From an uncultured Spirochaetales bacterium (lineage in GTDB: Bacteria > UBP6 > UBA1177), in assembly GCA_964630905.1 (NCBI GenBank), contig CAZVWR010000006.1, forward strand, positions 6,232 through 70,231: a DNA stretch of 64,000 bases, written 5' to 3'. The notes under the pieces were generated by a model, which saw nothing but the letters and a program-made list of their open reading frames with translations, searched no databases and was not told the origin of the DNA. The translations under genes and the position numbers were made by a program. Of this stretch, positions 1 through 64,000 are shown piece by piece (positions within the stretch are counted from its first letter, which is position 1; every line of letters starts with the position of its first letter).

Positions 1-641
1 GTGCTCTGGTAAAGAACGAGTTCCGTCCATTTCGCAACATGTTTCGGCGGAACAAAAGGGAGCTGAGGTATGCTTGAAAGGTAGAAAGCAAGGAATTTTG
101 AGTCCGCATGTTCAATGAAGCTCATAATGTCCTCATCGGCGATTTCTATGAATTTTCTATAGATATTCTCAGAAAGCTTTGCATTGAAAAGTCCATATTC
201 CTTAAAAATAAAACTGATCAGTTCCATAAGAAGAGCGTGGTCTTTCCCCAGAATATCGGAAAACATCTCATCGAGTTCAACACTGCTGTAAGTTATCGAT
301 TTTGTGAAAAGAACATTGATGTGAGGATTGAGGATCTCTTTCATTACAGGATAGATCGACCCTGTTTCAGATTTAATTTCATGGTGGTTTTTCAGGAATA
401 TGAATATTGTTGCAAGATCGAGATATCTTTTAGCTTCGATGAGGATGTTCACCATGTCCCTGATGTAGGGTTTTATATCTTTGCCCGTTTTCAGATAAGG
501 TGAAAGTTCGACAAGAAATTCAAGATAAAGTTTTAAAGGTTTTCCCCGGTACTCTTTTGAAATGCCGGAATCTTTTCTGTCAACTGAGTGTTGATAGTCC
601 TGAAGTGTTTTATCTGTAGCTTCAGTGTTGAATCCGCTCAT
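1..641 (-). CDS. hypothetical protein, N-terminal ~213 aa visible; the gene runs off the window start
   Basis: I translated the minus strand by hand. An ATG at 641-639 overlaps the dapF stop (ATGA overlap), and the frame stays open to position 1 with protein-like composition (MSGFNTEATDKTLQDYQHSV...KHVAKWTELVLYQS). I recognise no family. The plus-strand ORF 108-503 is antisense to it. Confidence 0.4.
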   Translation of the reverse strand, partial: MSGFNTEATDKTLQDYQHSVDRKDSGISKEYRGKPLKLYLEFLVELSPYLKTGKDIKPYIRDMVNILIEAKRYLDLATIFIFLKNHHEIKSETGSIYPVMKEILNPHINVLFTKSITYSSVELDEMFSDILGKDHALLMELISFIFKEYGLFNAKLSENIYRKFIEIADEDIMSFIEHADSKFLAFYLSSIPQLPFVPPKHVAKWTELVLYQS

Positions 642-1447
642 CAGAACTCCGCTATATCCAGCGTCCCTTCAAAAACCTTTTCCGGAATGCCGCTCATTAC
701 AATTCTGTTCTCGCTTTTGATCCTGTATACTATCTCTCCGCCCGGGAAGAAAACTTTCCAGCTCTCATCCGGTTTTACGATATTTCTCTTTAACAGTGCG
801 TGTATTACGGCACCGCCTCCTGTCCCGCAGGCGAGAGTAAATCCGGCTCCTCTTTCTTTGACTATTACAAAAACACTTTTTGATCGCTTGTTAATGGCTG
901 TGACGATCTCGACATTTATTTCACAATTCCATGAACTGTTGTTCTGAAAATGATTGGCTATGCGATGTATTTCAGAGGCATCCGGTTTGATATGTGGAAA
1001 AAGGACAAGATGCGGATTTCCCATTGACACAGAATATGCATCAAATTTTTTATTGCTGAATTCAACAGTTTCTGTGTTTATGAGATCAGGTTTTCCAAGA
1101 TCAGCTTCGATTGAAAGTTTTCCGTTCTTGAGCTTTTCCCATTTTACCTCAAGCTCTCCTCTGCCGGTCTCGATCTTAAGAGGGTTTTTTTTCAAACCGC
1201 AATCTGTTATCAGATATGAGACAAAACATCTAAGACCGTTGCCGCACATTTGTGCAGTTGAACCGTCACTGTTAAATATTTTCATCCCGGCATCGGACGT
1301 ATCTGAGTTAAAGTGTACCAGAACTCCGTCAGCACCGACACCGAAATGCCTGTCACAGATGTTTTCTGCATTTTCAGATGTAAGAGCCGGTTCTTTGATT
1401 ATTACAAAATCGTTGCCTGTCGCTTGATATTTAAAGAAATTGATCAT
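641..1447 (-). CDS. dapF: diaminopimelate epimerase
   Basis: YQATGNDFVII N-terminal motif and the MCGNGLRC active-site Cys motif; 268 aa is the typical length. Confidence 0.9.
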   Translation of the reverse strand: MINFFKYQATGNDFVIIKEPALTSENAENICDRHFGVGADGVLVHFNSDTSDAGMKIFNSDGSTAQMCGNGLRCFVSYLITDCGLKKNPLKIETGRGELEVKWEKLKNGKLSIEADLGKPDLINTETVEFSNKKFDAYSVSMGNPHLVLFPHIKPDASEIHRIANHFQNNSSWNCEINVEIVTAINKRSKSVFVIVKERGAGFTLACGTGGGAVIHALLKRNIVKPDESWKVFFPGGEIVYRIKSENRIVMSGIPEKVFEGTLDIAEF

Positions 1448-1887
1448 TATCTGCTCCGGAAAACAATGAACTTGCTCCCGAGAAAGTTCACAAGTGTGCC
1501 TGCTATTATCCCCGAAAGATTCGCAATGTCAGGAACAAAACCGCTTTGACTCGCAAAAGTTCCAAGAACAAGATTGTAAACGATATATCTCGGAATAAGA
1601 GAAATAAGACTTACTGAAAGGAATTTAATGAAAGCGTCCTTCGAAATCTGCATGTTCGCAGTTTGAGAATGGAATGTCCAGAAATGGTTTATTATGTAAT
1701 TCTGAATGACAGCCGCGGAATATCCGAAAATCGGGATGATATTGAGCAGAAGCCAGTTCTCAACACCGAAAGAGACCTTTATGAGATGGAAGATGCCGGC
1801 ATCTGTTATGAGCCCGAGTCCGCCTGTAATGCAGAATTTTACAAACTGTGTGGACATGAGCTTTTTTAAGAAACTGTCCATCAGCAC
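1447..1887 (-). CDS. GtrA-family membrane protein
   Basis: 146 aa, four predicted TM segments, FVKFCITGGLGLITDAGIF motif typical of GtrA. It overlaps its neighbours by 1-7 bp, which fits operon membership. Confidence 0.55.
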   Translation of the reverse strand: MLMDSFLKKLMSTQFVKFCITGGLGLITDAGIFHLIKVSFGVENWLLLNIIPIFGYSAAVIQNYIINHFWTFHSQTANMQISKDAFIKFLSVSLISLIPRYIVYNLVLGTFASQSGFVPDIANLSGIIAGTLVNFLGSKFIVFRSR

Positions 1888-2783
1888 TCGACTCTGTTAC
1901 GGCCGTTGTTCTTTGCTTCGTAAAGTTTTTTATCGGCGGCATCAATGAGAGCTGTGGCTGATACTATCTCAGGTTTATATTCAGCAACACCTGCGCTGAT
2001 AGTAACTCTTATGGTGTGCTGATTGATAAATACTTCGTTCTGGGCGACCGCAAGACGGATCCTTTCTGTCGTTAGAACTGCTCCGCTCAAAGGTGTTTCA
2101 GGAAGAATTATCACAAACTCCTCCCCGCCGTATCTCGCTATGAAATCAACACTTCTGAAAAATCTTCCGAAAAGTTTGCTCAGATTTGTCAGAACGGCAT
2201 CTCCCGCAAGATGGCCGAAAGTGTCATTGACAGGCTTGAAATGATCAATATCAATCATGACAAGTGACATTGAATGACCGTATCTTTTGCATCTTGAGAA
2301 CTCACTCTCGAGTTTGTCGTCAAATGATTTTCTGTTGTATAAGCCTGTGAGTCCATCCTTTATAGAGAACTGATAAAGCTGATCGTAATATTCAGCTTCC
2401 ATGTCGTGGCTTGATATGAATTTGAATATTGTGTTGCCGATCTTCACCCTGTCACCGTTCTCAAGCTTTTTTATGCCTGAAATTTCATCTTCATTTACAT
2501 ATGTTTTATTTGTACTTCCGAGATCCTCGGCATAGAACTGCTTGTCTTTTTTGAATATTCTCAAATGGTTGCGGCTCACACTCGGGTCATTGACAATGAT
2601 GTTGCAGTTGTCACCTCTGCCGATGACTATTGAATCATCGTCGATGTCCCTTCTTTTGCCCAGATTAGCTCCGTAGATCTCAAGCAGAATGAACCTGTCT
2701 TGACTGAAATTGAGATCTTCCCGCTTGGAAAGATCGATGATCTGAGTCGCTTTCTGTGTTTCCTCGTTTTTCTTGACTGCCAT
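1881..2783 (-). CDS. FHA domain-containing diguanylate cyclase (GGDEF)
   Basis: The N-terminal FHA signature is GRGDNCNIIVNDPSVSRNHLRIF. The C-terminal GGDEF domain has RYGGEEF and DIDHFKPVND. Confidence 0.85.
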   Translation of the reverse strand: MAVKKNEETQKATQIIDLSKREDLNFSQDRFILLEIYGANLGKRRDIDDDSIVIGRGDNCNIIVNDPSVSRNHLRIFKKDKQFYAEDLGSTNKTYVNEDEISGIKKLENGDRVKIGNTIFKFISSHDMEAEYYDQLYQFSIKDGLTGLYNRKSFDDKLESEFSRCKRYGHSMSLVMIDIDHFKPVNDTFGHLAGDAVLTNLSKLFGRFFRSVDFIARYGGEEFVIILPETPLSGAVLTTERIRLAVAQNEVFINQHTIRVTISAGVAEYKPEIVSATALIDAADKKLYEAKNNGRNRVEC

Positions 2784-2784
2784 T

Positions 2785-3558
2785 TTATCTCCTCTTAAAA
2801 ACGAATCCTACCCATTCATTTTCCTGAACTTTTTTTATAAGTTCAAAGTTATTCAGACCCATTTTCTGGATGAAGTTATCAGATTCAGATTCAAGAATTC
2901 CTGAAAGAACAAGCCATTTTGAAGAAAGCCGCTTAAGGTCGTCGGCCAGAAAATAGAGAACAGATGAAATTATGTTTGCAACTATAAGTTCACATGGTTT
3001 TTCAAACATGAAAAGGGGTTCCCTGCTTATGCTGATGGAACCTACAAGGTCATTATAGACCGCATTTTCGAAAGCATTTTCGAGCGCATCAGGATCGTTG
3101 TCGATCGCTGTAACTTCAAGTTCCGGTTTAATGCGCAGTGATGAAATTGCAAGAATGCCCGATCCGGTTCCGACATCCATCATCGAATTTACACTGCTAT
3201 CTTTTTTAAGCACTTCTTCGATCAGACTGATAGAAATTTTCGTTGTTTCGTGGTGACCTGTTCCGAAACCGCGTGAAGGATTTATAACGACATTCCCTTC
3301 CTTCCTTCTCCATGGCGGAACAACAGTTATCCTGCCGATCGAGACGGGGATAAAGTACTCTCTCCATTTTTCGACCCAGTCACCTTCAGAAATGACAGTA
3401 AGATCGAGATCTTTCAGCATTTTCAGAATGTTATCGTTCTTCTCAAAATAGAGTACCATCACATTTTCCCTTTCCATGCTTCCGAGGAATCCTTCGATCT
3501 GAAAGAAACGCTCAACCGAATAATCTCTCGGGACTACTGCCTGATACCACTGATTCAC
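2785..3558 (-). CDS. prmA: ribosomal protein L11 methyltransferase
   Basis: DVGTGSGILAI SAM-binding motif with PrmA-like architecture, 257 aa. Confidence 0.8.
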   Translation of the reverse strand: MNQWYQAVVPRDYSVERFFQIEGFLGSMERENVMVLYFEKNDNILKMLKDLDLTVISEGDWVEKWREYFIPVSIGRITVVPPWRRKEGNVVINPSRGFGTGHHETTKISISLIEEVLKKDSSVNSMMDVGTGSGILAISSLRIKPELEVTAIDNDPDALENAFENAVYNDLVGSISISREPLFMFEKPCELIVANIISSVLYFLADDLKRLSSKWLVLSGILESESDNFIQKMGLNNFELIKKVQENEWVGFVFKRR

Positions 3559-3650
3559 GACTCACCATAAAACAAATAATTGGATTAATAATAATGATAC
3601 CTGTCAAAAATGCAAATTAGTTTTTATTCCGGAATGTGATGTAAAAAATG

Positions 3651-3681
3651 TTGACTTTGAGTCATTTTTAATCATTATACT
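3651..3681 (+). promoter_or_regulatory. candidate sigma-70-like promoter (TTGACT -N19- TATACT) upstream of the tRNA cluster
   Basis: TTGACT at 3651-3656 and TATACT at 3676-3681. The 19-nt spacing is long, and the -10 lies about 38 nt upstream of the first tRNA. Confidence 0.2.
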
Positions 3682-3719
3682 TCTGCTTTGCTCTTTTTAA
3701 CAATTGAGTCTTGTATTGC

Positions 3720-3807
3720 GGAGGAGTGGCCGAGTGGTCGATGGCGGCGGTCTTGAAAACCGTTGACGTGAGAGCGTCCGTGGGTTCGAATCCTACCTCC
3801 TCCGCCA
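3720..3807 (+). tRNA. tRNA-Ser (anticodon TGA)
   Basis: I folded the cloverleaf by hand: acceptor GGAGGAG/CTCCTCC, anticodon stem GCGGT/ACCGT, loop CTTGAAA, long variable arm, T-loop TTCGAAT, encoded CCA. Confidence 0.85.
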
Positions 3808-3824
3808 TTATTTTTTGTGTTTGC

Positions 3825-3916
<92 letters not shown>

Positions 3917-3929
3917 TTTTTTTTTGAGT

Positions 3930-4006
3930 GTGCCCATAGCTCAACTGGATAGAGCGTCTGGCTACGGACCAGGAGGCTGGGGGTTCGAATCCTCCTGGGC
4001 ACGCCA
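3930..4006 (+). tRNA. tRNA-Arg (anticodon ACG)
   Basis: Acceptor GTGCCCA/TGGGCAC, anticodon stem TCTGG/CCAGG, loop CTACGGA, 77 nt, encoded CCA. The A34 of this tRNA is the TadA substrate. Confidence 0.85.
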
Positions 4007-4018
4007 CGGTCTTTCAGG

Positions 4019-4516
4019 ATGGAAAGAGAAATCAGTTATATGAAACAGGCACTTGAACTTGCTCAGGAAGCAGGTCTGCAGGGAGAAGTTCCTGTAGGTG
4101 CTGTAGTGGTCTTTGAAAATAGAGTGATCGGAAAAGGATATAACAGGAGAGAATCGACCAATTCTCCATTGTCCCATGCAGAGATCGAGGCTATTCTTGA
4201 AGCTTCAGAAAACATCGGAAGCTGGAGACTTGAAGATTGTGAGCTTTATGTAACACTTGAGCCGTGCATCATGTGCAGCGGTGCAATTCTCCAGTCAAGG
4301 ATCAAAAGAGTTGTTTTCGGCCCCAGAGACCCGAAAGCTGGAGCTGTCAGATCTCTTTACAATCTCCTTGAGGATAAAAGGTTGAATCATAGAGTTGAAG
4401 TGGTAGAAGGAGTTTTGTCTGATGAATGTTCTTCAATACTTACCGGTTTTTTCAAAGATATAAGAAGCCGTCAGAAGAACGCAGTGTTAAAGACAGAGCA
4501 GAATAATGACTTTTAA
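4019..4516 (+). CDS. tadA: tRNA-specific adenosine deaminase
   Basis: The CDA-fold zinc motifs HAEIEAI and PCIMCSGAI, 165 aa. It lies immediately downstream of tRNA-Arg(ACG). Confidence 0.9.
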   Translation: MEREISYMKQALELAQEAGLQGEVPVGAVVVFENRVIGKGYNRRESTNSPLSHAEIEAILEASENIGSWRLEDCELYVTLEPCIMCSGAILQSRIKRVVFGPRDPKAGAVRSLYNLLEDKRLNHRVEVVEGVLSDECSSILTGFFKDIRSRQKNAVLKTEQNNDF

Positions 4517-4518
4517 GC

Positions 4519-4610
4519 GGAGAGATGTCCGAGTGGTTGAAGGAGCCTGACTCGAAATCAGGTGCGCTCTTTACGGGGTGCCTGGGGTTCGAATCCCTAT
4601 CTCTCCGCCA
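4519..4610 (+). tRNA. tRNA-Ser (anticodon CGA)
   Basis: Acceptor GGAGAGA/TCTCTCC, anticodon stem CCTGA/TCAGG, loop CTCGAAA, long variable arm, encoded CCA. It starts 3 nt after the tadA stop. Confidence 0.85.
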
Positions 4611-4634
4611 TATTTTCTTTTCGATCTTTTAAAC

Positions 4635-4725
<91 letters not shown>

Positions 4726-4738
4726 TTTTTTTTATTAT

Positions 4739-4831
4739 GGCCGGGTACTGTACAACAAGCCCCGCAAACCCCGTCAGGTCCGAAAGGAAGCAGCGGTAGC
4801 GGATCGTTTGTGTGTTGCAGTTTTCCCGGCC
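4739..4831 (+). ncRNA. ffs: signal recognition particle RNA (small bacterial 4.5S type)
   Basis: Conserved domain IV motif GTCAGGTCCGAAAGGAAGCAGC. The terminal helix is GGCCGGG...CCCGGCC. The 3' end boundary is approximate. Confidence 0.75.
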
Positions 4832-4943
4832 TTCATTTTTTAAGGTTATTTTCAGAAAAATGACACTCGAGTTCACTTTTTGCATTGACTAAATCAGTAA
4901 AATTGTTAGAATTCTGTTGATTGTGTGTTATTGGAGAGAAAAT

Positions 4944-7268
4944 ATGGTTAAATTTCTTAACATTCGAGTGGGATTCAGAGTTTTGACAGTCGCAGTTGTT
5001 TTTTTTGTTTCTGCATCTCTAAGCGGCGAATCTTTTGTTTCAATACAGGGTTATCCTCAGGAAAGATCTGAAGTTCCCGATTATCAGTTCCAGACACAGA
5101 CAACCATGGTGCTTAACCAGACGATAGACAGGATCCTTTATCCGGTTATCGGTTTTCCGGCAATGGTCACAGCGGCTGATCCCGAAATGTCCTTCATAAT
5201 CCGGTCTGAGAATATTCCTGAAATAGATAACATCAGGATAGTTCGCGAAATAGGTGGCAATGTTAAAGAATTTCAGGATCTTATCCCTTATTCCATTGAG
5301 CAGTGCGGATCTGGTCTTTATAAAGTCAAGATGATAGTTCCGGTAATTCTTCCAAGTGTAAGATATGACTTGAGCGTTAAACTTAAAGGCGAAGAATTTC
5401 CAATTATATCAAGGAATTCTGTGTTCTTTTCTGAATTTGATGCGTCCACGAAATTTTTTATCTGGGCCGATCCGCAGATAGAGGACCTGCAATCAAAAAT
5501 GGCTGGAGATCTCAATTACAATTCGGGGGAATATCCTTACAAAAGCGATTCGATCCTCGATTTTTCCAGGCAGGAGGGGATCATAAAAACCACCATATCG
5601 AACCTTAACATGGGTGACCGCCATTTTGTTACAATGCTTGGTGACATAGTTTTCGGGATTAATTATCAGAGAGAATATGAAGACATTCTTTCACTCATTG
5701 TCAATCTTGAAATTCCGTTTTTCCCGGTTCCGGGCAATCATGACGGGTATGCGAAGTTCACTGAACAGAACAACCTTTTCTCGCCGCTTGACTGGGATGG
5801 TTTGCAGTACTGGACGAAATTTGTGGGTCCGCTTCACTATGCGTTCAATTTTAACGGGCAGACATTTCTGATGCTTAATACTTATGACGGAACTCCGCAA
5901 AGAAGGGCGGCAGGCGATGCTCTCGGAATTGGTGATAATGCGGCGGTGCCGGTCAGCAACTGGGGCGGATTCCTTACCGACAGGTCTCTTAGCTGGATAG
6001 AGATAATGATGGATGACTATGATGTTTTCGGCCTTTTCAGCCACATGCTGCCTCTTGGACAGAATGCGACAGGTCTATATCATCCGATGAGAAAATTCCC
6101 GAAAGATTCTATAAAATATAAAGAAAATCAGGAATGGAATATTGAAACTTCAGAATGGGACAGCGACCTGACTGATCTTATATTCAACGAAACAGATAAG
6201 ATTAATACAGGTGTCAAGACCGCTGAATATATGACAAAGCAGTCTCCGTCCCCGATATATTTTTCAGGGCATACCCATCAGGATAGAATATATCTTTTTG
6301 AAAAAGGGGAAGAACTTGTTCCTGAAAGCGGAGTTTTTGCTGCTGATGACATGGAATTTATAATGACTACAACTGCCGCTACAAGTGGTCAACTATATTG
6401 GGGATTCAGGAAAGTTGATGTCGGTGTGACGGGGGATGTTTCCTATAATTATACCTGCGGCAGAGGTGTAAACTGTATGCCCAGCAGTGAAACGGAAAAA
6501 GGTTTTCAGTCAGTTCCGGCAGGGAATATGTGGGTGACATACACATGGAACTCTTTTGGAAATGATAATGAATCGATCTTCACGGGCGGAGACGGATTTT
6601 CAGACACGGTAAATGCAGAGGTTATGAATTATCTGCCGACAGAGGAGCCGGTGACTTTGAGATTTTTTATGCCGGCAGGTAAAAGTTATAAGATCGAAAA
6701 TCCTAAGTTCCATATATCAAATGCGGCTGTTTCAAAGGATATGACAACTCTTATCCTGACAGTGAAGGGAAGTGTTGCCGCCGGTTCGGAAATGGATAAA
6801 TTCCTTGCGAAGGATTTTTCAAGGAAAGTTGAATTTGTAACAGTTACCCCGTCCACTGCGACAGCTGTTGAGCCGCAGATCGAATATCCGCAGACAATTT
6901 TTGAAGATGAGCCGCTAAGTGCTGAAGTTAAGAACGGTGATGATTTCCTTTCACTTGTCTGGATAAGGAACAAGATCGAGTTTGCACAGGGCGAGACCTT
7001 TTCTGTAAAGTTTGATAACTATCAGGATGTTGAGACGATCTTCCTTATTTATATTGATAAAAGCGGGGTTCACGGCACAGCACTCTTTAAAACTGATATT
7101 CAGAAGCGTCCTGAAGAAGAACCCGATGAAGAAGTATCTGAAGAAATTGAAGAAACCGCTGATCCCGATGTGACAGAAATTAATGAAATTCAGGAAGATT
7201 CCGATGAAGATTCCAACACAGAAGAACCAAAAAAGAAAAAGTCCGGCTGTTCAGTCACTGTGATTTAG
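4944..7268 (+). CDS. secreted calcineurin-like metallophosphoesterase with an acidic C-terminal tail ending KKKKSGCSVTVI
   Basis: GNHD (FFPVPGNHDGY) and GHTHQD metallophosphatase motifs. N-terminal signal peptide (VVFFVSASLSG). RBS GGAGAG sits before the ATG at 4944; the ORF track begins earlier at a TTG. A D/E-rich tail is followed by a Cys-containing C-terminus. Confidence 0.7.
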   Translation: MVKFLNIRVGFRVLTVAVVFFVSASLSGESFVSIQGYPQERSEVPDYQFQTQTTMVLNQTIDRILYPVIGFPAMVTAADPEMSFIIRSENIPEIDNIRIVREIGGNVKEFQDLIPYSIEQCGSGLYKVKMIVPVILPSVRYDLSVKLKGEEFPIISRNSVFFSEFDASTKFFIWADPQIEDLQSKMAGDLNYNSGEYPYKSDSILDFSRQEGIIKTTISNLNMGDRHFVTMLGDIVFGINYQREYEDILSLIVNLEIPFFPVPGNHDGYAKFTEQNNLFSPLDWDGLQYWTKFVGPLHYAFNFNGQTFLMLNTYDGTPQRRAAGDALGIGDNAAVPVSNWGGFLTDRSLSWIEIMMDDYDVFGLFSHMLPLGQNATGLYHPMRKFPKDSIKYKENQEWNIETSEWDSDLTDLIFNETDKINTGVKTAEYMTKQSPSPIYFSGHTHQDRIYLFEKGEELVPESGVFAADDMEFIMTTTAATSGQLYWGFRKVDVGVTGDVSYNYTCGRGVNCMPSSETEKGFQSVPAGNMWVTYTWNSFGNDNESIFTGGDGFSDTVNAEVMNYLPTEEPVTLRFFMPAGKSYKIENPKFHISNAAVSKDMTTLILTVKGSVAAGSEMDKFLAKDFSRKVEFVTVTPSTATAVEPQIEYPQTIFEDEPLSAEVKNGDDFLSLVWIRNKIEFAQGETFSVKFDNYQDVETIFLIYIDKSGVHGTALFKTDIQKRPEEEPDEEVSEEIEETADPDVTEINEIQEDSDEDSNTEEPKKKKSGCSVTVI

Positions 7269-7360
7269 ATTAAGAATATTACCCATTCCTGTCAAAACAT
7301 AAAAACACGAAAATTGCAAAAAAACGGTGTTTTTGTATCATCATTTTAATTAACTGTTTT

Positions 7361-8173
7361 TTGGAGATGATCATGAAAGCGGCAATTATTCAAAACAATC
7401 CTGTATGGGGCGAAAAAAGCAGCAATATTAATGATTTGATAGAACTGATGGAAAAAGAGAAGGCAGATATTTATATCCTTCCCGAAATGGCTTACACCGG
7501 ATATCAGATCACTTCAAAAGAGGAGGCGGAAACCCTTGCCGACTCGGTTGATTCAGAAAATATCGGCCGTTTTGTGAGTTGGTCAAAAGAACATGACAGT
7601 GCAGTTATTCTCGGCTTTCCGGAAAAAGCGTCTGACGGTCATATTTATAACTCAAGTGTAATGATCACTCCGGAAGGGGAAGTGCACATTTACAGAAAAA
7701 CACACCTTTTTTATAAGGAGAAGCTTTTTTTTGCTCCCGGCAACACAGGATTTGATGTGTTTGAGTGGAGAGGAGTTAAAATCGGGCTTGCAATATGCTT
7801 TGACTGGTATTTTTCTGAAAGTTTCAGAACACTTGCGTTAATCGGGGCGGACATTATAGCACATTGCTCAAACCTTGTTATGCCTCACTGCCAGACAGTT
7901 GACTATGCCAGAGCAATTGAAAACAGAGTTTTTATTGCAACGGCAAACCGCATCGGATCTGAAGAAAGAGACGGCGAAAAACTCACTTTTACTGGTCAGA
8001 GCGTTCTTGTTTCACCCAAAGGAGAATATCTTATAAAAGCTCCGGCTGAAGAAACAGGGTGTTTTACGGCTCAAATTGATGTTGCAATGTCCCGCAATAA
8101 AAAAATTAATGAATTCAATGATGTAATTGCAGATAGAAGAGAGCTGTTCTATTGGGATCATCCTGTGAAATGA
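7361..8173 (+). CDS. carbon-nitrogen hydrolase family protein (nitrilase/amidase-like)
   Basis: Layout of the Glu-Lys-Cys catalytic triad: E in YILPEMAYTGY, K in YRKTHLF, C in AICFDWYF. The true start may be the third ATG at 7373. Confidence 0.75.
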   Translation: MEMIMKAAIIQNNPVWGEKSSNINDLIELMEKEKADIYILPEMAYTGYQITSKEEAETLADSVDSENIGRFVSWSKEHDSAVILGFPEKASDGHIYNSSVMITPEGEVHIYRKTHLFYKEKLFFAPGNTGFDVFEWRGVKIGLAICFDWYFSESFRTLALIGADIIAHCSNLVMPHCQTVDYARAIENRVFIATANRIGSEERDGEKLTFTGQSVLVSPKGEYLIKAPAEETGCFTAQIDVAMSRNKKINEFNDVIADRRELFYWDHPVK

Positions 8174-8188
8174 TCTGATAACGGGAGT

Positions 8189-11100
8189 TTATTCAATAAC
8201 AGTCAGTTTTTGTGACTGGTCGTTATGTTTCTGTTCGGGGTTGTAGTATGGGTTGACTGATGATTCGCCGGTCGCCCCTTCCATCGGATAGTCTGCAAGA
8301 AGTTCAAAATTGAATGTAGCGGTCGCGCCGTTTGCGATGTGGTTGATGTAGAGTATCACCTGTCTTGGTGTGGTTTCATATTTCTGGAGATATGTTCCTG
8401 CTTCAACAGCGGTATCAAGCTGTGCCGGAATAAGTGTGAATCCCGGTGCGATACCGATGCTTGCAAGGACCATGCTCACTCCGGCGTCACTTACATTTTT
8501 AACTGTGACTGTGACTCCGACTGTATCGTTCACATTCAGAGAGGTCTTGTCATAGTTGACATCAATCGTGAGCGGACCTGTTGAAGTGTCATCTTCACCC
8601 GGAATGTACCATGTTGCGGTTGCCTGATACATCATGCTTCCTTCACCTGTGAAATTGATCTCGATATTGTTCTCACCGTAAACAAGGTGCTCTTTGAAAT
8701 CGATCAGACGGAGCACATCAGAGTTTTCAGGAGTGATGACTATTGTGGTTTCAGGTGAACCGTTAGCACTCACTTTTACAGTCGCGTCAGCTTCTGAAGT
8801 GCCGTTGTTGAGCGATTCGATCATGAATCTCAATGCAAGGATAGTTCCCTGAGTCGTTGACCAGTTGCCGAAAGAATCCTTCTGTCTTACAAGCCAGTTA
8901 AGTATCTGACCTGCAACATCTGAATATCCGCCTTTGTCAAGAAGGAGAAGTCCTATAAGAGCGGTCGTTTCAAGATTTGCTCCATCGCCACTGCTGTAAG
9001 TCTCTGTATTTACAGTCTGTTCCCAGTGTGCTCCACCTTCTTCATCTTCGATTTTCTTGTCGAGGATGTCGCTGATGAGCTTATTTATGACAGTTGCACT
9101 TCCACCATTTTTTACAAGTGCGATAGCGGTCATTGCCATTGAATATGTGTCTTCAGCTTTTGAAGCGTTGTTTTCAAGATATTTCACAGCGTTCTTTCTT
9201 GCAGTTTCCTCTTTGTCAGCCCTTGAAAGTGCCCATGCTCCATAAGCTGTTGTTCTTAAAAGTGAATTCTCAAAATTATTTATCGCCCCTTCAGCAATTC
9301 CGCCGCTAGTAGGAATAAATGACCCGTCAGAGTTCTGTTTTGAAGCCATCCATGCCGCAGTTCTTGTGATAATGGCAGGATCGACCTCGTGGACTGCGCT
9401 CATGTCAACAAATTCAAGAAGTCCGTAAGCAGTGAGAACAAAATGGGCAGGTTCAGCACCGAACCATTCAAATCCGCCGCCAGTGACTTCATAAGTGAGA
9501 AGCCGCTGATAACCCTGAGTTATGAAATCCCTTGCCTTAAGCTCGATCTCAGGGGTCAGGGTATCCGTTGCGATCATGTACTGAAGCACAAGAATGTTCG
9601 GATATGTAGCAGATGAAGTCTGTTCAAAACAGCCGTAAGGCATCTGGAACATCGAATCAAGCCCTTCAACAGCCTGAGACATGATGCCGGGATAGATTTT
9701 AACAAAAAGTTCAGCACTGTCAGCGATCGCATTTTCAGGAATTGTGATCGTAATGCTCTTGTTTCCGTTCAGCAGTGCACTTTCCGATTTGTCAGCCATT
9801 ATTCCGTCAGGTTTTACGGTGACACTTCTTTTCACAGCGTCTGACATTTTTGAACCGTGTGCGAATACTGTGAGAGAGTGTTTTCCTATTTTAAGAACTT
9901 TTATCGGGAAATATGCGGCTGAAACCGAATTTGCCGGAACTGTCACTTCAATCGCGGATGAGCCTGTCATTTCAAACCACTCCTCAGAATCGGCTTCAAG
10001 AGTAATTTTCTGAGATTCATTAAGGTAATTGTAAATTCCGACAGGAACAGCAACTTCATCGTTTTGCGTAAGGAAAACAGGGAAATCAATGTCAACGAAG
10101 AAATCCTGGAAAACTCTTATGCTGTCAAGAGAACTGCCAAGACCGCCGTTCAAGCTGTTGGCAAGAGATGTAACTCTCCATGTGGTAATTGAGTCAGCCA
10201 TCAGCACTTCAAGTTCAGCGACGCCCTTTTCATCAGTAATGAGCTGAGGATTGTAGTAAAGCGTTTCAGGGAACCATTCACGAACTTTAACTTTTGCATT
10301 CGGTTCACCGCCGGTATCCCCTGAATCACCGCTGTCTCCGTTATCTTCAGGATCCCCGCCCGTTGCCGCTTCATCGCTTACCTCACCGTTATCCATTTCG
10401 CCCCATTGTGCTTCACAGACCTTTATTTCCATTGTGATGTCGTCTTTTGTTCCTGCTGTTTCATCAGGTCCTGCCGAGATCAGAGTTGCAAGAGCTTTTT
10501 CGTAATCTGCGGTTCCGGGAGTTCCCGACATGATGTTGTCCCACGGGTCGGTGTTTTCAGGTTTTGCGAGTATTTTATCAAGTTCTTCCTCAGAGATCGC
10601 TCCGTTTGTGCAGTCAGAAGTTTCGCCGTTATCAAGAGCTTTAAAAATTGCATCAGCTTTTGCTTTTGCCGCCGCCGTAGAAGCTGAAAGATATGCGTTT
10701 TCAGATTGGGAGTAGTCATCCGCCGCAACGCCGTGGCTTAAATTGCCCGCATTTCCTGCAAAGAACGCATCGGCTTTCTTTTCAATCTCTTCTGCCTGTT
10801 CTTCATCTTCAACAGGGGTTACGATCTCTTCATAACTTGTGCCGTAGATCGCATAAGTCGATTCCATCACAGAACTTTCGATGTTGAAATATGTCTGTTC
10901 CATTCCCGGAATGAAATCCATCACATGGAAGACGGCTTCATCAACCATTGCAACTCCGAGTGCCGCAACGACCGGTTTACCTTCAGCATCTTTTATTTTG
11001 AACTGCGCTTTTGCCGTTTCTCTAGGCTTATATTCTTCTTTATCAGTAGAGAATTCGATATTGAGCGAACTTGATCTTCTTACATACACTCCCTTGGAGG

Positions 11101-13072
11101 AACGGATGATATTTCCTTCTTTTGTAAGGTAATAAGCAAGAATTTCAACAGGTCCGTGCATCGTTTCATCAAGAGTGATGTCTGTGCTCCCTTTTCCTTC
11201 CTTGAATTCGACAGTCTTCATCAGTCTTATCTGCCCGTCTGCTATCACATCGATATACGCTCTGTCGGGAAGCATTGACGGCTGCGGCATTTCAGGGTCG
11301 TATCCCGTAAAAATGTTGACGGTCATCGTATCTCCGGTGCCATAAATAGACGAATCTGTCGAAAGGAATACAAATTCGCTGTTGTCGTCTTTGGTGAAAA
11401 TAACATCGCTTTCAAATGTCTTGTCTTCGTATTTTACTGTAACTTTTACAGCTTCAGAATCTGTGAGAGCCATTTTAAACTCTGCAAAACCGCTTTCGCC
11501 GACAGTTATCTTTTCGGAATTTTCACCTGCTTTTACAGTGACTTCAGCCGCGAGCGGAGTTCCGTTCGGATCGGTGAGTATGAAGTACATATCCTGCTCA
11601 ATTCCGGGAAGCATTTTTCCTGCGGCCGGAACAAGTGTTGCGATCACAGGGGCTTTTACAACTTTTATTGTTTTAACTGTGGACTGTTCGTGGTCTGCGG
11701 TATCTGTGACCGTTATCTCAAATTTTACGGTTGCCTTTCCCTGATCAAGCTCGCTTCCTGTAAAATAGTCAGGAAGTTTTGCCTCAAAATTATATTTTCC
11801 ATCTTTAGTCAGAGTTGCATCAATTATTTTCACAGTATTTTCAGACACATCGAAAGTTTTTACTTCGATATGGACACTTCCTCCGCTCACCGGCTTTCCG
11901 TAGAAATAATTTGAAGTTATAGATCCTTTTACAGTTTCGCCGGGCATGTAAAAGCCTTTGTCGGCTTTGAAATCTATCCCGAACTTAGGAAGCACATATC
12001 TTTCGACAGTTATGGTCTTTTCAGAAGAAATATTCCCGTCAACTAAAGCAGAAATTGTGTAATTTCCGAGATTTACAAGATTTGCAAGTTTGAAGTCGGC
12101 GGCAAATATTCCGTATCCGCTGGTTTTTCCCTTTTCTTTATATACTTTATTGCCTTTCGGGTCGGTTATTTCAAGAGTTATGTCGCTGTCTGTGATCGGG
12201 TTCTTTGCAGGAAGTTCAAGTGAAAGTGTCCTGATGTGAATTGTCTGACCGGGCTGATAGAGAGGTTTGTCGGTTGTCAGAAGTATTTTGCTCAGTTGTT
12301 CCGCAACAACTTCAGTTTCAACGCTTCTTGTTCCGTATGCGGTTTCAGTTGTCACCACCATTTTAAGGGTGCCGAAAACCGATTCATCAACAGAAACAGG
12401 GACGGATGCCATTCCGGATTCATCAGTTTTTGCAGTGAATGTTCCGACAAGTTCCTCTCCGCTGAAAAGTTCGACATTGAGGTCTTTGTTCATGATAGGG
12501 TCGCCGCTCATTATCGGGTCGCCAGAAAGGACATCATTAACAAAAAGACGGAAAATTGATTCTTCACCCTTAATTATCTGAGCACTTCCAAGTATCTGGG
12601 TTTTTATTCTGGGTGATATCCGAAACATTGAAAGTTTGCCGTTGAGGTCGTAATCACTCCATTTTATTGAATATTTCATTAACAGGTTCGAAAGGTCCTC
12701 AAGCCCCGGAACATAATCTTTTCCGAGTTCGATTACTATTTCATTTGTAAGTGGAGTAATTGTCGATTTCACAGATCTTGTCAGATTTTCCACATTCGTT
12801 CCGTCAAGCTTGTCCACATTGACTGAAATATCGGCCATGATCGAAGGTGAGCTGCTTTCAAGCTGTGCAGGAATGTTAAGAAGGTATTTTTCCGATTCAT
12901 AGGAAATATAGATCTTAGCTTCATTTACTTCAAGAGGCCCTACTTTTATGACCCGGTCGCTTTCATCGTCAAAAGGATTTTTCTTTTTTCCTGTCTTAGA
13001 AGCCGAATTTTCACAGGAAAAAAGAAAAACAGCAAAAATCGTCATAATTACTGTCAAAAACTTAACTTTCAT
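8189..13072 (-). CDS. alpha-2-macroglobulin family lipoprotein with a thioester motif
   Basis: 1627 aa. Lipobox LFSC. The thioester-type motif is MPYGCFEQT (CxEQ). The large size and Ig-like repeat composition fit bacterial A2M. RBS GGGGAGAG lies upstream of the start. Confidence 0.8.
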   Translation of the reverse strand: MKVKFLTVIMTIFAVFLFSCENSASKTGKKKNPFDDESDRVIKVGPLEVNEAKIYISYESEKYLLNIPAQLESSSPSIMADISVNVDKLDGTNVENLTRSVKSTITPLTNEIVIELGKDYVPGLEDLSNLLMKYSIKWSDYDLNGKLSMFRISPRIKTQILGSAQIIKGEESIFRLFVNDVLSGDPIMSGDPIMNKDLNVELFSGEELVGTFTAKTDESGMASVPVSVDESVFGTLKMVVTTETAYGTRSVETEVVAEQLSKILLTTDKPLYQPGQTIHIRTLSLELPAKNPITDSDITLEITDPKGNKVYKEKGKTSGYGIFAADFKLANLVNLGNYTISALVDGNISSEKTITVERYVLPKFGIDFKADKGFYMPGETVKGSITSNYFYGKPVSGGSVHIEVKTFDVSENTVKIIDATLTKDGKYNFEAKLPDYFTGSELDQGKATVKFEITVTDTADHEQSTVKTIKVVKAPVIATLVPAAGKMLPGIEQDMYFILTDPNGTPLAAEVTVKAGENSEKITVGESGFAEFKMALTDSEAVKVTVKYEDKTFESDVIFTKDDNSEFVFLSTDSSIYGTGDTMTVNIFTGYDPEMPQPSMLPDRAYIDVIADGQIRLMKTVEFKEGKGSTDITLDETMHGPVEILAYYLTKEGNIIRSSKGVYVRRSSSLNIEFSTDKEEYKPRETAKAQFKIKDAEGKPVVAALGVAMVDEAVFHVMDFIPGMEQTYFNIESSVMESTYAIYGTSYEEIVTPVEDEEQAEEIEKKADAFFAGNAGNLSHGVAADDYSQSENAYLSASTAAAKAKADAIFKALDNGETSDCTNGAISEEELDKILAKPENTDPWDNIMSGTPGTADYEKALATLISAGPDETAGTKDDITMEIKVCEAQWGEMDNGEVSDEAATGGDPEDNGDSGDSGDTGGEPNAKVKVREWFPETLYYNPQLITDEKGVAELEVLMADSITTWRVTSLANSLNGGLGSSLDSIRVFQDFFVDIDFPVFLTQNDEVAVPVGIYNYLNESQKITLEADSEEWFEMTGSSAIEVTVPANSVSAAYFPIKVLKIGKHSLTVFAHGSKMSDAVKRSVTVKPDGIMADKSESALLNGNKSITITIPENAIADSAELFVKIYPGIMSQAVEGLDSMFQMPYGCFEQTSSATYPNILVLQYMIATDTLTPEIELKARDFITQGYQRLLTYEVTGGGFEWFGAEPAHFVLTAYGLLEFVDMSAVHEVDPAIITRTAAWMASKQNSDGSFIPTSGGIAEGAINNFENSLLRTTAYGAWALSRADKEETARKNAVKYLENNASKAEDTYSMAMTAIALVKNGGSATVINKLISDILDKKIEDEEGGAHWEQTVNTETYSSGDGANLETTALIGLLLLDKGGYSDVAGQILNWLVRQKDSFGNWSTTQGTILALRFMIESLNNGTSEADATVKVSANGSPETTIVITPENSDVLRLIDFKEHLVYGENNIEINFTGEGSMMYQATATWYIPGEDDTSTGPLTIDVNYDKTSLNVNDTVGVTVTVKNVSDAGVSMVLASIGIAPGFTLIPAQLDTAVEAGTYLQKYETTPRQVILYINHIANGATATFNFELLADYPMEGATGESSVNPYYNPEQKHNDQSQKLTVIE

Positions 13073-13324
13073 GGTTCTCTCCCCATATTGTTAAAAAAAA
13101 CAAGTGGCTCTTTAGTTCTATAAACAGCGGAAATTTATTTAAATATTCTACTCAAGATGCGATTTTTTACAAAAAAAACCATTCGTCTGGAAGAAAATCT
13201 GTTTTATGGAAACAAAAATAGTTGAACGATTGAGCAAATGTTCAAGTAAGTGTCTGGACTATTTGACTAAAACCGGTTTTTGATATAATCTTTTGCGGTT
13301 TTAAATGAATTTTTCAAAGGTCTT

Positions 13325-15436
13325 ATGAAGGTTACGATTCTGATTTTCACACTTTTTCTGTTTTCCTGCAATTCGGGCAATTCAACATTGGATACAGATA
13401 ATTTTTCTGATGCTGACAGTTCTGATTATGATGAAGCTGAAGATGTTTGTGATAATGATATTGAAGAGTTAATTGACGAAGAGCCGGACGAAATTCCTGA
13501 TATTGTCTATCCTGAGCCGACATGTATTGAAATATATGAGGGAGATCCGAAATCAAAATTGTGTTTCGGTCCTGTGAAAACAAAAGTGAAATGCAACGGT
13601 TTTCCCAAAGACGGAGAGTACACAATCATTCTTAATGAAAACAACCTTATCGGCAACACAAGTGATCCGATGGATATAAATGATGATTTTGTGTTTTTTC
13701 CGATTTATCCTAAAAATGAGAATATCCGTGCAAACATTTATGGCTGCAATAGGCTTGACGGATATCTTTATGAAATTGTTTCTTCCAAATACAACCATCA
13801 GTATTTCACTGTTGATCATAATTTGATAGTTTTTATGGTATGGGATTCAGACTCTAAACTATTGCTGGGGAATCTTATAACAAATGAACTTAAGGAATTG
13901 AAAGACTGGGGAGGGCATGGAAAACTTCAATTAAACTATCCTTATCTTACTTATCTTGGCGGTGTTAGAAATCCACGGATTCTTAACCTTGAAACAAATG
14001 AAACGGCAGAGCTTAACTGGCTGAAAGGACCGTTTCCGAGGAATGACGGGAAACATCTTGTGCTGACCGGTTATTATAAACAGCCGGGAGAGGGAGATGA
14101 TGACACTCCTTTCGGGTCAGCCGCATGGATAGTTGATATGGAGACACTTGAAACAAGGCCTCTTAATGTTACGGCTTCATTTGCCGAAGGAGTTGTCAAT
14201 ATAGAAGGCGATTATGTTTTTATCGGTTCAGGTCGAGATACGGTTTATTATGAAGACTATCCGATGCAGTACAGCGGAATGGATATTTACACATTCAACC
14301 TTAAAACAAAACGGGAAGAAAAGATGACTCCTGAGATAAAAGGGATCTTTGAAGGGAACAGCATTAGACCGAGCTTTGAATATCCATATTTTCATTATGT
14401 TTCGAATGAGGATGACTATCTGTACAGCGGAGGAAGTTTTATTTACAATATTGAAACAGAGGAAGTAACTCCCTTCTGGGAAGGGACAGGAGATCAGTGG
14501 ATTTACATAAAAAACAGATATGTTCTGATGGGCAGTAATTATCGTCATGGGTTATCAAAAATATCCAATCTTCCCAGAGAACATGACGACAGTCAGTGTC
14601 ATGACAACAATATCTGCACCGATGACAGATATTTTGTAACAGACGGAAAATGTCATTTTATACCCAACCATGAAAGATGTGATGACAATGATGTTGATAC
14701 ACTTCTTGATGTCTGCGTTGAAGGGATCTGTCAGGGATACTCAGGAACAGGCACAGATGAAGGAATGGTTTATGTCACTGCCGGCAGTTTTATTTATGAC
14801 GGACTTGAATTCAGGATAAAAAAACCGTTTATGATGGATATATTTGAAGTTACCAACAGTGATTATGAAAAATGTGTTGAATCAAAAGCATGTGTCCAGC
14901 CGTTAAAGAACCGTTCGCTGACAGTGATAGATTATTATGGCAATCCGCTTTATGACAACTATCCTGTTCTTTATGTGAACCATTATGAAGCGCAAATCTA
15001 CTGCAACTGGCTCGGAAAAAGACTACCCACCGAATTTGAATGGATGAAAGCGACATGGGACGGCACAGAGAAAACTTATCTCTGGGGAGAAGAGGAACCG
15101 ACAACAACGAATTATTATGCAAGAACAACAACAGGTTTTCTTGGAGCCGTCGGATATGATGTTGTCGAAGTCGGTACATTCCCTGTTGATAAAACAGTTT
15201 CCGGAATTATGGACATGTCAGGCAATGTCGGAGAGTGGACAACAAGTGAATGGAACTATGACCTCTGTGTTGAACCACCTTGTGAAGGATATTTCGGCTC
15301 AGACCTTGTCGTTGTCAAAGGCGGAGGAACTGACACCGGACCTGAACTTAAAACCAGACACCCCTACACTCCGTGGACACACTCATTTTTTACCGGATTC
15401 CGATGTGTGAAAGATGTGGGAATAAAACTTGATTGA
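13325..15436 (+). CDS. lipoprotein with a C-terminal formylglycine-generating-enzyme (FGE-sulfatase / C-type-lectin-fold) domain
   Basis: Lipobox LFLFSC. The C-terminal ~220 aa carry RLPTEFEWMKA, GNVGEWT and GFRCV motifs of the FGE-sulfatase fold. The ~480-aa N-terminal region is unassigned. Confidence 0.65.
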   Translation: MKVTILIFTLFLFSCNSGNSTLDTDNFSDADSSDYDEAEDVCDNDIEELIDEEPDEIPDIVYPEPTCIEIYEGDPKSKLCFGPVKTKVKCNGFPKDGEYTIILNENNLIGNTSDPMDINDDFVFFPIYPKNENIRANIYGCNRLDGYLYEIVSSKYNHQYFTVDHNLIVFMVWDSDSKLLLGNLITNELKELKDWGGHGKLQLNYPYLTYLGGVRNPRILNLETNETAELNWLKGPFPRNDGKHLVLTGYYKQPGEGDDDTPFGSAAWIVDMETLETRPLNVTASFAEGVVNIEGDYVFIGSGRDTVYYEDYPMQYSGMDIYTFNLKTKREEKMTPEIKGIFEGNSIRPSFEYPYFHYVSNEDDYLYSGGSFIYNIETEEVTPFWEGTGDQWIYIKNRYVLMGSNYRHGLSKISNLPREHDDSQCHDNNICTDDRYFVTDGKCHFIPNHERCDDNDVDTLLDVCVEGICQGYSGTGTDEGMVYVTAGSFIYDGLEFRIKKPFMMDIFEVTNSDYEKCVESKACVQPLKNRSLTVIDYYGNPLYDNYPVLYVNHYEAQIYCNWLGKRLPTEFEWMKATWDGTEKTYLWGEEEPTTTNYYARTTTGFLGAVGYDVVEVGTFPVDKTVSGIMDMSGNVGEWTTSEWNYDLCVEPPCEGYFGSDLVVVKGGGTDTGPELKTRHPYTPWTHSFFTGFRCVKDVGIKLD

Positions 15437-15549
15437 TTCCTGCTTTTTGGGTTGCTGCTATAAACAAATCTTAAAATTGTTATTTATGTTAAATTATGTA
15501 AAATATCTGCGTATTCAGGTTTATTACTTTTTTTGATAGGGAGTGAAAG

Positions 15550-16869
15550 ATGAAACTCAATCTGTTTATCGCTGTTATTTCAGCGGTTTTCTTTTTTATG
15601 GGCTGTTCAAGTGGTGAAAGCAAAACAAATGATGACTCCAAAACTGATGATTTTGTGAAGACAGATGACGAGGCGGTGATAGACAACGAAGTGACAGACG
15701 ATGCAGTTGATCCGGTCTGTGGCAATGCAACTGTTGAAACAGGCGAAGTTTGTGACGGCGGTGAGAAGGATTGCAAAGTTCTTGATTCAGCAAAATGGGG
15801 TTCAGGCAAAGCGGCATGCAAAACCGACTGTTCAGGATATGACGAAACAAACTGTGTTGAAATAGTACTTTGCGGAAATGAAACTGTCGATACAGGTGAA
15901 GAGTGTGACACAAAAGATGAAATACCATGTGAATCAATAGATGTGATCTATGTTTCAGGAACGGCAACATGTTCTGATGAATGCAAAATGGATCTTACAG
16001 GCTGTGTAAAAAAATGCGGTAACGGGACAGTCGATGAAGGCGAAGATTGCGAATATAAAGAAGGTGAAGAGACGCAGTATTCCATCAGTTGTCACAAACT
16101 GAGCTGGCTTGAATATAAAAGCGGTGACGCTGTCTGCGGAACTGACTGCAAATGGGATAAAACCGCATGTGTGGCTCTTGATGTTGTTCCTCAGTACGGA
16201 GTTCTTACCAAGATAGGACTTAATGAAGTTGGCACGATTACTGATTCAAAAAAGTTGTGTGTACCAAAAGAAGGCGAAGATGGATGCGATTTCGATGCTC
16301 AGTATGCGTTAGGTGCTGTAAAAAAAGGTCCGGATATATCAGGAAGCTATGGTAACAACAAAACATTCCTTCAAAAACCCAATATATTTTCAGGAAAAAC
16401 AGGCGACAAATACAGTCTTGCAGTAAACAAGGGATTTGATCCGCTTCCGGAGAAGTTTTTTACGCTCTTTGCTTCAATTGCATATACTCCAATCACTTTT
16501 GATAATATCGAAATGTTTGGACCTCAGGTGGTGTTGATGTTCAATTCCGAAACGATTCCCAACACAACGCCAGGCACAGAAGATTACTATAATATCGGTG
16601 GAATAGGAGATGATGATATAATTATTGCTATCGGTGAACAGTTTGTTTCTTCTGATACGATAGATGTGGATTCGCTCTGTATTGCCGCAATCGCTTTTGG
16701 AAAGAAAATGGTGGTTTCCAATGCATTCAATGTTATGCAGGATGGCGGCGGCGGATCCATAACTTTTTCAGGTTTTGACATTCCCCTTTACCACCCGACC
16801 GAAACTCCGCTTGGAGATCTTACTGAAATGGTTAAGGAATACGGACTTGAGAACATTTGCGACAAATAA
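15550..16869 (+). CDS. lipoprotein with four ~48-aa six-cysteine repeats (Myxococcus Cys-rich-repeat-like), plus a C-terminal domain
   Basis: Signal and lipobox FFFMGCSS. Four copies of CGN..V(E/D)TGE.CD....C..ID...Y.G.A.C..DCSG.D...C. It is a paralog of 49926-51308. Confidence 0.6.
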   Translation: MKLNLFIAVISAVFFFMGCSSGESKTNDDSKTDDFVKTDDEAVIDNEVTDDAVDPVCGNATVETGEVCDGGEKDCKVLDSAKWGSGKAACKTDCSGYDETNCVEIVLCGNETVDTGEECDTKDEIPCESIDVIYVSGTATCSDECKMDLTGCVKKCGNGTVDEGEDCEYKEGEETQYSISCHKLSWLEYKSGDAVCGTDCKWDKTACVALDVVPQYGVLTKIGLNEVGTITDSKKLCVPKEGEDGCDFDAQYALGAVKKGPDISGSYGNNKTFLQKPNIFSGKTGDKYSLAVNKGFDPLPEKFFTLFASIAYTPITFDNIEMFGPQVVLMFNSETIPNTTPGTEDYYNIGGIGDDDIIIAIGEQFVSSDTIDVDSLCIAAIAFGKKMVVSNAFNVMQDGGGGSITFSGFDIPLYHPTETPLGDLTEMVKEYGLENICDK

Positions 16870-16884
16870 AACAGGGGGCGTAAA

Positions 16885-18261
16885 ATGAAAATCAACAGAA
16901 CAATTTTCAGACAGTATGATGTTCGTGGACATGTCAATGTGGACCTGACAGAGGATTTTGCATACAGCCTTGCAAGAGGATGTGCCGCATATTATAAAAA
17001 AGAACTTCCTTCAATTAAAAAAGTGAGCATCGGTCATGACGCAAGAGAAAGTTCACCCCTTTTTGCTAGTGCACTCATCAAAGGTTTCAACGACAGCGGA
17101 ATAGATACAGTTTTCATCGGAATGGTTCCCACCGGTCTTCTTTATTTTTCGATGTTCAACCTTGATGTGCAGGCATCGGTCATGATAACGGGAAGCCACA
17201 ATCCGCCTGAATACAACGGTTTTAAGATCAATCTTATTGACCTTCCTGTTTACGGAGACGGCATACAGAAGATAGCTGATATCATGGAAGGAGATGATTT
17301 CATCGACGCGAAAGTCAAAGGGAAGAATAGTGAATACAACATCATTCCCGATTTTGAAAAGTATATTCTCAAAAACATAAAAATTCAAAATCCTGAGAAA
17401 TTAAAGATAGTTGTGGATTCAGGCAATGGAGTTGGCGGTTTTGTCGCAGTTCCTATCTTAAGAAAAATGGGTGTAAATGTCATAAGTATTTTTGAAGAGC
17501 CGGATGGAACTTTCCCCAACCATCATCCCGACCCGACAGTTGAAAAATATATTCAGGACATGATAAAGACAGTCATTGCTGAAAAAGCTGATTTCGGTAT
17601 CGGTTATGACGGTGATGCAGACAGGATCGGACTTGTTGACCGTAACGGAAAGATAATCTGGGGTGATAAAATTCTCACTATTTTTGCCAGAAGTATCCTT
17701 GAAGAAGTCCCAGGCGCAACGATAGTAGGTGAGGTTAAATGCAGCAAGACTCTTTATGACGATATTAAGAAAAGGGGCGGAAAAGGGATAATGTGGAAAG
17801 CAGGACATTCGCTTATCAAAGCAAAGATGAAAGAGACCGGAGCCGCATTCGGCGGAGAGATGAGCGGACACATATTTTTCAAGCACCGCTTTTTCGGATA
17901 TGACTGTGCGATATATTCAACTTTCAGACTTCTTGAGATAGTTTCAAAAATGGAGATTGTCGATTTTGACAAACTTCTCGTTGGAATTCCTGAAACTTTT
18001 TCAACGCCTGAGATCAGAGTTGAAGTTGATGACCTTAAAAAATTCGGGATTGTAGAAAATGTCGTCAAATATTTCAAAAATGAAGGACTTGATGTGAATG
18101 ATATTGACGGAGTAAGGGTCACTTTCGATGACGGCTGGGGGCTGATGCGTCCGAGCAACACCCAGAATGTAATAGTGCTTAGAGTCGAAGCTGATTCGTT
18201 GAAAAGAATGAATGAAATAAAAGAGTTACTTGAAAGAAAACTTGATGAGTACAACAGATAA
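16885..18261 (+). CDS. phosphomannomutase/phosphoglucomutase (alpha-D-phosphohexomutase)
   Basis: Active-site loop [13 protein letters not shown], four-domain length (458 aa). It heads the glycogen cluster. Confidence 0.85.
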
Positions 18262-18273
18262 CCGGAGTAATAC

Positions 18274-19524
18274 ATGTCAAAAGCATTAGCGATGATCCTT
18301 GCCGGAGGGCAGGGGAAAAGACTTGCACCACTCACACTTGACAGAGCGAAACCTGCCGTTCCTTTCGGAGGAACATACCGGATAATAGACTTTGTTCTGA
18401 GCAATTTTGTCAACTCCGGTTTCATGCAGATAAAAGTTCTGACACAGTTCATGAGCAATTCACTCAACCAGCACATTTCAAGGAACTGGACACTTTCACC
18501 GACATTCAACCAGTATGTCGATTCAGTCCCGGCACAGATGAGAACAGGGGATAACTGGTATCTTGGAAGTGCCGATGCGATATTTCAGAACCTTAATCTG
18601 ATAAAGGATGAATCACCGCGTCATGTGTTCGTTTTCAGCGGAGACCACATCTATAAAATGGATGTTTCGCAGATGTATAATTACCACAACATCAAGAATG
18701 CTGATATGACAATTGCGGCAATTCCTGTTCCCATCGAAGAGGCAACTGAATTCGGTGTGATCGAAATAGACAAGGATTACAGGATGATAGGTTTTGAAGA
18801 AAAGCCGAAAAACCCGAAATCAATTCCGGGAAGACCAGACACTGCTCTTGTCAGCATGGGCAACTATCTTTTTTCGACAGATATCCTTGTAAATGCTGTG
18901 ACAGATGATGCAAAAGATGAATCGAGCGTTCACGATTTCGGGAAGAATGTCATTCCTGCACTTTTTCCATACAAACGGGTTTTTGTTTATGATTTTCTCA
19001 AGAACAGCATCTATATGCCTACCGAGAACGATTATGAAAAACCTTACTGGAGAGATGTCGGAACAATAAAAGCATATTTTGATTCACATATGGACCTTGT
19101 CTCAGTGTCACCTGCAATAAATCTCTACAACAGGAACTGGCCCATATTCGGTTTCCCCGAAGTGAACATGCCGCCTGCAAAATTCGTCTTTGCCGATGAA
19201 AAGAACAAAAGGCTCGGCGTTGCGACAGATTCAATAATTTCAGAAGGCTGCATTGTTTCAGGCGGAAGTGTCAACCGTTCAGTTCTTTCACCGGGTGTGA
19301 GGGTGAACAGTTATTCATCGTTAAAGAACTGTATCATTTTAAACGATGTGAACATAGGAAGATATTGCGAACTTAAAAATGTCATTGTTGACAAGCATGT
19401 GACGATCCCTTCTGATACAAAAATCGGTTTTGATCTTAAAAAAGATATTCAGAGAGGGTTCACTGTTACTGAAGAAGGAATAGTTGTAATTCCGAAAGGA
19501 TACAATTTTCAGGAGGACAGATAA
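18274..19524 (+). CDS. glgC: glucose-1-phosphate adenylyltransferase
   Basis: N-terminal [35 protein letters not shown] is the classic GlgC signature; 416 aa. Confidence 0.9.
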
Positions 19525-19527
19525 TTT

Positions 19528-21705
19528 ATGACAAAACTGGTTTTTCTGTGGCATATGCATCAGCCGTATTACAAGGATACAACAAGGGATCTTTATCTCA
19601 TGCCGTGGGTTCGTCTTCACTGCCTGAAAGGTTACTATGACATTCCGGTCTCGATCGAGAAATACGGTGTCAAAGGTGTTGTCAACATGGTCCCTTCACT
19701 CATTGAGCAGATAATTGACTATGCTGATAACGGAGCAACTGATGCGTGGCTTGATCATACGATCCCCAATCCTTACGACATGAAGGAAGAGGAAAAGGCT
19801 TTCGTTATCAGAAATTTTTTCATGATAAACTGGGAGCGTCTTGTCAAGCCCTCTCCGAGATACCATGAAATACTGAACAAGAGAATCCGTTACGAGAAAA
19901 AACTCAATTGGAGCGAAATGGCGAAGCTTTTTACCAATGATGAGATATTTGATCTTCAGATTCTTTTCAATCTCAAATGGTTCGGCTTCATGGCACGGGA
20001 AAAATATCCGAGACTGAAAGAGCTCGATGAAAAGGACAGGGGTTTTTCCCAGAAAGATAAAGAAGACCTGCTTGATATCCAGAAAAAAGTTCTTTCCGAG
20101 ATAGTTCCCCTTTACAGAAGACTGGCGGAATCAGGTGCCATTGAGTTGAGTTTCACCCCTTTCTATCATCCGATTGCTCCGCTTCTTTTTGATACTAACA
20201 CTGCTTCAAGAAGCTCAGGAGCACCTCTTCCGGAAAGATTTGTCTATCCTGATGATGCAAAATGGCACATCGAAGAGGGGAAGGCCTATGCGTCAAAGAT
20301 ATGGGGCATGGAGATAACCGGAATGTGGCCTGCAGAAGGTTCTGTAAGTCCTGAGATCATTGAGCCGGTGTTCAACGCGGGTGTCAAATGGATAGCGACA
20401 GATGAAGGGATACTGCTTAATTCTCTGGGAACGCAGAATAAGGCGTCGGTCCTTTACAGACCTTACCGGCTTAAATTGAATGAAGAAAAGCATTTAACCG
20501 GTTTTTTCCGTGATAAATATCTTTCCGATCTTCTTGGATTTTCATTTTCGAGAATGGAACCTCAAAGAGCTGTCGATATTTTCATGAACTATGTGAGAAG
20601 CGTAAGTTTCAATCTTCCCAATGGTCATCCGGAACCCGTTGTTTCTGTCATTCTTGACGGTGAGAACGCATGGGAGTCATATCCTGGTAACGGAGAGCAT
20701 TTCATAAAAGAGCTTTTTACAAGACTGAGTGAAAATACTGAAATAAAAACAACTACTTTTGGAAATATTACCGATACGGAAGATCACAACATTATGCAGC
20801 CGATCAGCAGGTTGTTCTCCGGTTCGTGGATAAACAGCAACTACGATATATGGATAGGCAACGATGAAGATAATGAAGCATGGGTATATCTGAAAAGGGT
20901 GAGAGATTTTTATGAACGGTACAGAAAGAACAACATCGTTACTCCGAAAATTGATGCAGAGGTTATGCGATGTCTCTACCGTGCTGAAGGAAGCGACTGG
21001 TTCTGGTGGTACGGTCCTCAGTTCTCGACTGAGAATGACTGGCTTTTTGACCGGCTTTTCAGAAGACATCTTCGAAAGGTTTACAATCTTCTCGGGGTTG
21101 ACTATCCGACATTTCTTGATATTCCGATTACTTCTTCAACAGGTGACACTTCTATCATAAGTCCGACAAATGTTATAAAGCCTGCCGTATCAGGCAGGAA
21201 TGACGGTTACTATGAATGGGCTGGAGCAGGGGTCTTTGAAAATTCGAGAAAGACTGGCGGGGCAATGTATAACTCAATTAAGGTAACCGACCGTATTCTT
21301 TATGGATTTGACAGGGACAATCTGTTCTTCAAGATTCAGCTTGTGGATCCGCTCAGTTTTTATGAGCACAAAAGATATTTTCTCAAAGGGTTCATAATGA
21401 ACGGGCGTGACATCGATTTTGTTCTGCCGATGATGAGGATAAGTCCAGCTGATTTTGCAGTCCGTTTCAACAGTGAATCGGGATATCTTTCCGAGGTTAT
21501 AGGGGCAGGTTCCGCTTCTTTTGAAGATGTTCTTGAACTGAAACTGAATTCAAAAAAGTCGGGAATGAAACCCGGAGACAATGTTAAGATATATTTTAAG
21601 ATAGTTTCCAGTGACGGTATCGAGCTTGAAAGGGTTCCTGTTTCGGGTTCGATAGAGCTCACAATTCCTGATGAGGCGACCCTTTTTACACTTTGGGATG
21701 TTTAA
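19528..21705 (+). CDS. glycoside hydrolase family 57 protein (glycogen branching or 4-alpha-glucanotransferase type)
   Basis: N-terminal LVFLWHMHQPYY GH57 signature; 725 aa. Confidence 0.75.
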   Translation: MTKLVFLWHMHQPYYKDTTRDLYLMPWVRLHCLKGYYDIPVSIEKYGVKGVVNMVPSLIEQIIDYADNGATDAWLDHTIPNPYDMKEEEKAFVIRNFFMINWERLVKPSPRYHEILNKRIRYEKKLNWSEMAKLFTNDEIFDLQILFNLKWFGFMAREKYPRLKELDEKDRGFSQKDKEDLLDIQKKVLSEIVPLYRRLAESGAIELSFTPFYHPIAPLLFDTNTASRSSGAPLPERFVYPDDAKWHIEEGKAYASKIWGMEITGMWPAEGSVSPEIIEPVFNAGVKWIATDEGILLNSLGTQNKASVLYRPYRLKLNEEKHLTGFFRDKYLSDLLGFSFSRMEPQRAVDIFMNYVRSVSFNLPNGHPEPVVSVILDGENAWESYPGNGEHFIKELFTRLSENTEIKTTTFGNITDTEDHNIMQPISRLFSGSWINSNYDIWIGNDEDNEAWVYLKRVRDFYERYRKNNIVTPKIDAEVMRCLYRAEGSDWFWWYGPQFSTENDWLFDRLFRRHLRKVYNLLGVDYPTFLDIPITSSTGDTSIISPTNVIKPAVSGRNDGYYEWAGAGVFENSRKTGGAMYNSIKVTDRILYGFDRDNLFFKIQLVDPLSFYEHKRYFLKGFIMNGRDIDFVLPMMRISPADFAVRFNSESGYLSEVIGAGSASFEDVLELKLNSKKSGMKPGDNVKIYFKIVSSDGIELERVPVSGSIELTIPDEATLFTLWDV

Positions 21706-21723
21706 TTAATTAAAGGTGGAATA

Positions 21724-22734
21724 ATGATAGAAGGAAGTTTAAGGCGCGATCCTCTTCACAGGCTGTGGGTTGTTTTCGCTCCCGAGAAAGTTGATACGAT
21801 AATACAGAAAAGTTCCGAAAACGAAGCAAAATTCGATATTGATCCGTTTGTTCCGGGGCTTGAATATTCAACAGGAAAGGATATTCTAAGCAGGATCAAT
21901 CCGGCATATGCCGACAAAGGGTGGTCTTCAAGGGTTTTCCCTGCAAAGAACCCGATACTCAAAGTCGAGAATGAAAAGAAAAGTAAGGGTGTGGGGCTTT
22001 ATGATGTTATGTCAAGGATAGGGGCGCACGAAGTTGTCGTAGAAACTCCTAAGAACAACATATTCTTTGACCAGCTTTCGATTGAAGAGATAGCTGATGC
22101 GTTCAGCATAATAAGGGACAGAGTGAACGATCTTAAAAAGGATTCCCGTTTCAGATACATAATGGTGACAAAGAACAGAGGTCTTGCCGCAGGTGGGACG
22201 ATAAATCATAACTATTCAGAAATAAAGGCATTTCCATTCATTCCTCCTATAGTTCAGTATAAGCTTGAAAGTTGTAAGCAGTACTACATGATGAAAGAGA
22301 GATGCCTTCTTTGTGATATAATTGAACAGGAGCTTTTCGACCGCAAGAGGGTGATATATGAAAATGATCAGTTCATTGCGATCTGTCCTTATGCCAGCAG
22401 ATATCCTTTTGAGATAATGATACTTCCAAGAAAACACTCTAATATTTTTGAAAAGATACCGGAAGAATCGGTGAAAGAACTTGCAAAGATAGCAAAAGTT
22501 GTTTTCTATAAACTGAGAAAAGGGCTGGATTCTCCTGCTTATAACTGTGTTTTTCATTTTCAGCCGGTAAACAGCGGAGCGGATGAAGTTATTGAAAACC
22601 TCTCATATCACTGGCATCTGACAATAATTCCAAGGTTGACGAGAATTCCTTCAGAAATGCTTGAAGCAGGAGTCTATGTCAATCCGACTTTTCCTGAAGA
22701 AGCGGCAGAATTTTTAAAGAATATCAGGGAGTAG
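21724..22734 (+). CDS. galactose-1-phosphate uridylyltransferase-like HIT-superfamily protein (possible nucleotide-sugar phosphorylase or transferase)
   Basis: A Cys-x2-Cys (CLLCD) element and tandem half-HIT architecture with the histidine-rich motif FHFQPV...HWHLTIIPR. It sits in the glycogen gene cluster. Confidence 0.55.
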   Translation: MIEGSLRRDPLHRLWVVFAPEKVDTIIQKSSENEAKFDIDPFVPGLEYSTGKDILSRINPAYADKGWSSRVFPAKNPILKVENEKKSKGVGLYDVMSRIGAHEVVVETPKNNIFFDQLSIEEIADAFSIIRDRVNDLKKDSRFRYIMVTKNRGLAAGGTINHNYSEIKAFPFIPPIVQYKLESCKQYYMMKERCLLCDIIEQELFDRKRVIYENDQFIAICPYASRYPFEIMILPRKHSNIFEKIPEESVKELAKIAKVVFYKLRKGLDSPAYNCVFHFQPVNSGADEVIENLSYHWHLTIIPRLTRIPSEMLEAGVYVNPTFPEEAAEFLKNIRE

Positions 22735-22761
22735 GGGCGACATTTATGACGCCCGGCATTC

Positions 22762-22797
22762 TGGGAAGGGCGCGATGAATCGTGCCCCTACTATTTT
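22762..22797 (+). terminator. candidate intrinsic terminator between convergent genes
   Basis: Imperfect GC-rich hairpin AGGGCGCG-ATGAAT-CGTGCCCCT followed by CTATTTTT. Confidence 0.3.
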
Positions 22798-23216
22798 TCC
22801 CTGTCCCATTTCCAGCGTCCGTTACCGCCCCAGTTCATCATTTTTGTATAACCTTTCTCTTCAAGCTTTTTTATAACCATCTGTGCCCTTCCGCCTGTTT
22901 CGCAGTAGAAAATGAGATATTTATCTTTCGGAAGTTCATCAAGCCGGTCCATGACAGTTGAAGAAGGGAAAGATTTTGCCCCCGGAATATGCCCTTTTTT
23001 ATAAGCAGATTCAGGCCTTACATCAATTATCCAGATGTCATCTTTGGGTTTTTCGACCAGTGCCTTCAAACTTTCCGGCTCAAGATACTGCTTGAGCGTT
23101 TCCCCTTCGCTTGAAACATAACCCTCGTGGCATGAAGTCACAAGGAACAGCGCCGATAAAATAACAGCAGAAAAAACGATTTTTCTCAACATGGAACACC
23201 TCCAAAATAAAAACAT
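22791..23216 (-). CDS. rhodanese-domain sulfurtransferase, lipoprotein/secreted
   Basis: Signal peptide with lipobox FLVTSC and the rhodanese active-site loop CETGGRAQ. Confidence 0.75.
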   Translation of the reverse strand: MFLFWRCSMLRKIVFSAVILSALFLVTSCHEGYVSSEGETLKQYLEPESLKALVEKPKDDIWIIDVRPESAYKKGHIPGAKSFPSSTVMDRLDELPKDKYLIFYCETGGRAQMVIKKLEEKGYTKMMNWGGNGRWKWDREK

Positions 23217-23324
23217 CTTTCATAATCATCGTCAGTTAAAAATAATTGTCAATTTGCTTTAAAAACTGACGAACTGTATAATCTCACAGTTTGTAAGTTA
23301 TCACTTTTTTTTCGATGAGGTATT

Positions 23325-24800
23325 ATGACAGACAGCAAACAGGTTCAGCAGCATCAGGCAATTTTGGAGCGTATTGCAAGGAAAGTTATGGTTGAAAGGG
23401 GTCTTGAGCCCGATTTTCCGAAAGAAGCGGTTTCTCAGCTCAACAGGATCCTTGCTCCGGCTTCTCTTGAAGTTGACAATGTGAAAGATCTCAGACATCT
23501 GCTCTGGTGTTCGATAGATAACGATGATTCACTTGATCTGGACCAGCTTACTGCCGCAACTCTTCTGCCGGACGGATCGGTGAAGGTTTTTGTCGCAATT
23601 GCAGATGTTGATGCAATTGTAAAAAATTACACAGCGATAGATCTTCATGCAAGGTTTAACACTCTTTCAGTTTATACTGCGGCTATCATATTTCCGATGC
23701 TTCCTGAAAAGTTGTCCAACAATCTGACTTCATTGAATAAAAACGAAGAACGGCTTGCAGTTGTTGTCGAAATGGTGATCCCGGAGGACGGTTCTTTAAA
23801 AAGTTCCGCCATTTACCGTGCGGCAGTTGAAAACCATGCAAAGCTCTGCTACAACGATGTTTCTGCATGGCTTGAAGGAACTGCCCCCGCACCAAAAGAG
23901 CTGAGTGCTGCGAAAGGACTTGAAGAAAGCATCAAGCTTCAGGATAAAGTTGCACAGAAACTGAGGTCACACCGTTATGAAAACGGGGCGCTCGATCTTG
24001 AGACAATTGAAGGAAAACCTGTTTTTGAAGGAAGTGTTCTTAAAGATTACAGAATTGAAAAAGGGGGTCGTGCAGATCAGATAATTGAAGATTTCATGAT
24101 CGCGGCAAACGGTATCGCTGCAAGATTTCTTGCCGCAAAGAAATTCCCGTCGATACGCCGTATTGTAAGAGTTCCTAAAAACTGGGAAAGGATAGTTGCC
24201 CTTGCAGGCGAGCAGAATTTCACCCTTCCTGCAAAACCCGATTCAAAAGCACTTGAAAAATTTCTCATAAAAGCAAAGATGGACGATCCGGTAAGATTTC
24301 CAGACCTTTCTTTGAGTGTTATCAAGCTGTTAGGTCCAGGGGAATATGTTGTTGAACTGCCCGGGGAAACTTCGACAGGACACTTCGGACTTGCAGTAAA
24401 GGATTATGCACATTCCACAGCACCCAACCGGAGATATCCCGATCTTATAACTCAACGGCTGATAAAGGCGGCACTTGCAGATCAACAGCCGCCATATTCA
24501 AAAAAAGAACTTGATGACATTGCTAAAAACTGCACAAAACAGGAAGATGCCGCAAAGAAAATTGAAAGACAGGTGACAAAATCAGCCGCCGCACTTCTGC
24601 TAGGCTCAAAGATAGGTGAGGATTTTGAAGCAATAGTTACCGGCGCATCCGAAAAAGGGACATGGGTACGGCTTCTGGAACTTCCGTTTGAAGGAATGCT
24701 CTCAGCAGGTTTTGAAGGACTCGAAGTAGGCGAACGGCTCACAGTCAGACTCCTGAAAACCGATGTGGAAAGAGGGTTCATCGATTTCAAAAAGGTGTGA
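23325..24800 (+). CDS. RNB-domain exoribonuclease (RNase II/R family) with a C-terminal S1-like domain
   Basis: RNB signature HFGLAVKDYAHSTAPNRRYPDLITQR (compare HFGL..Y.HFTSPIRRY.DL..HR). Asp-rich motifs SIDNDDSLDLD and AIADVDA. 491 aa is short for RNase R. Confidence 0.7.
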   Translation: MTDSKQVQQHQAILERIARKVMVERGLEPDFPKEAVSQLNRILAPASLEVDNVKDLRHLLWCSIDNDDSLDLDQLTAATLLPDGSVKVFVAIADVDAIVKNYTAIDLHARFNTLSVYTAAIIFPMLPEKLSNNLTSLNKNEERLAVVVEMVIPEDGSLKSSAIYRAAVENHAKLCYNDVSAWLEGTAPAPKELSAAKGLEESIKLQDKVAQKLRSHRYENGALDLETIEGKPVFEGSVLKDYRIEKGGRADQIIEDFMIAANGIAARFLAAKKFPSIRRIVRVPKNWERIVALAGEQNFTLPAKPDSKALEKFLIKAKMDDPVRFPDLSLSVIKLLGPGEYVVELPGETSTGHFGLAVKDYAHSTAPNRRYPDLITQRLIKAALADQQPPYSKKELDDIAKNCTKQEDAAKKIERQVTKSAAALLLGSKIGEDFEAIVTGASEKGTWVRLLELPFEGMLSAGFEGLEVGERLTVRLLKTDVERGFIDFKKV

Positions 24801-24897
24801 ACCGTCAAATTCAATAAGTGTGAAACTGAAAATGCGGTTGACATAGTTTCATAATTATATAAAATTAAATAGTTTTTTTGAGTTATGGAGTTGTAAG

Positions 24898-25155
24898 ATG
24901 CCGGAAATCAGCAGATTTTATGGAATTTTGATTTTGATGCTTTACAGTGATCACAATCCGCCACATTTTCATGCTAAATATGGTGAATATGAAGTGACTG
25001 TAGATATTGAAACCGGTATTGTTACCGGCAGCATGCCAAAAAGGGCTCTTTCTTTAATCCTTGAATGGTATGAGATTCATGTTGATGAATTAAAGGAGTT
25101 GTGGAAACTGGCTGAGTCAAGAAGTCCGCTTAAAAAAGTTCCGCCATTGCCTTAA
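24898..25155 (+). CDS. DUF4160 family small protein
   Basis: MPEISRFYGILI...NPPHFHAKYGEYE is the typical DUF4160 N-terminus; 85 aa. Confidence 0.6.
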   Translation: MPEISRFYGILILMLYSDHNPPHFHAKYGEYEVTVDIETGIVTGSMPKRALSLILEWYEIHVDELKELWKLAESRSPLKKVPPLP

Positions 25156-25166
25156 AGGAGGGAAAA

Positions 25167-25421
25167 ATGTTTCTGAGTGTTAAAAGTGCAATTTATTTAA
25201 ATAGTTACACTTTGAGACTTACATTCAGTGACGGTGTTGTGAAAGATGTAGATCTTTCAAATGAGCTGTACGGACAGATTTTTTCACCGTTAAAAGACAT
25301 CTCTTTTTTTAAAAAGGTGAAAGTCTCTTCAGAGCTTGGAACAATATTCTGGCCGAATGATGCTGATTTTGCTCCTGAATTTCTTTATGAGATCGGTGTT
25401 CCCGCTGATGAAGCCGCTTAA
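25167..25421 (+). CDS. DUF2442 family small protein
   Basis: 84 aa. It is the typical partner found immediately downstream of DUF4160 genes, with an 11-nt gap and an RBS GGAGGGA. Confidence 0.5.
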   Translation: MFLSVKSAIYLNSYTLRLTFSDGVVKDVDLSNELYGQIFSPLKDISFFKKVKVSSELGTIFWPNDADFAPEFLYEIGVPADEAA

Positions 25422-25539
25422 CTGAATTTTTCAATCTTTCCTATACACACAGTTTCTCTCTAAATTTGCAAGGTCAAAAAGTTTAATGTATAATCGGTTT
25501 TAAGATTTTTGACAGTCGTTTAATCTTGCGGGGTTTACA

Positions 25540-27093
25540 ATGATAAAACGGATTTTGTTAATGATTTCATTGGTTTCTTTGTTTTCTCCGATTTTTTCTG
25601 CAGAAAAAGACCGTCTTGCAGTTATGGATGTTGCTGATGAAGCGAAACTGTTTAACAAAACAACAATTGCCAATGTCACAGATTATATTTTCACAAAGTT
25701 GCAGGGAACAAAGATTTATTGGATGGTTCCGAAAGCTGATAGAGACACAGCGCTCGAGCAGGCGATTGAAGAAACCGTAAAAGGGTCAAGAAGAGAATGC
25801 GTTGATGAAAAGTGTCAGTTGTCACTCGTGGCTCAACTTCAGGCGAATTTCTTAATAAATACAAAGATCAAGAAACTTTACGAAGGAACTTGCAACATCA
25901 GCATCAGCAAATTCGATGTTGAAAAAAGAGCCGGAGTAGATTCGTGGGAAGAAAAATTCAACTGTACCGAAAAAGGACTTTATGAAACAATTGACGGGTT
26001 TGATTTTGGTGGAAATAAAGACAATAAAAGAGTTCTTAAGCAGGATAAGATGGCGGATGAAAATGCCTGTAAGTATGCGAAAGAGAAAAATAATTTAGAA
26101 ATATGGGAAAAATATATTGAAAAATACCCGAAAGGCGAATGTGAGTTTGAAGCAACGGTAAAAATAGAAGAACTGAACAAAAAGAAATCTGAAAAAGATG
26201 AAAACACAAAAACATCTTCAGGCAAAATCATTCCGCCCCCCAAAGAAAAGGAACTGAAAAAACCAGCTGATCTGAAGGTGAAAAATTTGTCCAACTGGTC
26301 AAAAAAAGCACCGAAAGAAATGACTTGGAATGATGCAAAAACATACTGTGCAAATTTAAATGAAGATGGATATTCAGATTGGAGATTGCCGACTATTTCA
26401 GAACTCAGAACACTTATCAAAAACTGTCCTGCTACTGAAACTGGCGGAGCTTGCAAAGTTACAAGTGATTGTTTGTCTTCGAAATATTGCATTAATAAAG
26501 CTTGTGGTGGCTGCTCAAATGCATCTGACGGCAGATATTCCAAACTTAGTGATACAAAAAAATGGTTCTGGTCGTCTTCGGCGCTATCAGATGATGCAGA
26601 ATACGCTTGGCTTGCGGGTTTCTACTATGGAGATGTGAGCAGCGGCAGCAAGGGCTACAAGGGCAATGTCCGTTGTGTGAGAACAAATCTAAAAACATCG
26701 GCTGGAACTTGGTCTAAAAATTTGACACATCGAATGGACTGGGTTGATGCAAAAGCATATTGCGATAACTTAAAAGAATCTGGTTATTCTGGTTGGAGAA
26801 TGCCTACAATATCAGAGCTTAGAACTCTGGTGAAAGAATGTTCAGCAACAGAAACAGGTGGATCGTGCGGTGTCAATGATTCGTGTTTATCTGAGAGCAA
26901 GTGTCGGAATAATAATTGTAACGGTTGCCCATCATCAGATGGAAAATACTCAATATTCAATGACATAGGACGGTTCTGGTCGTCTTCAGAAAGAAAAGAG
27001 GATAAAAGATTCGTGTGGTTTATAAATTTCTTTAACGGCAGTGTTTACAGTGACACTAAAACAGGTAGCGGATTTGTTCGCTGCGTCCGATAA
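25540..27093 (+). CDS. secreted protein with two Fibrobacter succinogenes major paralogous (FISUMP) domains
   Basis: Signal peptide. Two copies of GYSDWRLPTISELRTL...C...FWSSS...VRCVR, the hallmark of the FISUMP / TIGR02145-type domain. The central region is Lys/Glu-rich. Confidence 0.7.
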   Translation: MIKRILLMISLVSLFSPIFSAEKDRLAVMDVADEAKLFNKTTIANVTDYIFTKLQGTKIYWMVPKADRDTALEQAIEETVKGSRRECVDEKCQLSLVAQLQANFLINTKIKKLYEGTCNISISKFDVEKRAGVDSWEEKFNCTEKGLYETIDGFDFGGNKDNKRVLKQDKMADENACKYAKEKNNLEIWEKYIEKYPKGECEFEATVKIEELNKKKSEKDENTKTSSGKIIPPPKEKELKKPADLKVKNLSNWSKKAPKEMTWNDAKTYCANLNEDGYSDWRLPTISELRTLIKNCPATETGGACKVTSDCLSSKYCINKACGGCSNASDGRYSKLSDTKKWFWSSSALSDDAEYAWLAGFYYGDVSSGSKGYKGNVRCVRTNLKTSAGTWSKNLTHRMDWVDAKAYCDNLKESGYSGWRMPTISELRTLVKECSATETGGSCGVNDSCLSESKCRNNNCNGCPSSDGKYSIFNDIGRFWSSSERKEDKRFVWFINFFNGSVYSDTKTGSGFVRCVR

Positions 27094-27102
27094 GCAAAAT
27101 AT

Positions 27103-27170
27103 CACAATAGGGGTCAGGGGTTTCACAATAAGGGTCACACAATAAGGGTCACACAATAAGGGTCAGGGAG
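27103..27170. repeat. tandem 14-bp repeat (ACACAATAAGGGTC), three perfect copies plus one degenerate copy
   Basis: Direct reading: CACAATAGGGGTC at 27103, then CACAATAAGGGTC at 27124, 27138 and 27152. Confidence 0.8.
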
Positions 27171-27206
27171 CAATATTTATATATAAAAATGTGACTTTAG
27201 TTGCCG

Positions 27207-27261
27207 CCAACACCCTAAACAAACTCCACTTTTCCCCAGTTTTCTGGTGAGTAAGATAATC
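27207..27261. repeat. 55-bp direct repeat, copy A, upstream of the higBA-like cassette
   Basis: CCAACACCCTAAACAAACTCCACTTTTCCCCAGTTTTCTGGTGAGTAAGATAATC is about 80% identical to copy B at 28132-28186. It contains the palindrome CCAGTTTTCTGG. Confidence 0.7.
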
Positions 27262-27346
27262 TTATCCATATTCTTGCAAAATTAATCTAATTGCTGCATT
27301 ATCTATTGTTGGCTAAATCTGATGGAGCGTAGAATTTTGGATGCAC

Positions 27347-27375
27347 TTGACAAAACTTGCTTTATATGATAAGAA
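27347..27375 (+). promoter_or_regulatory. candidate promoter for the higB-like/HTH operon
   Basis: TTGACA at 27347-27352 followed by an AT-rich TATATGATAAGAA block. The spacing to a clean -10 is not ideal. Confidence 0.25.
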
Positions 27376-27411
27376 ATTGTTTGTAACAGTTCATTGAAAA
27401 ATGGAGTGAAA

Positions 27412-27774
27412 ATGCGAAAAGTTGAATTGCTGGTAACGCCTGACGGAAAATGTCCGGTAAGAGATTTTATTGACACATTGCCGATTAAAACACAGGCAAA
27501 AACTTATGCGACATTTAAAATTGTGCAAAACATGAGGATCGTTCCTGAAAAATTCTTTAAAAAGATGACAGGTTCTGACCTTTACGAAATACGAGTTTTG
27601 CATGATAAGATGCTTTACCGGTATCTTTCGTTTTTTCACAACGGAAATATCGTTATTGTGGCTCACGGATTTGAAAAAAGAAGTAAAAAAACTCCTGAGC
27701 GTGAAATGACAACAGCAATTGAACGGATGAAAGGTTTTAAAGAACAGTTCAAGGAGGTAAGTCATGAAAAATAA
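27412..27774 (+). CDS. type II toxin, Gp49/HigB-like (RelE/ParE superfamily)
   Basis: About 120 aa with a conserved Gp49-like core (ELLVTPDGKCPVRDFIDTLP...YRYLSFFHNGNIVIVAHGFEKRSKKTP). The RBS GGAG precedes the ATG at 27412; the ORF track starts at 27394. It overlaps the downstream HTH gene. Confidence 0.65.
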   Translation: MRKVELLVTPDGKCPVRDFIDTLPIKTQAKTYATFKIVQNMRIVPEKFFKKMTGSDLYEIRVLHDKMLYRYLSFFHNGNIVIVAHGFEKRSKKTPEREMTTAIERMKGFKEQFKEVSHEK

Positions 27775-28069
27775 AGGTTACAAAACAGAAAGTCTTGACA
27801 AAACAATTGAAAGATTTGTTGATAAAAACAGTGCAAAAGAACAGCTTTTAAATGAAATGTACGAGGAAATGAAACTTGGTATCATCATGGATAATTTAAG
27901 AGAACTCAGAAAGAAAAAAGGGCTTACTCTCAAAGAAGTTGCAGAACTTATGAATTCATCAGAAAGTGCGATGTCGAGACTTGAGAAACAAATTAAAAAT
28001 GTAACAATCTCAACGCTTGCCAGATATGCCAAAGTGCTCGGTCGAAAGATCGAAATTAGGGTCGTGTAA
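27764..28069 (+). CDS. XRE-family HTH antitoxin (HigA-like)
   Basis: Helix-turn-helix LTLKEVAELMNSSESAMSRLEK. 101 aa. It overlaps the toxin gene by 11 bp. Confidence 0.65.
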   Translation: MKNKGYKTESLDKTIERFVDKNSAKEQLLNEMYEEMKLGIIMDNLRELRKKKGLTLKEVAELMNSSESAMSRLEKQIKNVTISTLARYAKVLGRKIEIRVV

Positions 28070-28131
28070 ATTTTAACGACATAAATGGACACCACCCTAA
28101 CATCTAAATATATTCTCATCCTTAATTCACT

Positions 28132-28186
28132 CCAAACCCCTAAATCAATTCCACTTTTTTCAGTTTTCTGGCGAGTAAATTAATTC
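28132..28186. repeat. 55-bp direct repeat, copy B, downstream of the higBA-like cassette
   Basis: CCAAACCCCTAAATCAATTCCACTTTTTTCAGTTTTCTGGCGAGTAAATTAATTC. An extra partial copy ACCACCCTAACATCTAAAT lies at 28091-28109. Confidence 0.7.
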
Positions 28187-28275
28187 AATATCATATCTCA
28201 AATCTGCATTGTTTTTTGACACCTTAATCCACTGAAGCTATACTCCGTTGCAATAGTTTTTAGGGATGTTTTGTC

Positions 28276-31200
28276 ATGCATCAGTTCATCAGAATAACAA
28301 ACGGTTGTGAGAACAATCTGAAAAATGTGAATGTTGAGATAGAAAAAGGGAAGTTCACGGTTGTTACGGGAGTTTCGGGAAGCGGTAAATCATCGTTGGT
28401 TTATGACACAATATTCAAGGAATCTCAGCGGTTATACTTTTCTACATTTCCAAGCTGGAGCAGAAAATATCTCGGTGTCGCAAACCGCCCGAAAGCTGAT
28501 TCAATTACAGGTCTTGATGCTGCAATTGCGATAGATCAGAAAAGTTCTGTTTCAAATCCGAAGTCGACTGTCGGAACTTTTTCAGGGATTTATGATCATC
28601 TGCGGCTCCTTTTCGCAAGGTTTGGAAGTGATGGAGTTCAAACAGGCGGTTTTTCCCGTTCACTTTTTTCATTCAATCTCGAAAAAGGATGGTGTGAAAA
28701 GTGCAAAGGTTTCGGTGTTGAAGATTTTCTTGACCCTGATCTCATTGTTGCAGAGTGGTCAAAATCGGTTAGAGAGCGGGCGTTGAAGATAACAGCACCA
28801 AACGGATACATCATCTATTCACAGGTGACTCTTGAAGTGCTTGACACAGTTTTCAAAGAGCACGGTTTTTCAATTGACACTCCGCTTGATCAACTGACTG
28901 AAGAACAGCTCAATGTCATGTTCTACGGCTCAGACCGGATAAAAGTGCCGTTTGGAAAGCACACTCTTGAAAGCAGGATGAAATGGACAGGCATCACAGT
29001 AAAACCAAGAGAAGAGGGGTTCTATCCCGGTTTCATTAATGTTATGAACGACATTTTAAAAAGAGACCGCAACGCAAATATCTTAAGATTCGTCCGGTCA
29101 GTTCCGTGTTCAGAGTGCAACGGGTCGCGACTTAACCCGAAAGTGCTCAAAGTGCTTTACAGATCAAGGAACATTGCTGAAATTGCCGACATGACTTTTG
29201 TGAAACTTGTTGAATTTCTTGAAGGTGTTGAAATAAAGAACGATGGTGAAAAAACACTTGTGCGGCAGATAGAAAAAATGGTAAAAACACTTATAAATTC
29301 AGGGCTTTCGTATCTTACTCTTTCGAGGACGGCAGACTCTCTTTCATCAGGCGAAGTTCAGCGGATCAGGATATCAGCGTTATCGGAAAGTGCCATTCGC
29401 GGGGCAACTTTTATTTTTGATGAACCCACTGCCGGTCTTCACGGTTTAGAATCGGGAGCGGTGATCGAACTCATTAAAAAGATAAGAGATAACGGCAACA
29501 CAGTGATAGCAGTCGAGCACGATATCAATACAATTCTCAATGCCGACAACATAATTGAAACAGGCCCCGGCGGTGGAGTCAACGGCGGAAACATAATCTT
29601 TTCAGGCAGTTTGCACGATTTTTGTGCCTTTGGGAAAGATATTATCTCTCCGACATTAAGAGCAATGCTTGAAAAAAGAGTTCCAAACGATACTGCATCT
29701 GAAAAAGATGAAATGATTCTAAGCAATTGCAACATTAATAATCTTGAAAATGTGACAGCGGTATTTAAGTCAGGTTCCATAAATGCGATATGCGGTGTAA
29801 GCGGATCGGGAAAGCGGTCGCTGATGAATTGTCTGATCGCAAAATTTGAAAAAGAATCAGCACCTTACATAAAGATAGACAGAACTCCGATAGGCAGAAC
29901 TCCGAGATCAAACCCTGCAACTTACACCGGAATAAGTGACAAAATAAGAGACATTTTCGCGTCACTCGTTTCATCAAAAAAAGCGAATCTTACAAAAAGC
30001 CATTTCTCTTTTAATTCTGAAGTGGGCAGATGCCCAAAATGTGAAGGGGCTGGAGTGATAGAAATAGGAATGAAATTCATGGGTTCTGTCAGAACAGTTT
30101 GTGAACTATGCAATGGAAAAAGATTCAACGATGAAGTTCTGAAAGTAAAATATAAAGATAAGACAATTTCAGATGTGCTGGATTTGTCAGTTGAAGAAGC
30201 CATTGAATTCTTTAAGGAATATCCTCAAATTGCAAAAACGCTCAAGATCCTTGATGATCTTGGCACAGGGTATCTTAAATTAGGACAGACATCTTCATCT
30301 CTTTCGGGCGGAGAAGCGCAGAGAATTAAACTCGCCACACACCTTTCAAAAGCAAAAAGGGGAGGAAATATTCTTTTTGAAGAGCCGTCATCGGGTCTTC
30401 ACTCTCTGGATGTGAAAAAACTCATCTGCGTACTTAAATCAAATATCAGCGAAGGTGATACAATATTTGCCATAGAAAACAATCCCTGCTTTATCATCGA
30501 AAGCGGTCACATCGTTGAACTCGGTCCGGATAGCGGTGAAAATGGAGGTGAAATCGTTTTTTCAGGAAGTCCGCAGGATCTGCTTGAGAAAGGATCGACT
30601 AAAACAGCAGAAGTCATCAGAAACTTTGTCAATAACAGCATGATGTTGACTGGTGTCGGGAATCATCACGATAACTATCTGGAAAAATTGGAGAATGATC
30701 TTGTTATAGAAGGGATTGAAACAAATAACCTTAAAAATATCACGCTGAGAATAAAGACGGGGAAGCTCAATGTTGTTGCGGGGGTTTCAGGCAGCGGCAA
30801 GACAAGTCTTTGTTTTGACACACTTTTTACTGAGTGCATAAACAGTTTTCTTGAAGGTGTTTCACCTTATGTCAAAACACAGATACTTAAAAAAAGAACT
30901 GATGAGATTTCAAAAAGTGAAGGGTTGATGGCACCTGTGGGGATTTCGGGGAAATTTACTGCAACAGGGGTCAGATCTACAGCCGGCACAGTCAGCGGAC
31001 TTTATGAGATACTCAGAATGCTCTATTCAAGGGCAGGAAAAAATAAAACCGGTGAGCCGTGCAGATTTTCGGCAGGGGACTTTTCATTTAATTCTGAAAC
31101 AGGGTCATGTGAAAAATGTCACGGAACAGCGGTAATTCTGCAGACAGACATAAAAAAAATTGTCACAAATCCTGAAAAGTCTTTCATCAACGGAGCCATA

Positions 31201-32961
31201 GACGGAACAAAGCAGGGAAAATTTTATGGTGAGGCATCGGGTCAGTTTGTTCACACCCTCATTGCAGCAGGGAATGAACTGAACATTGATTTTTCAAGGC
31301 CGGTTGCGGAACTTTCTGAAAATGAATTGAATATTGCTCTTTTTGGAGTTGCCGACAGAGAGTTTGCAGTTTCATGGCATTTTAAGAGGGGTACAGTTGA
31401 GGGGACTCACAATTTCAAAGGAAAGTGGACAGGGTTTGCAAATCTCATAACTGATGAATTTTACAGGTCAATCGGCAATAAAAATGAAAGTGTATTAAGA
31501 GATCTGATGGAAGAGGTCGTCTGTCCTGAATGTAATGGAAAGCGACTGAAAAAGGAACTGCTTGAAGTTGAATTTGCTAAAACTGAAGTTGCAGCGATAA
31601 ACAGTTTTTCAGCGATAGAATTAAAAAAGTTCATTGATAACGGACTGAATATGACAGAGCTTGAAAAAGCTGTTTTAAATACGCTGAAACCCGAAATGGA
31701 AAGCATACTCAACCGTCTGATAAAACTGGGACTTTCCCACATCTCAATTGACAGGGCAACTTCGACGATGTCACTTGGTGAAAGAGAACGGCTGAAGCTC
31801 GCAAAGAGCTGTCACGACGGACTGACAAACATAATTTACATAATTGATGAGCCGTCAAGAGGGGTAAGTGTAAAAGAGAGTGAAAATCTTGTTTCAATTC
31901 TGCGTGAGCTTACTGAAAAAGGGAACACAGTTGTTGCTGTGGAGCATGAGCCGGCAGTTATAAAATCGGCCGATCACATAATTGAACTTGGACCGGGATC
32001 GGGTCAGAAAGGGGGCGAGATCATTTTTGAAGGAACGGTTGAAAAACTCCTTGAAAAAGAGACTCCCACAGCTTTATCGCTCAAGTTCGTTCCCGAAAAA
32101 AGGATGTTGCATCTATCTGAATTTATTGAATTTAAAGTTGATGGTCCAAGAAATATTAAAAAGTTTGACCTCAAAATTCCATTAAAAGCGACAACTGTCA
32201 TCACAGGAGTTTCAGGAAGCGGCAAGACAACACTTTTAAAGGAAGTGATAGCGAAACGACTTGCATGCAAAGAAATTTTCTATAGCGAAAACCGTCCATT
32301 TCTGAGTACAACAAAACTTTCAACTGTTGCAACGATCACCGGCTTAAGCGATCTTGTTAAGAAGAAATTCGGCAAAGGTTTTAAAATAACTAAAGATAAT
32401 CTCTGCAAAAACTGCGGAGGGAGCGGTTACACAACTGTTTCACTTGATTATATCAGCGATTCTGAATCTCTCTGTCCTGATTGTGAAGGTTCCGGATACC
32501 GTGGCGATATACTCAATCAGAAATATAGAGGAAAGAACATATATGAACTCCTTTCAATGGAAGTCGATACAGCTCTCAAATTTTTTGCTGATGATAGCAA
32601 GATCATGAAAATATTGAATATTATGAATGACTGCGGACTCGGTTATCTCCATCTTGATCAGCAGACGAATTCCCTTTCAACAGGAGAAGTTCAGCGGCTT
32701 TCGCTTGCCGTCACCCTTTCAAAGTTTCTCCTGGGAAATGATTCAGAAAACAAGTTCTTTTTATTTGACGAACCGTCAACAGGACTCCATTTTTCAGACA
32801 TCACGCATCTGCTCAAGCTTTTCAGATCACTCAATGAAAAAGGGCACACAGTCATAATTGCAGAACATCGAAGTCAGATAATTCAAAATGCAGACTATAT
32901 CGTTGAACTCGGACCCGGAAGCGGCAAAGAGGGCGGGGAACTGCTTAATCAATCTACTTAA
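28276..32961 (+). CDS. tandem-duplicated UvrA-like ABC ATPase (two complete UvrA-type units fused, 1561 aa)
   Basis: Four Walker A motifs (GVSGSGKSSL, GVSGSGKRSL, GVSGSGKTSL, GVSGSGKTTL). Four ABC signature/Walker B pairs (LSSGEVQR..FIFDEPTAGLH, LSGGEAQR..LFEEPSSGLH, MSLGERER..IIDEPSRGV, LSTGEVQR..LFDEPSTGLH). UvrA hallmark PIGRTPRSNPATYTG. Several Cys-x2-Cys zinc modules. Confidence 0.8.
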   Translation: MHQFIRITNGCENNLKNVNVEIEKGKFTVVTGVSGSGKSSLVYDTIFKESQRLYFSTFPSWSRKYLGVANRPKADSITGLDAAIAIDQKSSVSNPKSTVGTFSGIYDHLRLLFARFGSDGVQTGGFSRSLFSFNLEKGWCEKCKGFGVEDFLDPDLIVAEWSKSVRERALKITAPNGYIIYSQVTLEVLDTVFKEHGFSIDTPLDQLTEEQLNVMFYGSDRIKVPFGKHTLESRMKWTGITVKPREEGFYPGFINVMNDILKRDRNANILRFVRSVPCSECNGSRLNPKVLKVLYRSRNIAEIADMTFVKLVEFLEGVEIKNDGEKTLVRQIEKMVKTLINSGLSYLTLSRTADSLSSGEVQRIRISALSESAIRGATFIFDEPTAGLHGLESGAVIELIKKIRDNGNTVIAVEHDINTILNADNIIETGPGGGVNGGNIIFSGSLHDFCAFGKDIISPTLRAMLEKRVPNDTASEKDEMILSNCNINNLENVTAVFKSGSINAICGVSGSGKRSLMNCLIAKFEKESAPYIKIDRTPIGRTPRSNPATYTGISDKIRDIFASLVSSKKANLTKSHFSFNSEVGRCPKCEGAGVIEIGMKFMGSVRTVCELCNGKRFNDEVLKVKYKDKTISDVLDLSVEEAIEFFKEYPQIAKTLKILDDLGTGYLKLGQTSSSLSGGEAQRIKLATHLSKAKRGGNILFEEPSSGLHSLDVKKLICVLKSNISEGDTIFAIENNPCFIIESGHIVELGPDSGENGGEIVFSGSPQDLLEKGSTKTAEVIRNFVNNSMMLTGVGNHHDNYLEKLENDLVIEGIETNNLKNITLRIKTGKLNVVAGVSGSGKTSLCFDTLFTECINSFLEGVSPYVKTQILKKRTDEISKSEGLMAPVGISGKFTATGVRSTAGTVSGLYEILRMLYSRAGKNKTGEPCRFSAGDFSFNSETGSCEKCHGTAVILQTDIKKIVTNPEKSFINGAIDGTKQGKFYGEASGQFVHTLIAAGNELNIDFSRPVAELSENELNIALFGVADREFAVSWHFKRGTVEGTHNFKGKWTGFANLITDEFYRSIGNKNESVLRDLMEEVVCPECNGKRLKKELLEVEFAKTEVAAINSFSAIELKKFIDNGLNMTELEKAVLNTLKPEMESILNRLIKLGLSHISIDRATSTMSLGERERLKLAKSCHDGLTNIIYIIDEPSRGVSVKESENLVSILRELTEKGNTVVAVEHEPAVIKSADHIIELGPGSGQKGGEIIFEGTVEKLLEKETPTALSLKFVPEKRMLHLSEFIEFKVDGPRNIKKFDLKIPLKATTVITGVSGSGKTTLLKEVIAKRLACKEIFYSENRPFLSTTKLSTVATITGLSDLVKKKFGKGFKITKDNLCKNCGGSGYTTVSLDYISDSESLCPDCEGSGYRGDILNQKYRGKNIYELLSMEVDTALKFFADDSKIMKILNIMNDCGLGYLHLDQQTNSLSTGEVQRLSLAVTLSKFLLGNDSENKFFLFDEPSTGLHFSDITHLLKLFRSLNEKGHTVIIAEHRSQIIQNADYIVELGPGSGKEGGELLNQST

Positions 32962-33589
32962 ATGTGATCTGTATATCTTTTATATTCTCAATGTTATTTG
33001 CCTTTATGACTTCAGGTGTTTCACTTATCTGGATCTTTGCGGTGGTGGATTTTGAGCTGAAATTCGTTTCGTTCAGTTCAAAATAGACATTATAAATTCC
33101 ATTCTCTGCGGGTTGGAAGGCTATGTCATCGATTTTCCAGGTCAATTCGGGCACATGGTTATGGTTCATTCTTGATGCACCGGTTACTGCATCAACCATT
33201 CCGTTACTTCCGTAATTTGATTTTGATGCCCATCTCTGCAGTTTGCTTTTGTAATTGCGTGCCCAGGCACCGAGAGTCTGAATATAACTCCCGTCCTCTT
33301 TTTCTATCCATACAGCAAAAACATTTCTGGGTGCATACTGTCCGTTGTAGCTGGTTGTAGTAACGGTCAGGGACATCGTTACCGGAGTCGGAGTGTTGTT
33401 TTCATCAGGCACAACGGTTTCATCAGGCACAGCAGCTTCATCGGGTGTAACTGTATTATCAGGCGTAACTGTTTCATCAGATATAGCGGTTTCATCGGGA
33501 GTAACTGTTGCCTTGTCGGTACGATCAAAATTGTCACAACCGGCAAAAATTACAGTAAGCAGAGAAATTAGTATGAGCTGATTTCTCAT
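32954..33589 (-). CDS. lipoprotein with a Thr/Pro/Asp-rich repeat linker and a C-terminal domain of unknown function
   Basis: Lipobox IFAGCDN. The repeats are TPDETAISDETVTPDNTVTPDEAAVPDETVVPDENNTP. The last gene of the minus-strand operon. Its 3' end overlaps the UvrA-like gene by 8 bp. Confidence 0.5.
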   Translation of the reverse strand: MRNQLILISLLTVIFAGCDNFDRTDKATVTPDETAISDETVTPDNTVTPDEAAVPDETVVPDENNTPTPVTMSLTVTTTSYNGQYAPRNVFAVWIEKEDGSYIQTLGAWARNYKSKLQRWASKSNYGSNGMVDAVTGASRMNHNHVPELTWKIDDIAFQPAENGIYNVYFELNETNFSSKSTTAKIQISETPEVIKANNIENIKDIQITFK

Positions 33590-33612
33590 TTTTTACTCCG
33601 TATAATTCGGGT

Positions 33613-34587
33613 TTATTTAAATATATGTCCGATCCTTTTTAAACGGAGGTCAATGACATCAAGAATGCTTTCGCCAAACTGAACTGAAAACCAGACAAAT
33701 AGCGGTTTTCCCTGAAGGTTTTCTCTCGGGACAAATCCCCAGTATCTGCTGTCAAGACTGTCATCACGGTTATCACCCATGACGAAATAATTTCTTTGCG
33801 GGACTGTGAACGATCTGTTGCAGTATTTGCAGTACTGCTCGATCTCTTCTCTTCTCTGCTCGTTTATCGCATCGTTATAGATCACTTTATACTGTCTGCC
33901 GTTCTCATTTGTTTCAATGAACTGCGTTGTTGTTGCTTTTTCGCCTCTTGATGAGGTGTAGGTCACTTTGCCTGAAAATTCCCTGATGAGCTTTTTCCCG
34001 TTCACATAGACATCTGTTCCGCTTAGAAGGATGGTGTCTCCGGGAATCCCGACAACTCTTTTAACGAGTGCTTTTTTCTGCGGTTCCGGCTCAGTGAAAG
34101 TGATTATTTCGCCCCTTTGCGGATCTGAAAACTCAACGAACTGATTTTCAGCGAAAGGAAGTGTAAGACCGTAAACGAACATTGCCACAAAAAGATTATC
34201 GCCTATTTCGATTGTATTTACCATACTTCCCGTCGGAACGCGGTATGAACCGATCACAAAGAATTTAAGTACAAGTGCAATGAGAACAACAAGCCACAGT
34301 TCATCAAAAAGCTCGGCGAGTGCGTTCTGTTTATATTTGTCAAAATGGAGCTTGAAGTTGTGATCTATGTCATAAAGCAGTTTCTGTGCATCTTCGAGCT
34401 TCGCATGTCCTGTCTGGTGTTTTCTTATAAGTTCTTCCGTTGATTCAAGATTTGAAACAATGCGCTTTTCGACAGTTTCAGGCAGAAGTTTCCGTTTCTT
34501 CTTTATCCAGCCCATCTGCCTTTGTCTATTCTGGATCTTTTTAATCAGCTTGTTGAGTTTCATTTTTGTAAACATCACCGCCTCCAA
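33613..34587 (-). CDS. lepB: signal peptidase I with an unusually long basic cytoplasmic N-terminal extension
   Basis: Catalytic Ser box GSMVNTI and box E YFVMGDNRDDSLDSRYWGFVP. A single TM segment (LWLVVLIALVLKFFVIG) is preceded by about 95 charged residues. Confidence 0.85.
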   Translation of the reverse strand: MEAVMFTKMKLNKLIKKIQNRQRQMGWIKKKRKLLPETVEKRIVSNLESTEELIRKHQTGHAKLEDAQKLLYDIDHNFKLHFDKYKQNALAELFDELWLVVLIALVLKFFVIGSYRVPTGSMVNTIEIGDNLFVAMFVYGLTLPFAENQFVEFSDPQRGEIITFTEPEPQKKALVKRVVGIPGDTILLSGTDVYVNGKKLIREFSGKVTYTSSRGEKATTTQFIETNENGRQYKVIYNDAINEQRREEIEQYCKYCNRSFTVPQRNYFVMGDNRDDSLDSRYWGFVPRENLQGKPLFVWFSVQFGESILDVIDLRLKRIGHIFK

Positions 34588-34641
34588 TAAGTACGGTAGA
34601 AAATACCCGAAATCATCTGAATTGCAAGATTATAAACAGAT

Positions 34642-36471
34642 TCAGATCACTGAACAGCCACAGCCGACTTCTTCTTCGTCTTCCGGGATGTTTTCTTTGT
34701 CTGAAGAGGTATCACCGGTGTTTCCTGTGTCGGTGTCATCGTTAGCGCTGTTGCCTGTATCTCCGGTGTTGCCGGTGTCGTCTGGAACTTCAACTTCTCC
34801 TCCGCATGCCATACTTTCAGGTTTGTAGAGCATGTTCTTCACCTTTTTTTCATCCATCGGTTCACAGGTGTTGTCAAAAGTGACTCTCACGGGAAGGCCC
34901 TGATTGGTTTTATATGCCTGTCCTTCGCCTGTTTTTGCATCCCAGATGGAAGCTGAATTGGTAAACGAGGCATTTTTGGGTGCTTCATCAGAAGGTTTTA
35001 CAAGAAATCTCAAAAGTATTCTGTCACAATCTGCCTCATTTTGACAGATATTAAATGATTCTGAGATCTTAAGTCCTGCTTCAAGAGGAAATCCGCCATT
35101 GTCAGAAAAGTCCTTGAAGCATGTTCCGGTTCCGGTTTCATCTATCTGGAAGGTACCGGGGATATAAGACTGTATACCCGAAACAACATCTTTCACCATT
35201 ACCGATTCAGCCGGCTCGTGGCCGTGATTTTCGACAACTATCTGATATCCGAAAATGGTTTTGGGACATACTTTGTCACTCTGGGAGAGGGGAGTGAGGA
35301 TGAACTTTTCGTTTTTCTGCGGAATGTCAAAAGCTGGAAGTCGCGTATCAACAGACAGGATCACATAGTTTGTGAGGACAATATCAGCACCGGTCTTGAT
35401 GTAGAAATTCATGGAGTTCGTGCCGTATTGAAGGTGAGGGTTAAAGATGGAATCGGGAACTTCAGGATCGTACTGAAGAAAAAAAGTATCGACATCAAAT
35501 GAAAGCTCAGTCCTGCATTCGGATTGTTCACCTTTATAATTGATCGTTCTGAACTTGCTGTTAAAAGGCTGATTAAGAGGATTGCATGCCTGATCACCGA
35601 TCTCACCCAGAACAAGAGCAGAAGGAGCAAGACCTCCCTGAAGTTCAAGAGATTCAGGAGCTTTAAGGTAGTCATCTCCGTCACTTGTAACAAATGATAT
35701 TTTTACAGCTGCATTTTCAGGAAGTTCAAAATTTGAGATATTTATGGTGGTCGGATTACTTGTGGTATTTGAGCTCCAGTCCATGCCGCTGTACAGATAG
35801 ATCCGTTTTCTTGCGATCTGCGATGAACCGTAAATGAAAATAAGCTGCCAGCCGCCGATCATACTTGCACTGGAGCAGTATGCGTGATCGATTCCACTTA
35901 ACTGACAGTCGTAGATGTCGTCAACTCCTTTCACATTGTATTCGCCGGTCATGGGCTTTATTTCACCTGAATTGATGTCATACTGCATTTCCCTGATAAT
36001 GTCAGTCACGTCAACTCTGTAAACATAATAGTAGTATTTGGACATGAGTTCGGTTTTATAATATGATTCAAACTCAAAACCCTGCGTGGAAGCTGTATTT
36101 CCCTGCAAAGTCGCAGTAACGGTGTGTTCACTGCCGTCAGGAATTGTAAGCGTTACTGAATTGTCTGTAAGAGCCATTTTGTCTGAATCGTTGACAGAGG
36201 CAAACCAGACTAATATTGCTTTTTCGATTACAGCATCTGCAGGAACATCTGTATCAAGAAGAAAGTCAGAAGCACCCGTTATGCCGATTGAAGTGTCGCC
36301 TTGAGGTTCATACTGAGAATGGTCTGCAGTATCAAGAAGAAGTGATTTTGAAATGATGAAATAATCAAAAGCTCCTTCATATTCCATGATGGGCAAGTTG
36401 CTTATCGGCAGAGCTGAAACTGATAATAATAACAATGTGTTGAGAACAAGTGACTTCGTAAGATTTTTCAT
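34642..36471 (-). CDS. secreted protein of a paralogous family with a DUF11-like C-terminal region, an acidic linker and the C-terminal tag GCGCSVI
   Basis: Signal peptide. It is a paralog of 45943-47910; conserved blocks include AVIEKAILVWFAS, GFEFESYY and DVDTFFLQYD. The C-terminus reads DTGNTGDTSSDKENIPEDEEEVGCGCSVI-COOH. Confidence 0.6.
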   Translation of the reverse strand: MKNLTKSLVLNTLLLLSVSALPISNLPIMEYEGAFDYFIISKSLLLDTADHSQYEPQGDTSIGITGASDFLLDTDVPADAVIEKAILVWFASVNDSDKMALTDNSVTLTIPDGSEHTVTATLQGNTASTQGFEFESYYKTELMSKYYYYVYRVDVTDIIREMQYDINSGEIKPMTGEYNVKGVDDIYDCQLSGIDHAYCSSASMIGGWQLIFIYGSSQIARKRIYLYSGMDWSSNTTSNPTTINISNFELPENAAVKISFVTSDGDDYLKAPESLELQGGLAPSALVLGEIGDQACNPLNQPFNSKFRTINYKGEQSECRTELSFDVDTFFLQYDPEVPDSIFNPHLQYGTNSMNFYIKTGADIVLTNYVILSVDTRLPAFDIPQKNEKFILTPLSQSDKVCPKTIFGYQIVVENHGHEPAESVMVKDVVSGIQSYIPGTFQIDETGTGTCFKDFSDNGGFPLEAGLKISESFNICQNEADCDRILLRFLVKPSDEAPKNASFTNSASIWDAKTGEGQAYKTNQGLPVRVTFDNTCEPMDEKKVKNMLYKPESMACGGEVEVPDDTGNTGDTGNSANDDTDTGNTGDTSSDKENIPEDEEEVGCGCSVI

Positions 36472-36485
36472 TTTTGACCCTCGCT

Positions 36486-37772
36486 TTATTCAACTTTTTC
36501 AAATATTGCAACAGTAACTGTTCCCCATGAATCAGTGAGTTCTTCAACAGAATAGAAAGATATATAAGGCGACGAAACTGAATCGATGGAGATCTTGGGA
36601 TTTATATCGTGACTTTCTGTTCCGAATACTTTTCCGTATAGAAGCCTGGTTGTAGTAGTGTTAAAAATTCCAAGAAAAATGTTGTTCTTTGCCGGAAGAT
36701 CACTGCCGACGGGCGGAATTTTTCCACCTGTAATAAAATCACCTTCAACATATCCGGTTATGTAAATATTCTTTTCAGCATCAAAATCCATACCCGTTGC
36801 GACCGAATCACTTTGAGCCGGAAAGCTGTATATAGCTTTTATTTTTCCATCGAGCCCCATCTGGTAAGTTACAGCAACACTTTTTCCTTCTTTTTTCATG
36901 CTTCCTGTGACAAAGAACGAGTAGATGAGAGGGGCCGATATTTTCCAGAAATTGATCGAATCATACATTTTTTTCCAGTGGGCTGATCCATCAGGCTTAA
37001 ACTTTATTACAAAACCTTTCATGCCACCGGAATCATTGGACGCCCCTCCTGTGACAATATTGCCTCCAGAATAACCTGCCGCAAGAAGATAACCGTCGCT
37101 TCCGATAGTCAGACCCTGAACGGAATCAAATTCCAGTGTGCCGAACTGGGTTATAAACTGTTTTTCCCCTTTATTGTTATATTTTGCGACGAAGCAGTCC
37201 TTTCCACCTGACTCTTCAGTTCCATCAAAAGATCCCTCGACTCTTCCACCGGCAAAAATGTTCATTTCGCTGTCTGTTGTTAGAGCATATACCGAAACTG
37301 ATTTTCCGTTATCGATTTCGATTGTATCTATTAATGTGCCGGTTTCAGGATTAAAGCTCATAACGAATCCTGTCTGGGGAAATTCTGTCCCTTTTGAACG
37401 GTCTCCCCCTGCAAACAGAAAATAGCCGCTTGTCTCTTTATTTCCGCAGGCGAGGACATTTATTGACTGAACTGACTGATCGTCAAGAAATATGCGCCAC
37501 TTTTCTTTTTTGTCCTTAAAACCTGTAAGATAGGCCTTACCATCCGACTCTCCGCAAATGAACACCATTCCGGCACAAGATACAGAATCGCGGACGGTTT
37601 TTTCGTTCAGTTCAGCGGTTTGTAAAGAAAAATCTAAAGAAATTTCTTCATCAGCGATATCAACATCAGCGACATCTTCATCGTTAATTATGTTCCCGTC
37701 ATTTTCGCTGTTGTTATCTTCACAGGAAAATATCAGAGATGTAAAAATAAGGATCATGACAAGATATTTCAT
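36486..37772 (-). CDS. lipoprotein with SBBP-type beta-propeller repeats
   Basis: Lipobox LIFSCEDN. Repeated D.FVAKY..KG / GFVIKFKPDG / GFVMSFNPETG units match the SBBP beta-propeller repeat pattern. Confidence 0.5.
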   Translation of the reverse strand: MKYLVMILIFTSLIFSCEDNNSENDGNIINDEDVADVDIADEEISLDFSLQTAELNEKTVRDSVSCAGMVFICGESDGKAYLTGFKDKKEKWRIFLDDQSVQSINVLACGNKETSGYFLFAGGDRSKGTEFPQTGFVMSFNPETGTLIDTIEIDNGKSVSVYALTTDSEMNIFAGGRVEGSFDGTEESGGKDCFVAKYNNKGEKQFITQFGTLEFDSVQGLTIGSDGYLLAAGYSGGNIVTGGASNDSGGMKGFVIKFKPDGSAHWKKMYDSINFWKISAPLIYSFFVTGSMKKEGKSVAVTYQMGLDGKIKAIYSFPAQSDSVATGMDFDAEKNIYITGYVEGDFITGGKIPPVGSDLPAKNNIFLGIFNTTTTRLLYGKVFGTESHDINPKISIDSVSSPYISFYSVEELTDSWGTVTVAIFEKVE

Positions 37773-37790
37773 TGAAAAACTCCGGAATGT

Positions 37791-40700
37791 TTATGAATCG
37801 AGCGTGCAGCCCTCATCTATCTGACCGTTACAGTTATTGTCTTTTTCATCACAAATTTCAGGTTCCGGAATGCAGCCGGGAGGAGGAGGACAACCTTCAT
37901 CAATTTCACCGTCACAATCGTTATCTATTCCGTCTTCACATATTTCAGCCTCTGGAACACAGACATCGCAACCCTCGTCAATGTCACCGTCACAGTCGTT
38001 ATCTTTTGTGTCACAGCTTTCCGGTTCAGGGACACATGTCGGATCGCATCCTTCATCTATCTTTCCATCGCAATCGTTGTCTTTGTTATCTCCGCATATT
38101 TCAGGGCTTGGAATACATGTCGGGCAACCTTCGTCCACATTACCGTCACAGTCATTATCTGTTTTATCCCAGCAGATTTCCGGTTTCGGTATGCAACCGC
38201 CGCTTCCAGGGCATCCTTCATCAACAGATCCGTTACAGTCGTTATCTATTCCGTCACCGCAAACTTCAGGACCTGTCGGGACACAGCTTGGGGTACATCC
38301 TTCATCGATCATGCTGTTGCAGTCGTTATCTATTCCGTCACCGCAAACTTCAGGACCGGTGGGAGTACAATCAGGAGTTGTCGGGCATCCTTCATCTATC
38401 TGTCCGTTGCAATTGTTATCTATTCCGTCACCGCAAACTTCAGGACCTGTCGGGACACAGCCGGAATAAGTGCAGCCCTCATCAACTATGTCATCACAGT
38501 CATTGTCAAATCCGTCACAGACTTCAGGCTGAGGAATACAAGTCGGACAACCATTGTCAACAATTTCGTCGCAGTCATTATCAAGTCCGTCTCCGCAGAT
38601 CTCCGGTTCGACAATACATCCGCCCGGATCGCAGTTTTCATCGATCAGTCCGTTGCAGTTGTTGTCAATGCCGTCATCACAGACTTCGGGGCCTGTCGGA
38701 ATACATGCAGGACATCCATCATCAATGATTCCGTCGCAGTCGTTATCAGTATTATCTCCGCAGATCTCCCATCCGCAGTCACATGTTATTCCGTCATCAA
38801 CGAGTCCATTACAGTTGTTGTCCTGATAGTCACACACTTCATTTGTCGGGGTGCAAGTAACCTTACATGCAACTCTAATGTTTACACCTACTTTGGAAGG
38901 ATCACTTGAAGAAGAAGCATAACTCTTGAGGTCGTTGCATGACTGTCCATTCAGTTCAAGAGTCTGTGTTCCGCCATCATATGTCCATCCGTTCGGAGTC
39001 CCGGGTGCTACAGAATAGAAAGTTCCGTTATTATCAATTCTTACCTGCATTCTTGTCGGGTCGTCGTTGCCTCCGTTAAGAGGAACTGTGACAGTGCACG
39101 GTATCATGGAGGCAGAAATTGAATTAAGTGCCGCAATGATGCTGTTGGTGTCAGTGATCTTATACCATGTGGTTGTTCCGCCTGCCGCAGCAAGTTGTAC
39201 CATATTGCTTTCGTTAACTCCTGCAAATCCCATATAATAAACTTTTATTCCGGCATTTTTAAGATTCGTTGTGTAAGTCAGTGCGTCAGACATACTGAAA
39301 TCGGCTGATTCAGCGTCTGTAATGACAACAACTGCCTTTCCTCTATCTGCAGAAAGGGTATCAGGTGTAAATTCGTAGTATTGTCTGATCCTTGTGTTGT
39401 TAAGTGCATAAGGAAGCGGTGTTCCTCCGTTAGGGGAGACATTGCACGGACTAAAATTGGCAAATGTAACATTATTTCTTAGATCGATACACTCTTTCGG
39501 TTCATCACTGTCACTGCTTGTTCCCGGAAAGTATGCTGCTCCGACATTAAAATCTGTTGAGAGCTGAGTGGCTTTTGAATTAAGAGCAGACATCAGCACT
39601 TCCCATCTGGTTCCGGGATCATTGCATTCACCCCATCCGTCATCTCCGTTTGTGCAGGCATCCATCGATCCCGAATTATCAAGAAGGAAGTAAACATTGG
39701 GCTTGATCCTTGTTCCGGTGACATCAGCGGTTTCACAAGGTGTCGGGACAGTTATTGCTTCACAGGCATCACCGATCCCGTTTGCAGGATTTGTGTCAAC
39801 CTGATTAAAGTTTGCTATATTGGGGCAGTTGTCACAGACATCACCCACACCGTCACCGTCTGCATCAGCCTGTCCTGCATTTGAAACTTCAGGGCAGTTG
39901 TCATAAGGGTTTTCAACTCCGTCACCGTCAATATCATTGTCATACGGTTCCTCTTCACAGGCATCACCGGTTCCGTTACTGTTTGAATCTGCCTGATTGA
40001 AGTTCGCGGCAAGAGGACAGTTGTCACAGACATCGCCTACACCGTCACCGTCAAAATCAGCCTGTCCTGAATTGCTTACGGATGGGCAGTTATCAACAGA
40101 ATTAGGAATAGTGTCTCCATCGCTGTCAGCACATGCGGAAGGATCCTGATTTGCATTTGCAACAGTAGGACAGTTGTCGCACACATTGCCGACTTTGTCA
40201 CCGTCGCTGTCTTCCTGATCCGCATTGGCAAGGGTCGGGCAGTTGTCTTCCCAGTCATAAAGTCCGTCATTGTCTCCATCTGCATCAGCACAGACTGTCG
40301 GATCCTGATCGGCATTCGGAATTGCAGGACAGTTGTCACAGGCGTTGCCGACTTTATCTCCATCTGTATCAAGCTGATCAGCATTGGCAACGGAAGGGCA
40401 GTTGTCTTCCCAGTCAAAAAGCCCGTCTTTATCCGAATCAGCCGCTTCACAGGTCGCTATATCCTGATTGGCATTCGGTATAAGAGGACAATTGTCGCAT
40501 GCGTCACCGACACCGTCTTTATCTGTATCTGTCTGTGAAGGATTTGAAACCGTCGGACAGTTGTCGTCCCAGTTGACAAATCCGTCACCATCGACATCAA
40601 TTGTTGCAGATTCACAGGCATTACCTGTTCCGTTGCTGTTACTGTCTGCCTGATTGGCATTTGCAATTGCAGGACAGTTGTCACAGACATTTCCCACCCC

Positions 40701-42440
40701 GTCCTTGTCTCCATCTTCCTGTCCGGGATTATAAACATCTGGACAGTTATCGTCCCAGTTGTAAAGTCCGTCGTCGTCAGGATCTGCATCTTCACAGGCG
40801 TCACCGATACCATTGCTGTTTGAATCTGTCTGAAGAGCATTAGCGATCGGAACGCAGTTGTCACAGGCATCGCCTATTCCATCACCGTCAGTATCTGTCT
40901 GAGCGTCATTGGAAACAGTCGGGCAGTTGTCATAAATATCATCTATACCGTCGCTGTCGCTATCGGTAACAGCAGGTTCACAGGCATTTCCAGTGCCGTT
41001 GGTGTCATCATCAAGCTGGTTGTAATTTGCCACATTTGGACAGTTGTCACAGACATCGCCGATCCCGTCTTTATCTGTATCAAGCTGATCATTGTTTGCA
41101 ATATCCGGACAGTTGTCGGTAGCATCAACAATTCCGTCACTGTCGCTATCGGTATTAAGCGGACTTTCCTGACAGACATCACCCATTCCGTTGCTGTCAG
41201 AATCAAGCTGATCATAATTCGCAAAAAGAGGACAGTTGTCACATGCATCTCCAAGAAGGTCGCCGTCGCTGTCTTTCTGGTCAGAATTCGGAACTGTCGG
41301 ACAATTATCAGCACTGTCAAGGATACCGTCGCTATCTGTGTCAACATTCTCACAGGCGTTTCCTTCTCCATCGGTATCATCATCAAGCTGATCGGCATTT
41401 GCAACGGCAGGGCAGTTATCACAGGCATCACCCACACCGTCACCGTCTGAATCGACCTGACCGGGATTATGAGTGTTTTCGCAGTTGTCAGATTCGTCAG
41501 GAATACCGTCCCCATCCTTGTCATTGGGTTCGCAGGCGTTCCCTACACCGTTTCCGTCATAGTCAAGCTGTTTTGAATTTGCTACTTCAGGACAGTTATC
41601 GCAAATATCACCGATTCCGTCTTTGTCAAGATCTTCCTGATCCGGATTGGATGCATATCTGCAGTTATCATTAAAATCAAGGATTCCATCCTCATCTGTA
41701 TCAACAGGTTCACAAGCGTCACCTACATCGTTGGAATCCGAGTTTATCTGATCGTGGTTTGCTGTATAGACGCAATTGTCACATACATCACCAATGCCGT
41801 CACTGTCTGTATCAAGCTGATCTGAGTTTTCGATGAAAGGGCAGTTGTCAACAAGATCTCTGAATCCGTCATGGTCTGTGTCAAGAAGGAGTGTATCGTT
41901 CTGGCAGACATCACCGACACCGTCCTTATCTGTATCGGTCTGTTTAATATTGGCGTGATTCGGGCAGTTGTCACAGACATCACCTTTTCTGTCTTTGTCA
42001 GCATCGAGCTGGTCGGCATTTTTGATGTCAGGACAATTATCATTGCAATCCATAATCCCGTCACCGTCTGTATCAAAGTCAAGAACATCGCATCCGCAAA
42101 TTCCGGGATCTGTTTTTTCAGGATTGTCGGGACAGAGGTCGATTATGTCTTCATCTGTTTCAACAATATTGTCCGGGTCTTCATTGTCAACAGGTTCATC
42201 ATCATCCGGAATAACCTCGTTATCTTCAGGCTGATTATCATCTTTTTTCACAGTATCCTTGTCGGGAACTGTAACTTCATCATCTGTTACAGGAAGGGAG
42301 TCTGACGAACCTTCATCATCGGTAATGTTGTTTGTGTCATTACCGCCTGTGTTGTCATCAACCTTGCTTTTTTTCCCGCTGTCACAGGATGCAAAGAAAA
42401 TAATTGAAAAGATTACAATAATAAAAGAAAGTTTCTTCAT
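37791..42440 (-). CDS. giant surface lipoprotein with thrombospondin type-3 repeats, a VWA domain and MopE-like Cys-rich repeats
   Basis: Lipobox FFASCDSG. There are more than 15 TSP3 units (D.D.DG..D..DNCP...N..Q.D.D.DG.GD.CDNC). The VWA MIDAS motif is VYFLLDNSGSM. About 13 C-terminal repeats fit EVCGDGIDNDCNG.IDEGC, a MopE-like putative metal-binding motif. Confidence 0.8.
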   Translation of the reverse strand: MKKLSFIIVIFSIIFFASCDSGKKSKVDDNTGGNDTNNITDDEGSSDSLPVTDDEVTVPDKDTVKKDDNQPEDNEVIPDDDEPVDNEDPDNIVETDEDIIDLCPDNPEKTDPGICGCDVLDFDTDGDGIMDCNDNCPDIKNADQLDADKDRKGDVCDNCPNHANIKQTDTDKDGVGDVCQNDTLLLDTDHDGFRDLVDNCPFIENSDQLDTDSDGIGDVCDNCVYTANHDQINSDSNDVGDACEPVDTDEDGILDFNDNCRYASNPDQEDLDKDGIGDICDNCPEVANSKQLDYDGNGVGNACEPNDKDGDGIPDESDNCENTHNPGQVDSDGDGVGDACDNCPAVANADQLDDDTDGEGNACENVDTDSDGILDSADNCPTVPNSDQKDSDGDLLGDACDNCPLFANYDQLDSDSNGMGDVCQESPLNTDSDSDGIVDATDNCPDIANNDQLDTDKDGIGDVCDNCPNVANYNQLDDDTNGTGNACEPAVTDSDSDGIDDIYDNCPTVSNDAQTDTDGDGIGDACDNCVPIANALQTDSNSNGIGDACEDADPDDDGLYNWDDNCPDVYNPGQEDGDKDGVGNVCDNCPAIANANQADSNSNGTGNACESATIDVDGDGFVNWDDNCPTVSNPSQTDTDKDGVGDACDNCPLIPNANQDIATCEAADSDKDGLFDWEDNCPSVANADQLDTDGDKVGNACDNCPAIPNADQDPTVCADADGDNDGLYDWEDNCPTLANADQEDSDGDKVGNVCDNCPTVANANQDPSACADSDGDTIPNSVDNCPSVSNSGQADFDGDGVGDVCDNCPLAANFNQADSNSNGTGDACEEEPYDNDIDGDGVENPYDNCPEVSNAGQADADGDGVGDVCDNCPNIANFNQVDTNPANGIGDACEAITVPTPCETADVTGTRIKPNVYFLLDNSGSMDACTNGDDGWGECNDPGTRWEVLMSALNSKATQLSTDFNVGAAYFPGTSSDSDEPKECIDLRNNVTFANFSPCNVSPNGGTPLPYALNNTRIRQYYEFTPDTLSADRGKAVVVITDAESADFSMSDALTYTTNLKNAGIKVYYMGFAGVNESNMVQLAAAGGTTTWYKITDTNSIIAALNSISASMIPCTVTVPLNGGNDDPTRMQVRIDNNGTFYSVAPGTPNGWTYDGGTQTLELNGQSCNDLKSYASSSSDPSKVGVNIRVACKVTCTPTNEVCDYQDNNCNGLVDDGITCDCGWEICGDNTDNDCDGIIDDGCPACIPTGPEVCDDGIDNNCNGLIDENCDPGGCIVEPEICGDGLDNDCDEIVDNGCPTCIPQPEVCDGFDNDCDDIVDEGCTYSGCVPTGPEVCGDGIDNNCNGQIDEGCPTTPDCTPTGPEVCGDGIDNDCNSMIDEGCTPSCVPTGPEVCGDGIDNDCNGSVDEGCPGSGGCIPKPEICWDKTDNDCDGNVDEGCPTCIPSPEICGDNKDNDCDGKIDEGCDPTCVPEPESCDTKDNDCDGDIDEGCDVCVPEAEICEDGIDNDCDGEIDEGCPPPPGCIPEPEICDEKDNNCNGQIDEGCTLDS

Positions 42441-42520
42441 TGAATTCCCCCGAAATAAACAATATTATAATTTCTTATAGCACATAAATATTATTTCTAT
42501 CTTTATTTTTGTCAAGTAGT

Positions 42521-43225
42521 CTATAGTTTGTTGAAATCTATAGTGTTTTTCTTTGCAGCTTTTGAAATTGTTTCAATGAACTCTTTTCTGCTGATGAATT
42601 CAGCTCCAAGTGACTTTAAATGTTCAGTTTCGACCTGACAGTCAACGATGGGGCACCTTGCTTTCTCAAGCACTTGCATAAATGTTATGAAAGCCGCTTT
42701 TGAGGCGTTTTCGTATATTGAGAACATGCTTTCTCCAAAAAAGGCCTTTCCGAGCATCACTCCGTAAAGTCCTCCGGCAAGATTACCGGTTCCTGCCACC
42801 CATGCTTCAACGCTGATGGCGTATCCGAGCCGGTGAAGTTCATTGTACGATTTTTCCATCTCATCTGTAATCCATGTACCTTCCTGTCTAACCCGTACCT
42901 CATGCCGGCAGCGGCTTATTACTTGAGGGAACGCTTTGTTGAAAGTGATCTCGAAAACCCCTTTTTTGAGCAGTTTGCCCATGCTTTTTGAAACATGAAC
43001 TTTTTCAGGGAAGATCACAAACCTCGGATCAGGCGACCACCAGAGTATTTTATTGCCAAGATAGTTGAACTTGCTGTTTTCCGAGTACCACGGGAATATT
43101 CCTGATCTGTAGGCAAGAAGAAGCCGCTCTGGAGAAAGATCTCCGCCTATTGCAAGAAGTCCGTCGGGTTCAGAATGTTCAACAGGTGGAAAATCTAAAA
43201 TGTCAGGAGAAAGGGCATATATCAT
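42521..43225 (-). CDS. aat: leucyl/phenylalanyl-tRNA--protein transferase
   Basis: GGLYGVMLGKAFFGESMFS motif. 234 aa. ATGA overlap with the clpA stop. Confidence 0.85.
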   Translation of the reverse strand: MIYALSPDILDFPPVEHSEPDGLLAIGGDLSPERLLLAYRSGIFPWYSENSKFNYLGNKILWWSPDPRFVIFPEKVHVSKSMGKLLKKGVFEITFNKAFPQVISRCRHEVRVRQEGTWITDEMEKSYNELHRLGYAISVEAWVAGTGNLAGGLYGVMLGKAFFGESMFSIYENASKAAFITFMQVLEKARCPIVDCQVETEHLKSLGAEFISRKEFIETISKAAKKNTIDFNKL

Positions 43226-45480
43226 TTTGAAATGTTTCTGATGACAAGTTCTTCTTTGTTTATGTCAATATTTACAGTCCCCCCTTTCCTGAGTTTTCCG
43301 AAAAGTATTTCATCAAGAAGGAGTTTCTCCATTTTCTCTTCAACGATCCGTGCTGTTTCTCTCGCACCGAATTCCTTGGAAAAACCGATAGTTGAAAGAT
43401 GTTCAACCGCTTTATCCGTTATATTTATCGTAATCTTCTTTTCAGCCATGCGGATTCCCAGTTCACGGATATTTTTCAAGACGATATTTTTAACGATCTC
43501 GGGATTAAGCGGCTGAAAATAAACTATGGAATCAAGACGGTTCCTGAACTCAGGCGAAAATGTTCTGTTCACTGCATCAATAAGTGCTGACGATTCAAAT
43601 TTTCTTTCGCCAAAACCAGTCATGGCTTTGCCTATCGATTTTGCTCCTGCATTGGAAGTCATTATAATTATTGAGTTTTTAAAGTCAGCTTTTCTTCCGG
43701 CACTATCAGTAAGAGTTGCATAGTCCATTATCTGAAGCAGAGAGTTGTAAATATCGGAATGGGCTTTTTCTATTTCATCAAGCAGTAACACACACGATGA
43801 CTGTTTTCTTATCGCTTCTGTCAGCAGGCCCCCTTCTTCATATCCGACATATCCCGGAGGTGCTCCGAACAGTTTTGCAACAGTGTGTTTTTCCTGATAT
43901 TCGCTCATGTCGAAACGGTGGAGAGGGAGTTCAAGTTTTTTTGCAAGAACCCGTGCAAGTTCAGTTTTTCCAACGCCGGTCGGACCTGCAAAAAGGAATG
44001 ATGCGACAGGTTTTTCAACAGGCTTAAACCCCGCCATGCTCCTCTTGACTGCTTTAACAACATTTTCAACGGCATTTGACTGACCGAATATTTCACTTGA
44101 TATTTCAGTTTCGAGGTTTTTAAGTGCTTTGAGCTTGTCAACGCTGACAGTATTCTCTTTCTTTCCTGTTGCAATTGCTATTACCTGTTCTATCTGCTCT
44201 TTCTTTATTGTTTTCAGTGGGTTAGTGCTCATTGCGTTGAGAGATCCCGCTTCGTCGATTATGTCAATGGCTTTATCGGGAAGAAATCTTTCGGAAATGT
44301 ATCTGCTTGAAAGTTCAGCGGCCGCTTTCAATGCATCATCGTGGTATTTAACTTTGTGAAACTGCGCATAGTTTTTGGACAGACCGCGAAGGATCTCAAT
44401 AGTCTGAGCGATCGTCGGTTCAGGAATATCAATCTTCTGGAATCTTCTTGTGAGTGCCGAATCCTTTTCAAAATGTTTTCTGTATTCATCATAAGTTGTC
44501 GCTCCGATGAACTTTATCAATCCATCTGTAAGAAGCGGTTTGAGCATATTTGAAGCGTCAATGCTTGAGCTTCCGGCACTTCCGGCACCGACAAGTGTGT
44601 GAATTTCATCAATAAAAAGGATAAGATTGTCAACTTTCTCAAGGGCGGCAATTATCTTTTTCATTCTCTCTTCAAAGTCACCGCGGTATTTTGTTCCGGC
44701 AAGGACATTGCTGAGATCAAGTTTCAAAATTGTGTGGTTCAAAAGCTGATGCGGCACTTCACCTTTCACTATCATCTGTGCAAGGCCTTCTGTTATGGCT
44801 GTTTTGCCGACTCCCGGTTCTCCCACATGAACGGGATTGTTCTTTTTCCTTCTCAAAAGGACCTGGATCGTTCTTTTTAATATATCCTCTCTTCCTATGA
44901 TCGGGTCAAGTTCATTGTTGGTAGCTTTTTCTGTAAGGTCGGTTGTATATTTTTTCAAAAGTTTTTCAGGACTTATCTCTTTTCTTTCCCGCTTTCCAAT
45001 TCCAGGGATCTCTTCATCATCATCAGCGGAAATATCGTCATCTTCATCGTCTTTTTCCGTTAAACCGTGTGAAACCACAGAAAGCAGGTCATATCTTTCA
45101 AGTCCTTCATTTTTAAGAAGATATGAAGCAAATGATTCTTCAAGGTCATAAATTGCAACAAGGACATCTCCGAGTTCAACTGTCGCACGGTTGGAGCTTG
45201 CCGCCTTTGATGCGGCGTTGTTAAGCATAAGCTGGAATCCCTCAGACTGAATTACTTCTTTTTTTGCCTGAGATTTCGGTATGTTATGCTTGAGGTAGTC
45301 TTTCATCTCCTTTTTGAGGATATCAATGTTAAGCTGAAGCTGTTCAAGTATTTCCAGCCCGTCCGCATCAAAAAGGATGCTGTAGAAAACATGTTCTGCC
45401 GTGACATACTCATGTTTTTCGTTTTTCGCTTCGTAAAAAGCGGAAAGAATTATATTGTTTAGTCTTTTTTCAAGCTGCAT
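43222..45480 (-). CDS. clpA: ATP-dependent Clp protease ATP-binding subunit ClpA
   Basis: Two AAA+ modules (GEPGVGKTAI and GPTGVGKTELA) and an N-domain. 752 aa. The gene sits between clpS and aat. Confidence 0.9.
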   Translation of the reverse strand: MQLEKRLNNIILSAFYEAKNEKHEYVTAEHVFYSILFDADGLEILEQLQLNIDILKKEMKDYLKHNIPKSQAKKEVIQSEGFQLMLNNAASKAASSNRATVELGDVLVAIYDLEESFASYLLKNEGLERYDLLSVVSHGLTEKDDEDDDISADDDEEIPGIGKRERKEISPEKLLKKYTTDLTEKATNNELDPIIGREDILKRTIQVLLRRKKNNPVHVGEPGVGKTAITEGLAQMIVKGEVPHQLLNHTILKLDLSNVLAGTKYRGDFEERMKKIIAALEKVDNLILFIDEIHTLVGAGSAGSSSIDASNMLKPLLTDGLIKFIGATTYDEYRKHFEKDSALTRRFQKIDIPEPTIAQTIEILRGLSKNYAQFHKVKYHDDALKAAAELSSRYISERFLPDKAIDIIDEAGSLNAMSTNPLKTIKKEQIEQVIAIATGKKENTVSVDKLKALKNLETEISSEIFGQSNAVENVVKAVKRSMAGFKPVEKPVASFLFAGPTGVGKTELARVLAKKLELPLHRFDMSEYQEKHTVAKLFGAPPGYVGYEEGGLLTEAIRKQSSCVLLLDEIEKAHSDIYNSLLQIMDYATLTDSAGRKADFKNSIIIMTSNAGAKSIGKAMTGFGERKFESSALIDAVNRTFSPEFRNRLDSIVYFQPLNPEIVKNIVLKNIRELGIRMAEKKITINITDKAVEHLSTIGFSKEFGARETARIVEEKMEKLLLDEILFGKLRKGGTVNIDINKEELVIRNISK

Positions 45481-45483
45481 CAG

Positions 45484-45798
45484 TTACTCCTTTTCGATAA
45501 TACATTTCAGCGGAAACCCGCTTTTCTTAGCCTCGCTTTTCACCTGATTAACTTTTGTCAGTGCGATATCATAAGGATAAATTCCTGCGATCCCCTGACC
45601 GTTATGATGTATATTAAGCATGATCTCTGTCGCTTCAAGAGGGGACTTGCTGAAAAATTTCTTCAGAATATCAATGACAAACTCCATTGTCGTATAGTTG
45701 TCATTCAGCATTATCACCTTGTACATCGACGGCTTTTTCACTTTGCTCGCCGGACGGCTTTTGAGTTTTGTTGTCCCCTCAGGTGTAAGGCCTGCCAT
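45484..45798 (-). CDS. clpS: ATP-dependent Clp protease adaptor ClpS
   Basis: YKVIMLNDNYTTMEFVIDILKKFF core. 104 aa. It lies 3 nt upstream of clpA. Confidence 0.85.
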   Translation of the reverse strand: MAGLTPEGTTKLKSRPASKVKKPSMYKVIMLNDNYTTMEFVIDILKKFFSKSPLEATEIMLNIHHNGQGIAGIYPYDIALTKVNQVKSEAKKSGFPLKCIIEKE

Positions 45799-45942
45799 TT
45801 GTCACCCCGTTAAAAAACGGAGATTTCTACCACAAATCCCTGATTTTGTAAATATTTCAATTGTATGAGTTGATAATAACAACTTGCAATTTCTGTTTAA
45901 TACTTTAAAATTTATCCAGCTTTAAACATTTTGGAGGGAACA

Positions 45943-47910
45943 ATGAAAATAAAAACAGTTTCTTTTTTGTTTGTTGTGTTTTTCTGCACGGCATTAAGCG
46001 GGGTAATACACGGAAATATGATCGGTGGTGATCCGTATGAAAGCTGGGAAGACGGCGGACAGGATTTTTTCGTAATGTTCAACTCAAATATTGATAACAA
46101 ACTGACTCTTTTCGGTGAAGATACTGACAATCCGCAGGGTGATACCTGTGTTGATGAAAGTTTGTTCACTCTTACCGATTTTCATATTCCCGAAGATGCG
46201 ATAATCGAAAAGGCATATCTCATCTGGATGGGGGCAGTGGATCCTGCAAAGTTTGATGATCCGACAGACAACAGTGTAAAGCTTAAGTTCATTCAGGAAT
46301 CTGAACTTGATCCTGTCATCCATGAAGAAACCGTGACAGCCGGAACAACAGGGAAACTTTTGACAGATACTGGAAGTTTCGAGTTTGAATCGCTTTATTT
46401 TCAGGATGATGTGAAAAATGGATGCAGTGAATCGGAAGCTGGTCAAATTATTAAGGGACAATATCTCGGATATTTCACATATCGAGTTGATATTACTGGT
46501 TTTTTTGACAGAATTTCTGAAATGAACGCGGAACTGGAAAGACCTGAAGACGGGAAGTATTACGGAACTTATGTTTTCAGTGATCTTGACTGTACTGAGC
46601 ACGATTATTACCGGTGCAGCAATAAAATGTTAAGTTCATGGGCGATTTTCATTGTTTACCGTTCACAGCATATCAGACCGCAAAGGGTATATTTCTACAA
46701 CGGTCTTGCTTTCATCCATGGTGACAAATCAGTTGCATCAATCAGCGGTTTTGAACTCCGGAGAAACCCGTCCATCCATCTTACAACGATGATCGCAGGT
46801 GGAGATATCAAACCTGTAGAATTAAATCTTCCGGAAGAAGGAATTTTACTTCAAGGTGAAGGTGCCACGAGCAGGTTCCGTCTTTACAACGAATGCAATC
46901 CTCTTATGGGAAGCTATGTCGAGGTTTTTAATTCCGTTTCATCGATCGCAAACTGGAGTCTTGATGCGACAGAAAACATTAAATGTGTTTCCAATTTCGG
47001 TATTGATGTAGATACATTTGTTCTTGATAGTGATGACATCAATCTTCAGGAGCATTTGAAAAAAGGTAACACTTCAATGGAAATTACTCTTTCAGTCAAT
47101 CAGGATGAGATATTCACTAATTTCATGGTTCTTTCAGCTAACCAGACAGCAGAAGGTCCAAATTTCGATATTCCGCCTGAAGCAAGCGACCCGTCAAAAT
47201 CTCAGTTCAATTTTCCATATGACCGCGAAAAACATTTCTGTGCATGTCCATCAAACGATGATGGAAAAGTTAAGGATTATTACTGCGAAACTGTCAACAG
47301 CAGAAGGGAGTTCTTTTATTTTATCAAAGTTCAGAACTGGGGTGAAGATGATGCGGAAGATGTTGTGGTGAGTGATGAGCTTGATAAAAGTCTTGAATAT
47401 ATTCAGGGATCTACTGAAATGGCGACACAGTATTCTCCTGAACTTGATGTCTATACGGACTGGAAATTAATTCCTGACAAACCTGATGGAGTTTTTCCTC
47501 TTTCCGGAACAGGTTATAAAGTTGCTTCAAAAATGCTTTCGTGCGATCAGAGCAACTGGACATGTCAGGATACAGTTTTTATCAGATATAAAGTTAAGCC
47601 GAAAGCAGGTATGCCCAAAAGTTATTATTTTTCAAATATTGCTCTTATTAAAGACAAAAACAGCGATGAAGCTTATAAAACCAACCTGTCATATCCGCTT
47701 AAACTTAATCCCACAACCTGTGAAATTGACACAACCTGTCCTGCTCCGACCAGAGAAATGTGCGGAGGAGCTCCTTATCCATGCGGACCTGAGGATATTC
47801 CTTGCGATGATTCAGACAATATTGAAAACAATGATAATGACAACATAATTGATGACGAAAACTCAGATAATGATACAAATTCAACAGGTTGCGGCTGTTC
47901 TTTTTTATAG
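45943..47910 (+). CDS. secreted protein, paralog of 34642-36471, with acidic linker and C-terminal tag GCGCSFL
   Basis: Signal peptide MKIKTVSFLFVVFFCTALSG. RBS GGAGGG precedes the ATG at 45943; the ORF track starts at 45931. Conserved blocks are shared with the paralog. The C-terminus reads DNDNIIDDENSDNDTNSTGCGCSFL-COOH. Confidence 0.6.
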   Translation: MKIKTVSFLFVVFFCTALSGVIHGNMIGGDPYESWEDGGQDFFVMFNSNIDNKLTLFGEDTDNPQGDTCVDESLFTLTDFHIPEDAIIEKAYLIWMGAVDPAKFDDPTDNSVKLKFIQESELDPVIHEETVTAGTTGKLLTDTGSFEFESLYFQDDVKNGCSESEAGQIIKGQYLGYFTYRVDITGFFDRISEMNAELERPEDGKYYGTYVFSDLDCTEHDYYRCSNKMLSSWAIFIVYRSQHIRPQRVYFYNGLAFIHGDKSVASISGFELRRNPSIHLTTMIAGGDIKPVELNLPEEGILLQGEGATSRFRLYNECNPLMGSYVEVFNSVSSIANWSLDATENIKCVSNFGIDVDTFVLDSDDINLQEHLKKGNTSMEITLSVNQDEIFTNFMVLSANQTAEGPNFDIPPEASDPSKSQFNFPYDREKHFCACPSNDDGKVKDYYCETVNSRREFFYFIKVQNWGEDDAEDVVVSDELDKSLEYIQGSTEMATQYSPELDVYTDWKLIPDKPDGVFPLSGTGYKVASKMLSCDQSNWTCQDTVFIRYKVKPKAGMPKSYYFSNIALIKDKNSDEAYKTNLSYPLKLNPTTCEIDTTCPAPTREMCGGAPYPCGPEDIPCDDSDNIENNDNDNIIDDENSDNDTNSTGCGCSFL

Positions 47911-47987
47911 TTCAAGGTCAGGGGATTGCTTTTTCAAACAAACGCCGTATTATCAACAAGGTCTTTTTCGACGGTTCTTTCAAAATT

Positions 47988-48332
47988 GGGGACGACATGG
48001 TTTCGACGGGGAGGCTGGAGCTTTCAAGTTGCATGCCGAGGCGCCGCTGGCCTCGTAAAAAGCGGCAAAACAAGAAAAGCAAATAATTTTGCACTAGCAG
48101 CTTAAGCTGCTCGTCAGTCTGCGGTAATTCTCGCGGCTTCAGAACTGGCGCTAAACAGCGGGATAGCAAACTGAACCCCTCCGCAGGGTGAGGTAAGCGA
48201 AATCAAGTGCGGAAAAGTGTGACGGATCCTGCTGCCGGGAGCCCGATCACTTACTAAATCGGACAGCTAAGCATGTAGACGCTCGATTGACCCCCTTTTC
48301 GGACGCGGGTTCGATTCCCGCCGTCTCCACCA
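47988..48332 (+). ncRNA. ssrA: transfer-messenger RNA (tmRNA)
   Basis: 5' GGGGACGACATGGTTTCGACGGG. Conserved GCATGCCGAGG...GGCCTCGTAAAAAGCGGCAAAA. The tag reading frame at 48079-48105 (GCA AAT AAT TTT GCA CTA GCA GCT TAA) encodes ANNFALAA. The 3' T-arm and acceptor are GGACGCGGGTTCGATTCCCGCCGTCTCCACCA. Confidence 0.9.
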
Positions 48333-48446
48333 TTCGACTCGCTAAAGCTTTGGTTGGCAAAATATTCAAATTTATTCCTTTGACATAATTTTTTCTTAAT
48401 AGTATTCTGTTTTGATTGTTCAGTGTGTGATAATAAGGAGAAAAAA

Positions 48447-49013
48447 ATGGTTAAAAGATTCGATCCTGCAAAACTGCATGAGCTTGTGAAAGAAGTGGCA
48501 AATCTGGAAATGCCGAAAGAGGAGAAGTTCAAACTGCTTGTTCAGAAAATTGATCATGAATATCCCGGGAAGCTCAACAGAAAGGAATTTTCGTGGATCT
48601 TCAACAATGCTAACGGAGCAATGGGGATTATGACACTTTTATACGGATCTCTGAGCGAATATCTCATAATTTTCGGTTCACCGATCGGGACTGAAGGACA
48701 TTCAGGAAGATACTGGGCGAATGTTCACGACATAATGATCGAAGGGGAGATGTGGACTTATGATGAAGGAACTATTGACCGCAAGGTTTTCAAGCCGGGT
48801 GACTGGGCGCATCTGAAGTTCAGAAGATCAAAGGGCTACTGCATCCGCGAAGAAGGCTGGATGCTTGAATATACATCGGGCGCTATTCCTACAATGCTTC
48901 CGATGGGAATATGGGACAACCTTTTCAGCAATCTTGACCTCAAAAGCGTAGTTCAGCTTTTCTGGCAGTACGGCGGCATGGTGATAAAAAATCTGTTAAG
49001 AGGAAGATTCTGA
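48447..49013 (+). CDS. ERG2 / sigma-1-receptor family protein (bacterial homolog lacking the N-terminal TM helix)
   Basis: Long colinear match to human sigma-1 receptor / fungal ERG2 C-terminal cupin region: [42 protein letters not shown] versus [42 protein letters not shown]; also [16 protein letters not shown] versus TWMVEYGRGVIPSTL. Strong RBS AAGGAG before the ATG at 48447. Confidence 0.75.
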   Translation: [188 protein letters not shown]

Positions 49014-49017
49014 AAAT

Positions 49018-49866
49018 ATGAAGGATTATTTTTCAAAATTTTCCTTTCTGCTGGACCTTGTTTCTTTCGGTGCAGTAGTAATTTTTGCAAACTATATGGA
49101 ATGGACGGCAAAAGATCTGCTATGGAGTTTGTGGATAAGCAGTCTGACAATCGGTTATTTCACTCTTTTAGCAGGTATCGGCGGAAATATGATCAGGGGA
49201 AGGATGGCTGATGAGCAGATCCCACAGAATGAAAGTAAAAACGAAAAGCAAGTTCCACCAGGAGCACCTCTTGCTGTGTTTTTCCTTATACCGATCGTGG
49301 CAATATTCCGGTTTTCAATTATCACCCTTATTTTTGCTGTTTTAGCCGCAATAAGTGTTACGGCGGCAGTCATTAAGTACAAAAGGGAACGGGCAGGACT
49401 GGATAACGACCATTTTTTAATCAATTTTATGCTTAATTTCCCAGCCGGTTTATTTCTACTCATTTTTTTTACGATCCATTTCGGCGGATTTCATTTTGTC
49501 CACAGCATTTTTCTTAACGGCATGTTCCCGATATTAAATGAAACTCCGTTCGGTAAGACTCCCGGTCAAACCGGATTTTTCTTTTTTGATCTAATTGAGG
49601 TAAGCTTCCGTAATTACTGGCTTTTTATTGTTGCAAGCGCCGCGTCATCATTTGAGAGCATTTTTAAAACGATGAAAGGGCGTGAGATAAATTTCATGCT
49701 TGAGCCGTATAAAAATGTCGTAAAAATGCATTTAATGATTTTTGTCATCGCCTTTGCAGGAATGGCAGGACTTTATAATTTCATACTTTATGCAACGCTC
49801 ATCCTCTATTTTTTTCCTGTCGGGAAAATGATCAGAAAAAAGAAAACAGATGCTGTCTCTGTTTGA
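49018..49866 (+). CDS. polytopic integral membrane protein of unknown function
   Basis: 282 aa, at least six hydrophobic segments. It starts 5 nt after the ERG2-like stop, so it is probably co-transcribed. Confidence 0.5.
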   Translation: MKDYFSKFSFLLDLVSFGAVVIFANYMEWTAKDLLWSLWISSLTIGYFTLLAGIGGNMIRGRMADEQIPQNESKNEKQVPPGAPLAVFFLIPIVAIFRFSIITLIFAVLAAISVTAAVIKYKRERAGLDNDHFLINFMLNFPAGLFLLIFFTIHFGGFHFVHSIFLNGMFPILNETPFGKTPGQTGFFFFDLIEVSFRNYWLFIVASAASSFESIFKTMKGREINFMLEPYKNVVKMHLMIFVIAFAGMAGLYNFILYATLILYFFPVGKMIRKKKTDAVSV

Positions 49867-49925
49867 CATTTACAGTAACAATTCTTATCATATCGATGCT
49901 TTTAATTTGCAGAGGGAGGGAGTCT

Positions 49926-51308
49926 ATGAAAAGATTTTTTGCAACACTTGTTTTATTAATGTTTATTTTCACAACAGGGTGTGATGAATCAAAAACCAAA
50001 AAACCGGCAAATGATTCAAATAACGACACTTCAGATAACGATTCTTCAACAGATGATGAAGAAACAGATGATGAAGAAACAGGTGACTGCGGAAACAACA
50101 TTGTAGAAACCGGCGAAATATGTGACGGCGGACTCAAAAACTGTACAGAGATAAATCCGGCGCTCTACATTTCAGGCAAGGCAAAATGTAAAAGCGACTG
50201 TTCAGGCTGGGACACTGTCACTTGCGAAGAGACCGATGCTGTCTGCGGCAACGAAACAGTTGAAGTTCCTGAAGTTTGTGACGGAAATATCGAGAACTGT
50301 ATTGATATTGATCCTTTAAAATATAAAGGCGGAAAAGCTAAGTGCAACAGAAACTGTGACGGTTTTGATACAATAACCTGTGAAGAGCTTGACGACTACT
50401 GCGGTGACGGAAAGATATCAAACACTGAATTTTGTGACGGGGATCTTAAAGCATGCATTGATATTGACAGCAAAATATATTCAGGTGGAACGGCTGAATG
50501 CAAAGATGACTGTTCCGGTTATGATGTTGCAGACTGTGTTGAGATAGTTGCTGTATGCGGAGATGAAAAGGTTGAAGGCAAGGAGGTTTGTGAAAAAGGG
50601 GAACTTAAAAACTGCGTTGAAATAAACTCAACCCTGTACAAAGGCGGCAAGGCATACTGTGAAGATGACTGCAGTGCGTGGGATGCAATAACATGCGAAG
50701 AAAAAGGGAGTATTCTGTTTTCAGATGATTTTGAGAACGGTGACTCAAAATGGACTCTCACCGGTGACTGGGAGATCGGGTATCCCTATTATGATATTTC
50801 GGGAGTGACGGTTAATGAAGCCGTGAGCGGTGACCAAGTCCTTGCAACCAAACTGACAGACGGTTACACTGTGAAAGTGATCAGCATTGCCGCAATAAAA
50901 GACAAGATAACGATTCCTGAGACAGGGAATTTTGTCCTCACTTTTTCTGCTTATGTGAATACTGATTATGATGCAGGAACCAGTTCAGATGCCAACAGCT
51001 GGTTTGACGGAATGATAGTGACCTATGCTTCCGGTCTTGAAGCTCCGGTGGAAATTCCGCCAAGCACAGACAATGCAGATCTGATCGGATCTTTCAAAGG
51101 ACTTACCGACGGAACAAATTATACAACTTTCTCAGGTGTTCGGGGAACAAGTGTGAATAACTCCTATTCAAAGTTTTCCTATGATCTCTCTTCGATCTCA
51201 GGAAAAACAGTGACAATAGAGTTTAAATTTTATTCTGATACCATTCAGGGCGGAAGCGGAAGTTTTCCCGGAATATATATTGATGATGTTGTAATTGCGG
51301 AAGAATAA
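49926..51308 (+). CDS. lipoprotein with five six-cysteine repeats (paralog of 15550-16869), plus a C-terminal domain
   Basis: RBS GGGAGGGAG precedes the ATG at 49926. Lipobox FTTGCDES. Five CGN..VE.GE.CDG....C..I....Y.GG.A.C...C.G.D...CEE modules. The C-terminal ~200 aa (DFENGDSKWTLTGDWEIG...) are unassigned. Confidence 0.6.
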   Translation: MKRFFATLVLLMFIFTTGCDESKTKKPANDSNNDTSDNDSSTDDEETDDEETGDCGNNIVETGEICDGGLKNCTEINPALYISGKAKCKSDCSGWDTVTCEETDAVCGNETVEVPEVCDGNIENCIDIDPLKYKGGKAKCNRNCDGFDTITCEELDDYCGDGKISNTEFCDGDLKACIDIDSKIYSGGTAECKDDCSGYDVADCVEIVAVCGDEKVEGKEVCEKGELKNCVEINSTLYKGGKAYCEDDCSAWDAITCEEKGSILFSDDFENGDSKWTLTGDWEIGYPYYDISGVTVNEAVSGDQVLATKLTDGYTVKVISIAAIKDKITIPETGNFVLTFSAYVNTDYDAGTSSDANSWFDGMIVTYASGLEAPVEIPPSTDNADLIGSFKGLTDGTNYTTFSGVRGTSVNNSYSKFSYDLSSISGKTVTIEFKFYSDTIQGGSGSFPGIYIDDVVIAEE

Positions 51309-51318
51309 GGAGGACAAA

Positions 51319-52842
51319 GTGTCTGATACTCAAAAAGTGATTTTAGTGATTCTTGATGGTTTCGGGATCAGGGAAAGCAGTGATTTCAATGCAGTGAAAA
51401 TTGCAAAAAAGCCGAATATTGACAGGCTGTTAAAAGAGTGTCCGTCAACTACTCTTGACGGTTCGGGGTTATCTGTCGGGCTTCCGAGAGGGCAGATGGG
51501 TAACAGCGAAGTAGGGCACATGAATATCGGCGCAGGAAGAGTTGTATATCAGGATCTGACAAAAATTGATAAAGCGATAGAAGATGGCGAATTTGTTAAG
51601 AATTCCGTTTTGATGGATGTTGCAAAAAAGCTTAAAGTATGCGGCGGAAAACTGCATCTGATGGGACTTGTTTCTCCTGGCGGAGTTCACAGTTCGATGG
51701 ATCATCTCCACGCCATTCTTGAATTTGGAAAGAAAGAGCAGATTAATGTTGTTCTGCACTGTTTTCTTGACGGTCGTGATACGCCGCCTCAAAGTGCGGT
51801 TGATTATATCCGCGAACTTGAAAAAAAGATGAAAGATGAAGATCTTGGCGTTATCGGCACAGTAACAGGCAGATTTTATGCGATGGACAGAGATAACCGC
51901 TGGGAAAGAGTTGAAAAAGCTTATAATGCACTACTTCTGGGAGATGGACTTAACGCCAAGAGCGGCCTTGAAGCGGTTGAACAGTCATATAAGCGCGGCG
52001 AAAACGATGAGTTTGTGAAACCGACTGTAATTGTTGATGAATCAGGCAGTCCGAAAGGGTTGATGAATGACGGTGACGCAGTAATATTCTTTAATTTCAG
52101 ATCTGATCGCGCCAGAGAGATATCTGCTGCTCTTAACTTTGATGATTTTGATAGCTTTGAAAGAAAAAAGAGAGCAAAATTCTGCGTTTATGCCACAATG
52201 ACAAGATACAGAGCCGATTTTCCTTTTCCAGTTCTTTATGATGCTGAGAAGTTGACTAACATTCTTGGTGAAGTGATAAGTAAAAGCGGCAAAACACAAC
52301 TCAGAATTGCTGAAACAGAAAAATATGCCCATGTCACATTCTTTTTCAATGGCGGCAAAGAGAGCGTTTTTGAAGGTGAGGAGAGGATACTTGTTCCTTC
52401 ACCCAAAATTGAAACTTATGACCTTAAACCCGAAATGAGTGCCTATGAAGTGACAGACAAACTCATTGATTGTATTGAGAAATATGATCTTGTCATCCTT
52501 AATTTCGCAAACCCCGACATGGTAGGGCACACCGGAATATTAAGTGCCGCAGTCAAAGCCATAGAAGCAGTTGACGAATGTGTAGGCAGAATAACCCGGA
52601 AAATAAAAGAAGAAGGACGGGTAATGATCGTCACAGCAGATCACGGCAACAGCGAACAGATGATCGATGAAGTGACAAAAGCTCCCCACACAGCACACAC
52701 CACAAACCCCGTACCCTTTGTTATCTGTAATTATCCGGTTGAAAAACTCAATCCTGGCATACTCGCCGACATCGCCCCCACCATCCTCAAAATAATGAAC
52801 ATCCCGATCCCGAAAGAAATGACCGGGAAGGTACTTTTTTAA
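51319..52842 (+). CDS. gpmI: 2,3-bisphosphoglycerate-independent phosphoglycerate mutase
   Basis: N-terminal KVILVILDGFG and overall iPGM architecture, about 508 aa. The probable start is the GTG at 51319, 6 nt after the RBS AAGGAGG; the ORF track starts at 51295. Confidence 0.85.
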   Translation: MSDTQKVILVILDGFGIRESSDFNAVKIAKKPNIDRLLKECPSTTLDGSGLSVGLPRGQMGNSEVGHMNIGAGRVVYQDLTKIDKAIEDGEFVKNSVLMDVAKKLKVCGGKLHLMGLVSPGGVHSSMDHLHAILEFGKKEQINVVLHCFLDGRDTPPQSAVDYIRELEKKMKDEDLGVIGTVTGRFYAMDRDNRWERVEKAYNALLLGDGLNAKSGLEAVEQSYKRGENDEFVKPTVIVDESGSPKGLMNDGDAVIFFNFRSDRAREISAALNFDDFDSFERKKRAKFCVYATMTRYRADFPFPVLYDAEKLTNILGEVISKSGKTQLRIAETEKYAHVTFFFNGGKESVFEGEERILVPSPKIETYDLKPEMSAYEVTDKLIDCIEKYDLVILNFANPDMVGHTGILSAAVKAIEAVDECVGRITRKIKEEGRVMIVTADHGNSEQMIDEVTKAPHTAHTTNPVPFVICNYPVEKLNPGILADIAPTILKIMNIPIPKEMTGKVLF

Positions 52843-52851
52843 GGAGGTGTT

Positions 52852-53541
52852 TTGTCTGACTCTGAACTCTTAATACCAAATCATGGCGGTTATAGGAACC
52901 TCAAAAGTTTTAAGGTTTCTCAACTGGTTTATGATTTGACAGTGCGTTTCTGTGACAAATTTATTGATAAAAAGAGCAGAACTCATGATCAGATGGTTCA
53001 AGCTGCAAGGAGTGGCGTTCAAAATATTGCGGAAGGTTCACAGGCATCAGGAGCTTCAAAGAAATTTGAATTGAAGCTTACCAGTGTTGCAAGAGCCAGT
53101 CTTGAAGAGTTGAAACTTGATTATGAAGACTTTTTGAGACAGAGAAAATTGTCAGTTTGGACAAAAGATGAACCATTGAAAAAAGAGTTGGTTGATAAAA
53201 GGTTTGAAAATGCTGATGATGTTATCAGGTGGATAAAGGAAAAAAGTTTAGACAGTGTAAATAGACAAAATGGACGGAATGGACAGAGTGGACAGAAAAA
53301 TATAGATAAACCGTCCATTGAGTCCACTAAGTCTATTGAGTCGACTGAAGTTGCTGAGTCTTCTTTTAAATATCAGACTGTTGAAGCAGTTGCAGCGAAT
53401 TCAATTCTTGTTTTGATTTCGGTTGCCTGTTTTCTTCTGGACAGGCAGATTTCACGGCTTGCCGAAGATTTTGAAAAAGAGGGTGGTTTCACTGAGCGGC
53501 TTTACAGGGTTAGGAGTGCGAAGAGGAAATGGGGCAAATGA
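52852..53541 (+). CDS. four-helix-bundle protein (23S rRNA intervening-sequence / Avd-like family) with a ~110-aa C-terminal extension
   Basis: The N-terminal ~115 aa match the family hallmarks: QAARSGVQNIAEGSQASG and VARASLEELKLDYEDF. TTG start with RBS AAGGAGG. The C-terminal half has an IESTKSIESTE repeat and a hydrophobic segment ILVLISVACFLL. Confidence 0.6.
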   Translation: MSDSELLIPNHGGYRNLKSFKVSQLVYDLTVRFCDKFIDKKSRTHDQMVQAARSGVQNIAEGSQASGASKKFELKLTSVARASLEELKLDYEDFLRQRKLSVWTKDEPLKKELVDKRFENADDVIRWIKEKSLDSVNRQNGRNGQSGQKNIDKPSIESTKSIESTEVAESSFKYQTVEAVAANSILVLISVACFLLDRQISRLAEDFEKEGGFTERLYRVRSAKRKWGK

Positions 53542-53677
53542 TGAAAGATCGGAAAGAGAAGAAAAAATCAAAGACAATTTGGCGTGGAGTTATTTTATTT
53601 ATTTTTTCGATGGTTTTGGGGTTGAATTAATAATGATAAAACATTAAGAGATGTTAGAATTAATAACGGAGAAATGT

Positions 53678-55450
53678 ATGTCTCAAAAGATTGAAAGTGA
53701 CAAGCTGCTGGTAAAGGATGTTTTTACAAAGTGGTATAGAATTCCAGAGTATCAGCGTCCTTATGTTTGGGGGTCTGATCAAGTGATTGAGCTGTTGGAT
53801 GATGTGTATCAAGCAAGCAGCACGAATCCCCAATCTCAATATTTTCTTGGTTCGATGGTTCTGAGAAAAAGACAAAAAAAAGAAGGTTCTCTTGAATATG
53901 AAGAGTTTGACTTGCTTGATGGACAACAACGGCTAACCACCTTGTTTCTTCTTACTGCTGTAGTGCGAGATTTAACCCCATCAACAAACAAAAGCAGGAT
54001 TGAAACATGTAGAAATAGCATTTTCCAGATGGAAAACAGTGATGACAACATTCCCGAAAGAATGAGAATCGTTTTTGACATAAGAGATAAGGTTCGAGAT
54101 TTTATAAATAATTTTGTTAAAAATGATAAAAGCACAGAAAACGAGGATGAATTAAAATCACTTTCAGTAAAAAAAGACGAAGATATCTCAATAAGAAATA
54201 TGGCCAATGCAATCTTAGAAATGAGAAAATACTTTAGCAATAATAGCAAGTCTATTGATAATTTTTTCCCGTATTTGCGTTCTAATGTGTTGATGATTTA
54301 TGTTGCTGCAGAAGAACTTGAAGATGCCTTCCATCTCTTTACAGTGATGAACAACAGGGGCATTAAGCTGAGAAATAGTGATATTTTAAAAGCCGAAAAT
54401 CTTGCACTAGTTAAGAATGAAGTTGACAGGTCTTCTTACGCTAGAAAATGGGAAAATATTGAAGAGTTTTTTGGTGAAGATTTTGATAATTTCCTTTCTC
54501 ATATTAGAACAATTCTTGTTAAATCCAAAGCAGGATATAATTTGTTAAAGGAGTTCGAAGAAAATATCTATAATCCGCGTGAATTTGACCGTGAAATAAA
54601 AGAATATAAAAGTAAGCCGGCATTGTTGACAAAAGGAAAGGAAACATTTGATTTTATTGGAAAATACCATGAGCACTACAAATTTCTTTTTGAAGATGAA
54701 AATTACCAGATAAACAATAATTTTGAGTTTCACAACCTAATTGTTCTTATGAAAAAAGGATTTGAGGCTGATTTTTGGATAGCGCCTCTTTTACGGTATT
54801 ATGATAAATTCAGAACAAATAACTTGGTTGAATTTTTAAAAAAGCTTGATAACAAGTTTTCATCAGACTGGATAATAGGACTGACTCCTACTTCCAGAAT
54901 AGAAAATGTGAATGCTATAATTAGGAAAATAGACAATTCAGATAAATCGGAGGCAGTTTTAAATTCTAAGACCTTGCAAATCAATATTGATAGACTAATT
55001 GATGCTATACATTCACCAATGTATGGTAGAAGGTGTGCAAAGTATATTATGTTAAAAATAGATAAAATTATTTTGGGTAGTAGCACAAAGCTTAATCCTC
55101 CAGAAACGGTTAGCATTGAACATATACTTCCACGGAATCCAAGTCCAGGAAGTGAATGGCTAAAAATATTTAATGAGTCAGAGCGAGAAGAGCTTACAGA
55201 TAAAATTGGCAACCTAATGTTGATCTCCCGGAGAAAGAATTCTTCTCTAAATAACTATGATTTCAAGTTTAAAAAAGAGAAATACTTTAAAGAAAACATA
55301 GAATTATTTAGCAATTCAATAAGAATATACAAGGATAACTCGAATTGGTCTCCAGACAGCCTGAAAAAAAATCATTTATTCCTTTTAAAAGAAATAGCGA
55401 AGGAGTATGGTTTTTCTCTAAGCGAAGAATTTATGAAGACTTATGAATAA
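53678..55450 (+). CDS. GmrSD-family type IV (modification-dependent) restriction endonuclease: DUF262 ParB-like N-domain fused to a DUF1524 HNH-like C-domain
   Basis: N-terminal DUF262 motifs WYRIPEYQRPYVWG and DGQQRLTTL. C-terminal DUF1524 His-Me finger SIEHILPRNP...NLMLISRRKNSSLNN. The RBS GGAG precedes the ATG at 53678; the ORF track starts at 53651. Confidence 0.8.
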   Translation: MSQKIESDKLLVKDVFTKWYRIPEYQRPYVWGSDQVIELLDDVYQASSTNPQSQYFLGSMVLRKRQKKEGSLEYEEFDLLDGQQRLTTLFLLTAVVRDLTPSTNKSRIETCRNSIFQMENSDDNIPERMRIVFDIRDKVRDFINNFVKNDKSTENEDELKSLSVKKDEDISIRNMANAILEMRKYFSNNSKSIDNFFPYLRSNVLMIYVAAEELEDAFHLFTVMNNRGIKLRNSDILKAENLALVKNEVDRSSYARKWENIEEFFGEDFDNFLSHIRTILVKSKAGYNLLKEFEENIYNPREFDREIKEYKSKPALLTKGKETFDFIGKYHEHYKFLFEDENYQINNNFEFHNLIVLMKKGFEADFWIAPLLRYYDKFRTNNLVEFLKKLDNKFSSDWIIGLTPTSRIENVNAIIRKIDNSDKSEAVLNSKTLQINIDRLIDAIHSPMYGRRCAKYIMLKIDKIILGSSTKLNPPETVSIEHILPRNPSPGSEWLKIFNESEREELTDKIGNLMLISRRKNSSLNNYDFKFKKEKYFKENIELFSNSIRIYKDNSNWSPDSLKKNHLFLLKEIAKEYGFSLSEEFMKTYE

Positions 55451-57056
55451 TAATATTAACCCCCAATACGACACAATAATCATAGGTGCGGGACTTAGCG
55501 GTCTGACTTGCGGAGCGCTGCTCAGTCGTGCCGGGATGAAAGTTGCTGTGCTTGAAATGGATGCGAAACCCGGTGGTTATCTTGCGGGTTTTGAAAGGAA
55601 GGGTTTCCGTTTTGATTCTTCGATCCACTGGCTTAATCAATGTGGTGAAAACGGTCTTGTGACAAGGGTTTTTAATGCGATAGATACTGATCATCCGAAA
55701 GTTTCTTTGCAGCAAAACATCAGAAAAACGGTGACAGATTCGTTCAGTTATCTTCTTACAAACAATCCAGATGAATTGAGAGATGCTCTGATTGAAAAGT
55801 TCCCTCATGAAAAGAGCGGAATAATGCGGTTTTTTAAAGATGCATGGAAGATCGCAAAAGGTTTTAAAAATTACGGAAGCAGTTTTCGCAGTATGCAGAC
55901 AAGGGATCTTTTTGAAAAGCCGTATTACGGATTGAAAATGGCAAAGTTCGGGCTGACATTCATTCCGCACGCTTTCTACGGTGGGGATGAAGGGGTTATT
56001 AAAGGTCTGAAAAGATATTTCAGCGATCCGGATCTTCTTAAATTCTGGTCTGCCGAAAGCGATCTTCTTTCGTGTCTTATCCCTATCGCATGGGCTTACA
56101 ACAAAGATTTTCAGCTTCCTCCGACTGGTGGCGGACAGGTTTTTGCAAACTGGCTTTCAGGATCAATTGTTAAATCAGGCGGGGATATATTTTATAAAAC
56201 AAAAGCAGGGAAAATTGTTAATGCCCGGAAAAAAGCAGTTCAGGTAATTGCAAATAATAATGGAACTGAACTTAAATTTGATGCCCGTTTTGTAGTTGCG
56301 GCAATGGATGTGGAAACCCTTTATGAAAAAATAATGGACATTTCACTTTCTGAAGACAAGTTCCTGAAAAGATTGAGAAATGCAGAGCTTTACAGTTCAG
56401 CGGTAACAGTCTCGATCGGGCTTGACTGTCCTGCGGAATCGCTTGGATTTAATGATGATCTGACATTGATATCAAAAGAGAACATAAAGAGGTCTGACCA
56501 TATCTGCAGCGATCCTTTGAAAAGCGACATATCGGTTTTTTCTCCTTCAGTCAGAGACAGTTCAATGGCTCCTGCCGGTAAAGGGACTCTCACAATATAC
56601 TGTCCTGCATATTACAGTGATTTCAAAGAGTTATCTAAAGATGAATATGTGAAATTCAAAAATGATTTTGCACGGATTCTCATTGACCGTGTTGAAACGG
56701 CATTATCAAAAGAGATCCAATCTCATATTGAGTTCATGGATGTTGCAACTCCTGTCACATATCACCGCTACACAGGTAACAGAGAAGGCGTAATGATGGG
56801 TGCAAGACCGGGAAAGGCAAATTATAAAGCAAAAATAGCACATTACAAAACGCCGCTTGAAAATGTTTTCCTGTGCGGTCACTGGTCTGCTCTGGGCGGA
56901 GGTGTTCCTATCGCAGTTTCAACTGCTGCAAATGCGGCATTGCTTGTCCTGAAAAAGGATAAAAGCACTGTTTTTAAACCGCTTGGTAAATATTTTGACG
57001 GTTCAGTTTCAGTTCAAGACTTTAATAAGTATTTGAAAAGATCGAAAAATATCTAG
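55443..57056 (+). CDS. FAD-dependent oxidoreductase of the phytoene-desaturase (CrtI-like) family
   Basis: N-terminal dinucleotide-binding YDTIIIGAGLSGLTCGALLSRAGMKVAVLEMDAKPGGY. 537 aa. It overlaps the GmrSD gene by 8 bp. Confidence 0.7.
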   Translation: MNNNINPQYDTIIIGAGLSGLTCGALLSRAGMKVAVLEMDAKPGGYLAGFERKGFRFDSSIHWLNQCGENGLVTRVFNAIDTDHPKVSLQQNIRKTVTDSFSYLLTNNPDELRDALIEKFPHEKSGIMRFFKDAWKIAKGFKNYGSSFRSMQTRDLFEKPYYGLKMAKFGLTFIPHAFYGGDEGVIKGLKRYFSDPDLLKFWSAESDLLSCLIPIAWAYNKDFQLPPTGGGQVFANWLSGSIVKSGGDIFYKTKAGKIVNARKKAVQVIANNNGTELKFDARFVVAAMDVETLYEKIMDISLSEDKFLKRLRNAELYSSAVTVSIGLDCPAESLGFNDDLTLISKENIKRSDHICSDPLKSDISVFSPSVRDSSMAPAGKGTLTIYCPAYYSDFKELSKDEYVKFKNDFARILIDRVETALSKEIQSHIEFMDVATPVTYHRYTGNREGVMMGARPGKANYKAKIAHYKTPLENVFLCGHWSALGGGVPIAVSTAANAALLVLKKDKSTVFKPLGKYFDGSVSVQDFNKYLKRSKNI

Positions 57057-57706
57057 CTTCCGAAAAGCTTCCTTTTTACTTCCTTTGAATATGTGTAGGC
57101 ACTTGTAACACTGAAAAAGATCGATCCCCAGATAAGGATATAGCCCCATAATCTCGGATCCCAGTCGATATTAAAAAGTCCTTTCAATGTATTCTGATTA
57201 ATCATGAAAAAAGGGAGCGCGAACATTTGGAACATTGTTTTCATTTTGCCACCCTGACCTGCGACTACGACAACTCCTCTTTCAACGGCTACAGAACGGA
57301 TGCCGAAAATATAAAACTCCCTCGCAAGGATTATGATGACTGGAAGAACATGCATTTCACCCATCGATACAAGAAGAACAAGAGTGAGATTTACAATGAA
57401 CTTGTCGGCAAGAGGATCAAGAAGCTTGCCTGTCACTGTGACCGTTCCGTGCTTTCTTGCGATATATCCGTCAAAGAAATCTGTTACTGTCGCTATTGTA
57501 TAAAATATCCATGACCACAATCTTGAAACCGGTGTGTCATACCATATCAGGAAGAGGACGAAGGGGACGAAAAATATCCTGATCCCAGTAAGAAGATTCG
57601 GGATCGTAAGAACATCCTTCTTGAAGTTTATCAATCTGTCAATGATGACCTTTCTTCTGCCGAAATCACCATTGTTCTTTTTATTTTTTCTGAATTTTTT
57701 CACCAT
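57053..57706 (-). CDS. CDP-alcohol phosphatidyltransferase (PgsA-like)
   Basis: DFFDGYIARKHG...GKLLDPLADK matches D-G-x2-A-R...G-x3-D-x3-D. Polytopic membrane protein, 217 aa. Confidence 0.8.
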   Translation of the reverse strand: MVKKFRKNKKNNGDFGRRKVIIDRLINFKKDVLTIPNLLTGIRIFFVPFVLFLIWYDTPVSRLWSWIFYTIATVTDFFDGYIARKHGTVTVTGKLLDPLADKFIVNLTLVLLVSMGEMHVLPVIIILAREFYIFGIRSVAVERGVVVVAGQGGKMKTMFQMFALPFFMINQNTLKGLFNIDWDPRLWGYILIWGSIFFSVTSAYTYSKEVKRKLFGS

Positions 57707-58302
57707 AATTCCCTGCCCGTGTAATTCTTGTAGAAGTCTGACACCTTTTCAACATATGCAACTGTTTCGTTGAAAGGTGGTATTCCGTTATAATATGTGA
57801 CAGCGGCTGGCCCTGCATTGTATCCGGCAAGTGCATTTTTTGTGTTTTTAAACCGTTTGATCATTTTTTTAAGATAGAGTGTGCCGCCCATTATATTCTG
57901 TTCCGGATCGAATACATCTTTTACTCCCACCTCGGTCGCAGTTCCCGGCATAAGCTGCATCAACCCCTTTGCACCGGCGGAAGAGACAGCTTTTATGTCA
58001 AAAAGGGATTCAGCCTTAATTACACTTTTTATGAGATGAAAGTCAACTCCGTGTTTAATTGAAGCTTTCTGAATTATATTATCAAACTTTGACTCACTTC
58101 CCGGCTTAAGTGCATAGCCTTTTTTGTGTTTAACTTCACCTTTTGACTGGTAGAGAGGTTTGCATGAGCGGAGATCTACACACTGATTTGTGAATGTATA
58201 TCTATCCTTGATTGGATCATAAAAATAATAAATCCTGATGCTGGAGTAGAGCAGGGAGGTCGTTATCAGAAACAAAACCGAAGATCTCATAAGAAATTTC
58301 AT
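57700..58302 (-). CDS. lytic transglycosylase (SLT domain) protein
   Basis: SLT catalytic motif AESLFDIKAVSSAGAKGLMQLMPGTA. N-terminal signal/anchor. Confidence 0.8.
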   Translation of the reverse strand: MKFLMRSSVLFLITTSLLYSSIRIYYFYDPIKDRYTFTNQCVDLRSCKPLYQSKGEVKHKKGYALKPGSESKFDNIIQKASIKHGVDFHLIKSVIKAESLFDIKAVSSAGAKGLMQLMPGTATEVGVKDVFDPEQNIMGGTLYLKKMIKRFKNTKNALAGYNAGPAAVTYYNGIPPFNETVAYVEKVSDFYKNYTGRELW

Positions 58303-59627
58303 TTTTTACCCTGTTTTTCAAGAGATTCATAGTACATGAGCCGTTTTTTCAGCCCTTTTGCCCTGAAGTTGTCAGGCTGGAGCTTTGTTATTATGGTAAG
58401 AACCTTCATGCAGTCGGGGATAAGTTTCTGGAATTCATATATCTCTGCAAGGATAAAAAGAACTTCGATATCGGGGTCCTTTAACATTGTGAGTTTAAGA
58501 ATGTCTTCTTTTATCGGAGGATATTTGACACTCTTTTCAAAGTCGTTCCATCGCGGAGATTTTTTCCATATTGCAAGGACCTTTTTTTCCAGTGCGTCGG
58601 GGTTTTTAGTCTGATCGTAAATGAGTCCGAATATCTCTGCCGCACCTTCAAAGTTACCAAGGCGGAGCAACGCTGTCCCTTTGAAAATGGCTTCGTCATA
58701 TTCCTTCAAACGGGCAAAATCTGTTCTGCTTTTGATGGGCCCGTATCTTTTCATAAGCTTATCAATATCAGCTCTCTCCTGAGGATTTCTAAGCATTTCA
58801 TAATTTTCACTGACAACCCGGAAGAATTTTTCCGCCCGTTCCCTGTTGATGGCTATAACATCACCCAGACGGTCGGGGTGTATTTTCTGTACGATCTTCA
58901 GGTATGAGTTGTGAAGTGCTTTTTCATCAAAATCAGATGAAACCCCGAACAGATGATAGACATCCTTGAATTTTTCGTTGATATCAAGAAAATTCACAAG
59001 CTTCTGATCTTCACTAAGTTCAAAAACCTGTTCAACTGTTTCATCGTCACCCACCTTTTCATCGAACATATTGGTTCTATTCAGCATTTCCACTATGTTC
59101 GCCCGTTCTTCATCCGTTGATTTCACAACACTTGCAAATCGTGTGAGAAGAAGAAAGAAGATTGTCCTGTAGTGTTTTTTGAAATTGGAGAAGATCTCGA
59201 TCCGTTTCTGACCGATGAACGATTCAAGTTCTGTATGAAGAAAATTCATTGAGCTCGCATCAGGTCTGATCGAGAAGTGTTCTGTGGCAATGGGTTTTAT
59301 GGAGGCGACAATATAAGAGCGGTCGATATTCTCAACTATGCGGAAGATGAAATCAAGTGAGTCATATTCCTTAAGATTCATTTTAAATCCCTCAGGGAGT
59401 TCGGTCTTGAGCATGAAAAATGTGTCCGGCGGGAGTTTTGCAAGCTGAAGGAGAGGTCGCTCACAATAGGATTTGCCTCCTGTGATGATTATATTGAAAC
59501 GGTCTTCTCTGCCGATTACATTGACTATCCCTGAAAATTTCCCCAGATGAAGGGTGGAAAGAAGTTTCTCAATACGGATCTTCAGTTGTTTTTCTGAATT
59601 AATATACTGGCTTATAACATCGCTCAT
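58299..59627 (-). CDS. J-domain (DnaJ-like) protein with TPR-like repeats
   Basis: HPD motif in SYLKIVQKIHPDRLG. A helical repeat-rich C-terminal half. 442 aa. Confidence 0.5.
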   Translation of the reverse strand: MSDVISQYINSEKQLKIRIEKLLSTLHLGKFSGIVNVIGREDRFNIIITGGKSYCERPLLQLAKLPPDTFFMLKTELPEGFKMNLKEYDSLDFIFRIVENIDRSYIVASIKPIATEHFSIRPDASSMNFLHTELESFIGQKRIEIFSNFKKHYRTIFFLLLTRFASVVKSTDEERANIVEMLNRTNMFDEKVGDDETVEQVFELSEDQKLVNFLDINEKFKDVYHLFGVSSDFDEKALHNSYLKIVQKIHPDRLGDVIAINRERAEKFFRVVSENYEMLRNPQERADIDKLMKRYGPIKSRTDFARLKEYDEAIFKGTALLRLGNFEGAAEIFGLIYDQTKNPDALEKKVLAIWKKSPRWNDFEKSVKYPPIKEDILKLTMLKDPDIEVLFILAEIYEFQKLIPDCMKVLTIITKLQPDNFRAKGLKKRLMYYESLEKQGKK

Positions 59628-59634
59628 TTGACAT

Positions 59635-61296
59635 TTACATAAGAAAGTTTTCTTCGAGGGCCGTCATCAGACTGCCTCTTTCGCGGTCTGTTCTTTCCTG
59701 TATCTCTTTTAATTCAGACATATATTCCTGTTCCCGCCTCCCTTTAAGAAAAGGTTTTGCAACAGCCGGAAAAAGTTCAAGAAGGAGTGCATCTTTTTCA
59801 TTTAATGCAAGTTTCCTTCCGCCGAACTCTTTAAGTATTTCATTAGCCTGTTTTACATGTTTTGATGTGTCATACGGGATCTCTTCCCTGTGTCCTGCGA
59901 TCTTCTGTCTGAAATCGGGATCAACAGGCCACGGAGTATGACCATAAACTCCTTTTACAAGATTTACGAACTGAATCGAAGTGTTATCATAAAATCCTTT
60001 TTTCTGTTCTTCGTTTATTACGCAACTGACTGCCTGAATACCGACTATCTGGCTTGTGGGGGTTACAAGAGGAGGAACGCCTGCATCAAGCCGGACTATG
60101 GGAACGGTCTTGAGAACTTTTTCCAGAAGATGGCCGAGATTTGCCGCCTGAAGCTGCGAAAGCATGTTGGTGTACATTCCTCCGGGGATCTGAGCGATCC
60201 TGACAATTTCATCAGGAGCAGGGAAATTGAAATATTTTTCTATCGCCTGTGTCAGAGCGGTGACTTTGTCGGTGTCATCTTTTTTTGCGGCATCTATTGC
60301 ATCATCAAAAAGCTTGTCTATTTCGGGCGGAAGCTTATCTTTTGCAGGATCGAAATCGAGCGGGAACATTTTGTACTGATCAAAATCGCACAATTCCCGT
60401 CTCATTTCAAAGAGCTCTTTTCTGATCTTTCTTACTGCATCAAGATTTACACCGGTATCGATCCCGAGCTTTGTTGCAAAGACCTGTACAAGTTCAAAAG
60501 CCGGAGCCGCCGGACCGCCTGCAAAAGGCATAATTACGGTGTCAACAATGTCAACACCCTTCACTATAGCCATCAGGACGCTTCCGAGACCGTATCCCGG
60601 GGTACAGTGGGTGTGAAGGTCGATCGGTATTGAAACATTTTTTTTCAACGCCGATATGAGCAGAGATGAGGTTTCGGGATCTATCAGTCCTGCCATATCC
60701 TTTATGCTGATCATGTCGGCACCCATTTTTTCAAGCTCGATGGACTTTTTCACAAAGTAATCGACTGAAAAAAGGTTTGAAGGAAGTTTCTTCCCTTTTA
60801 AGAATGCGATTACTTTGTCTTTGAATGAGAATTTCGGATCGACGGTATAACAGACACAGCAGTCGGCTAAGCCATTGTTCTCCTTCACATATTTTATGGT
60901 GGACTTCATATTTTCAAGGTCATTAAGGGCATCAAATATTCTCATTATGTCAATACCGGACTTGATGGCATTACGGTTGAACCCTTCAATAACATCTTCA
61001 GGATAGGGATTGTATCCGAAGAGATTTCTTCCTCTTGAAAGTGCCGTGAGCTTGCTCGCAGAACCGATTCCCTCTTTAATCTTTTCAAGCCGGTCCCAGG
61101 GATCTTCATTAAGATAACGCATTATTGAATCCGGAACAGCTCCGCCCCACACTTCCATTGCATAGAAGTGAGCTTCCCGATACATTTTAAGGACCTTGTC
61201 CACCTGTTTCTGATTCATTCTTGTGGCAAACTGTGACTGCTGGCCGTCACGGAGAGTAAGATCTCTGACAAGGAGTTTTTTCATTTTCAACCTCAT
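59635..61296 (-). CDS. carboxyltransferase subunit of the pyruvate carboxylase B / oxaloacetate decarboxylase alpha family, lacking a biotinyl domain
   Basis: N-terminal LVRDLTLRDGQQS (HMGL-like TIM barrel) followed by a conserved carboxylase-domain-length region. No C-terminal AMKM biotin-attachment motif. Confidence 0.7.
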   Translation of the reverse strand: MRLKMKKLLVRDLTLRDGQQSQFATRMNQKQVDKVLKMYREAHFYAMEVWGGAVPDSIMRYLNEDPWDRLEKIKEGIGSASKLTALSRGRNLFGYNPYPEDVIEGFNRNAIKSGIDIMRIFDALNDLENMKSTIKYVKENNGLADCCVCYTVDPKFSFKDKVIAFLKGKKLPSNLFSVDYFVKKSIELEKMGADMISIKDMAGLIDPETSSLLISALKKNVSIPIDLHTHCTPGYGLGSVLMAIVKGVDIVDTVIMPFAGGPAAPAFELVQVFATKLGIDTGVNLDAVRKIRKELFEMRRELCDFDQYKMFPLDFDPAKDKLPPEIDKLFDDAIDAAKKDDTDKVTALTQAIEKYFNFPAPDEIVRIAQIPGGMYTNMLSQLQAANLGHLLEKVLKTVPIVRLDAGVPPLVTPTSQIVGIQAVSCVINEEQKKGFYDNTSIQFVNLVKGVYGHTPWPVDPDFRQKIAGHREEIPYDTSKHVKQANEILKEFGGRKLALNEKDALLLELFPAVAKPFLKGRREQEYMSELKEIQERTDRERGSLMTALEENFLM

Positions 61297-61480
61297 ATCC
61301 CAAACATTTCAAATATCACAAGCGATCACACGGAGGCATTTTATTAATAACGGCGCTTAATTCAATAATATTTACAAAAATACTTCTAAATTATCAGAAT
61401 ATATAAAAAATTGACTGTTTAAGCAGGTTCGTTATCATTCCACCGGAAAAAGAGTGTTTTGATTTTTTCAGGGTGTTAAA

Positions 61481-62314
61481 ATGAAAGTCCTTATCGCCGC
61501 TTCAGAGCTTCAGCCGTTTGCATCGTCAGGAGCTCTTTCTGAAACATTGAACTGTCTGATCTGCAGTATCTCAGGTTATTTAGATATCGAATTTGTAATG
61601 CCGCTCTACAGTATGATAGATGAGAACCAGTATGCGATAAAGCCGACAGGAAAGGGATTCCAGGTGCCTGTTGCAGATAAGATCGAAAATGCCGAGATCT
61701 GGGTGGGAAAACACCCTGAATCGGGTGTCAAGGTCTGGTTCGTCGCAAGCAGATACTTTGAAAGGGACGGGCTTTACGGCAATATTACAGGAGACTATCC
61801 TGACAACTCAGAAAGGTTCGTTTTCTTCTCAAGGGCGGTACTTGAACTTGCTAATGTCATATCAAGGCCGGACATAATTCACTGCAATGACTGGCAGACG
61901 GCACTGATTCCTCTTTACATGAAGGAAGTGTATCAGAAGAACGGACAGATGACAGATGTTAAGACAGCTCTTTTCATTCATGATGTAAGATTTCAGGGAA
62001 GGTTCTGGCTTTACGATCTCTATATCCTGAACCTCGGTTGGGAGGTCTTTTCGCCTGAAAAGCTCGAGTTCTATAACGACATTAATTTTCTGAAAGGCGG
62101 CATTGTTTACAGCGATGTTCTTTTTGCGGTCAATGCGGATTATCTTACCAGAATATGCAGTGATTTGGAAGGGTGCGGGCTTGACGGTATTTTAAGAAAG
62201 TACGGAGCAAAACTTTTCCCGGTCTGTGAAACCTGCAGAACTTTTTCGTGTGAGGACTGGAAAGGGGAAAGGCTCGGGAAAAGGATGCTTGAACTTTATA
62301 CCAGGTCTGTATGA
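61481..62314 (+). CDS. glycogen/starch-synthase N-terminal (GT5) domain protein, truncated and with a degenerate KTGGL motif
   Basis: MKVLIAASELQPFASSGALSETL aligns with the GlgA N-terminus M.IL.V.SE..P..KTGGLADV, but the Lys-Thr-Gly-Gly is replaced by Ser-Ser-Gly-Ala. The ORF stops after 277 aa and the next ORF is an unrelated secreted protein. Confidence 0.55.
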   Translation: MKVLIAASELQPFASSGALSETLNCLICSISGYLDIEFVMPLYSMIDENQYAIKPTGKGFQVPVADKIENAEIWVGKHPESGVKVWFVASRYFERDGLYGNITGDYPDNSERFVFFSRAVLELANVISRPDIIHCNDWQTALIPLYMKEVYQKNGQMTDVKTALFIHDVRFQGRFWLYDLYILNLGWEVFSPEKLEFYNDINFLKGGIVYSDVLFAVNADYLTRICSDLEGCGLDGILRKYGAKLFPVCETCRTFSCEDWKGERLGKRMLELYTRSV

Positions 62315-63156
62315 AGAATCTCCTTTGCATTTCTTTTCTTTTGGTTCTTTTTAATGCTGAAGTATTTGCTGTCGGCGAAAAAGATGCCGATATCATTATG
62401 AAAATTGATGAAGGGATAATAAATCTTACAGAAAAATATATCATAATAACTGCAACAGGGACTCCCGGCATTAATATTTCAAATGTCAATACTGCCAGAA
62501 TAGATGCTGAAAAAACTGCACGGAGAAATTTAACTGTCCGTCTTGAAAAAGCTCTTTCAAAACTGATCCTTGAGAACGGAATCAGTCTTGGAAAATATCT
62601 TTCAGAAAAAAAAGAGACCGGATTTTTTACAGGTCTGATAAAGAAAGAGGACATTGGAGAACCTGTTTCTTCAAATTATTATTCAGACGGTTCAGCGGAC
62701 CTTCAGTACAATGTCCCGATATCGAAGTATCTTGGTCAGATAAAGTTAAAGACTATGCCTGATATATGTAAGAGCGATGATATAAAAACAACATCTTCCG
62801 GGAATTCCGGGAATCTTTCTGATGATGGAAAAGATGTCCTTGTCATCGAGATAAGGAACGGGAAATTAGATCCTGCTCTTTATCTTAAAATTGAAAATGA
62901 AAAAGGTGAGCTGGTCTACAGTTCGTGCATTTCTAAAACCGTGCCTCCAATGATGATAATGAAAGATCCAGGACGGCTTCTTGATGCATTAAGTTCAAAA
63001 GACAGTTTTATGACCGTCAATTCTCTTAAAATTAAGAACGGCTCTACTGTCGTGATAAAGAACACCGATTCCGAAAAGATATTAAATGAAATGAAACAAG
63101 GTTCTCTGAAGGAAGGTAAAGTAATATTCCTGATCAGAAACAAGGAGGGGAAATGA
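62311..63156 (+). CDS. secreted hypothetical protein
   Basis: Signal peptide MKNLLCISFLLVLFNAEVFA. 281 aa, no recognisable motifs. ATGA overlaps with both neighbours. Confidence 0.4.
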   Translation: MKNLLCISFLLVLFNAEVFAVGEKDADIIMKIDEGIINLTEKYIIITATGTPGINISNVNTARIDAEKTARRNLTVRLEKALSKLILENGISLGKYLSEKKETGFFTGLIKKEDIGEPVSSNYYSDGSADLQYNVPISKYLGQIKLKTMPDICKSDDIKTTSSGNSGNLSDDGKDVLVIEIRNGKLDPALYLKIENEKGELVYSSCISKTVPPMMIMKDPGRLLDALSSKDSFMTVNSLKIKNGSTVVIKNTDSEKILNEMKQGSLKEGKVIFLIRNKEGK

Positions 63157-64000
63157 TCTCTAAAGCAAAAATAAACAGATTCATTTTCGACAAAAAGGGG
63201 TGGATACCTGTACTTTTTGCCGCAGTATTCTTTTTCTGCGTGTTGTTTGCTCCTACAATTACGACAATCCTTATCGCATCATTTTTTGCTGCATACGCCA
63301 TAGATCCTCTTGTTATTTTCATGTCGGAAAAGCTTAAACTTCCCCGTTCTTTTGCCAGCGGACTTGTGATCTTTTTCATAGTCCTCACAGTTCTTCTCCT
63401 TCTGCTGATCGTGCTTCCCGGAATAGTTAGACAGCTTTATAGAATTTTTGCCAACTTTGATTCGATAGTGGCCGCTCTTTGGGACTGGATGAACAATTTT
63501 GCCGCCGGTTTCGGGATAGACCTTGATGAACATTTTAAAAAGGATGATCTTGTCGGCAGGTTGACAGCTTTCTCGGAGCCTGTTTTGAAATCTGCAACCA
63601 ATACCGTCGGGGTGGTGTTCAGCAAGACTTTCGGGCTTCTTTCCCTCCTTTTCAGTTTTATAATTTTTATAGTTATAACTTTTTTCACAAGCTCCAGATA
63701 CCCCAAAATAAGAGCTTCAATATTTGAGCTTTTTCCACCTGCAAAACAGGAATATATAAAAGGATGGCTCTGCAAATTCGACAGAGTCCTGTCGGGTTTT
63801 ATAAGGGGACAGCTTACAGTCTGTTTCGTTCTGGGCTGTCTTTATGCGGGTTCATTTACCGTTGCGGGAATTGAAAATGCCGGAAGTCTCGGAGCGATGA
63901 TAGGGATGCTCTGCATTGTTCCCTATGTCGGACTTTTTGCAGGCATAATAGTCACGATCCTTCTTGCTCTGGTTTCGGGAGGCGTTGTAGCTCTGTTTAA
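63153..64000 (+). CDS. AI-2E family transporter (UPF0118 / PerM-like permease), 5' partial, continues beyond the window
   Basis: RBS AAGGAGGGG precedes the ATG at 63153. Multi-TM protein (MISKAKINRFIFDKKGWIPVLFAAVFFFCVLFAP...) with topology and sequence typical of AI-2E permeases. No stop codon before the window ends. Confidence 0.6.
   Translation, partial: MISKAKINRFIFDKKGWIPVLFAAVFFFCVLFAPTITTILIASFFAAYAIDPLVIFMSEKLKLPRSFASGLVIFFIVLTVLLLLLIVLPGIVRQLYRIFANFDSIVAALWDWMNNFAAGFGIDLDEHFKKDDLVGRLTAFSEPVLKSATNTVGVVFSKTFGLLSLLFSFIIFIVITFFTSSRYPKIRASIFELFPPAKQEYIKGWLCKFDRVLSGFIRGQLTVCFVLGCLYAGSFTVAGIENAGSLGAMIGMLCIVPYVGLFAGIIVTILLALVSGGVVALF

Follow-up and report, generated by a model that had tools for sequence, protein, structure and literature searches.

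All the prokaryotic C-terminal sorting signals described so far are tripartite and consist of a signature, a transmembrane helix, and a basic cluster. The helix of such signals presumably serves to present the substrate to an enzyme in the membrane. In eukaryotes, the much shorter CaaX and Rab motifs are processed by prenylation, Rce1 cleavage, and ICMT methylation. The described system closest to the one reported here is MYXO-CTERM (TIGR03901/TIGR03382), which is known together with its myxosortases MrtX, MrtC, and MrtP from the work of Haft (2023 preprint, 10.1101/2023.06.07.544157) and of Guo, Haft, and Wall (2025, PMC11980579). GCGC is its generic signature, and a disordered region precedes it; proteins with MYXO-CTERM, like those with GlyGly-CTERM, require the T2SS and are in part released, and Lgt is the leading candidate for the lipidation of MYXO-CTERM (PMC11980579). 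The other Cys-type signals, which include JDVT, are also all tripartite, and one protease superfamily handles both the long signals, such as MYXO-CTERM, and the short ones, such as CaaX (10.1101/2023.06.07.544157).

The case considered here comes from a 64-kb stretch of DNA from an uncultured bacterium of the candidate phylum UBP6 ("the window", meaning the whole stretch that was analysed). It contains a metallophosphoesterase gene with the following features:

4885..4912, + strand: promoter-like site (TTGACT, 16 nt, TAGAAT, with TG), a consensus match only, 5' of the phosphoesterase gene
4944..7268, + strand: metallophosphoesterase gene, 774 aa from the ATG at 4944, predicted to be exported and ending in a C-terminal Cys tag
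4944..5027, + strand: predicted signal peptide MVKFLNIRVGFRVLTVAVVFFVSASLSG, Sec type, without a lipobox (from the sequence, AlphaFold2 (AF2), and a heuristic class of type I, i.e., non-lipoprotein)
5031..7103, + strand: folded body (from the AF2 model, Pfam, and invariant catalytic motifs)
7104..7229, + strand: acidic, low-complexity, predicted disordered stalk (KRPEEEPDEE...NTEEP), KRPEEEPDEEVSEEIEETADPDVTEINEIQEDSDEDSNTEEP (from the sequence and AF2)
7230..7241, + strand: KKKK basic patch directly before the tag, typical of the phosphoesterase family and not of the tag generally
7242..7265, + strand: tag SGCSVTVI-COOH, made of Gly-Cys, a small residue, and a mostly hydrophobic run of four up to the C-terminus

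The open reading frame (4917/4944..7268, + strand) closes with a TAG stop at 7266-7268, and the promoter-like site fits the ATG at 4944 as the start codon. A preliminary description of this DNA had the reading frame right but the length slightly wrong (775 aa, as against 774 aa from this ATG), and the tail that it reported, an acidic stretch and then SGCSVTVI-COOH, is exactly what the sequence contains. A rule-based terminator scan 3' of the gene found no site. The identical protein (P0001) is also present on a 101-kb NCBI contig.

In the AF2 model (mean pLDDT 87, pTM 0.86), the N-terminus forms a helix over residues 7-25, followed by a low-confidence segment, and the body is divided into an N-terminal beta-sandwich (30-175), a metallophosphoesterase core (around 170-495), and two C-terminal beta-sandwich domains (around 525-720). 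Pfam Metallophos (PF00149) matches residues 234-296 with 22.9 bits against a gathering cut-off of 21.5. The GD, GNHD, and GHxH motifs are invariant in the orthologue alignment (G233-D234, G264-N265-H266-D267, H367, and H443/H445), and the first metal-binding motif is D-x-Q, not D-x-H. Both the score and the metal-binding motifs point to the PF00149 superfamily, an assignment that is weak but consistent; by sequence, the closest solved structure in the PDB is GpdQ (E 2e-5). Foldseek, run with the whole model against the PDB, returned only matches to Ig-like or PKD-like domains and nothing on the catalytic domain.

In the same model, the pLDDT falls below 50 from residue 732, and the sequence of the stalk is hypervariable across the orthologues, while the Gly-Cys that follows it is conserved; going by the model, the acidic stretch is a disordered stalk and no specific part of the signal. 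The tail is kept in 74 of the 75 full-length orthologues, which come from independent assemblies and are 39-100% identical, and the Cys of the tag is the sole invariant residue in the last 100 or so columns of their alignment. In a set of 49 orthologues, C769 is invariant and G768 is conserved in at least 90%. The tail is real and is under strong purifying selection.

Two further tagged genes lie in the window:

34642..36471, - strand: gene for a 609-aa exported protein with DUF11 repeats, CxC form of the tag; the open reading frame ends EDEEEVGCGCSVI
34645..34665, - strand: tag GCGCSVI-COOH, after an acidic stalk with TGNTGD repeats
45943..47910, + strand: gene for a paralogous, tagged exported protein with DUF11 repeats, 29% identical to the 609-aa protein
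47887..47907, + strand: tag GCGCSFL-COOH, after an Asp/Asn-rich stalk

The reading frame of the second paralog (45931/45943..47910, + strand) ends NDTNSTGCGCSFL. In BLASTP, the two DUF11 paralogs match each other at 1e-48, and neither resembles the phosphoesterase (E 1.2 and 0.63), in agreement with the earlier claim that the latter is unrelated to this family. That the three proteins nevertheless share one tag is borne out insofar as orthologues bridge its forms, but the tails themselves are not identical (SGCSVTVI versus GCGCSxx). The short tag ends 110 of the 120 DUF11-family homologues listed.

The same ending recurs throughout the related UBP6 DNA. Its consensus is [G]-C-[S/A/T], three to five hydrophobic residues, and the C-terminus, or else G-C-G-C-[S/A], two or three hydrophobic residues, and the C-terminus. 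Among 429 open reading frames from the window and 31 related loci (approximately 1 Mb of DNA), 49 are tagged, as against 0.12 expected from the internal frequency of the motif. A first count gave at least seven non-homologous families with the tag, and this then became at least 12; they comprise hydrolases, proteases, and adhesin-like repeat proteins. Three copies are found in the 64-kb window, and five consecutive tagged genes are found in one related locus (L017). The 49 genes end in TAG (27), TAA (16), or TGA (6), and 3' of them no hidden hydrophobic-plus-basic segment was found in any frame; the use of three stops and the lack of a downstream continuation rule out stop-codon recoding or a frameshifted hidden helix.

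In a logo of 224 distinct tails, 59 are of the CxC form, 200 have Gly at -1, and 201 end in I, L, or F. The last Cys is followed by 3-6 residues, mostly four or five and exactly three in only 8 of the 224, and these residues alternate in pattern (S-V-T-V-I, A-L-T-I-I). When metagenome DNA was scanned, irrespective of family, for the pattern GCGCS, two hydrophobic residues, F, and a stop, 71 matches were obtained, of which 41 end long reading frames with acidic stalks and 30 end short or non-acidic ones; a rough estimate of the matches due to chance is about 30, in line with the latter number. The single-Cys and GCGC forms are taken to be one tag because each family bears either form according to its clade. 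In 16 of the 17 loci with at least two tags, the subtype goes with the genome and not with the protein family, as expected of a signal read by one shared machinery. However, the genome of the window has both forms, which counts against the explanation by a shared anchor.

Nearly all the tagged proteins have N-terminal signal peptides, and those whose N-terminus is intact all do. According to the heuristic classification, 41 are SPI-like, 1 has a lipobox, and 7 are unclassifiable, as against 104 SPI-like and 51 lipobox proteins among those without the tag (Fisher p = 1.7e-5, a value to be read with the non-independence of orthologues in mind). This observation suggests that a protein has either the tag or a lipid anchor at its N-terminus. 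The tag itself resembles a lipobox in part, since small residues flank the Cys at -1 and +1 ([G/S/A]-C-[S/A/T], compared with [G/A/S]-C-[S/A/G]). It differs from the site of the Lgt/LspA/Lnt pathway in lying at the opposite end of the protein, in having D, G, S, or K at -3 instead of the Leu of L-[A/S/T]-[G/A/S]-C, and in having no adjacent membrane-embedded helix that would present the Cys to Lgt.

A connection with the tripartite signals is found in the homologues. In Myxococcota, Polyangia, and Planctomycetota, those of the phosphoesterase close with the full set of Cys motif, transmembrane helix, and Arg cluster. Of the Myxococcota tails, two score above the curated cut-offs for MYXO-CTERM (TIGR03901, 22.9 versus 20 bits; TIGR03382, 23.3 versus 15.85). 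Some distant homologues of the DUF11 proteins have GGC[AST][VI]x near their C-terminus and then, past a spacer, a transmembrane helix followed by a KK/RK cluster, and others stop straight after the signature (GCSITVID-COOH). No tripartite Cys signal was found among the 429 reading frames of the lineage; it therefore seems that such signals have given way to the short form. As judged from these sequences, the tag and the full tripartite Cys signals can stand in for one another in homologues, and the tag co-evolves within genomes.

The UBP6 tag shares with MYXO-CTERM its place at the extreme C-terminus of proteins with signal peptides, an invariant Cys (often within GCGC) followed by a small residue, the disordered linker before the signature, and its recurrence within a genome on many unrelated surface proteins; moreover, MYXO-CTERM sits at the position of the tag in the Myxococcota homologues of this very phosphoesterase. 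It differs in that the protein ends 3-6 residues past the Cys, with neither a transmembrane helix nor an Arg-rich cluster, in that it does not reach the HMM cut-offs, and in that it belongs to UBP6, not Myxococcota. Whether the full proteins or the isolated tails were scanned, neither NCBIfam nor Pfam gave a match to a sorting-signal model at E up to 10; the Myxococcota tails, which pass, served as the positive control for the MYXO-CTERM HMMs. In the literature, a search for short bacterial Cys signals at the C-terminus without a transmembrane helix found only tripartite systems. The tag thus appears to be the signature motif alone, without helix or Arg cluster, a form for which we found no curated model or paper. 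GlyGly-CTERM/rhombosortase, PEP-CTERM/exosortase, and LPXTG/sortase offer a looser parallel, in which one catalytic or adhesive body carries C-terminal anchors that vary with the lineage, and LPXTG has a hydrophilic spacer between signature and helix like that of the tripartite DUF11 relatives. However, their signatures are Gly-Gly, PEP, or LPXTG instead of Cys, and all have the membrane segment that the short UBP6 tag lacks.

We consider that the tail at 7242-7265 is, on balance, probably one copy of a UBP6-wide minimal C-terminal sorting and anchoring signal, that is, a Cys signature of the MYXO-CTERM kind minus its helix and basic cluster. By analogy with the described systems, the tag is likely to function in the modification of its Cys and in surface tethering. 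The enzyme would first be exported by the Sec route via its N-terminal signal peptide; the unpaired Cys at the end of the stalk would then be covalently modified, most likely with a lipid if the MYXO-CTERM model and eukaryotic CaaX processing are a guide; the 3-5 hydrophobic residues after the Cys would serve as a recognition element and would probably be clipped off; and the C-terminus would finally tether the enzyme to the envelope or surface of the cell, the stalk serving as spacer. Here, we infer the anchoring, the Cys modification, the cleavage, and the identity of the enzyme. The earlier proposal of a transferable sorting or anchor module agrees well with what the sequences suggest, given the occurrence of the tag on at least 12 non-homologous families, the signal peptides, the retention of the Gly-Cys, and the tripartite signals of the homologues. 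Against the anchor, current models need both the helix and the Arg cluster to hold the substrate at an intramembrane protease, and without them a soluble periplasmic protein with 3-5 hydrophobic residues would have to reach a membrane enzyme. The failure of curated HMMs to recognize the tail and the lack of a CPBP/Rce1-like or other recurrent enzyme gene beside the tagged genes, over approximately 1 Mb of lineage DNA, also count against it.

Another explanation is that the tag is a covalent cross-linking device without any lipid. The Cys or CxC would form a disulfide or thioether with a partner protein, the S-layer, or an envelope polymer, and the hydrophobic residues would dock into the partner. 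An unpaired, invariant Cys on the tip of a flexible stalk would be well placed for this, the alternating residues that follow it would lend themselves to joining a partner as an added strand, and no gene for lipid transfer or proteolysis was found in the window and loci. However, the homologues have membrane-spanning signals of the MYXO-CTERM type, for which lipidation and cleavage are the accepted model, no conserved partner gene adjoins the tagged genes, and the near absence of the lipobox from tagged proteins fits redundancy between membrane anchors better. We regard cross-linking as rather improbable.

The tag could also be a signal for outer-membrane translocation only, recognized in the periplasm by a T2SS-like or other secretion machine, with release into the medium and no covalent anchor. 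The tagged hydrolases, proteases, and adhesin-like repeat proteins are typical of secretomes, and both T2SS dependence and partial release are described for proteins with MYXO-CTERM or GlyGly-CTERM (PMC11980579). Yet the T2SS is thought to read folded domains and not linear C-terminal peptides, this explanation leaves the invariant Gly-Cys unaccounted for, and a long stalk before the tail suits a tethered protein rather than a released one, all of which makes it an unlikely one. Less plausible still, and to our mind very doubtful, is that the tag acts as a degron or PDZ ligand whose hydrophobic end is bound in the periplasm, by a tail-specific or HtrA-type protease, for turnover or envelope stress signalling. 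The predominance of I, L, or F as the last residue would suit this, and the PDZ-ligand patterns [S/T]-x-hydrophobic and hydrophobic-x-hydrophobic describe several of the tails. However, PDZ ligands can do without an invariant Gly-Cys placed five residues before the end, nothing explains why a dozen unrelated secreted enzymes should have a constitutive degron after a stalk of 40 residues, and the equivalence with the tripartite sorting signals of homologues would not be accounted for. Finally, a tail that is due to a frameshifted or misassembled 3' end or to a low-complexity coincidence has a negligible probability, given that the same tail, with its invariant Cys, ends approximately 75 phosphoesterase and 110 DUF11 orthologues from independent assemblies, that the observed number of tags so exceeds the expected one, and that no hidden continuation exists, and a frameshift or assembly artefact at the 3' end of the phosphoesterase gene, which the preliminary description had named as the refutation of its claim, is excluded by the 74 of 75 orthologues, the three stops, and the lack of a downstream frame.

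Should the tail work as an anchor signal, the helix-based retention of the substrate would be dispensable, and the gap would narrow between the Cys-type signals of bacteria and the CaaX boxes of eukaryotes. Across the whole UBP6 lineage, the Cys signature occurs alone on these 12 or more unrelated secreted families, and the full-length form occurs at the same position elsewhere. A peptide substrate of only eight residues would ease the study of the Cys-modifying step, for which even MYXO-CTERM has only candidate enzymes. The motif would also be a simple means to flag the surface proteins of an uncultured phylum of the rumen and of digesters, and a new annotation model could be built on it.

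The eukaryotic motifs (CaaX, Rab CXC/CC) resemble the tag in having a Cys a few residues from the C-terminus, aliphatic residues after it, no transmembrane segment, and CxC variants, and the polybasic patch before the Cys of K-Ras4B has its like in the phosphoesterase family. The CaaX spacing, with the Cys fourth from the end, fits the DUF11 paralogs (CSVI, CSFL) but not the tags overall, since five residues follow the Cys in the phosphoesterase and three do so in only the 8 tails counted above. Moreover, CaaX proteins are cytosolic, whereas the UBP6-tagged proteins are Sec-exported and in this respect are unlike the substrates of a soluble prenyltransferase. We know of no protein prenyltransferase of the FTase/GGTase type here, and none was found in the analysed UBP6 DNA. 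In three clades, a gene for a lineage-restricted UbiA prenyltransferase comes directly 3' of tagged genes; the window lacks it, and in three other loci (L086, L087, and L163) it is unlinked to tagged genes. The Asp-rich motifs of this UbiA should presumably face the cytoplasm, by analogy with the solved UbiA enzymes. As a candidate for the processing enzyme, this gene is a lead, not a conclusion. It allows for a bolder scheme, to which we give little credence, in which the exported proteins of UBP6 would undergo a true prokaryotic equivalent of CaaX processing: the helix-less Cys box would be lipidated, possibly prenylated via the UbiA-family enzyme of the lineage, the tail would be trimmed, and surface enzymes would be C-terminally lipid-anchored without a membrane-spanning intermediate. 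Were this true, the tag would be the first bacterial C-terminal sorting signal that is not tripartite and an evolutionary bridge between signals of the MYXO-CTERM type and the CaaX/Rab CXC motifs of eukaryotes.

JDVT and the other Cys-type signals share with the tag an invariant Cys in a short C-terminal signature, and their processing is predicted to depend on an Rce1-like glutamic intramembrane protease. JDVT usually has a single substrate linked to the gene of its enzyme, whereas the UBP6 tag has many substrates and no linked CPBP gene. A regular expression for the CPBP motifs (EExxxR...FxxxH...HxxxN), applied to all the reading frames of the window and loci (approximately 1 Mb), found no CPBP/Rce1-like gene. 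In the same DNA, clustering of the recurrent neighbours of tagged genes revealed neither a recurrent enzyme nor a conserved partner gene. The lack of a CPBP neighbour is a weak negative because myxosortases too are unlinked to their substrates. Look-ups of the genes at the ends of the window's contig led to short Logan contigs with nothing relevant. Two neighbours were set aside as candidates, namely a signal peptidase I gene that adjoins the tagged gene at 34642, which is not conserved as a neighbour in L083, L084, and L085, and a DUF6498 membrane protein (49018-49866) near a tagged gene, which is without CPBP motifs. The proteins with at least four predicted helices, all of which were listed, are ordinary transporters and the like, with no CPBP-like enzyme among them. 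Two of these helix-rich proteins are Lgt-like, as judged by sequence motif alone.

ATG 4944 is the most likely start of the gene for the secreted metallophosphoesterase, given a promoter-like site at 4885-4912, and the translation of this gene (7104-7265) exactly reproduces the C-terminus reported in the preliminary description, an acidic stretch followed by SGCSVTVI-COOH. The features of this gene, and of two other genes with a similar end, are as follows.

4885-4912, upstream of the phosphoesterase: promoter-like site TTGACT-16-TAGAAT
4917-7268, forward strand: phosphoesterase ORF, 774 aa when counted from ATG 4944
7104-7229, forward strand: acidic stretch of the phosphoesterase tail
7230-7241, forward strand: KKKK of the tail
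7242-7265, forward strand: SGCSVTVI of the tail, with the TAG stop next
34642-36471, reverse strand: DUF11-repeat ORF ending in an acidic stretch and GCGCSVI
45931/45943-47910, forward strand: DUF11-repeat ORF ending in an acidic stretch and GCGCSFL

The Pfam-based phosphoesterase assignment is weak (Metallophos, 22.9 bits for a cut-off of 21.5) and is backed by the GD, GNHD, and GHxH motifs, invariant in 49 aligned orthologues, and by distant similarity to the glycerophosphodiesterase GpdQ (E 2e-5). In the AlphaFold2 model (pLDDT 87), a signal-peptide helix is followed by an N-terminal beta-sandwich, the phosphoesterase core, and two C-terminal beta-sandwich domains; the tail is disordered from around residue 721, with a pLDDT <50 from residue 732.

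A frameshift or an assembly artefact, which the preliminary description had named as the danger to its reading, could have produced such a tail. A protein search found 90 relatives, 75 of them full-length (39-100% identity, all from uncultured-bacterium assemblies), and the same kind of tail ends 74 of these 75, reading KKKSGCS[VAIT]xx[ILF] in close orthologues and GCGCS[VL][VL]F or GCSCSxxF at ~40% identity. The stalk is hypervariable in the alignment, in which the tail cysteine, C769, is the sole invariant residue across the last ~100 columns and the Gly preceding it is at least 90% conserved. Moreover, genes with this short tail (the tag) use all three kinds of stop codon, and no hidden hydrophobic-plus-basic segment is encoded downstream of them in any frame. 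These results rule out an artefact.

In agreement with the earlier claim, BLASTP detects no similarity between the phosphoesterase and either DUF11-repeat protein (E 1.2 and 0.63), which are mutually paralogous (E 1e-48). The proposal that all three share one terminal architecture holds for the acidic stretch and the Cys tail but not for the exact ending, SGCSVTVI versus GCGCSVI or GCGCSFL. The short tag is present in 110 of the 120 DUF11 homologues listed (e.g., SGCALTII, AGCALIFI, VGCGCSVI, and GCGCSLLF). Across the window and 31 lineage loci, it ends 49 of the 429 ORFs that are 100 aa or longer, where 0.12 are expected from the motif's internal frequency, which rules out chance. These 49 fall into seven unrelated BLAST families, even with the last 60 residues removed before comparison, and one locus (L017) has a run of five consecutive tagged genes. 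When metagenome contigs were scanned for a DNA pattern (GCGCS, two hydrophobic residues, F, and stop) irrespective of protein family, 71 matches were obtained. Of these, 41 terminate long ORFs whose stalks are acidic (consensus ...PDxDxxKKKDDGCGCSLVF), and the remaining 30 are on short or non-acidic ORFs, in agreement with a rough chance estimate of ~30. Clustering of all sets gives at least 12 tagged families, and S8 peptidases and one M14 peptidase were also encountered with the tag.

The logo of 224 distinct tails reads G (200/224), C, [S128/A71/T20], [L/V/A/I], [I/T/L/V], [I/F/V/L], [I/L/F], and then the C-terminus, with three (8 tails), four (42), five (166), six (7), or seven (1) residues after the last Cys; 59 of the 224 have the CxC form. 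The change between single-Cys and CxC forms follows the clade in both the phosphoesterase and DUF11 families, and in 16 of the 17 loci with at least two tags, unrelated proteins have the same subtype, the window alone being mixed. The tail thus evolves in concert with the genome, an argument for a single recognition machinery common to all tags, and SGCSVTVI and GCGCSVI are shown to be alternative versions of the same signal. A different C-terminal Cys motif, ...[FV]VRC[VI]R, also recurs, at the ends of lipoproteins (window 25540-27093; also L002, L004, L019, L022, L030, and L085); it belongs to the Lcl_C (DUF1566) fold rather than to the tag and is a useful negative control in C-terminal cysteine scans.

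The nature of the signal is suggested by distant homologues. Those of the phosphoesterase (24-29% identity), in Myxococcota, Polyangia, and Planctomycetota MAGs, have at the same position a Cys motif (GCGGC, GCAGCC, or GCASC), a hydrophobic helix, and RRRR; two of these tails pass the curated MYXO-CTERM cut-offs (TIGR03901, 22.9 versus 20; TIGR03382, 23.3 versus 15.85) and a third scores just under. Distant DUF11 relatives of ~1000 aa end in GGC[A/S/T][V/I][T/S]x[I/V/L], which a short hydrophilic spacer separates from a helix and a KK/RK cluster, and their sisters P0200-P0203 (locus L081) terminate right after the signature (GCSITVID or GCSLTVIN). The short tag therefore corresponds to the signature motif minus the helix and the basic cluster, and we infer that, of a Cys-type C-terminal sorting signal, it retains the signature alone. 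None of the 429 lineage ORFs showed a tripartite Cys signal. The spacer-type tails (GGC[AST][VI]x, spacer, helix, KK/RK; L080:10001-13111 of GCA_002309575.1, P0199, and P0204-P0209) attain the cut-off of no NCBIfam sorting model and may be an uncurated Cys-type signal of their own kind.

The four known Cys-type signals are all tripartite; the generic MYXO-CTERM signature is GCGC, preceded by a disordered region, and in the working model an unidentified, perhaps Lgt-like, enzyme lipidates the Cys before a Rce1-like myxosortase cuts distal to it, with T2SS-dependent surface display (10.1101/2023.06.07.544157; PMC11980579). The tag lacks the helix and the Arg cluster that define MYXO-CTERM proper and is not matched by its HMM, and it differs from a strict CaaX box in spacing and compartment. 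No NCBIfam model (June 2026) matches it, and a transmembrane-less bacterial version is described neither in these two papers nor in the literature searched. One protease superfamily serves both long (MYXO-CTERM) and short (CaaX) signals (10.1101/2023.06.07.544157).

An orthologue-alignment scan of a genome collection found the close relatives of the phosphoesterase in MAGs named 'bacterium UBP6_UBA1177/UBA1196' and in others, from rumen and digesters, that are unclassified and in part carry the label Spirochaetales or Sumerlaeota; the window therefore derives from the candidate phylum UBP6 or from a near relation of it. A diderm envelope is suggested by an RND efflux pump with an outer-membrane factor gene (OEP, TolC-type) beside it in L083 and by a faint match to a TonB-dependent-receptor barrel in L162. 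According to a simple heuristic for signal peptides, 41 tagged proteins are type I signal peptide (SPI)-like, 1 has a lipobox, and 7 are unclassifiable (contig-end cuts or over-extended starts), against 104 SPI-like and 51 lipobox proteins among untagged ORFs (Fisher p = 1.7e-5, orthologues not being independent). An exported protein would thus seem to have either the tag or an N-terminal lipid anchor. The earlier idea of a transferable sorting or anchor module is supported, at the sequence level, by the at least 12 unrelated families, their mostly SPI-like exports, and the exchange with tripartite signals.

The best-supported scheme is that the tagged protein would be exported by Sec, that its unpaired terminal Cys would be covalently modified, most likely by a lipid, that the 3-5 hydrophobic residues would serve as recognition element and probably be removed, and that the enzyme would be tethered to the envelope via its 40-residue acidic stalk. 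In polybasic CaaX proteins, a basic patch near the Cys favours anionic membranes; by analogy, KKKK beside the Cys in the phosphoesterase family would do the same. The weak point is that a soluble periplasmic protein must meet a membrane enzyme without a helix. Other, less probable readings are that the tag serves for cross-linking, for export alone, or as a degron or PDZ ligand. Each accounts less well for the invariant Gly-Cys and the scarcity of lipoboxes and, most of all, for the tripartite signals that homologues have in its place.

In ~1 Mb of lineage DNA, the surroundings of tagged genes contain neither a CPBP/Rce1-like gene nor any other enzyme that recurs, a weak negative because myxosortase genes are not linked to their substrate genes either (10.1101/2023.06.07.544157). 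A lead comes from L085 (10001-14464), where two tagged genes, for a DUF11 protein and an S8 peptidase, precede a UbiA-family prenyltransferase gene that begins three bases past the preceding S8 stop codon. Tagged S8 and UbiA recur in L088 (8054-10810; UbiA 70% identical to that of L085), and the full DUF11-S8-UbiA run in L162 (6289-10816; UbiA 48% identical, GC content different), so that the S8/UbiA linkage spans three clades (UbiA 48-100% identical). The subfamily is small, narrow, and lineage-restricted (7 representatives at E up to 1e-30 among 1.84 billion; ~80 clusters, 42-99% identity) and scores under every curated UbiA subfamily cut-off. One hypothesis is that this protein supplies or transfers a lipid for the tag. 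Against it count three other members not linked to tagged genes, the absence of any member from the 64-kb window, and the fact that UbiA active sites normally face the cytoplasm.

Several neighbouring genes were also noted. The tagged DUF11 gene at 34642-36471 has as its immediate downstream neighbour, on the same strand, a gene for signal peptidase I (33613-34587, reverse strand; TIGR02227, E 6.6e-42), an adjacency not conserved in L083, L084, and L085. About 0.5 kb downstream of the other tagged DUF11 gene, 48423-49013 encodes a bacterial ERG2/sigma-1-receptor-like protein (PF04622, E 1.8e-58), whose family is known mainly from eukaryotic sterol isomerases, and the gene right after it (49018-49866) encodes a multi-pass membrane protein of the DUF6498 type. 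At 37791-42440 (reverse strand), a 1549-aa thrombospondin-type-3-repeat protein matches NF047638, the model for the Myxococcus 'cell-cell cohesion MYXO-CTERM protein MtsC' (E 3.7e-158); its N-terminus carries a lipobox (FFASC) and its C-terminus lacks the tag, i.e., an anchor swap in the opposite direction. A nitrilase-like gene follows the phosphoesterase, and directly downstream of it is a gene (8189-13072, reverse strand) for a lipoprotein of 1627 aa that has the thioester motif GCFEQ and is probably alpha-2-macroglobulin-like. Finally, five tRNA genes (four tRNA-Ser and tRNA-Arg-ACG; 3720-4725), which several listed and probably spurious ORFs overlap, flank a gene (4019-4516) for a putative TadA-type tRNA adenosine deaminase; if the assignment holds, the enzyme adjoins its own substrate, tRNA-Arg(ACG).

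Follow-up and report, generated by a model that had tools for sequence, protein, structure and literature searches.

We asked whether a 188-codon gene in the genome of an uncultured bacterium encodes a relative of the human sigma-1 receptor (S1R) and of the fungal sterol isomerase ERG2 and, if so, what such a protein would do there. The window, i.e., the whole stretch of 64,000 nucleotides analysed, carries this gene at 48447..49013 (+ strand); it was studied with Pfam, phmmer against PDB, AF2, Foldseek, motif typing and pN/pS. A start at ATG 48447 is favoured over GTG 48423 by a Shine-Dalgarno sequence, AAGGAG, located by sequence inspection at 48435..48440 (+), 6 nt 5' of the ATG; homologs of the 188-aa product share the same start position, with the pattern M-x-x-x-F-D-P. 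Directly upstream lies a tmRNA gene (ssrA, 47988..48332, +), found by ARAGORN and matching Rfam RF00023 at full length with 177 bits, and the order ssrA followed by the ERG2-like gene was kept in the window and in the loci L005, L006 and L086. A consensus scan revealed a sigma-70-like promoter sequence 5' of the ERG2-like gene at 48380..48408 (+; TTGACA, 17 nt spacer, TATTCT; 10/12 matches), which is a candidate only, because the count of promoter-like sites in the region was not above that in shuffles.

The 188-aa protein matched the Pfam profile ERG2_Sigma1R (PF04622) with 197 bits, against a cutoff of 21 (E 3.3e-58), and the match spanned residues 5-186 (182 of the 188) and positions 24-209 of the 210 in the profile. 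The phmmer comparison with human S1R (5HK1) gave an E of 7.6e-29, and BLASTP alignments showed 36% identity with human S1R over 165 aa and 34% with S. cerevisiae ERG2 over 192 aa. The AF2 model (pLDDT 89.9, pTM 0.88; 10 strands and 5 helices) presented a cupin-like beta-barrel, with N-terminal helices at its flank and C-terminal helices that close it. In the Foldseek search of PDB the best 42 matches were all sigma-1 receptors (TM 0.88-0.91, rmsd 1.6-2.1 Å), structures with progesterone and DHEA-sulfate among them, and the next best were generic cupins with TM < 0.5. The gene is a genuine, strongly conserved bacterial relative of human S1R and fungal ERG2. A sequence-only reading of the locus had proposed such a homolog, to be checked by an ERG2_Sigma1R profile search and by superposition on sigma-1R; the bit score with its nearly full coverage, the phmmer result and the retained cupin-like fold (TM up to 0.91) all bore it out, and only the alignment length that it gave, about 130 residues, fell short of the 182 matched by Pfam.

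Two blocks, HSGRYxAxVxD and [WFY]M[LV]EY, were common to the window protein, human S1R and 78 of 80 prokaryotic loci. Asp95, in the 11-residue block that corresponds to the first of these, aligned with S1R D126, Glu141 of WMLEY with E172, and Tyr72 with Y103; motif typing placed the codons of Tyr72, Asp95 and Glu141 at 48660-48662, 48729-48731 and 48867-48869 (+), respectively. Retention of the Asp, and of the Glu of WMVEY as WMLEY, had been claimed by the sequence-only reading, and both assignments were correct. Y103 and E172 were invariant in all 80 prokaryotic loci and D126 was present in 78 of them, and in the predicted structure the Glu141-Asp95-Tyr72 triad is shown buried inside a hydrophobic pocket. 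Eight of the 21 S1R pocket positions were identical in the window protein, Y103, D126 and E172 included; seven were markedly changed (V84N, W89A, H154L, V162Y, W164I, T181M and T202L, from S1R to window), and most of the remaining differences were conservative hydrophobic changes. The fungal ERG2 sequences (P0261, P0285, P0353 and P0332) presented HTGVHFADDYF, and FALEL in place of WMLEY. The first block of the window protein departs from the ERG2-type motif, GHTG(V/R)H/F-x-A-D-D-Y-F: ERG2-type sequences have Asp-Asp at S1R positions 123/124 and Phe at 126, whereas the window protein has Asp at 126. In an NJ tree built on 162 non-motif columns, one clade held 27 of the 29 ERG2-type sequences and none of the 87 S1R-type ones. 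Judged by these sequence features, the window protein is a member of an anchor-less 'S1R-type' subfamily that is sparse across prokaryotes.

The N-terminal transmembrane anchor of the eukaryotic proteins is absent, as had been noticed earlier. No TM segment was found in the ERG2-like protein, with a maximum 19-residue Kyte-Doolittle mean of 1.47 and none above 1.6, and the same hydropathy test on human S1R located a hydrophobic segment at 8-33; the N-terminus of the window protein is hydrophilic and begins where S1R residue ~33 aligns. Its last helix, residues 165-184, is amphipathic (muH 0.44, H 0.35). The pN/pS of the ERG2-like gene was 0.018-0.028, a mark of very strong purifying selection, compared with 0.12-0.13 for iPGM and 0.15-0.25 for the DUF6498 gene next to it (see below).

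Relatives were present in 207 of 185,579 prokaryotic species representatives, and several hundred short homologs were found in metagenomes; the family as a whole counts ~1,300 clusters. The members of this prokaryotic group are ~185-190 aa long, anchor-less and 45-99% identical, and the same subfamily occurs in genomes of Mycobacterium, Chloroflexia, Gammaproteobacteria and Heimdallarchaeota, as well as in Myxococcota, including a Nannocystaceae MAG (L044). For the 90% cluster of the window protein NCBI already uses the name 'ERG2 family protein', IMG labels cluster members 'C-8 sterol isomerase', and myxobacterial and mycobacterial ERG2 homologs have been reported (Desmond & Gribaldo 2009, PMC2817430; Hoshino & Gaucher 2021, PMC8237579). 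The notion that the family is essentially eukaryotic does not agree with these 207 genomes, the NCBI name and both papers: bacterial genes of the ERG2/sigma-1 family are already annotated and known, and the window gene adds one member. As to the host, three related MAGs carry the NCBI label Spirochaetales, and the lineage is no known sterol producer. The closest MAGs bear names (sludge digester, Zodletone spring, SURF subsurface) that, as names only, suggest anoxic habitats.

We hold with moderate confidence that the ERG2-like protein is an isomerase-like lipid-modifying or lipid-binding protein that acts on a polycyclic or isoprenoid lipid outside the canonical sterol pathway. Since no biochemistry of prokaryotic S1R-type proteins was found in the literature searched, its ligand and activity are inferred. 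In this reading the ERG2/sigma-1-receptor family member of the window stands alone in the cytoplasm, and its two amphipathic C-terminal helices would lie against the cytoplasmic side of the membrane, as they do in S1R. A hydrophobic ligand derived from the membrane would enter the barrel, and the Glu/Asp pair would then bind a cationic centre or protonate a double bond; the chemistry would be that of ERG2, in which the delta-8 bond is moved through a carbocation. The substrate could be an exogenous sterol or another triterpenoid, and DUF6498 would be a lineage-specific neighbour sharing the transcript here, neither a subunit nor a replacement anchor. As a tentative possibility, the anchor-less S1R-type proteins would form a prokaryotic lineage of the sigma-1 receptor, not of ERG2, and would have a membrane lipid other than a sterol as ligand or substrate; the points cited for it are the Asp126/Glu172/Tyr103 triad and the presence of these proteins in bacteria without sterol synthesis and in Heimdallarchaeota.

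The protein might instead be non-catalytic, a ligand-binding lipid or amine sensor or chaperone like the sigma-1 receptor but without its anchor, which we judge rather improbable. It shares the S1R-specific Asp126, plus Glu172 and Tyr103; no isomerase activity could be detected in human S1R (10.1101/333765), which alone among the proteins with the Asp126 motif has been characterised, and by analogy this inactivity would favour a binding-only role. The steroid-containing S1R structures among the structural matches, and the lack of any conserved enzymatic pathway context around the ERG2-like gene, point the same way. However, the seven pocket positions listed above (V84N to T202L) are markedly unlike S1R, the surroundings of the ERG2-like gene show no conserved output domain, regulator or client gene, and small stand-alone bacterial members of an enzyme family would more often be enzymes.

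It is unlikely that we are dealing with a bona fide C-8 (delta-8 to delta-7) sterol isomerase of a de novo bacterial sterol pathway. The protein does belong to the family containing ERG2 and bears the IMG label 'C-8 sterol isomerase'; its Glu141 aligns with a Glu conserved in ERG2, described as Glu174 in C. albicans Erg2 (PMC8230181). Myxococcota, including the Nannocystaceae MAG, carry the S1R-type form, and myxobacterial ERG2 has been treated as a pathway gene (PMC8237579). Elaborated sterols have been described in the genus Nannocystis (PMC2817430) and, given these and L044, S1R-type proteins may by analogy be ordinary sterol isomerases in some bacteria. Nevertheless, the search of the host genome for sterol genes, which covered the 64 kb window and ~2 kb past its 3' end, found no cyclase, epoxidase, CYP51, C-4 demethylase or reductase there, and no sterol-pathway genes were found beside the ERG2-like genes of relatives; a sterol or hopanoid pathway may lie elsewhere in the genome. 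Around Asp126 the sequence follows the motif of S1R, which is no isomerase, and not that of fungal ERG2; the Asp to which the sequence-only reading drew attention is a sigma-1-type feature, missing from the fungal isomerases. With these two results the earlier suggestion of a sterol-modifying enzyme is unsupported. Moreover, the S1R-type subfamily also occurs in Mycobacterium, Chloroflexia, Gammaproteobacteria and Heimdallarchaeota, none of them known as sterol producers, and O2-dependent sterol synthesis would be unlikely if the habitats are anoxic, as guessed from the names of the closest MAGs only.

We inspected the surroundings of the ERG2-like genes for conserved partners. No conserved neighbour of any kind appeared in BLAST clustering of flanking ORFs or in a Pfam census of 142 immediate neighbours, and the neighbours differed in every lineage examined. 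In this census, whose ORF calling was rough in high-GC genomes and included some antisense ORFs, the commonest family was TetR (n=8), and no cyclase, epoxidase or P450 was among the top 25 families. In the window, the ERG2-like gene is followed on the same strand, 4-5 nt from its stop codon, by an ORF at 49018..49866 (+) for a 282-aa polytopic membrane protein of the family DUF6498 (Pfam PF20108, E 4.8e-12, 46 bits against a cutoff of 23.7), with ~7-9 predicted helices (AF2 pLDDT 86.7), consistent with the six-plus-TM protein that had been seen just downstream. Both genes are probably co-transcribed. The gene 3' of the DUF6498 ORF encodes a Cys-rich MAM-domain lipoprotein, and a second sigma-70-like promoter candidate 5' of it, at 49863..49891 (+; TTGACA, 17 nt spacer, TATCAT; 11/12 in the consensus scan), would mark the 3' boundary of the two-gene unit; in a junction comparison this candidate was also kept in L005, where DUF6498 is missing.

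It is very unlikely that DUF6498 takes the place of the missing eukaryotic TM anchor and, together with the ERG2-like protein, makes up a membrane enzyme of two subunits. The genes lie on the same strand with a 4-nt gap and no convincing terminator between them; their adjacency is repeated in L085, a close relative with an 89% identical DUF6498, and they lie within 3.4 kb of each other in L086. In addition, the invariant residues H154, H159, H162, H238, N233 and Y231 of DUF6498, shared with 41 homologs, suggest a putative active or metal-binding site. But the sister species L005 keeps a 99% identical ERG2-like protein without DUF6498, in whose place 72 nt stand between flanks that are 88-91% identical at the nucleotide level. 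The six-frame ORFs of all loci were searched by single-sequence phmmer and then with a 42-sequence profile, and no DUF6498 was detected within +/-10 kb of the ERG2-like gene in L005-L084 or L090-L094 (profile HMM, E<=1), including L006, L007 and L008, which are 83-90% identical; outside the window, L001-L004, L085 and L086/87 the two genes were nowhere close together. The homologs of DUF6498 numbered 88, all with PF20108 and some with C-terminal TPR repeats, and inspection of the gene contexts of four of them found no ERG2 gene near those at 58-61% identity. Constraint on DUF6498 is also weaker than on the ERG2-like gene, by a factor of about ten, and the DUF6498 model found no PDB fold match, sterol-related or other. 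Because DUF6498 lies near the ERG2-like gene only in the narrow lineage of the window, being missing there in the sister species and in 80 other genomes (+/-10 kb), the suggestion of a split anchor or partner is unsupported, and synteny has already largely refuted the two-subunit enzyme. The tight spacing in two strains (4-7 nt) and the nearness in a third relative (L086) could reflect a local functional link between the two genes.

That the gene is contaminating eukaryotic DNA, or passed only very recently from a eukaryote to a bacterium, is extremely improbable. The family was first described in eukaryotes, and Desmond and Gribaldo took the handful of copies known from bacteria at the time to have come from them by transfer (PMC2817430), but the GC is even, a Shine-Dalgarno sequence and an adjacent tmRNA gene are present, the neighbours are bacterial housekeeping genes, the position is kept in several related MAGs, and identity is 45-99% with hundreds of prokaryotic sequences, the closest relatives, versus 34-36% with yeast and human. 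The GC check for contamination proposed at the outset gave 0.416 at 48-50 kb, within the 0.34-0.48 found across the window and with no local break, as in an ordinary bacterial chromosome. Eukaryotic contamination was ruled out by this GC, the bacterial context and the conserved position.

By itself, the gene is one more member of an already annotated family and changes little. The family picture says more: most prokaryotic members are anchor-less and stand-alone, carry the Asp126 motif and lack a sterol-pathway context, which warns against the automatic label 'C-8 sterol isomerase'. The endogenous function of human S1R is still debated, and the bacterial protein is a tractable soluble homolog for studying the native role of the sigma-1 fold. 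If the S1R-type proteins were indeed a sigma-1-receptor lineage, they would point to a pre-eukaryotic origin of this receptor and would provide a soluble, easily expressed model for its native ligand and activity.

Among known systems, the animal sigma-1 receptor (SIGMAR1; 5HK1, 6DK0 and 7W2B) resembles the window protein in fold (TM 0.91, 36% identity), in the motif HSGRYWAxxxD with Asp126, in the Glu172 of WM[LV]EY and in Tyr103, and its C-terminal helices cover the barrel as in the window model. It differs in its N-terminal TM helix, which the window protein, encoded in a bacterial chromosome, lacks, and 7 of the 21 pocket positions of the latter are non-conservative relative to it, including W89A, H154L and W164I. 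Fungal ERG2 (S. cerevisiae P0261 and relatives) belongs to the same Pfam family and conserves the Glu at S1R position 172, Tyr103 and much of the barrel core; at N84, A89, L154, Y162, M181 and G185 the window pocket matches ERG2, not S1R. However, fungal ERG2 has HTGVHFADDYF and FALEL where the window protein has its sigma-1-type 11-residue block and WMLEY, it bears an N-terminal TM anchor, and it works in a complete sterol pathway, of which no genes were found in the 64 kb window or beside the homologs. The Pfam family DUF6498 (PF20108) includes the downstream ORF, which scored above its threshold, and has no link with ERG2 outside the lineage of the window. Finally, the prokaryotic 'ERG2 family protein' of NCBI PGAP is the window protein's own group, within which the location beside ssrA and the presence of DUF6498 next door are peculiar to this locality.

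The 188-aa product of the ORF at 48447-49013 (plus strand), proposed in a sequence-only reading as a bacterial homolog of the fungal C-8 sterol isomerase ERG2 and the sigma-1 receptor, is a genuine member of this family: the Pfam model ERG2_Sigma1R (cutoff 21 bits) matched residues 5-186 with 197 bits (E 3.3e-58), and a phmmer search of PDB sequences gave sigma-1 receptors as sole matches (E 7.6e-29). By BLASTP the protein is 36% identical to the human sigma-1 receptor (S1R) and 34% identical to ERG2 of S. cerevisiae. An AlphaFold2 model built from an alignment of 30 homologs (pLDDT 89.9, pTM 0.88) showed the expected cupin-like fold, its top 42 PDB structure matches being sigma-1 receptor chains without exception (42/42; TM 0.88-0.91, rmsd 1.6-2.1 Å), followed by generic cupins at TM <0.5. 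S1R residues D126, E172 and Y103 aligned with Asp95, Glu141 and Tyr72, so that both ligand-binding acidic residues are kept, as the same reading had held. Its claim that the eukaryotic N-terminal anchor is absent also stood: the N-terminus is hydrophilic, and no membrane-spanning hydrophobic segment of the kind that human S1R carries at 8-33 was found in the protein. At 21 pocket positions of S1R (structure 5HK1), 8 residues were identical and most others still hydrophobic.

The ATG at 48447 was preferred over a GTG at 48423 because a Shine-Dalgarno sequence (AAGGAG) lies 6 nt upstream; homologs, with a conserved M-x-x-x-F-D-P start, begin at the same position. A sigma-70-like promoter candidate (48380-48408) precedes the gene, and the tmRNA gene ssrA (47988-48332; ARAGORN, Rfam 177 bits) lies directly 5' of it. 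A 282-aa membrane protein matching Pfam DUF6498 is encoded at 49018-49866 (plus strand), starting 4 nt past the stop codon. Since no convincing terminator was found in the junction sequence and a promoter candidate lies upstream, it is plausible that both genes share one transcript; another sigma-70-like candidate (49863-49891) would serve the gene 3' of DUF6498. The tmRNA tag given by ARAGORN, GAKQRDSKLNPSAG, appears mis-called. Another frame (48061-48105) reads SGKTRKANNFALAA, which has the canonical ...ALAA terminus and is followed by a stop; this frame is also kept in the sister species (locus L005). The ARAGORN tag for the tmRNA copy of L086, a related MAG, is likewise implausible.

The ERG2-like gene is bacterial. 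Eukaryotic contamination had been raised as a point to check on the contig; GC is even over the whole window and the surrounding genes are unremarkable bacterial ones (dapF, prmA, tadA with a tRNA cluster, alpha-2-macroglobulin, pgm, glgC, GH57, RNase II, a UvrA-like protein, lepB, clpA, aat, gpmI, a pgsA-like gene and others). An identical protein was found on a 101,440-bp NCBI contig and several Logan metagenome contigs, and the gene also lies just 3' of ssrA in the related MAGs L005, L006 and L086; three related MAGs bear a Spirochaetales label. The segment 3' of ssrA is a variable islet (window 48333-49900, L005 2221-3965, L006 471-3416, L086 925-6000). In L005, an extra GIY-YIG family gene and a Cys-rich lipoprotein separate ssrA from the ERG2-like gene, and DUF6498 is missing; in L006, a small cupin gene lies 5' and an IS110-type transposase 3' of the ERG2-like gene; and in L086 one of two opposite-strand genes between ERG2 and DUF6498 is AAA_14/DUF4143. 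The ERG2-like gene is kept throughout these rearrangements.

Several other features of the window were recorded. A four-helix-bundle protein ('23S rRNA IVP' type, TIGR04258 suffix domain) and a GmrSD-type restriction endonuclease (52852-55450) stand between gpmI and an FAD oxidoreductase, which directly adjoin in L085; the pair looks like an inserted defence islet. The oxidoreductase (55443-57056), of the CrtI/carotenoid-isomerase family, is the window's sole isoprenoid-flavoured gene; it is syntenic in L085 and stands 6 kb away from the ERG2-like gene, and its TIGR02730 match (E 5.5e-43, 147 bits) is below the cutoff of 587. Within 3720-4725, the tRNA adenosine deaminase gene tadA (4019-4516) lies among four clustered tRNA-Ser genes and directly follows its substrate tRNA-Arg(ACG) (3930-4006), an arrangement partly kept in L010 and L032. 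Three genes are giant: a 1,627-aa bacterial alpha-2-macroglobulin (8189-13072), a 1,561-aa double-length UvrA-like ABC ATPase (28276-32961), and a 1,549-aa protein that combines 20 thrombospondin type-3 repeats with MopE metal-binding motifs and a VWA domain (37791-42440).

The family had been called essentially eukaryotic, which proved incorrect: relatives are encoded by 207 of 185,579 prokaryotic species representatives, and a prokaryotic member is not very unusual. Most of the best 80 of these 207 were Myxococcota, alongside Mycobacterium, Chloroflexia, Gammaproteobacteria, two Heimdallarchaeota MAGs and the unclassified lineage to which the window belongs. We found 374 short homologs among metagenomic and genomic proteins, and an exhaustive profile search put the family at 1,289 clusters (50% identity). 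Members of the 90% cluster holding the window protein are annotated 'ERG2 family protein' at NCBI and 'C-8 sterol isomerase' at IMG. Bacterial ERG2 homologs were reported in 2009 from Plesiocystis and mycobacteria (PMC2817430), and myxobacterial ERG2 was discussed by Hoshino and Gaucher in 2021 (PMC8237579); the window protein is a further example of known, already annotated bacterial proteins.

When the window protein and prokaryotic homologs were aligned with human S1R and four genuine fungal ERG2 sequences, two motif classes emerged: the S1R-type has HSGRYxAxVxD, its Asp falling at S1R position 126, together with [WFY]M[LV]EY; the ERG2-type has HTG(V/R)(H/F)xADDYF, which puts Asp-Asp at 123/124 and Phe at 126, together with [FW]ALE[LY]. 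The S1R-type class takes in human S1R, the window protein and 78 of 80 prokaryotic loci, the last count carrying a selection bias, as the loci had been ranked by how closely they resemble the window-protein query; typed family representatives (n=132) comprised 82 S1R-type and 47 ERG2-type. In both classes some members have an N-terminal hydrophobic anchor and others do not. In a crude neighbour-joining tree (162 columns, motif columns left out), one clade held 27/29 ERG2-type and 0/87 S1R-type sequences (mean bootstrap consistency 0.96). Together, the motif classes and the tree split indicate that the Asp noted earlier is characteristic of the sigma-1 side of the family; the sole proven isomerases lie on the other. 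S1R-type members of the two Heimdallarchaeota MAGs (L051 10001-10570, L066 9980-10651; 42-kb and 362-kb contigs) are 51% identical to the window protein. The L066 copy scores 202 bits on Pfam, and its neighbours, including ribosomal protein L13e, a Memo-like protein and TldD/PmbA, are consistent with a genuine archaeal contig; these copies may be relevant to how the eukaryotic sigma-1/ERG2 family arose.

Purifying selection on the ERG2-like gene (pN/pS 0.018-0.028) is much stronger than on iPGM (0.12-0.13) or DUF6498 (0.15-0.25), and the gene is clearly functional. Compared with L005 (3327-3893), it shows 97% DNA identity against 87-91% in the flanks, and a pS of 0.12 against 0.34 in flanking genes, which hints at codon-level constraint or recombination on top of protein-level selection. 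No neighbour family common across lineages was found; the most widely shared by BLAST clustering of flanking ORFs was a TetR regulator (at most 7 loci, mycobacteria), and contexts inspected one by one each differed. Among 142 flanking ORFs, a Pfam census counted TetR 8, SDR 4, START-like 3 and KshA_C 2. The sole steroid-flavoured neighbour met in the window's wider clade was a Steroid_dh membrane protein (PF02544, steroid 5-alpha-reductase / polyprenol reductase family) in an unclassified bacterium (L092 9382-10161, minus strand), 0.8 kb downstream of an S1R-type gene (8001-8558) whose product is 62% identical.

What is established for the window protein is an S1R-fold barrel (in the model) with a buried Glu-Asp-Tyr triad; it has no anchor, is under strong constraint and is encoded by a stand-alone gene. 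By analogy with S1R, its amphipathic C-terminal helices would place it on the cytoplasmic face of the membrane; a hydrophobic ligand might then come into the barrel out of the bilayer, and the Glu/Asp carboxylates could bind a cationic centre or donate a proton to a double bond, like ERG2 via a carbocation. On balance we lean towards an isomerase-like or lipid-binding protein whose target is a polycyclic or isoprenoid lipid and which works outside a canonical sterol pathway. The main uncertainty of this functional reading is the extent of genome inspected, the 64-kb window and about 2 kb beyond its 3' end; the literature searchable here held no characterised prokaryotic S1R-type protein. Human S1R has undetectable isomerase activity (10.1101/333765). 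Of the rival readings, a pure binding protein seems unlikely. A true sterol isomerase of a pathway is less likely still, and the cluster's 'C-8 sterol isomerase' label is over-confident; no cyclase, epoxidase or P450 occurred among the top 25 families of the flanking-ORF census. The sequence-only reading, which had invoked sterol modification, was thus confirmed in its observation and supported only in part in its interpretation.

A complex with DUF6498, earlier suggested as partner or split anchor, is very improbable. The two genes adjoin in the window's strain (L001-L004) and in L085, where DUF6498 is 89% identical, and lie 3.4 kb apart in L086 with two opposite-strand genes in between. In L005, with flanking DNA 88-91% and the ERG2-like protein 99% identical, just 72 nt occupy the DUF6498 position and the next gene's promoter is kept. 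DUF6498 was not found in L006-L008 (83-90% identical), nor by profile HMM search within 10 kb either side of the ERG2-like gene at any of the other genome loci, and no ERG2 gene lay near DUF6498 homologs of 58-61% identity; the evidence says that it is not a partner. DUF6498 has 88 detectable homologs. The residues H154, H159, H162, H238, N233 and Y231 are invariant in the family, which suggests a metal, heme or catalytic site; these residues, the first three in the cluster HFGGFHFVHS, sit within predicted TM helices, and more distant homologs have C-terminal TPR repeats. The AF2 model was confident (pLDDT 86.7), and nothing similar to its fold was found in the PDB.

What remains of value is the S1R-type/ERG2-type distinction, the caution over the sterol-isomerase label, and a soluble bacterial sigma-1 receptor homolog at hand. 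Compared with human S1R, the window protein belongs to the same motif class, lacks the anchor and differs clearly at 7 of the 21 pocket positions; compared with fungal ERG2, it falls in the other motif class, yet at several of those seven positions it carries the residue of yeast ERG2.
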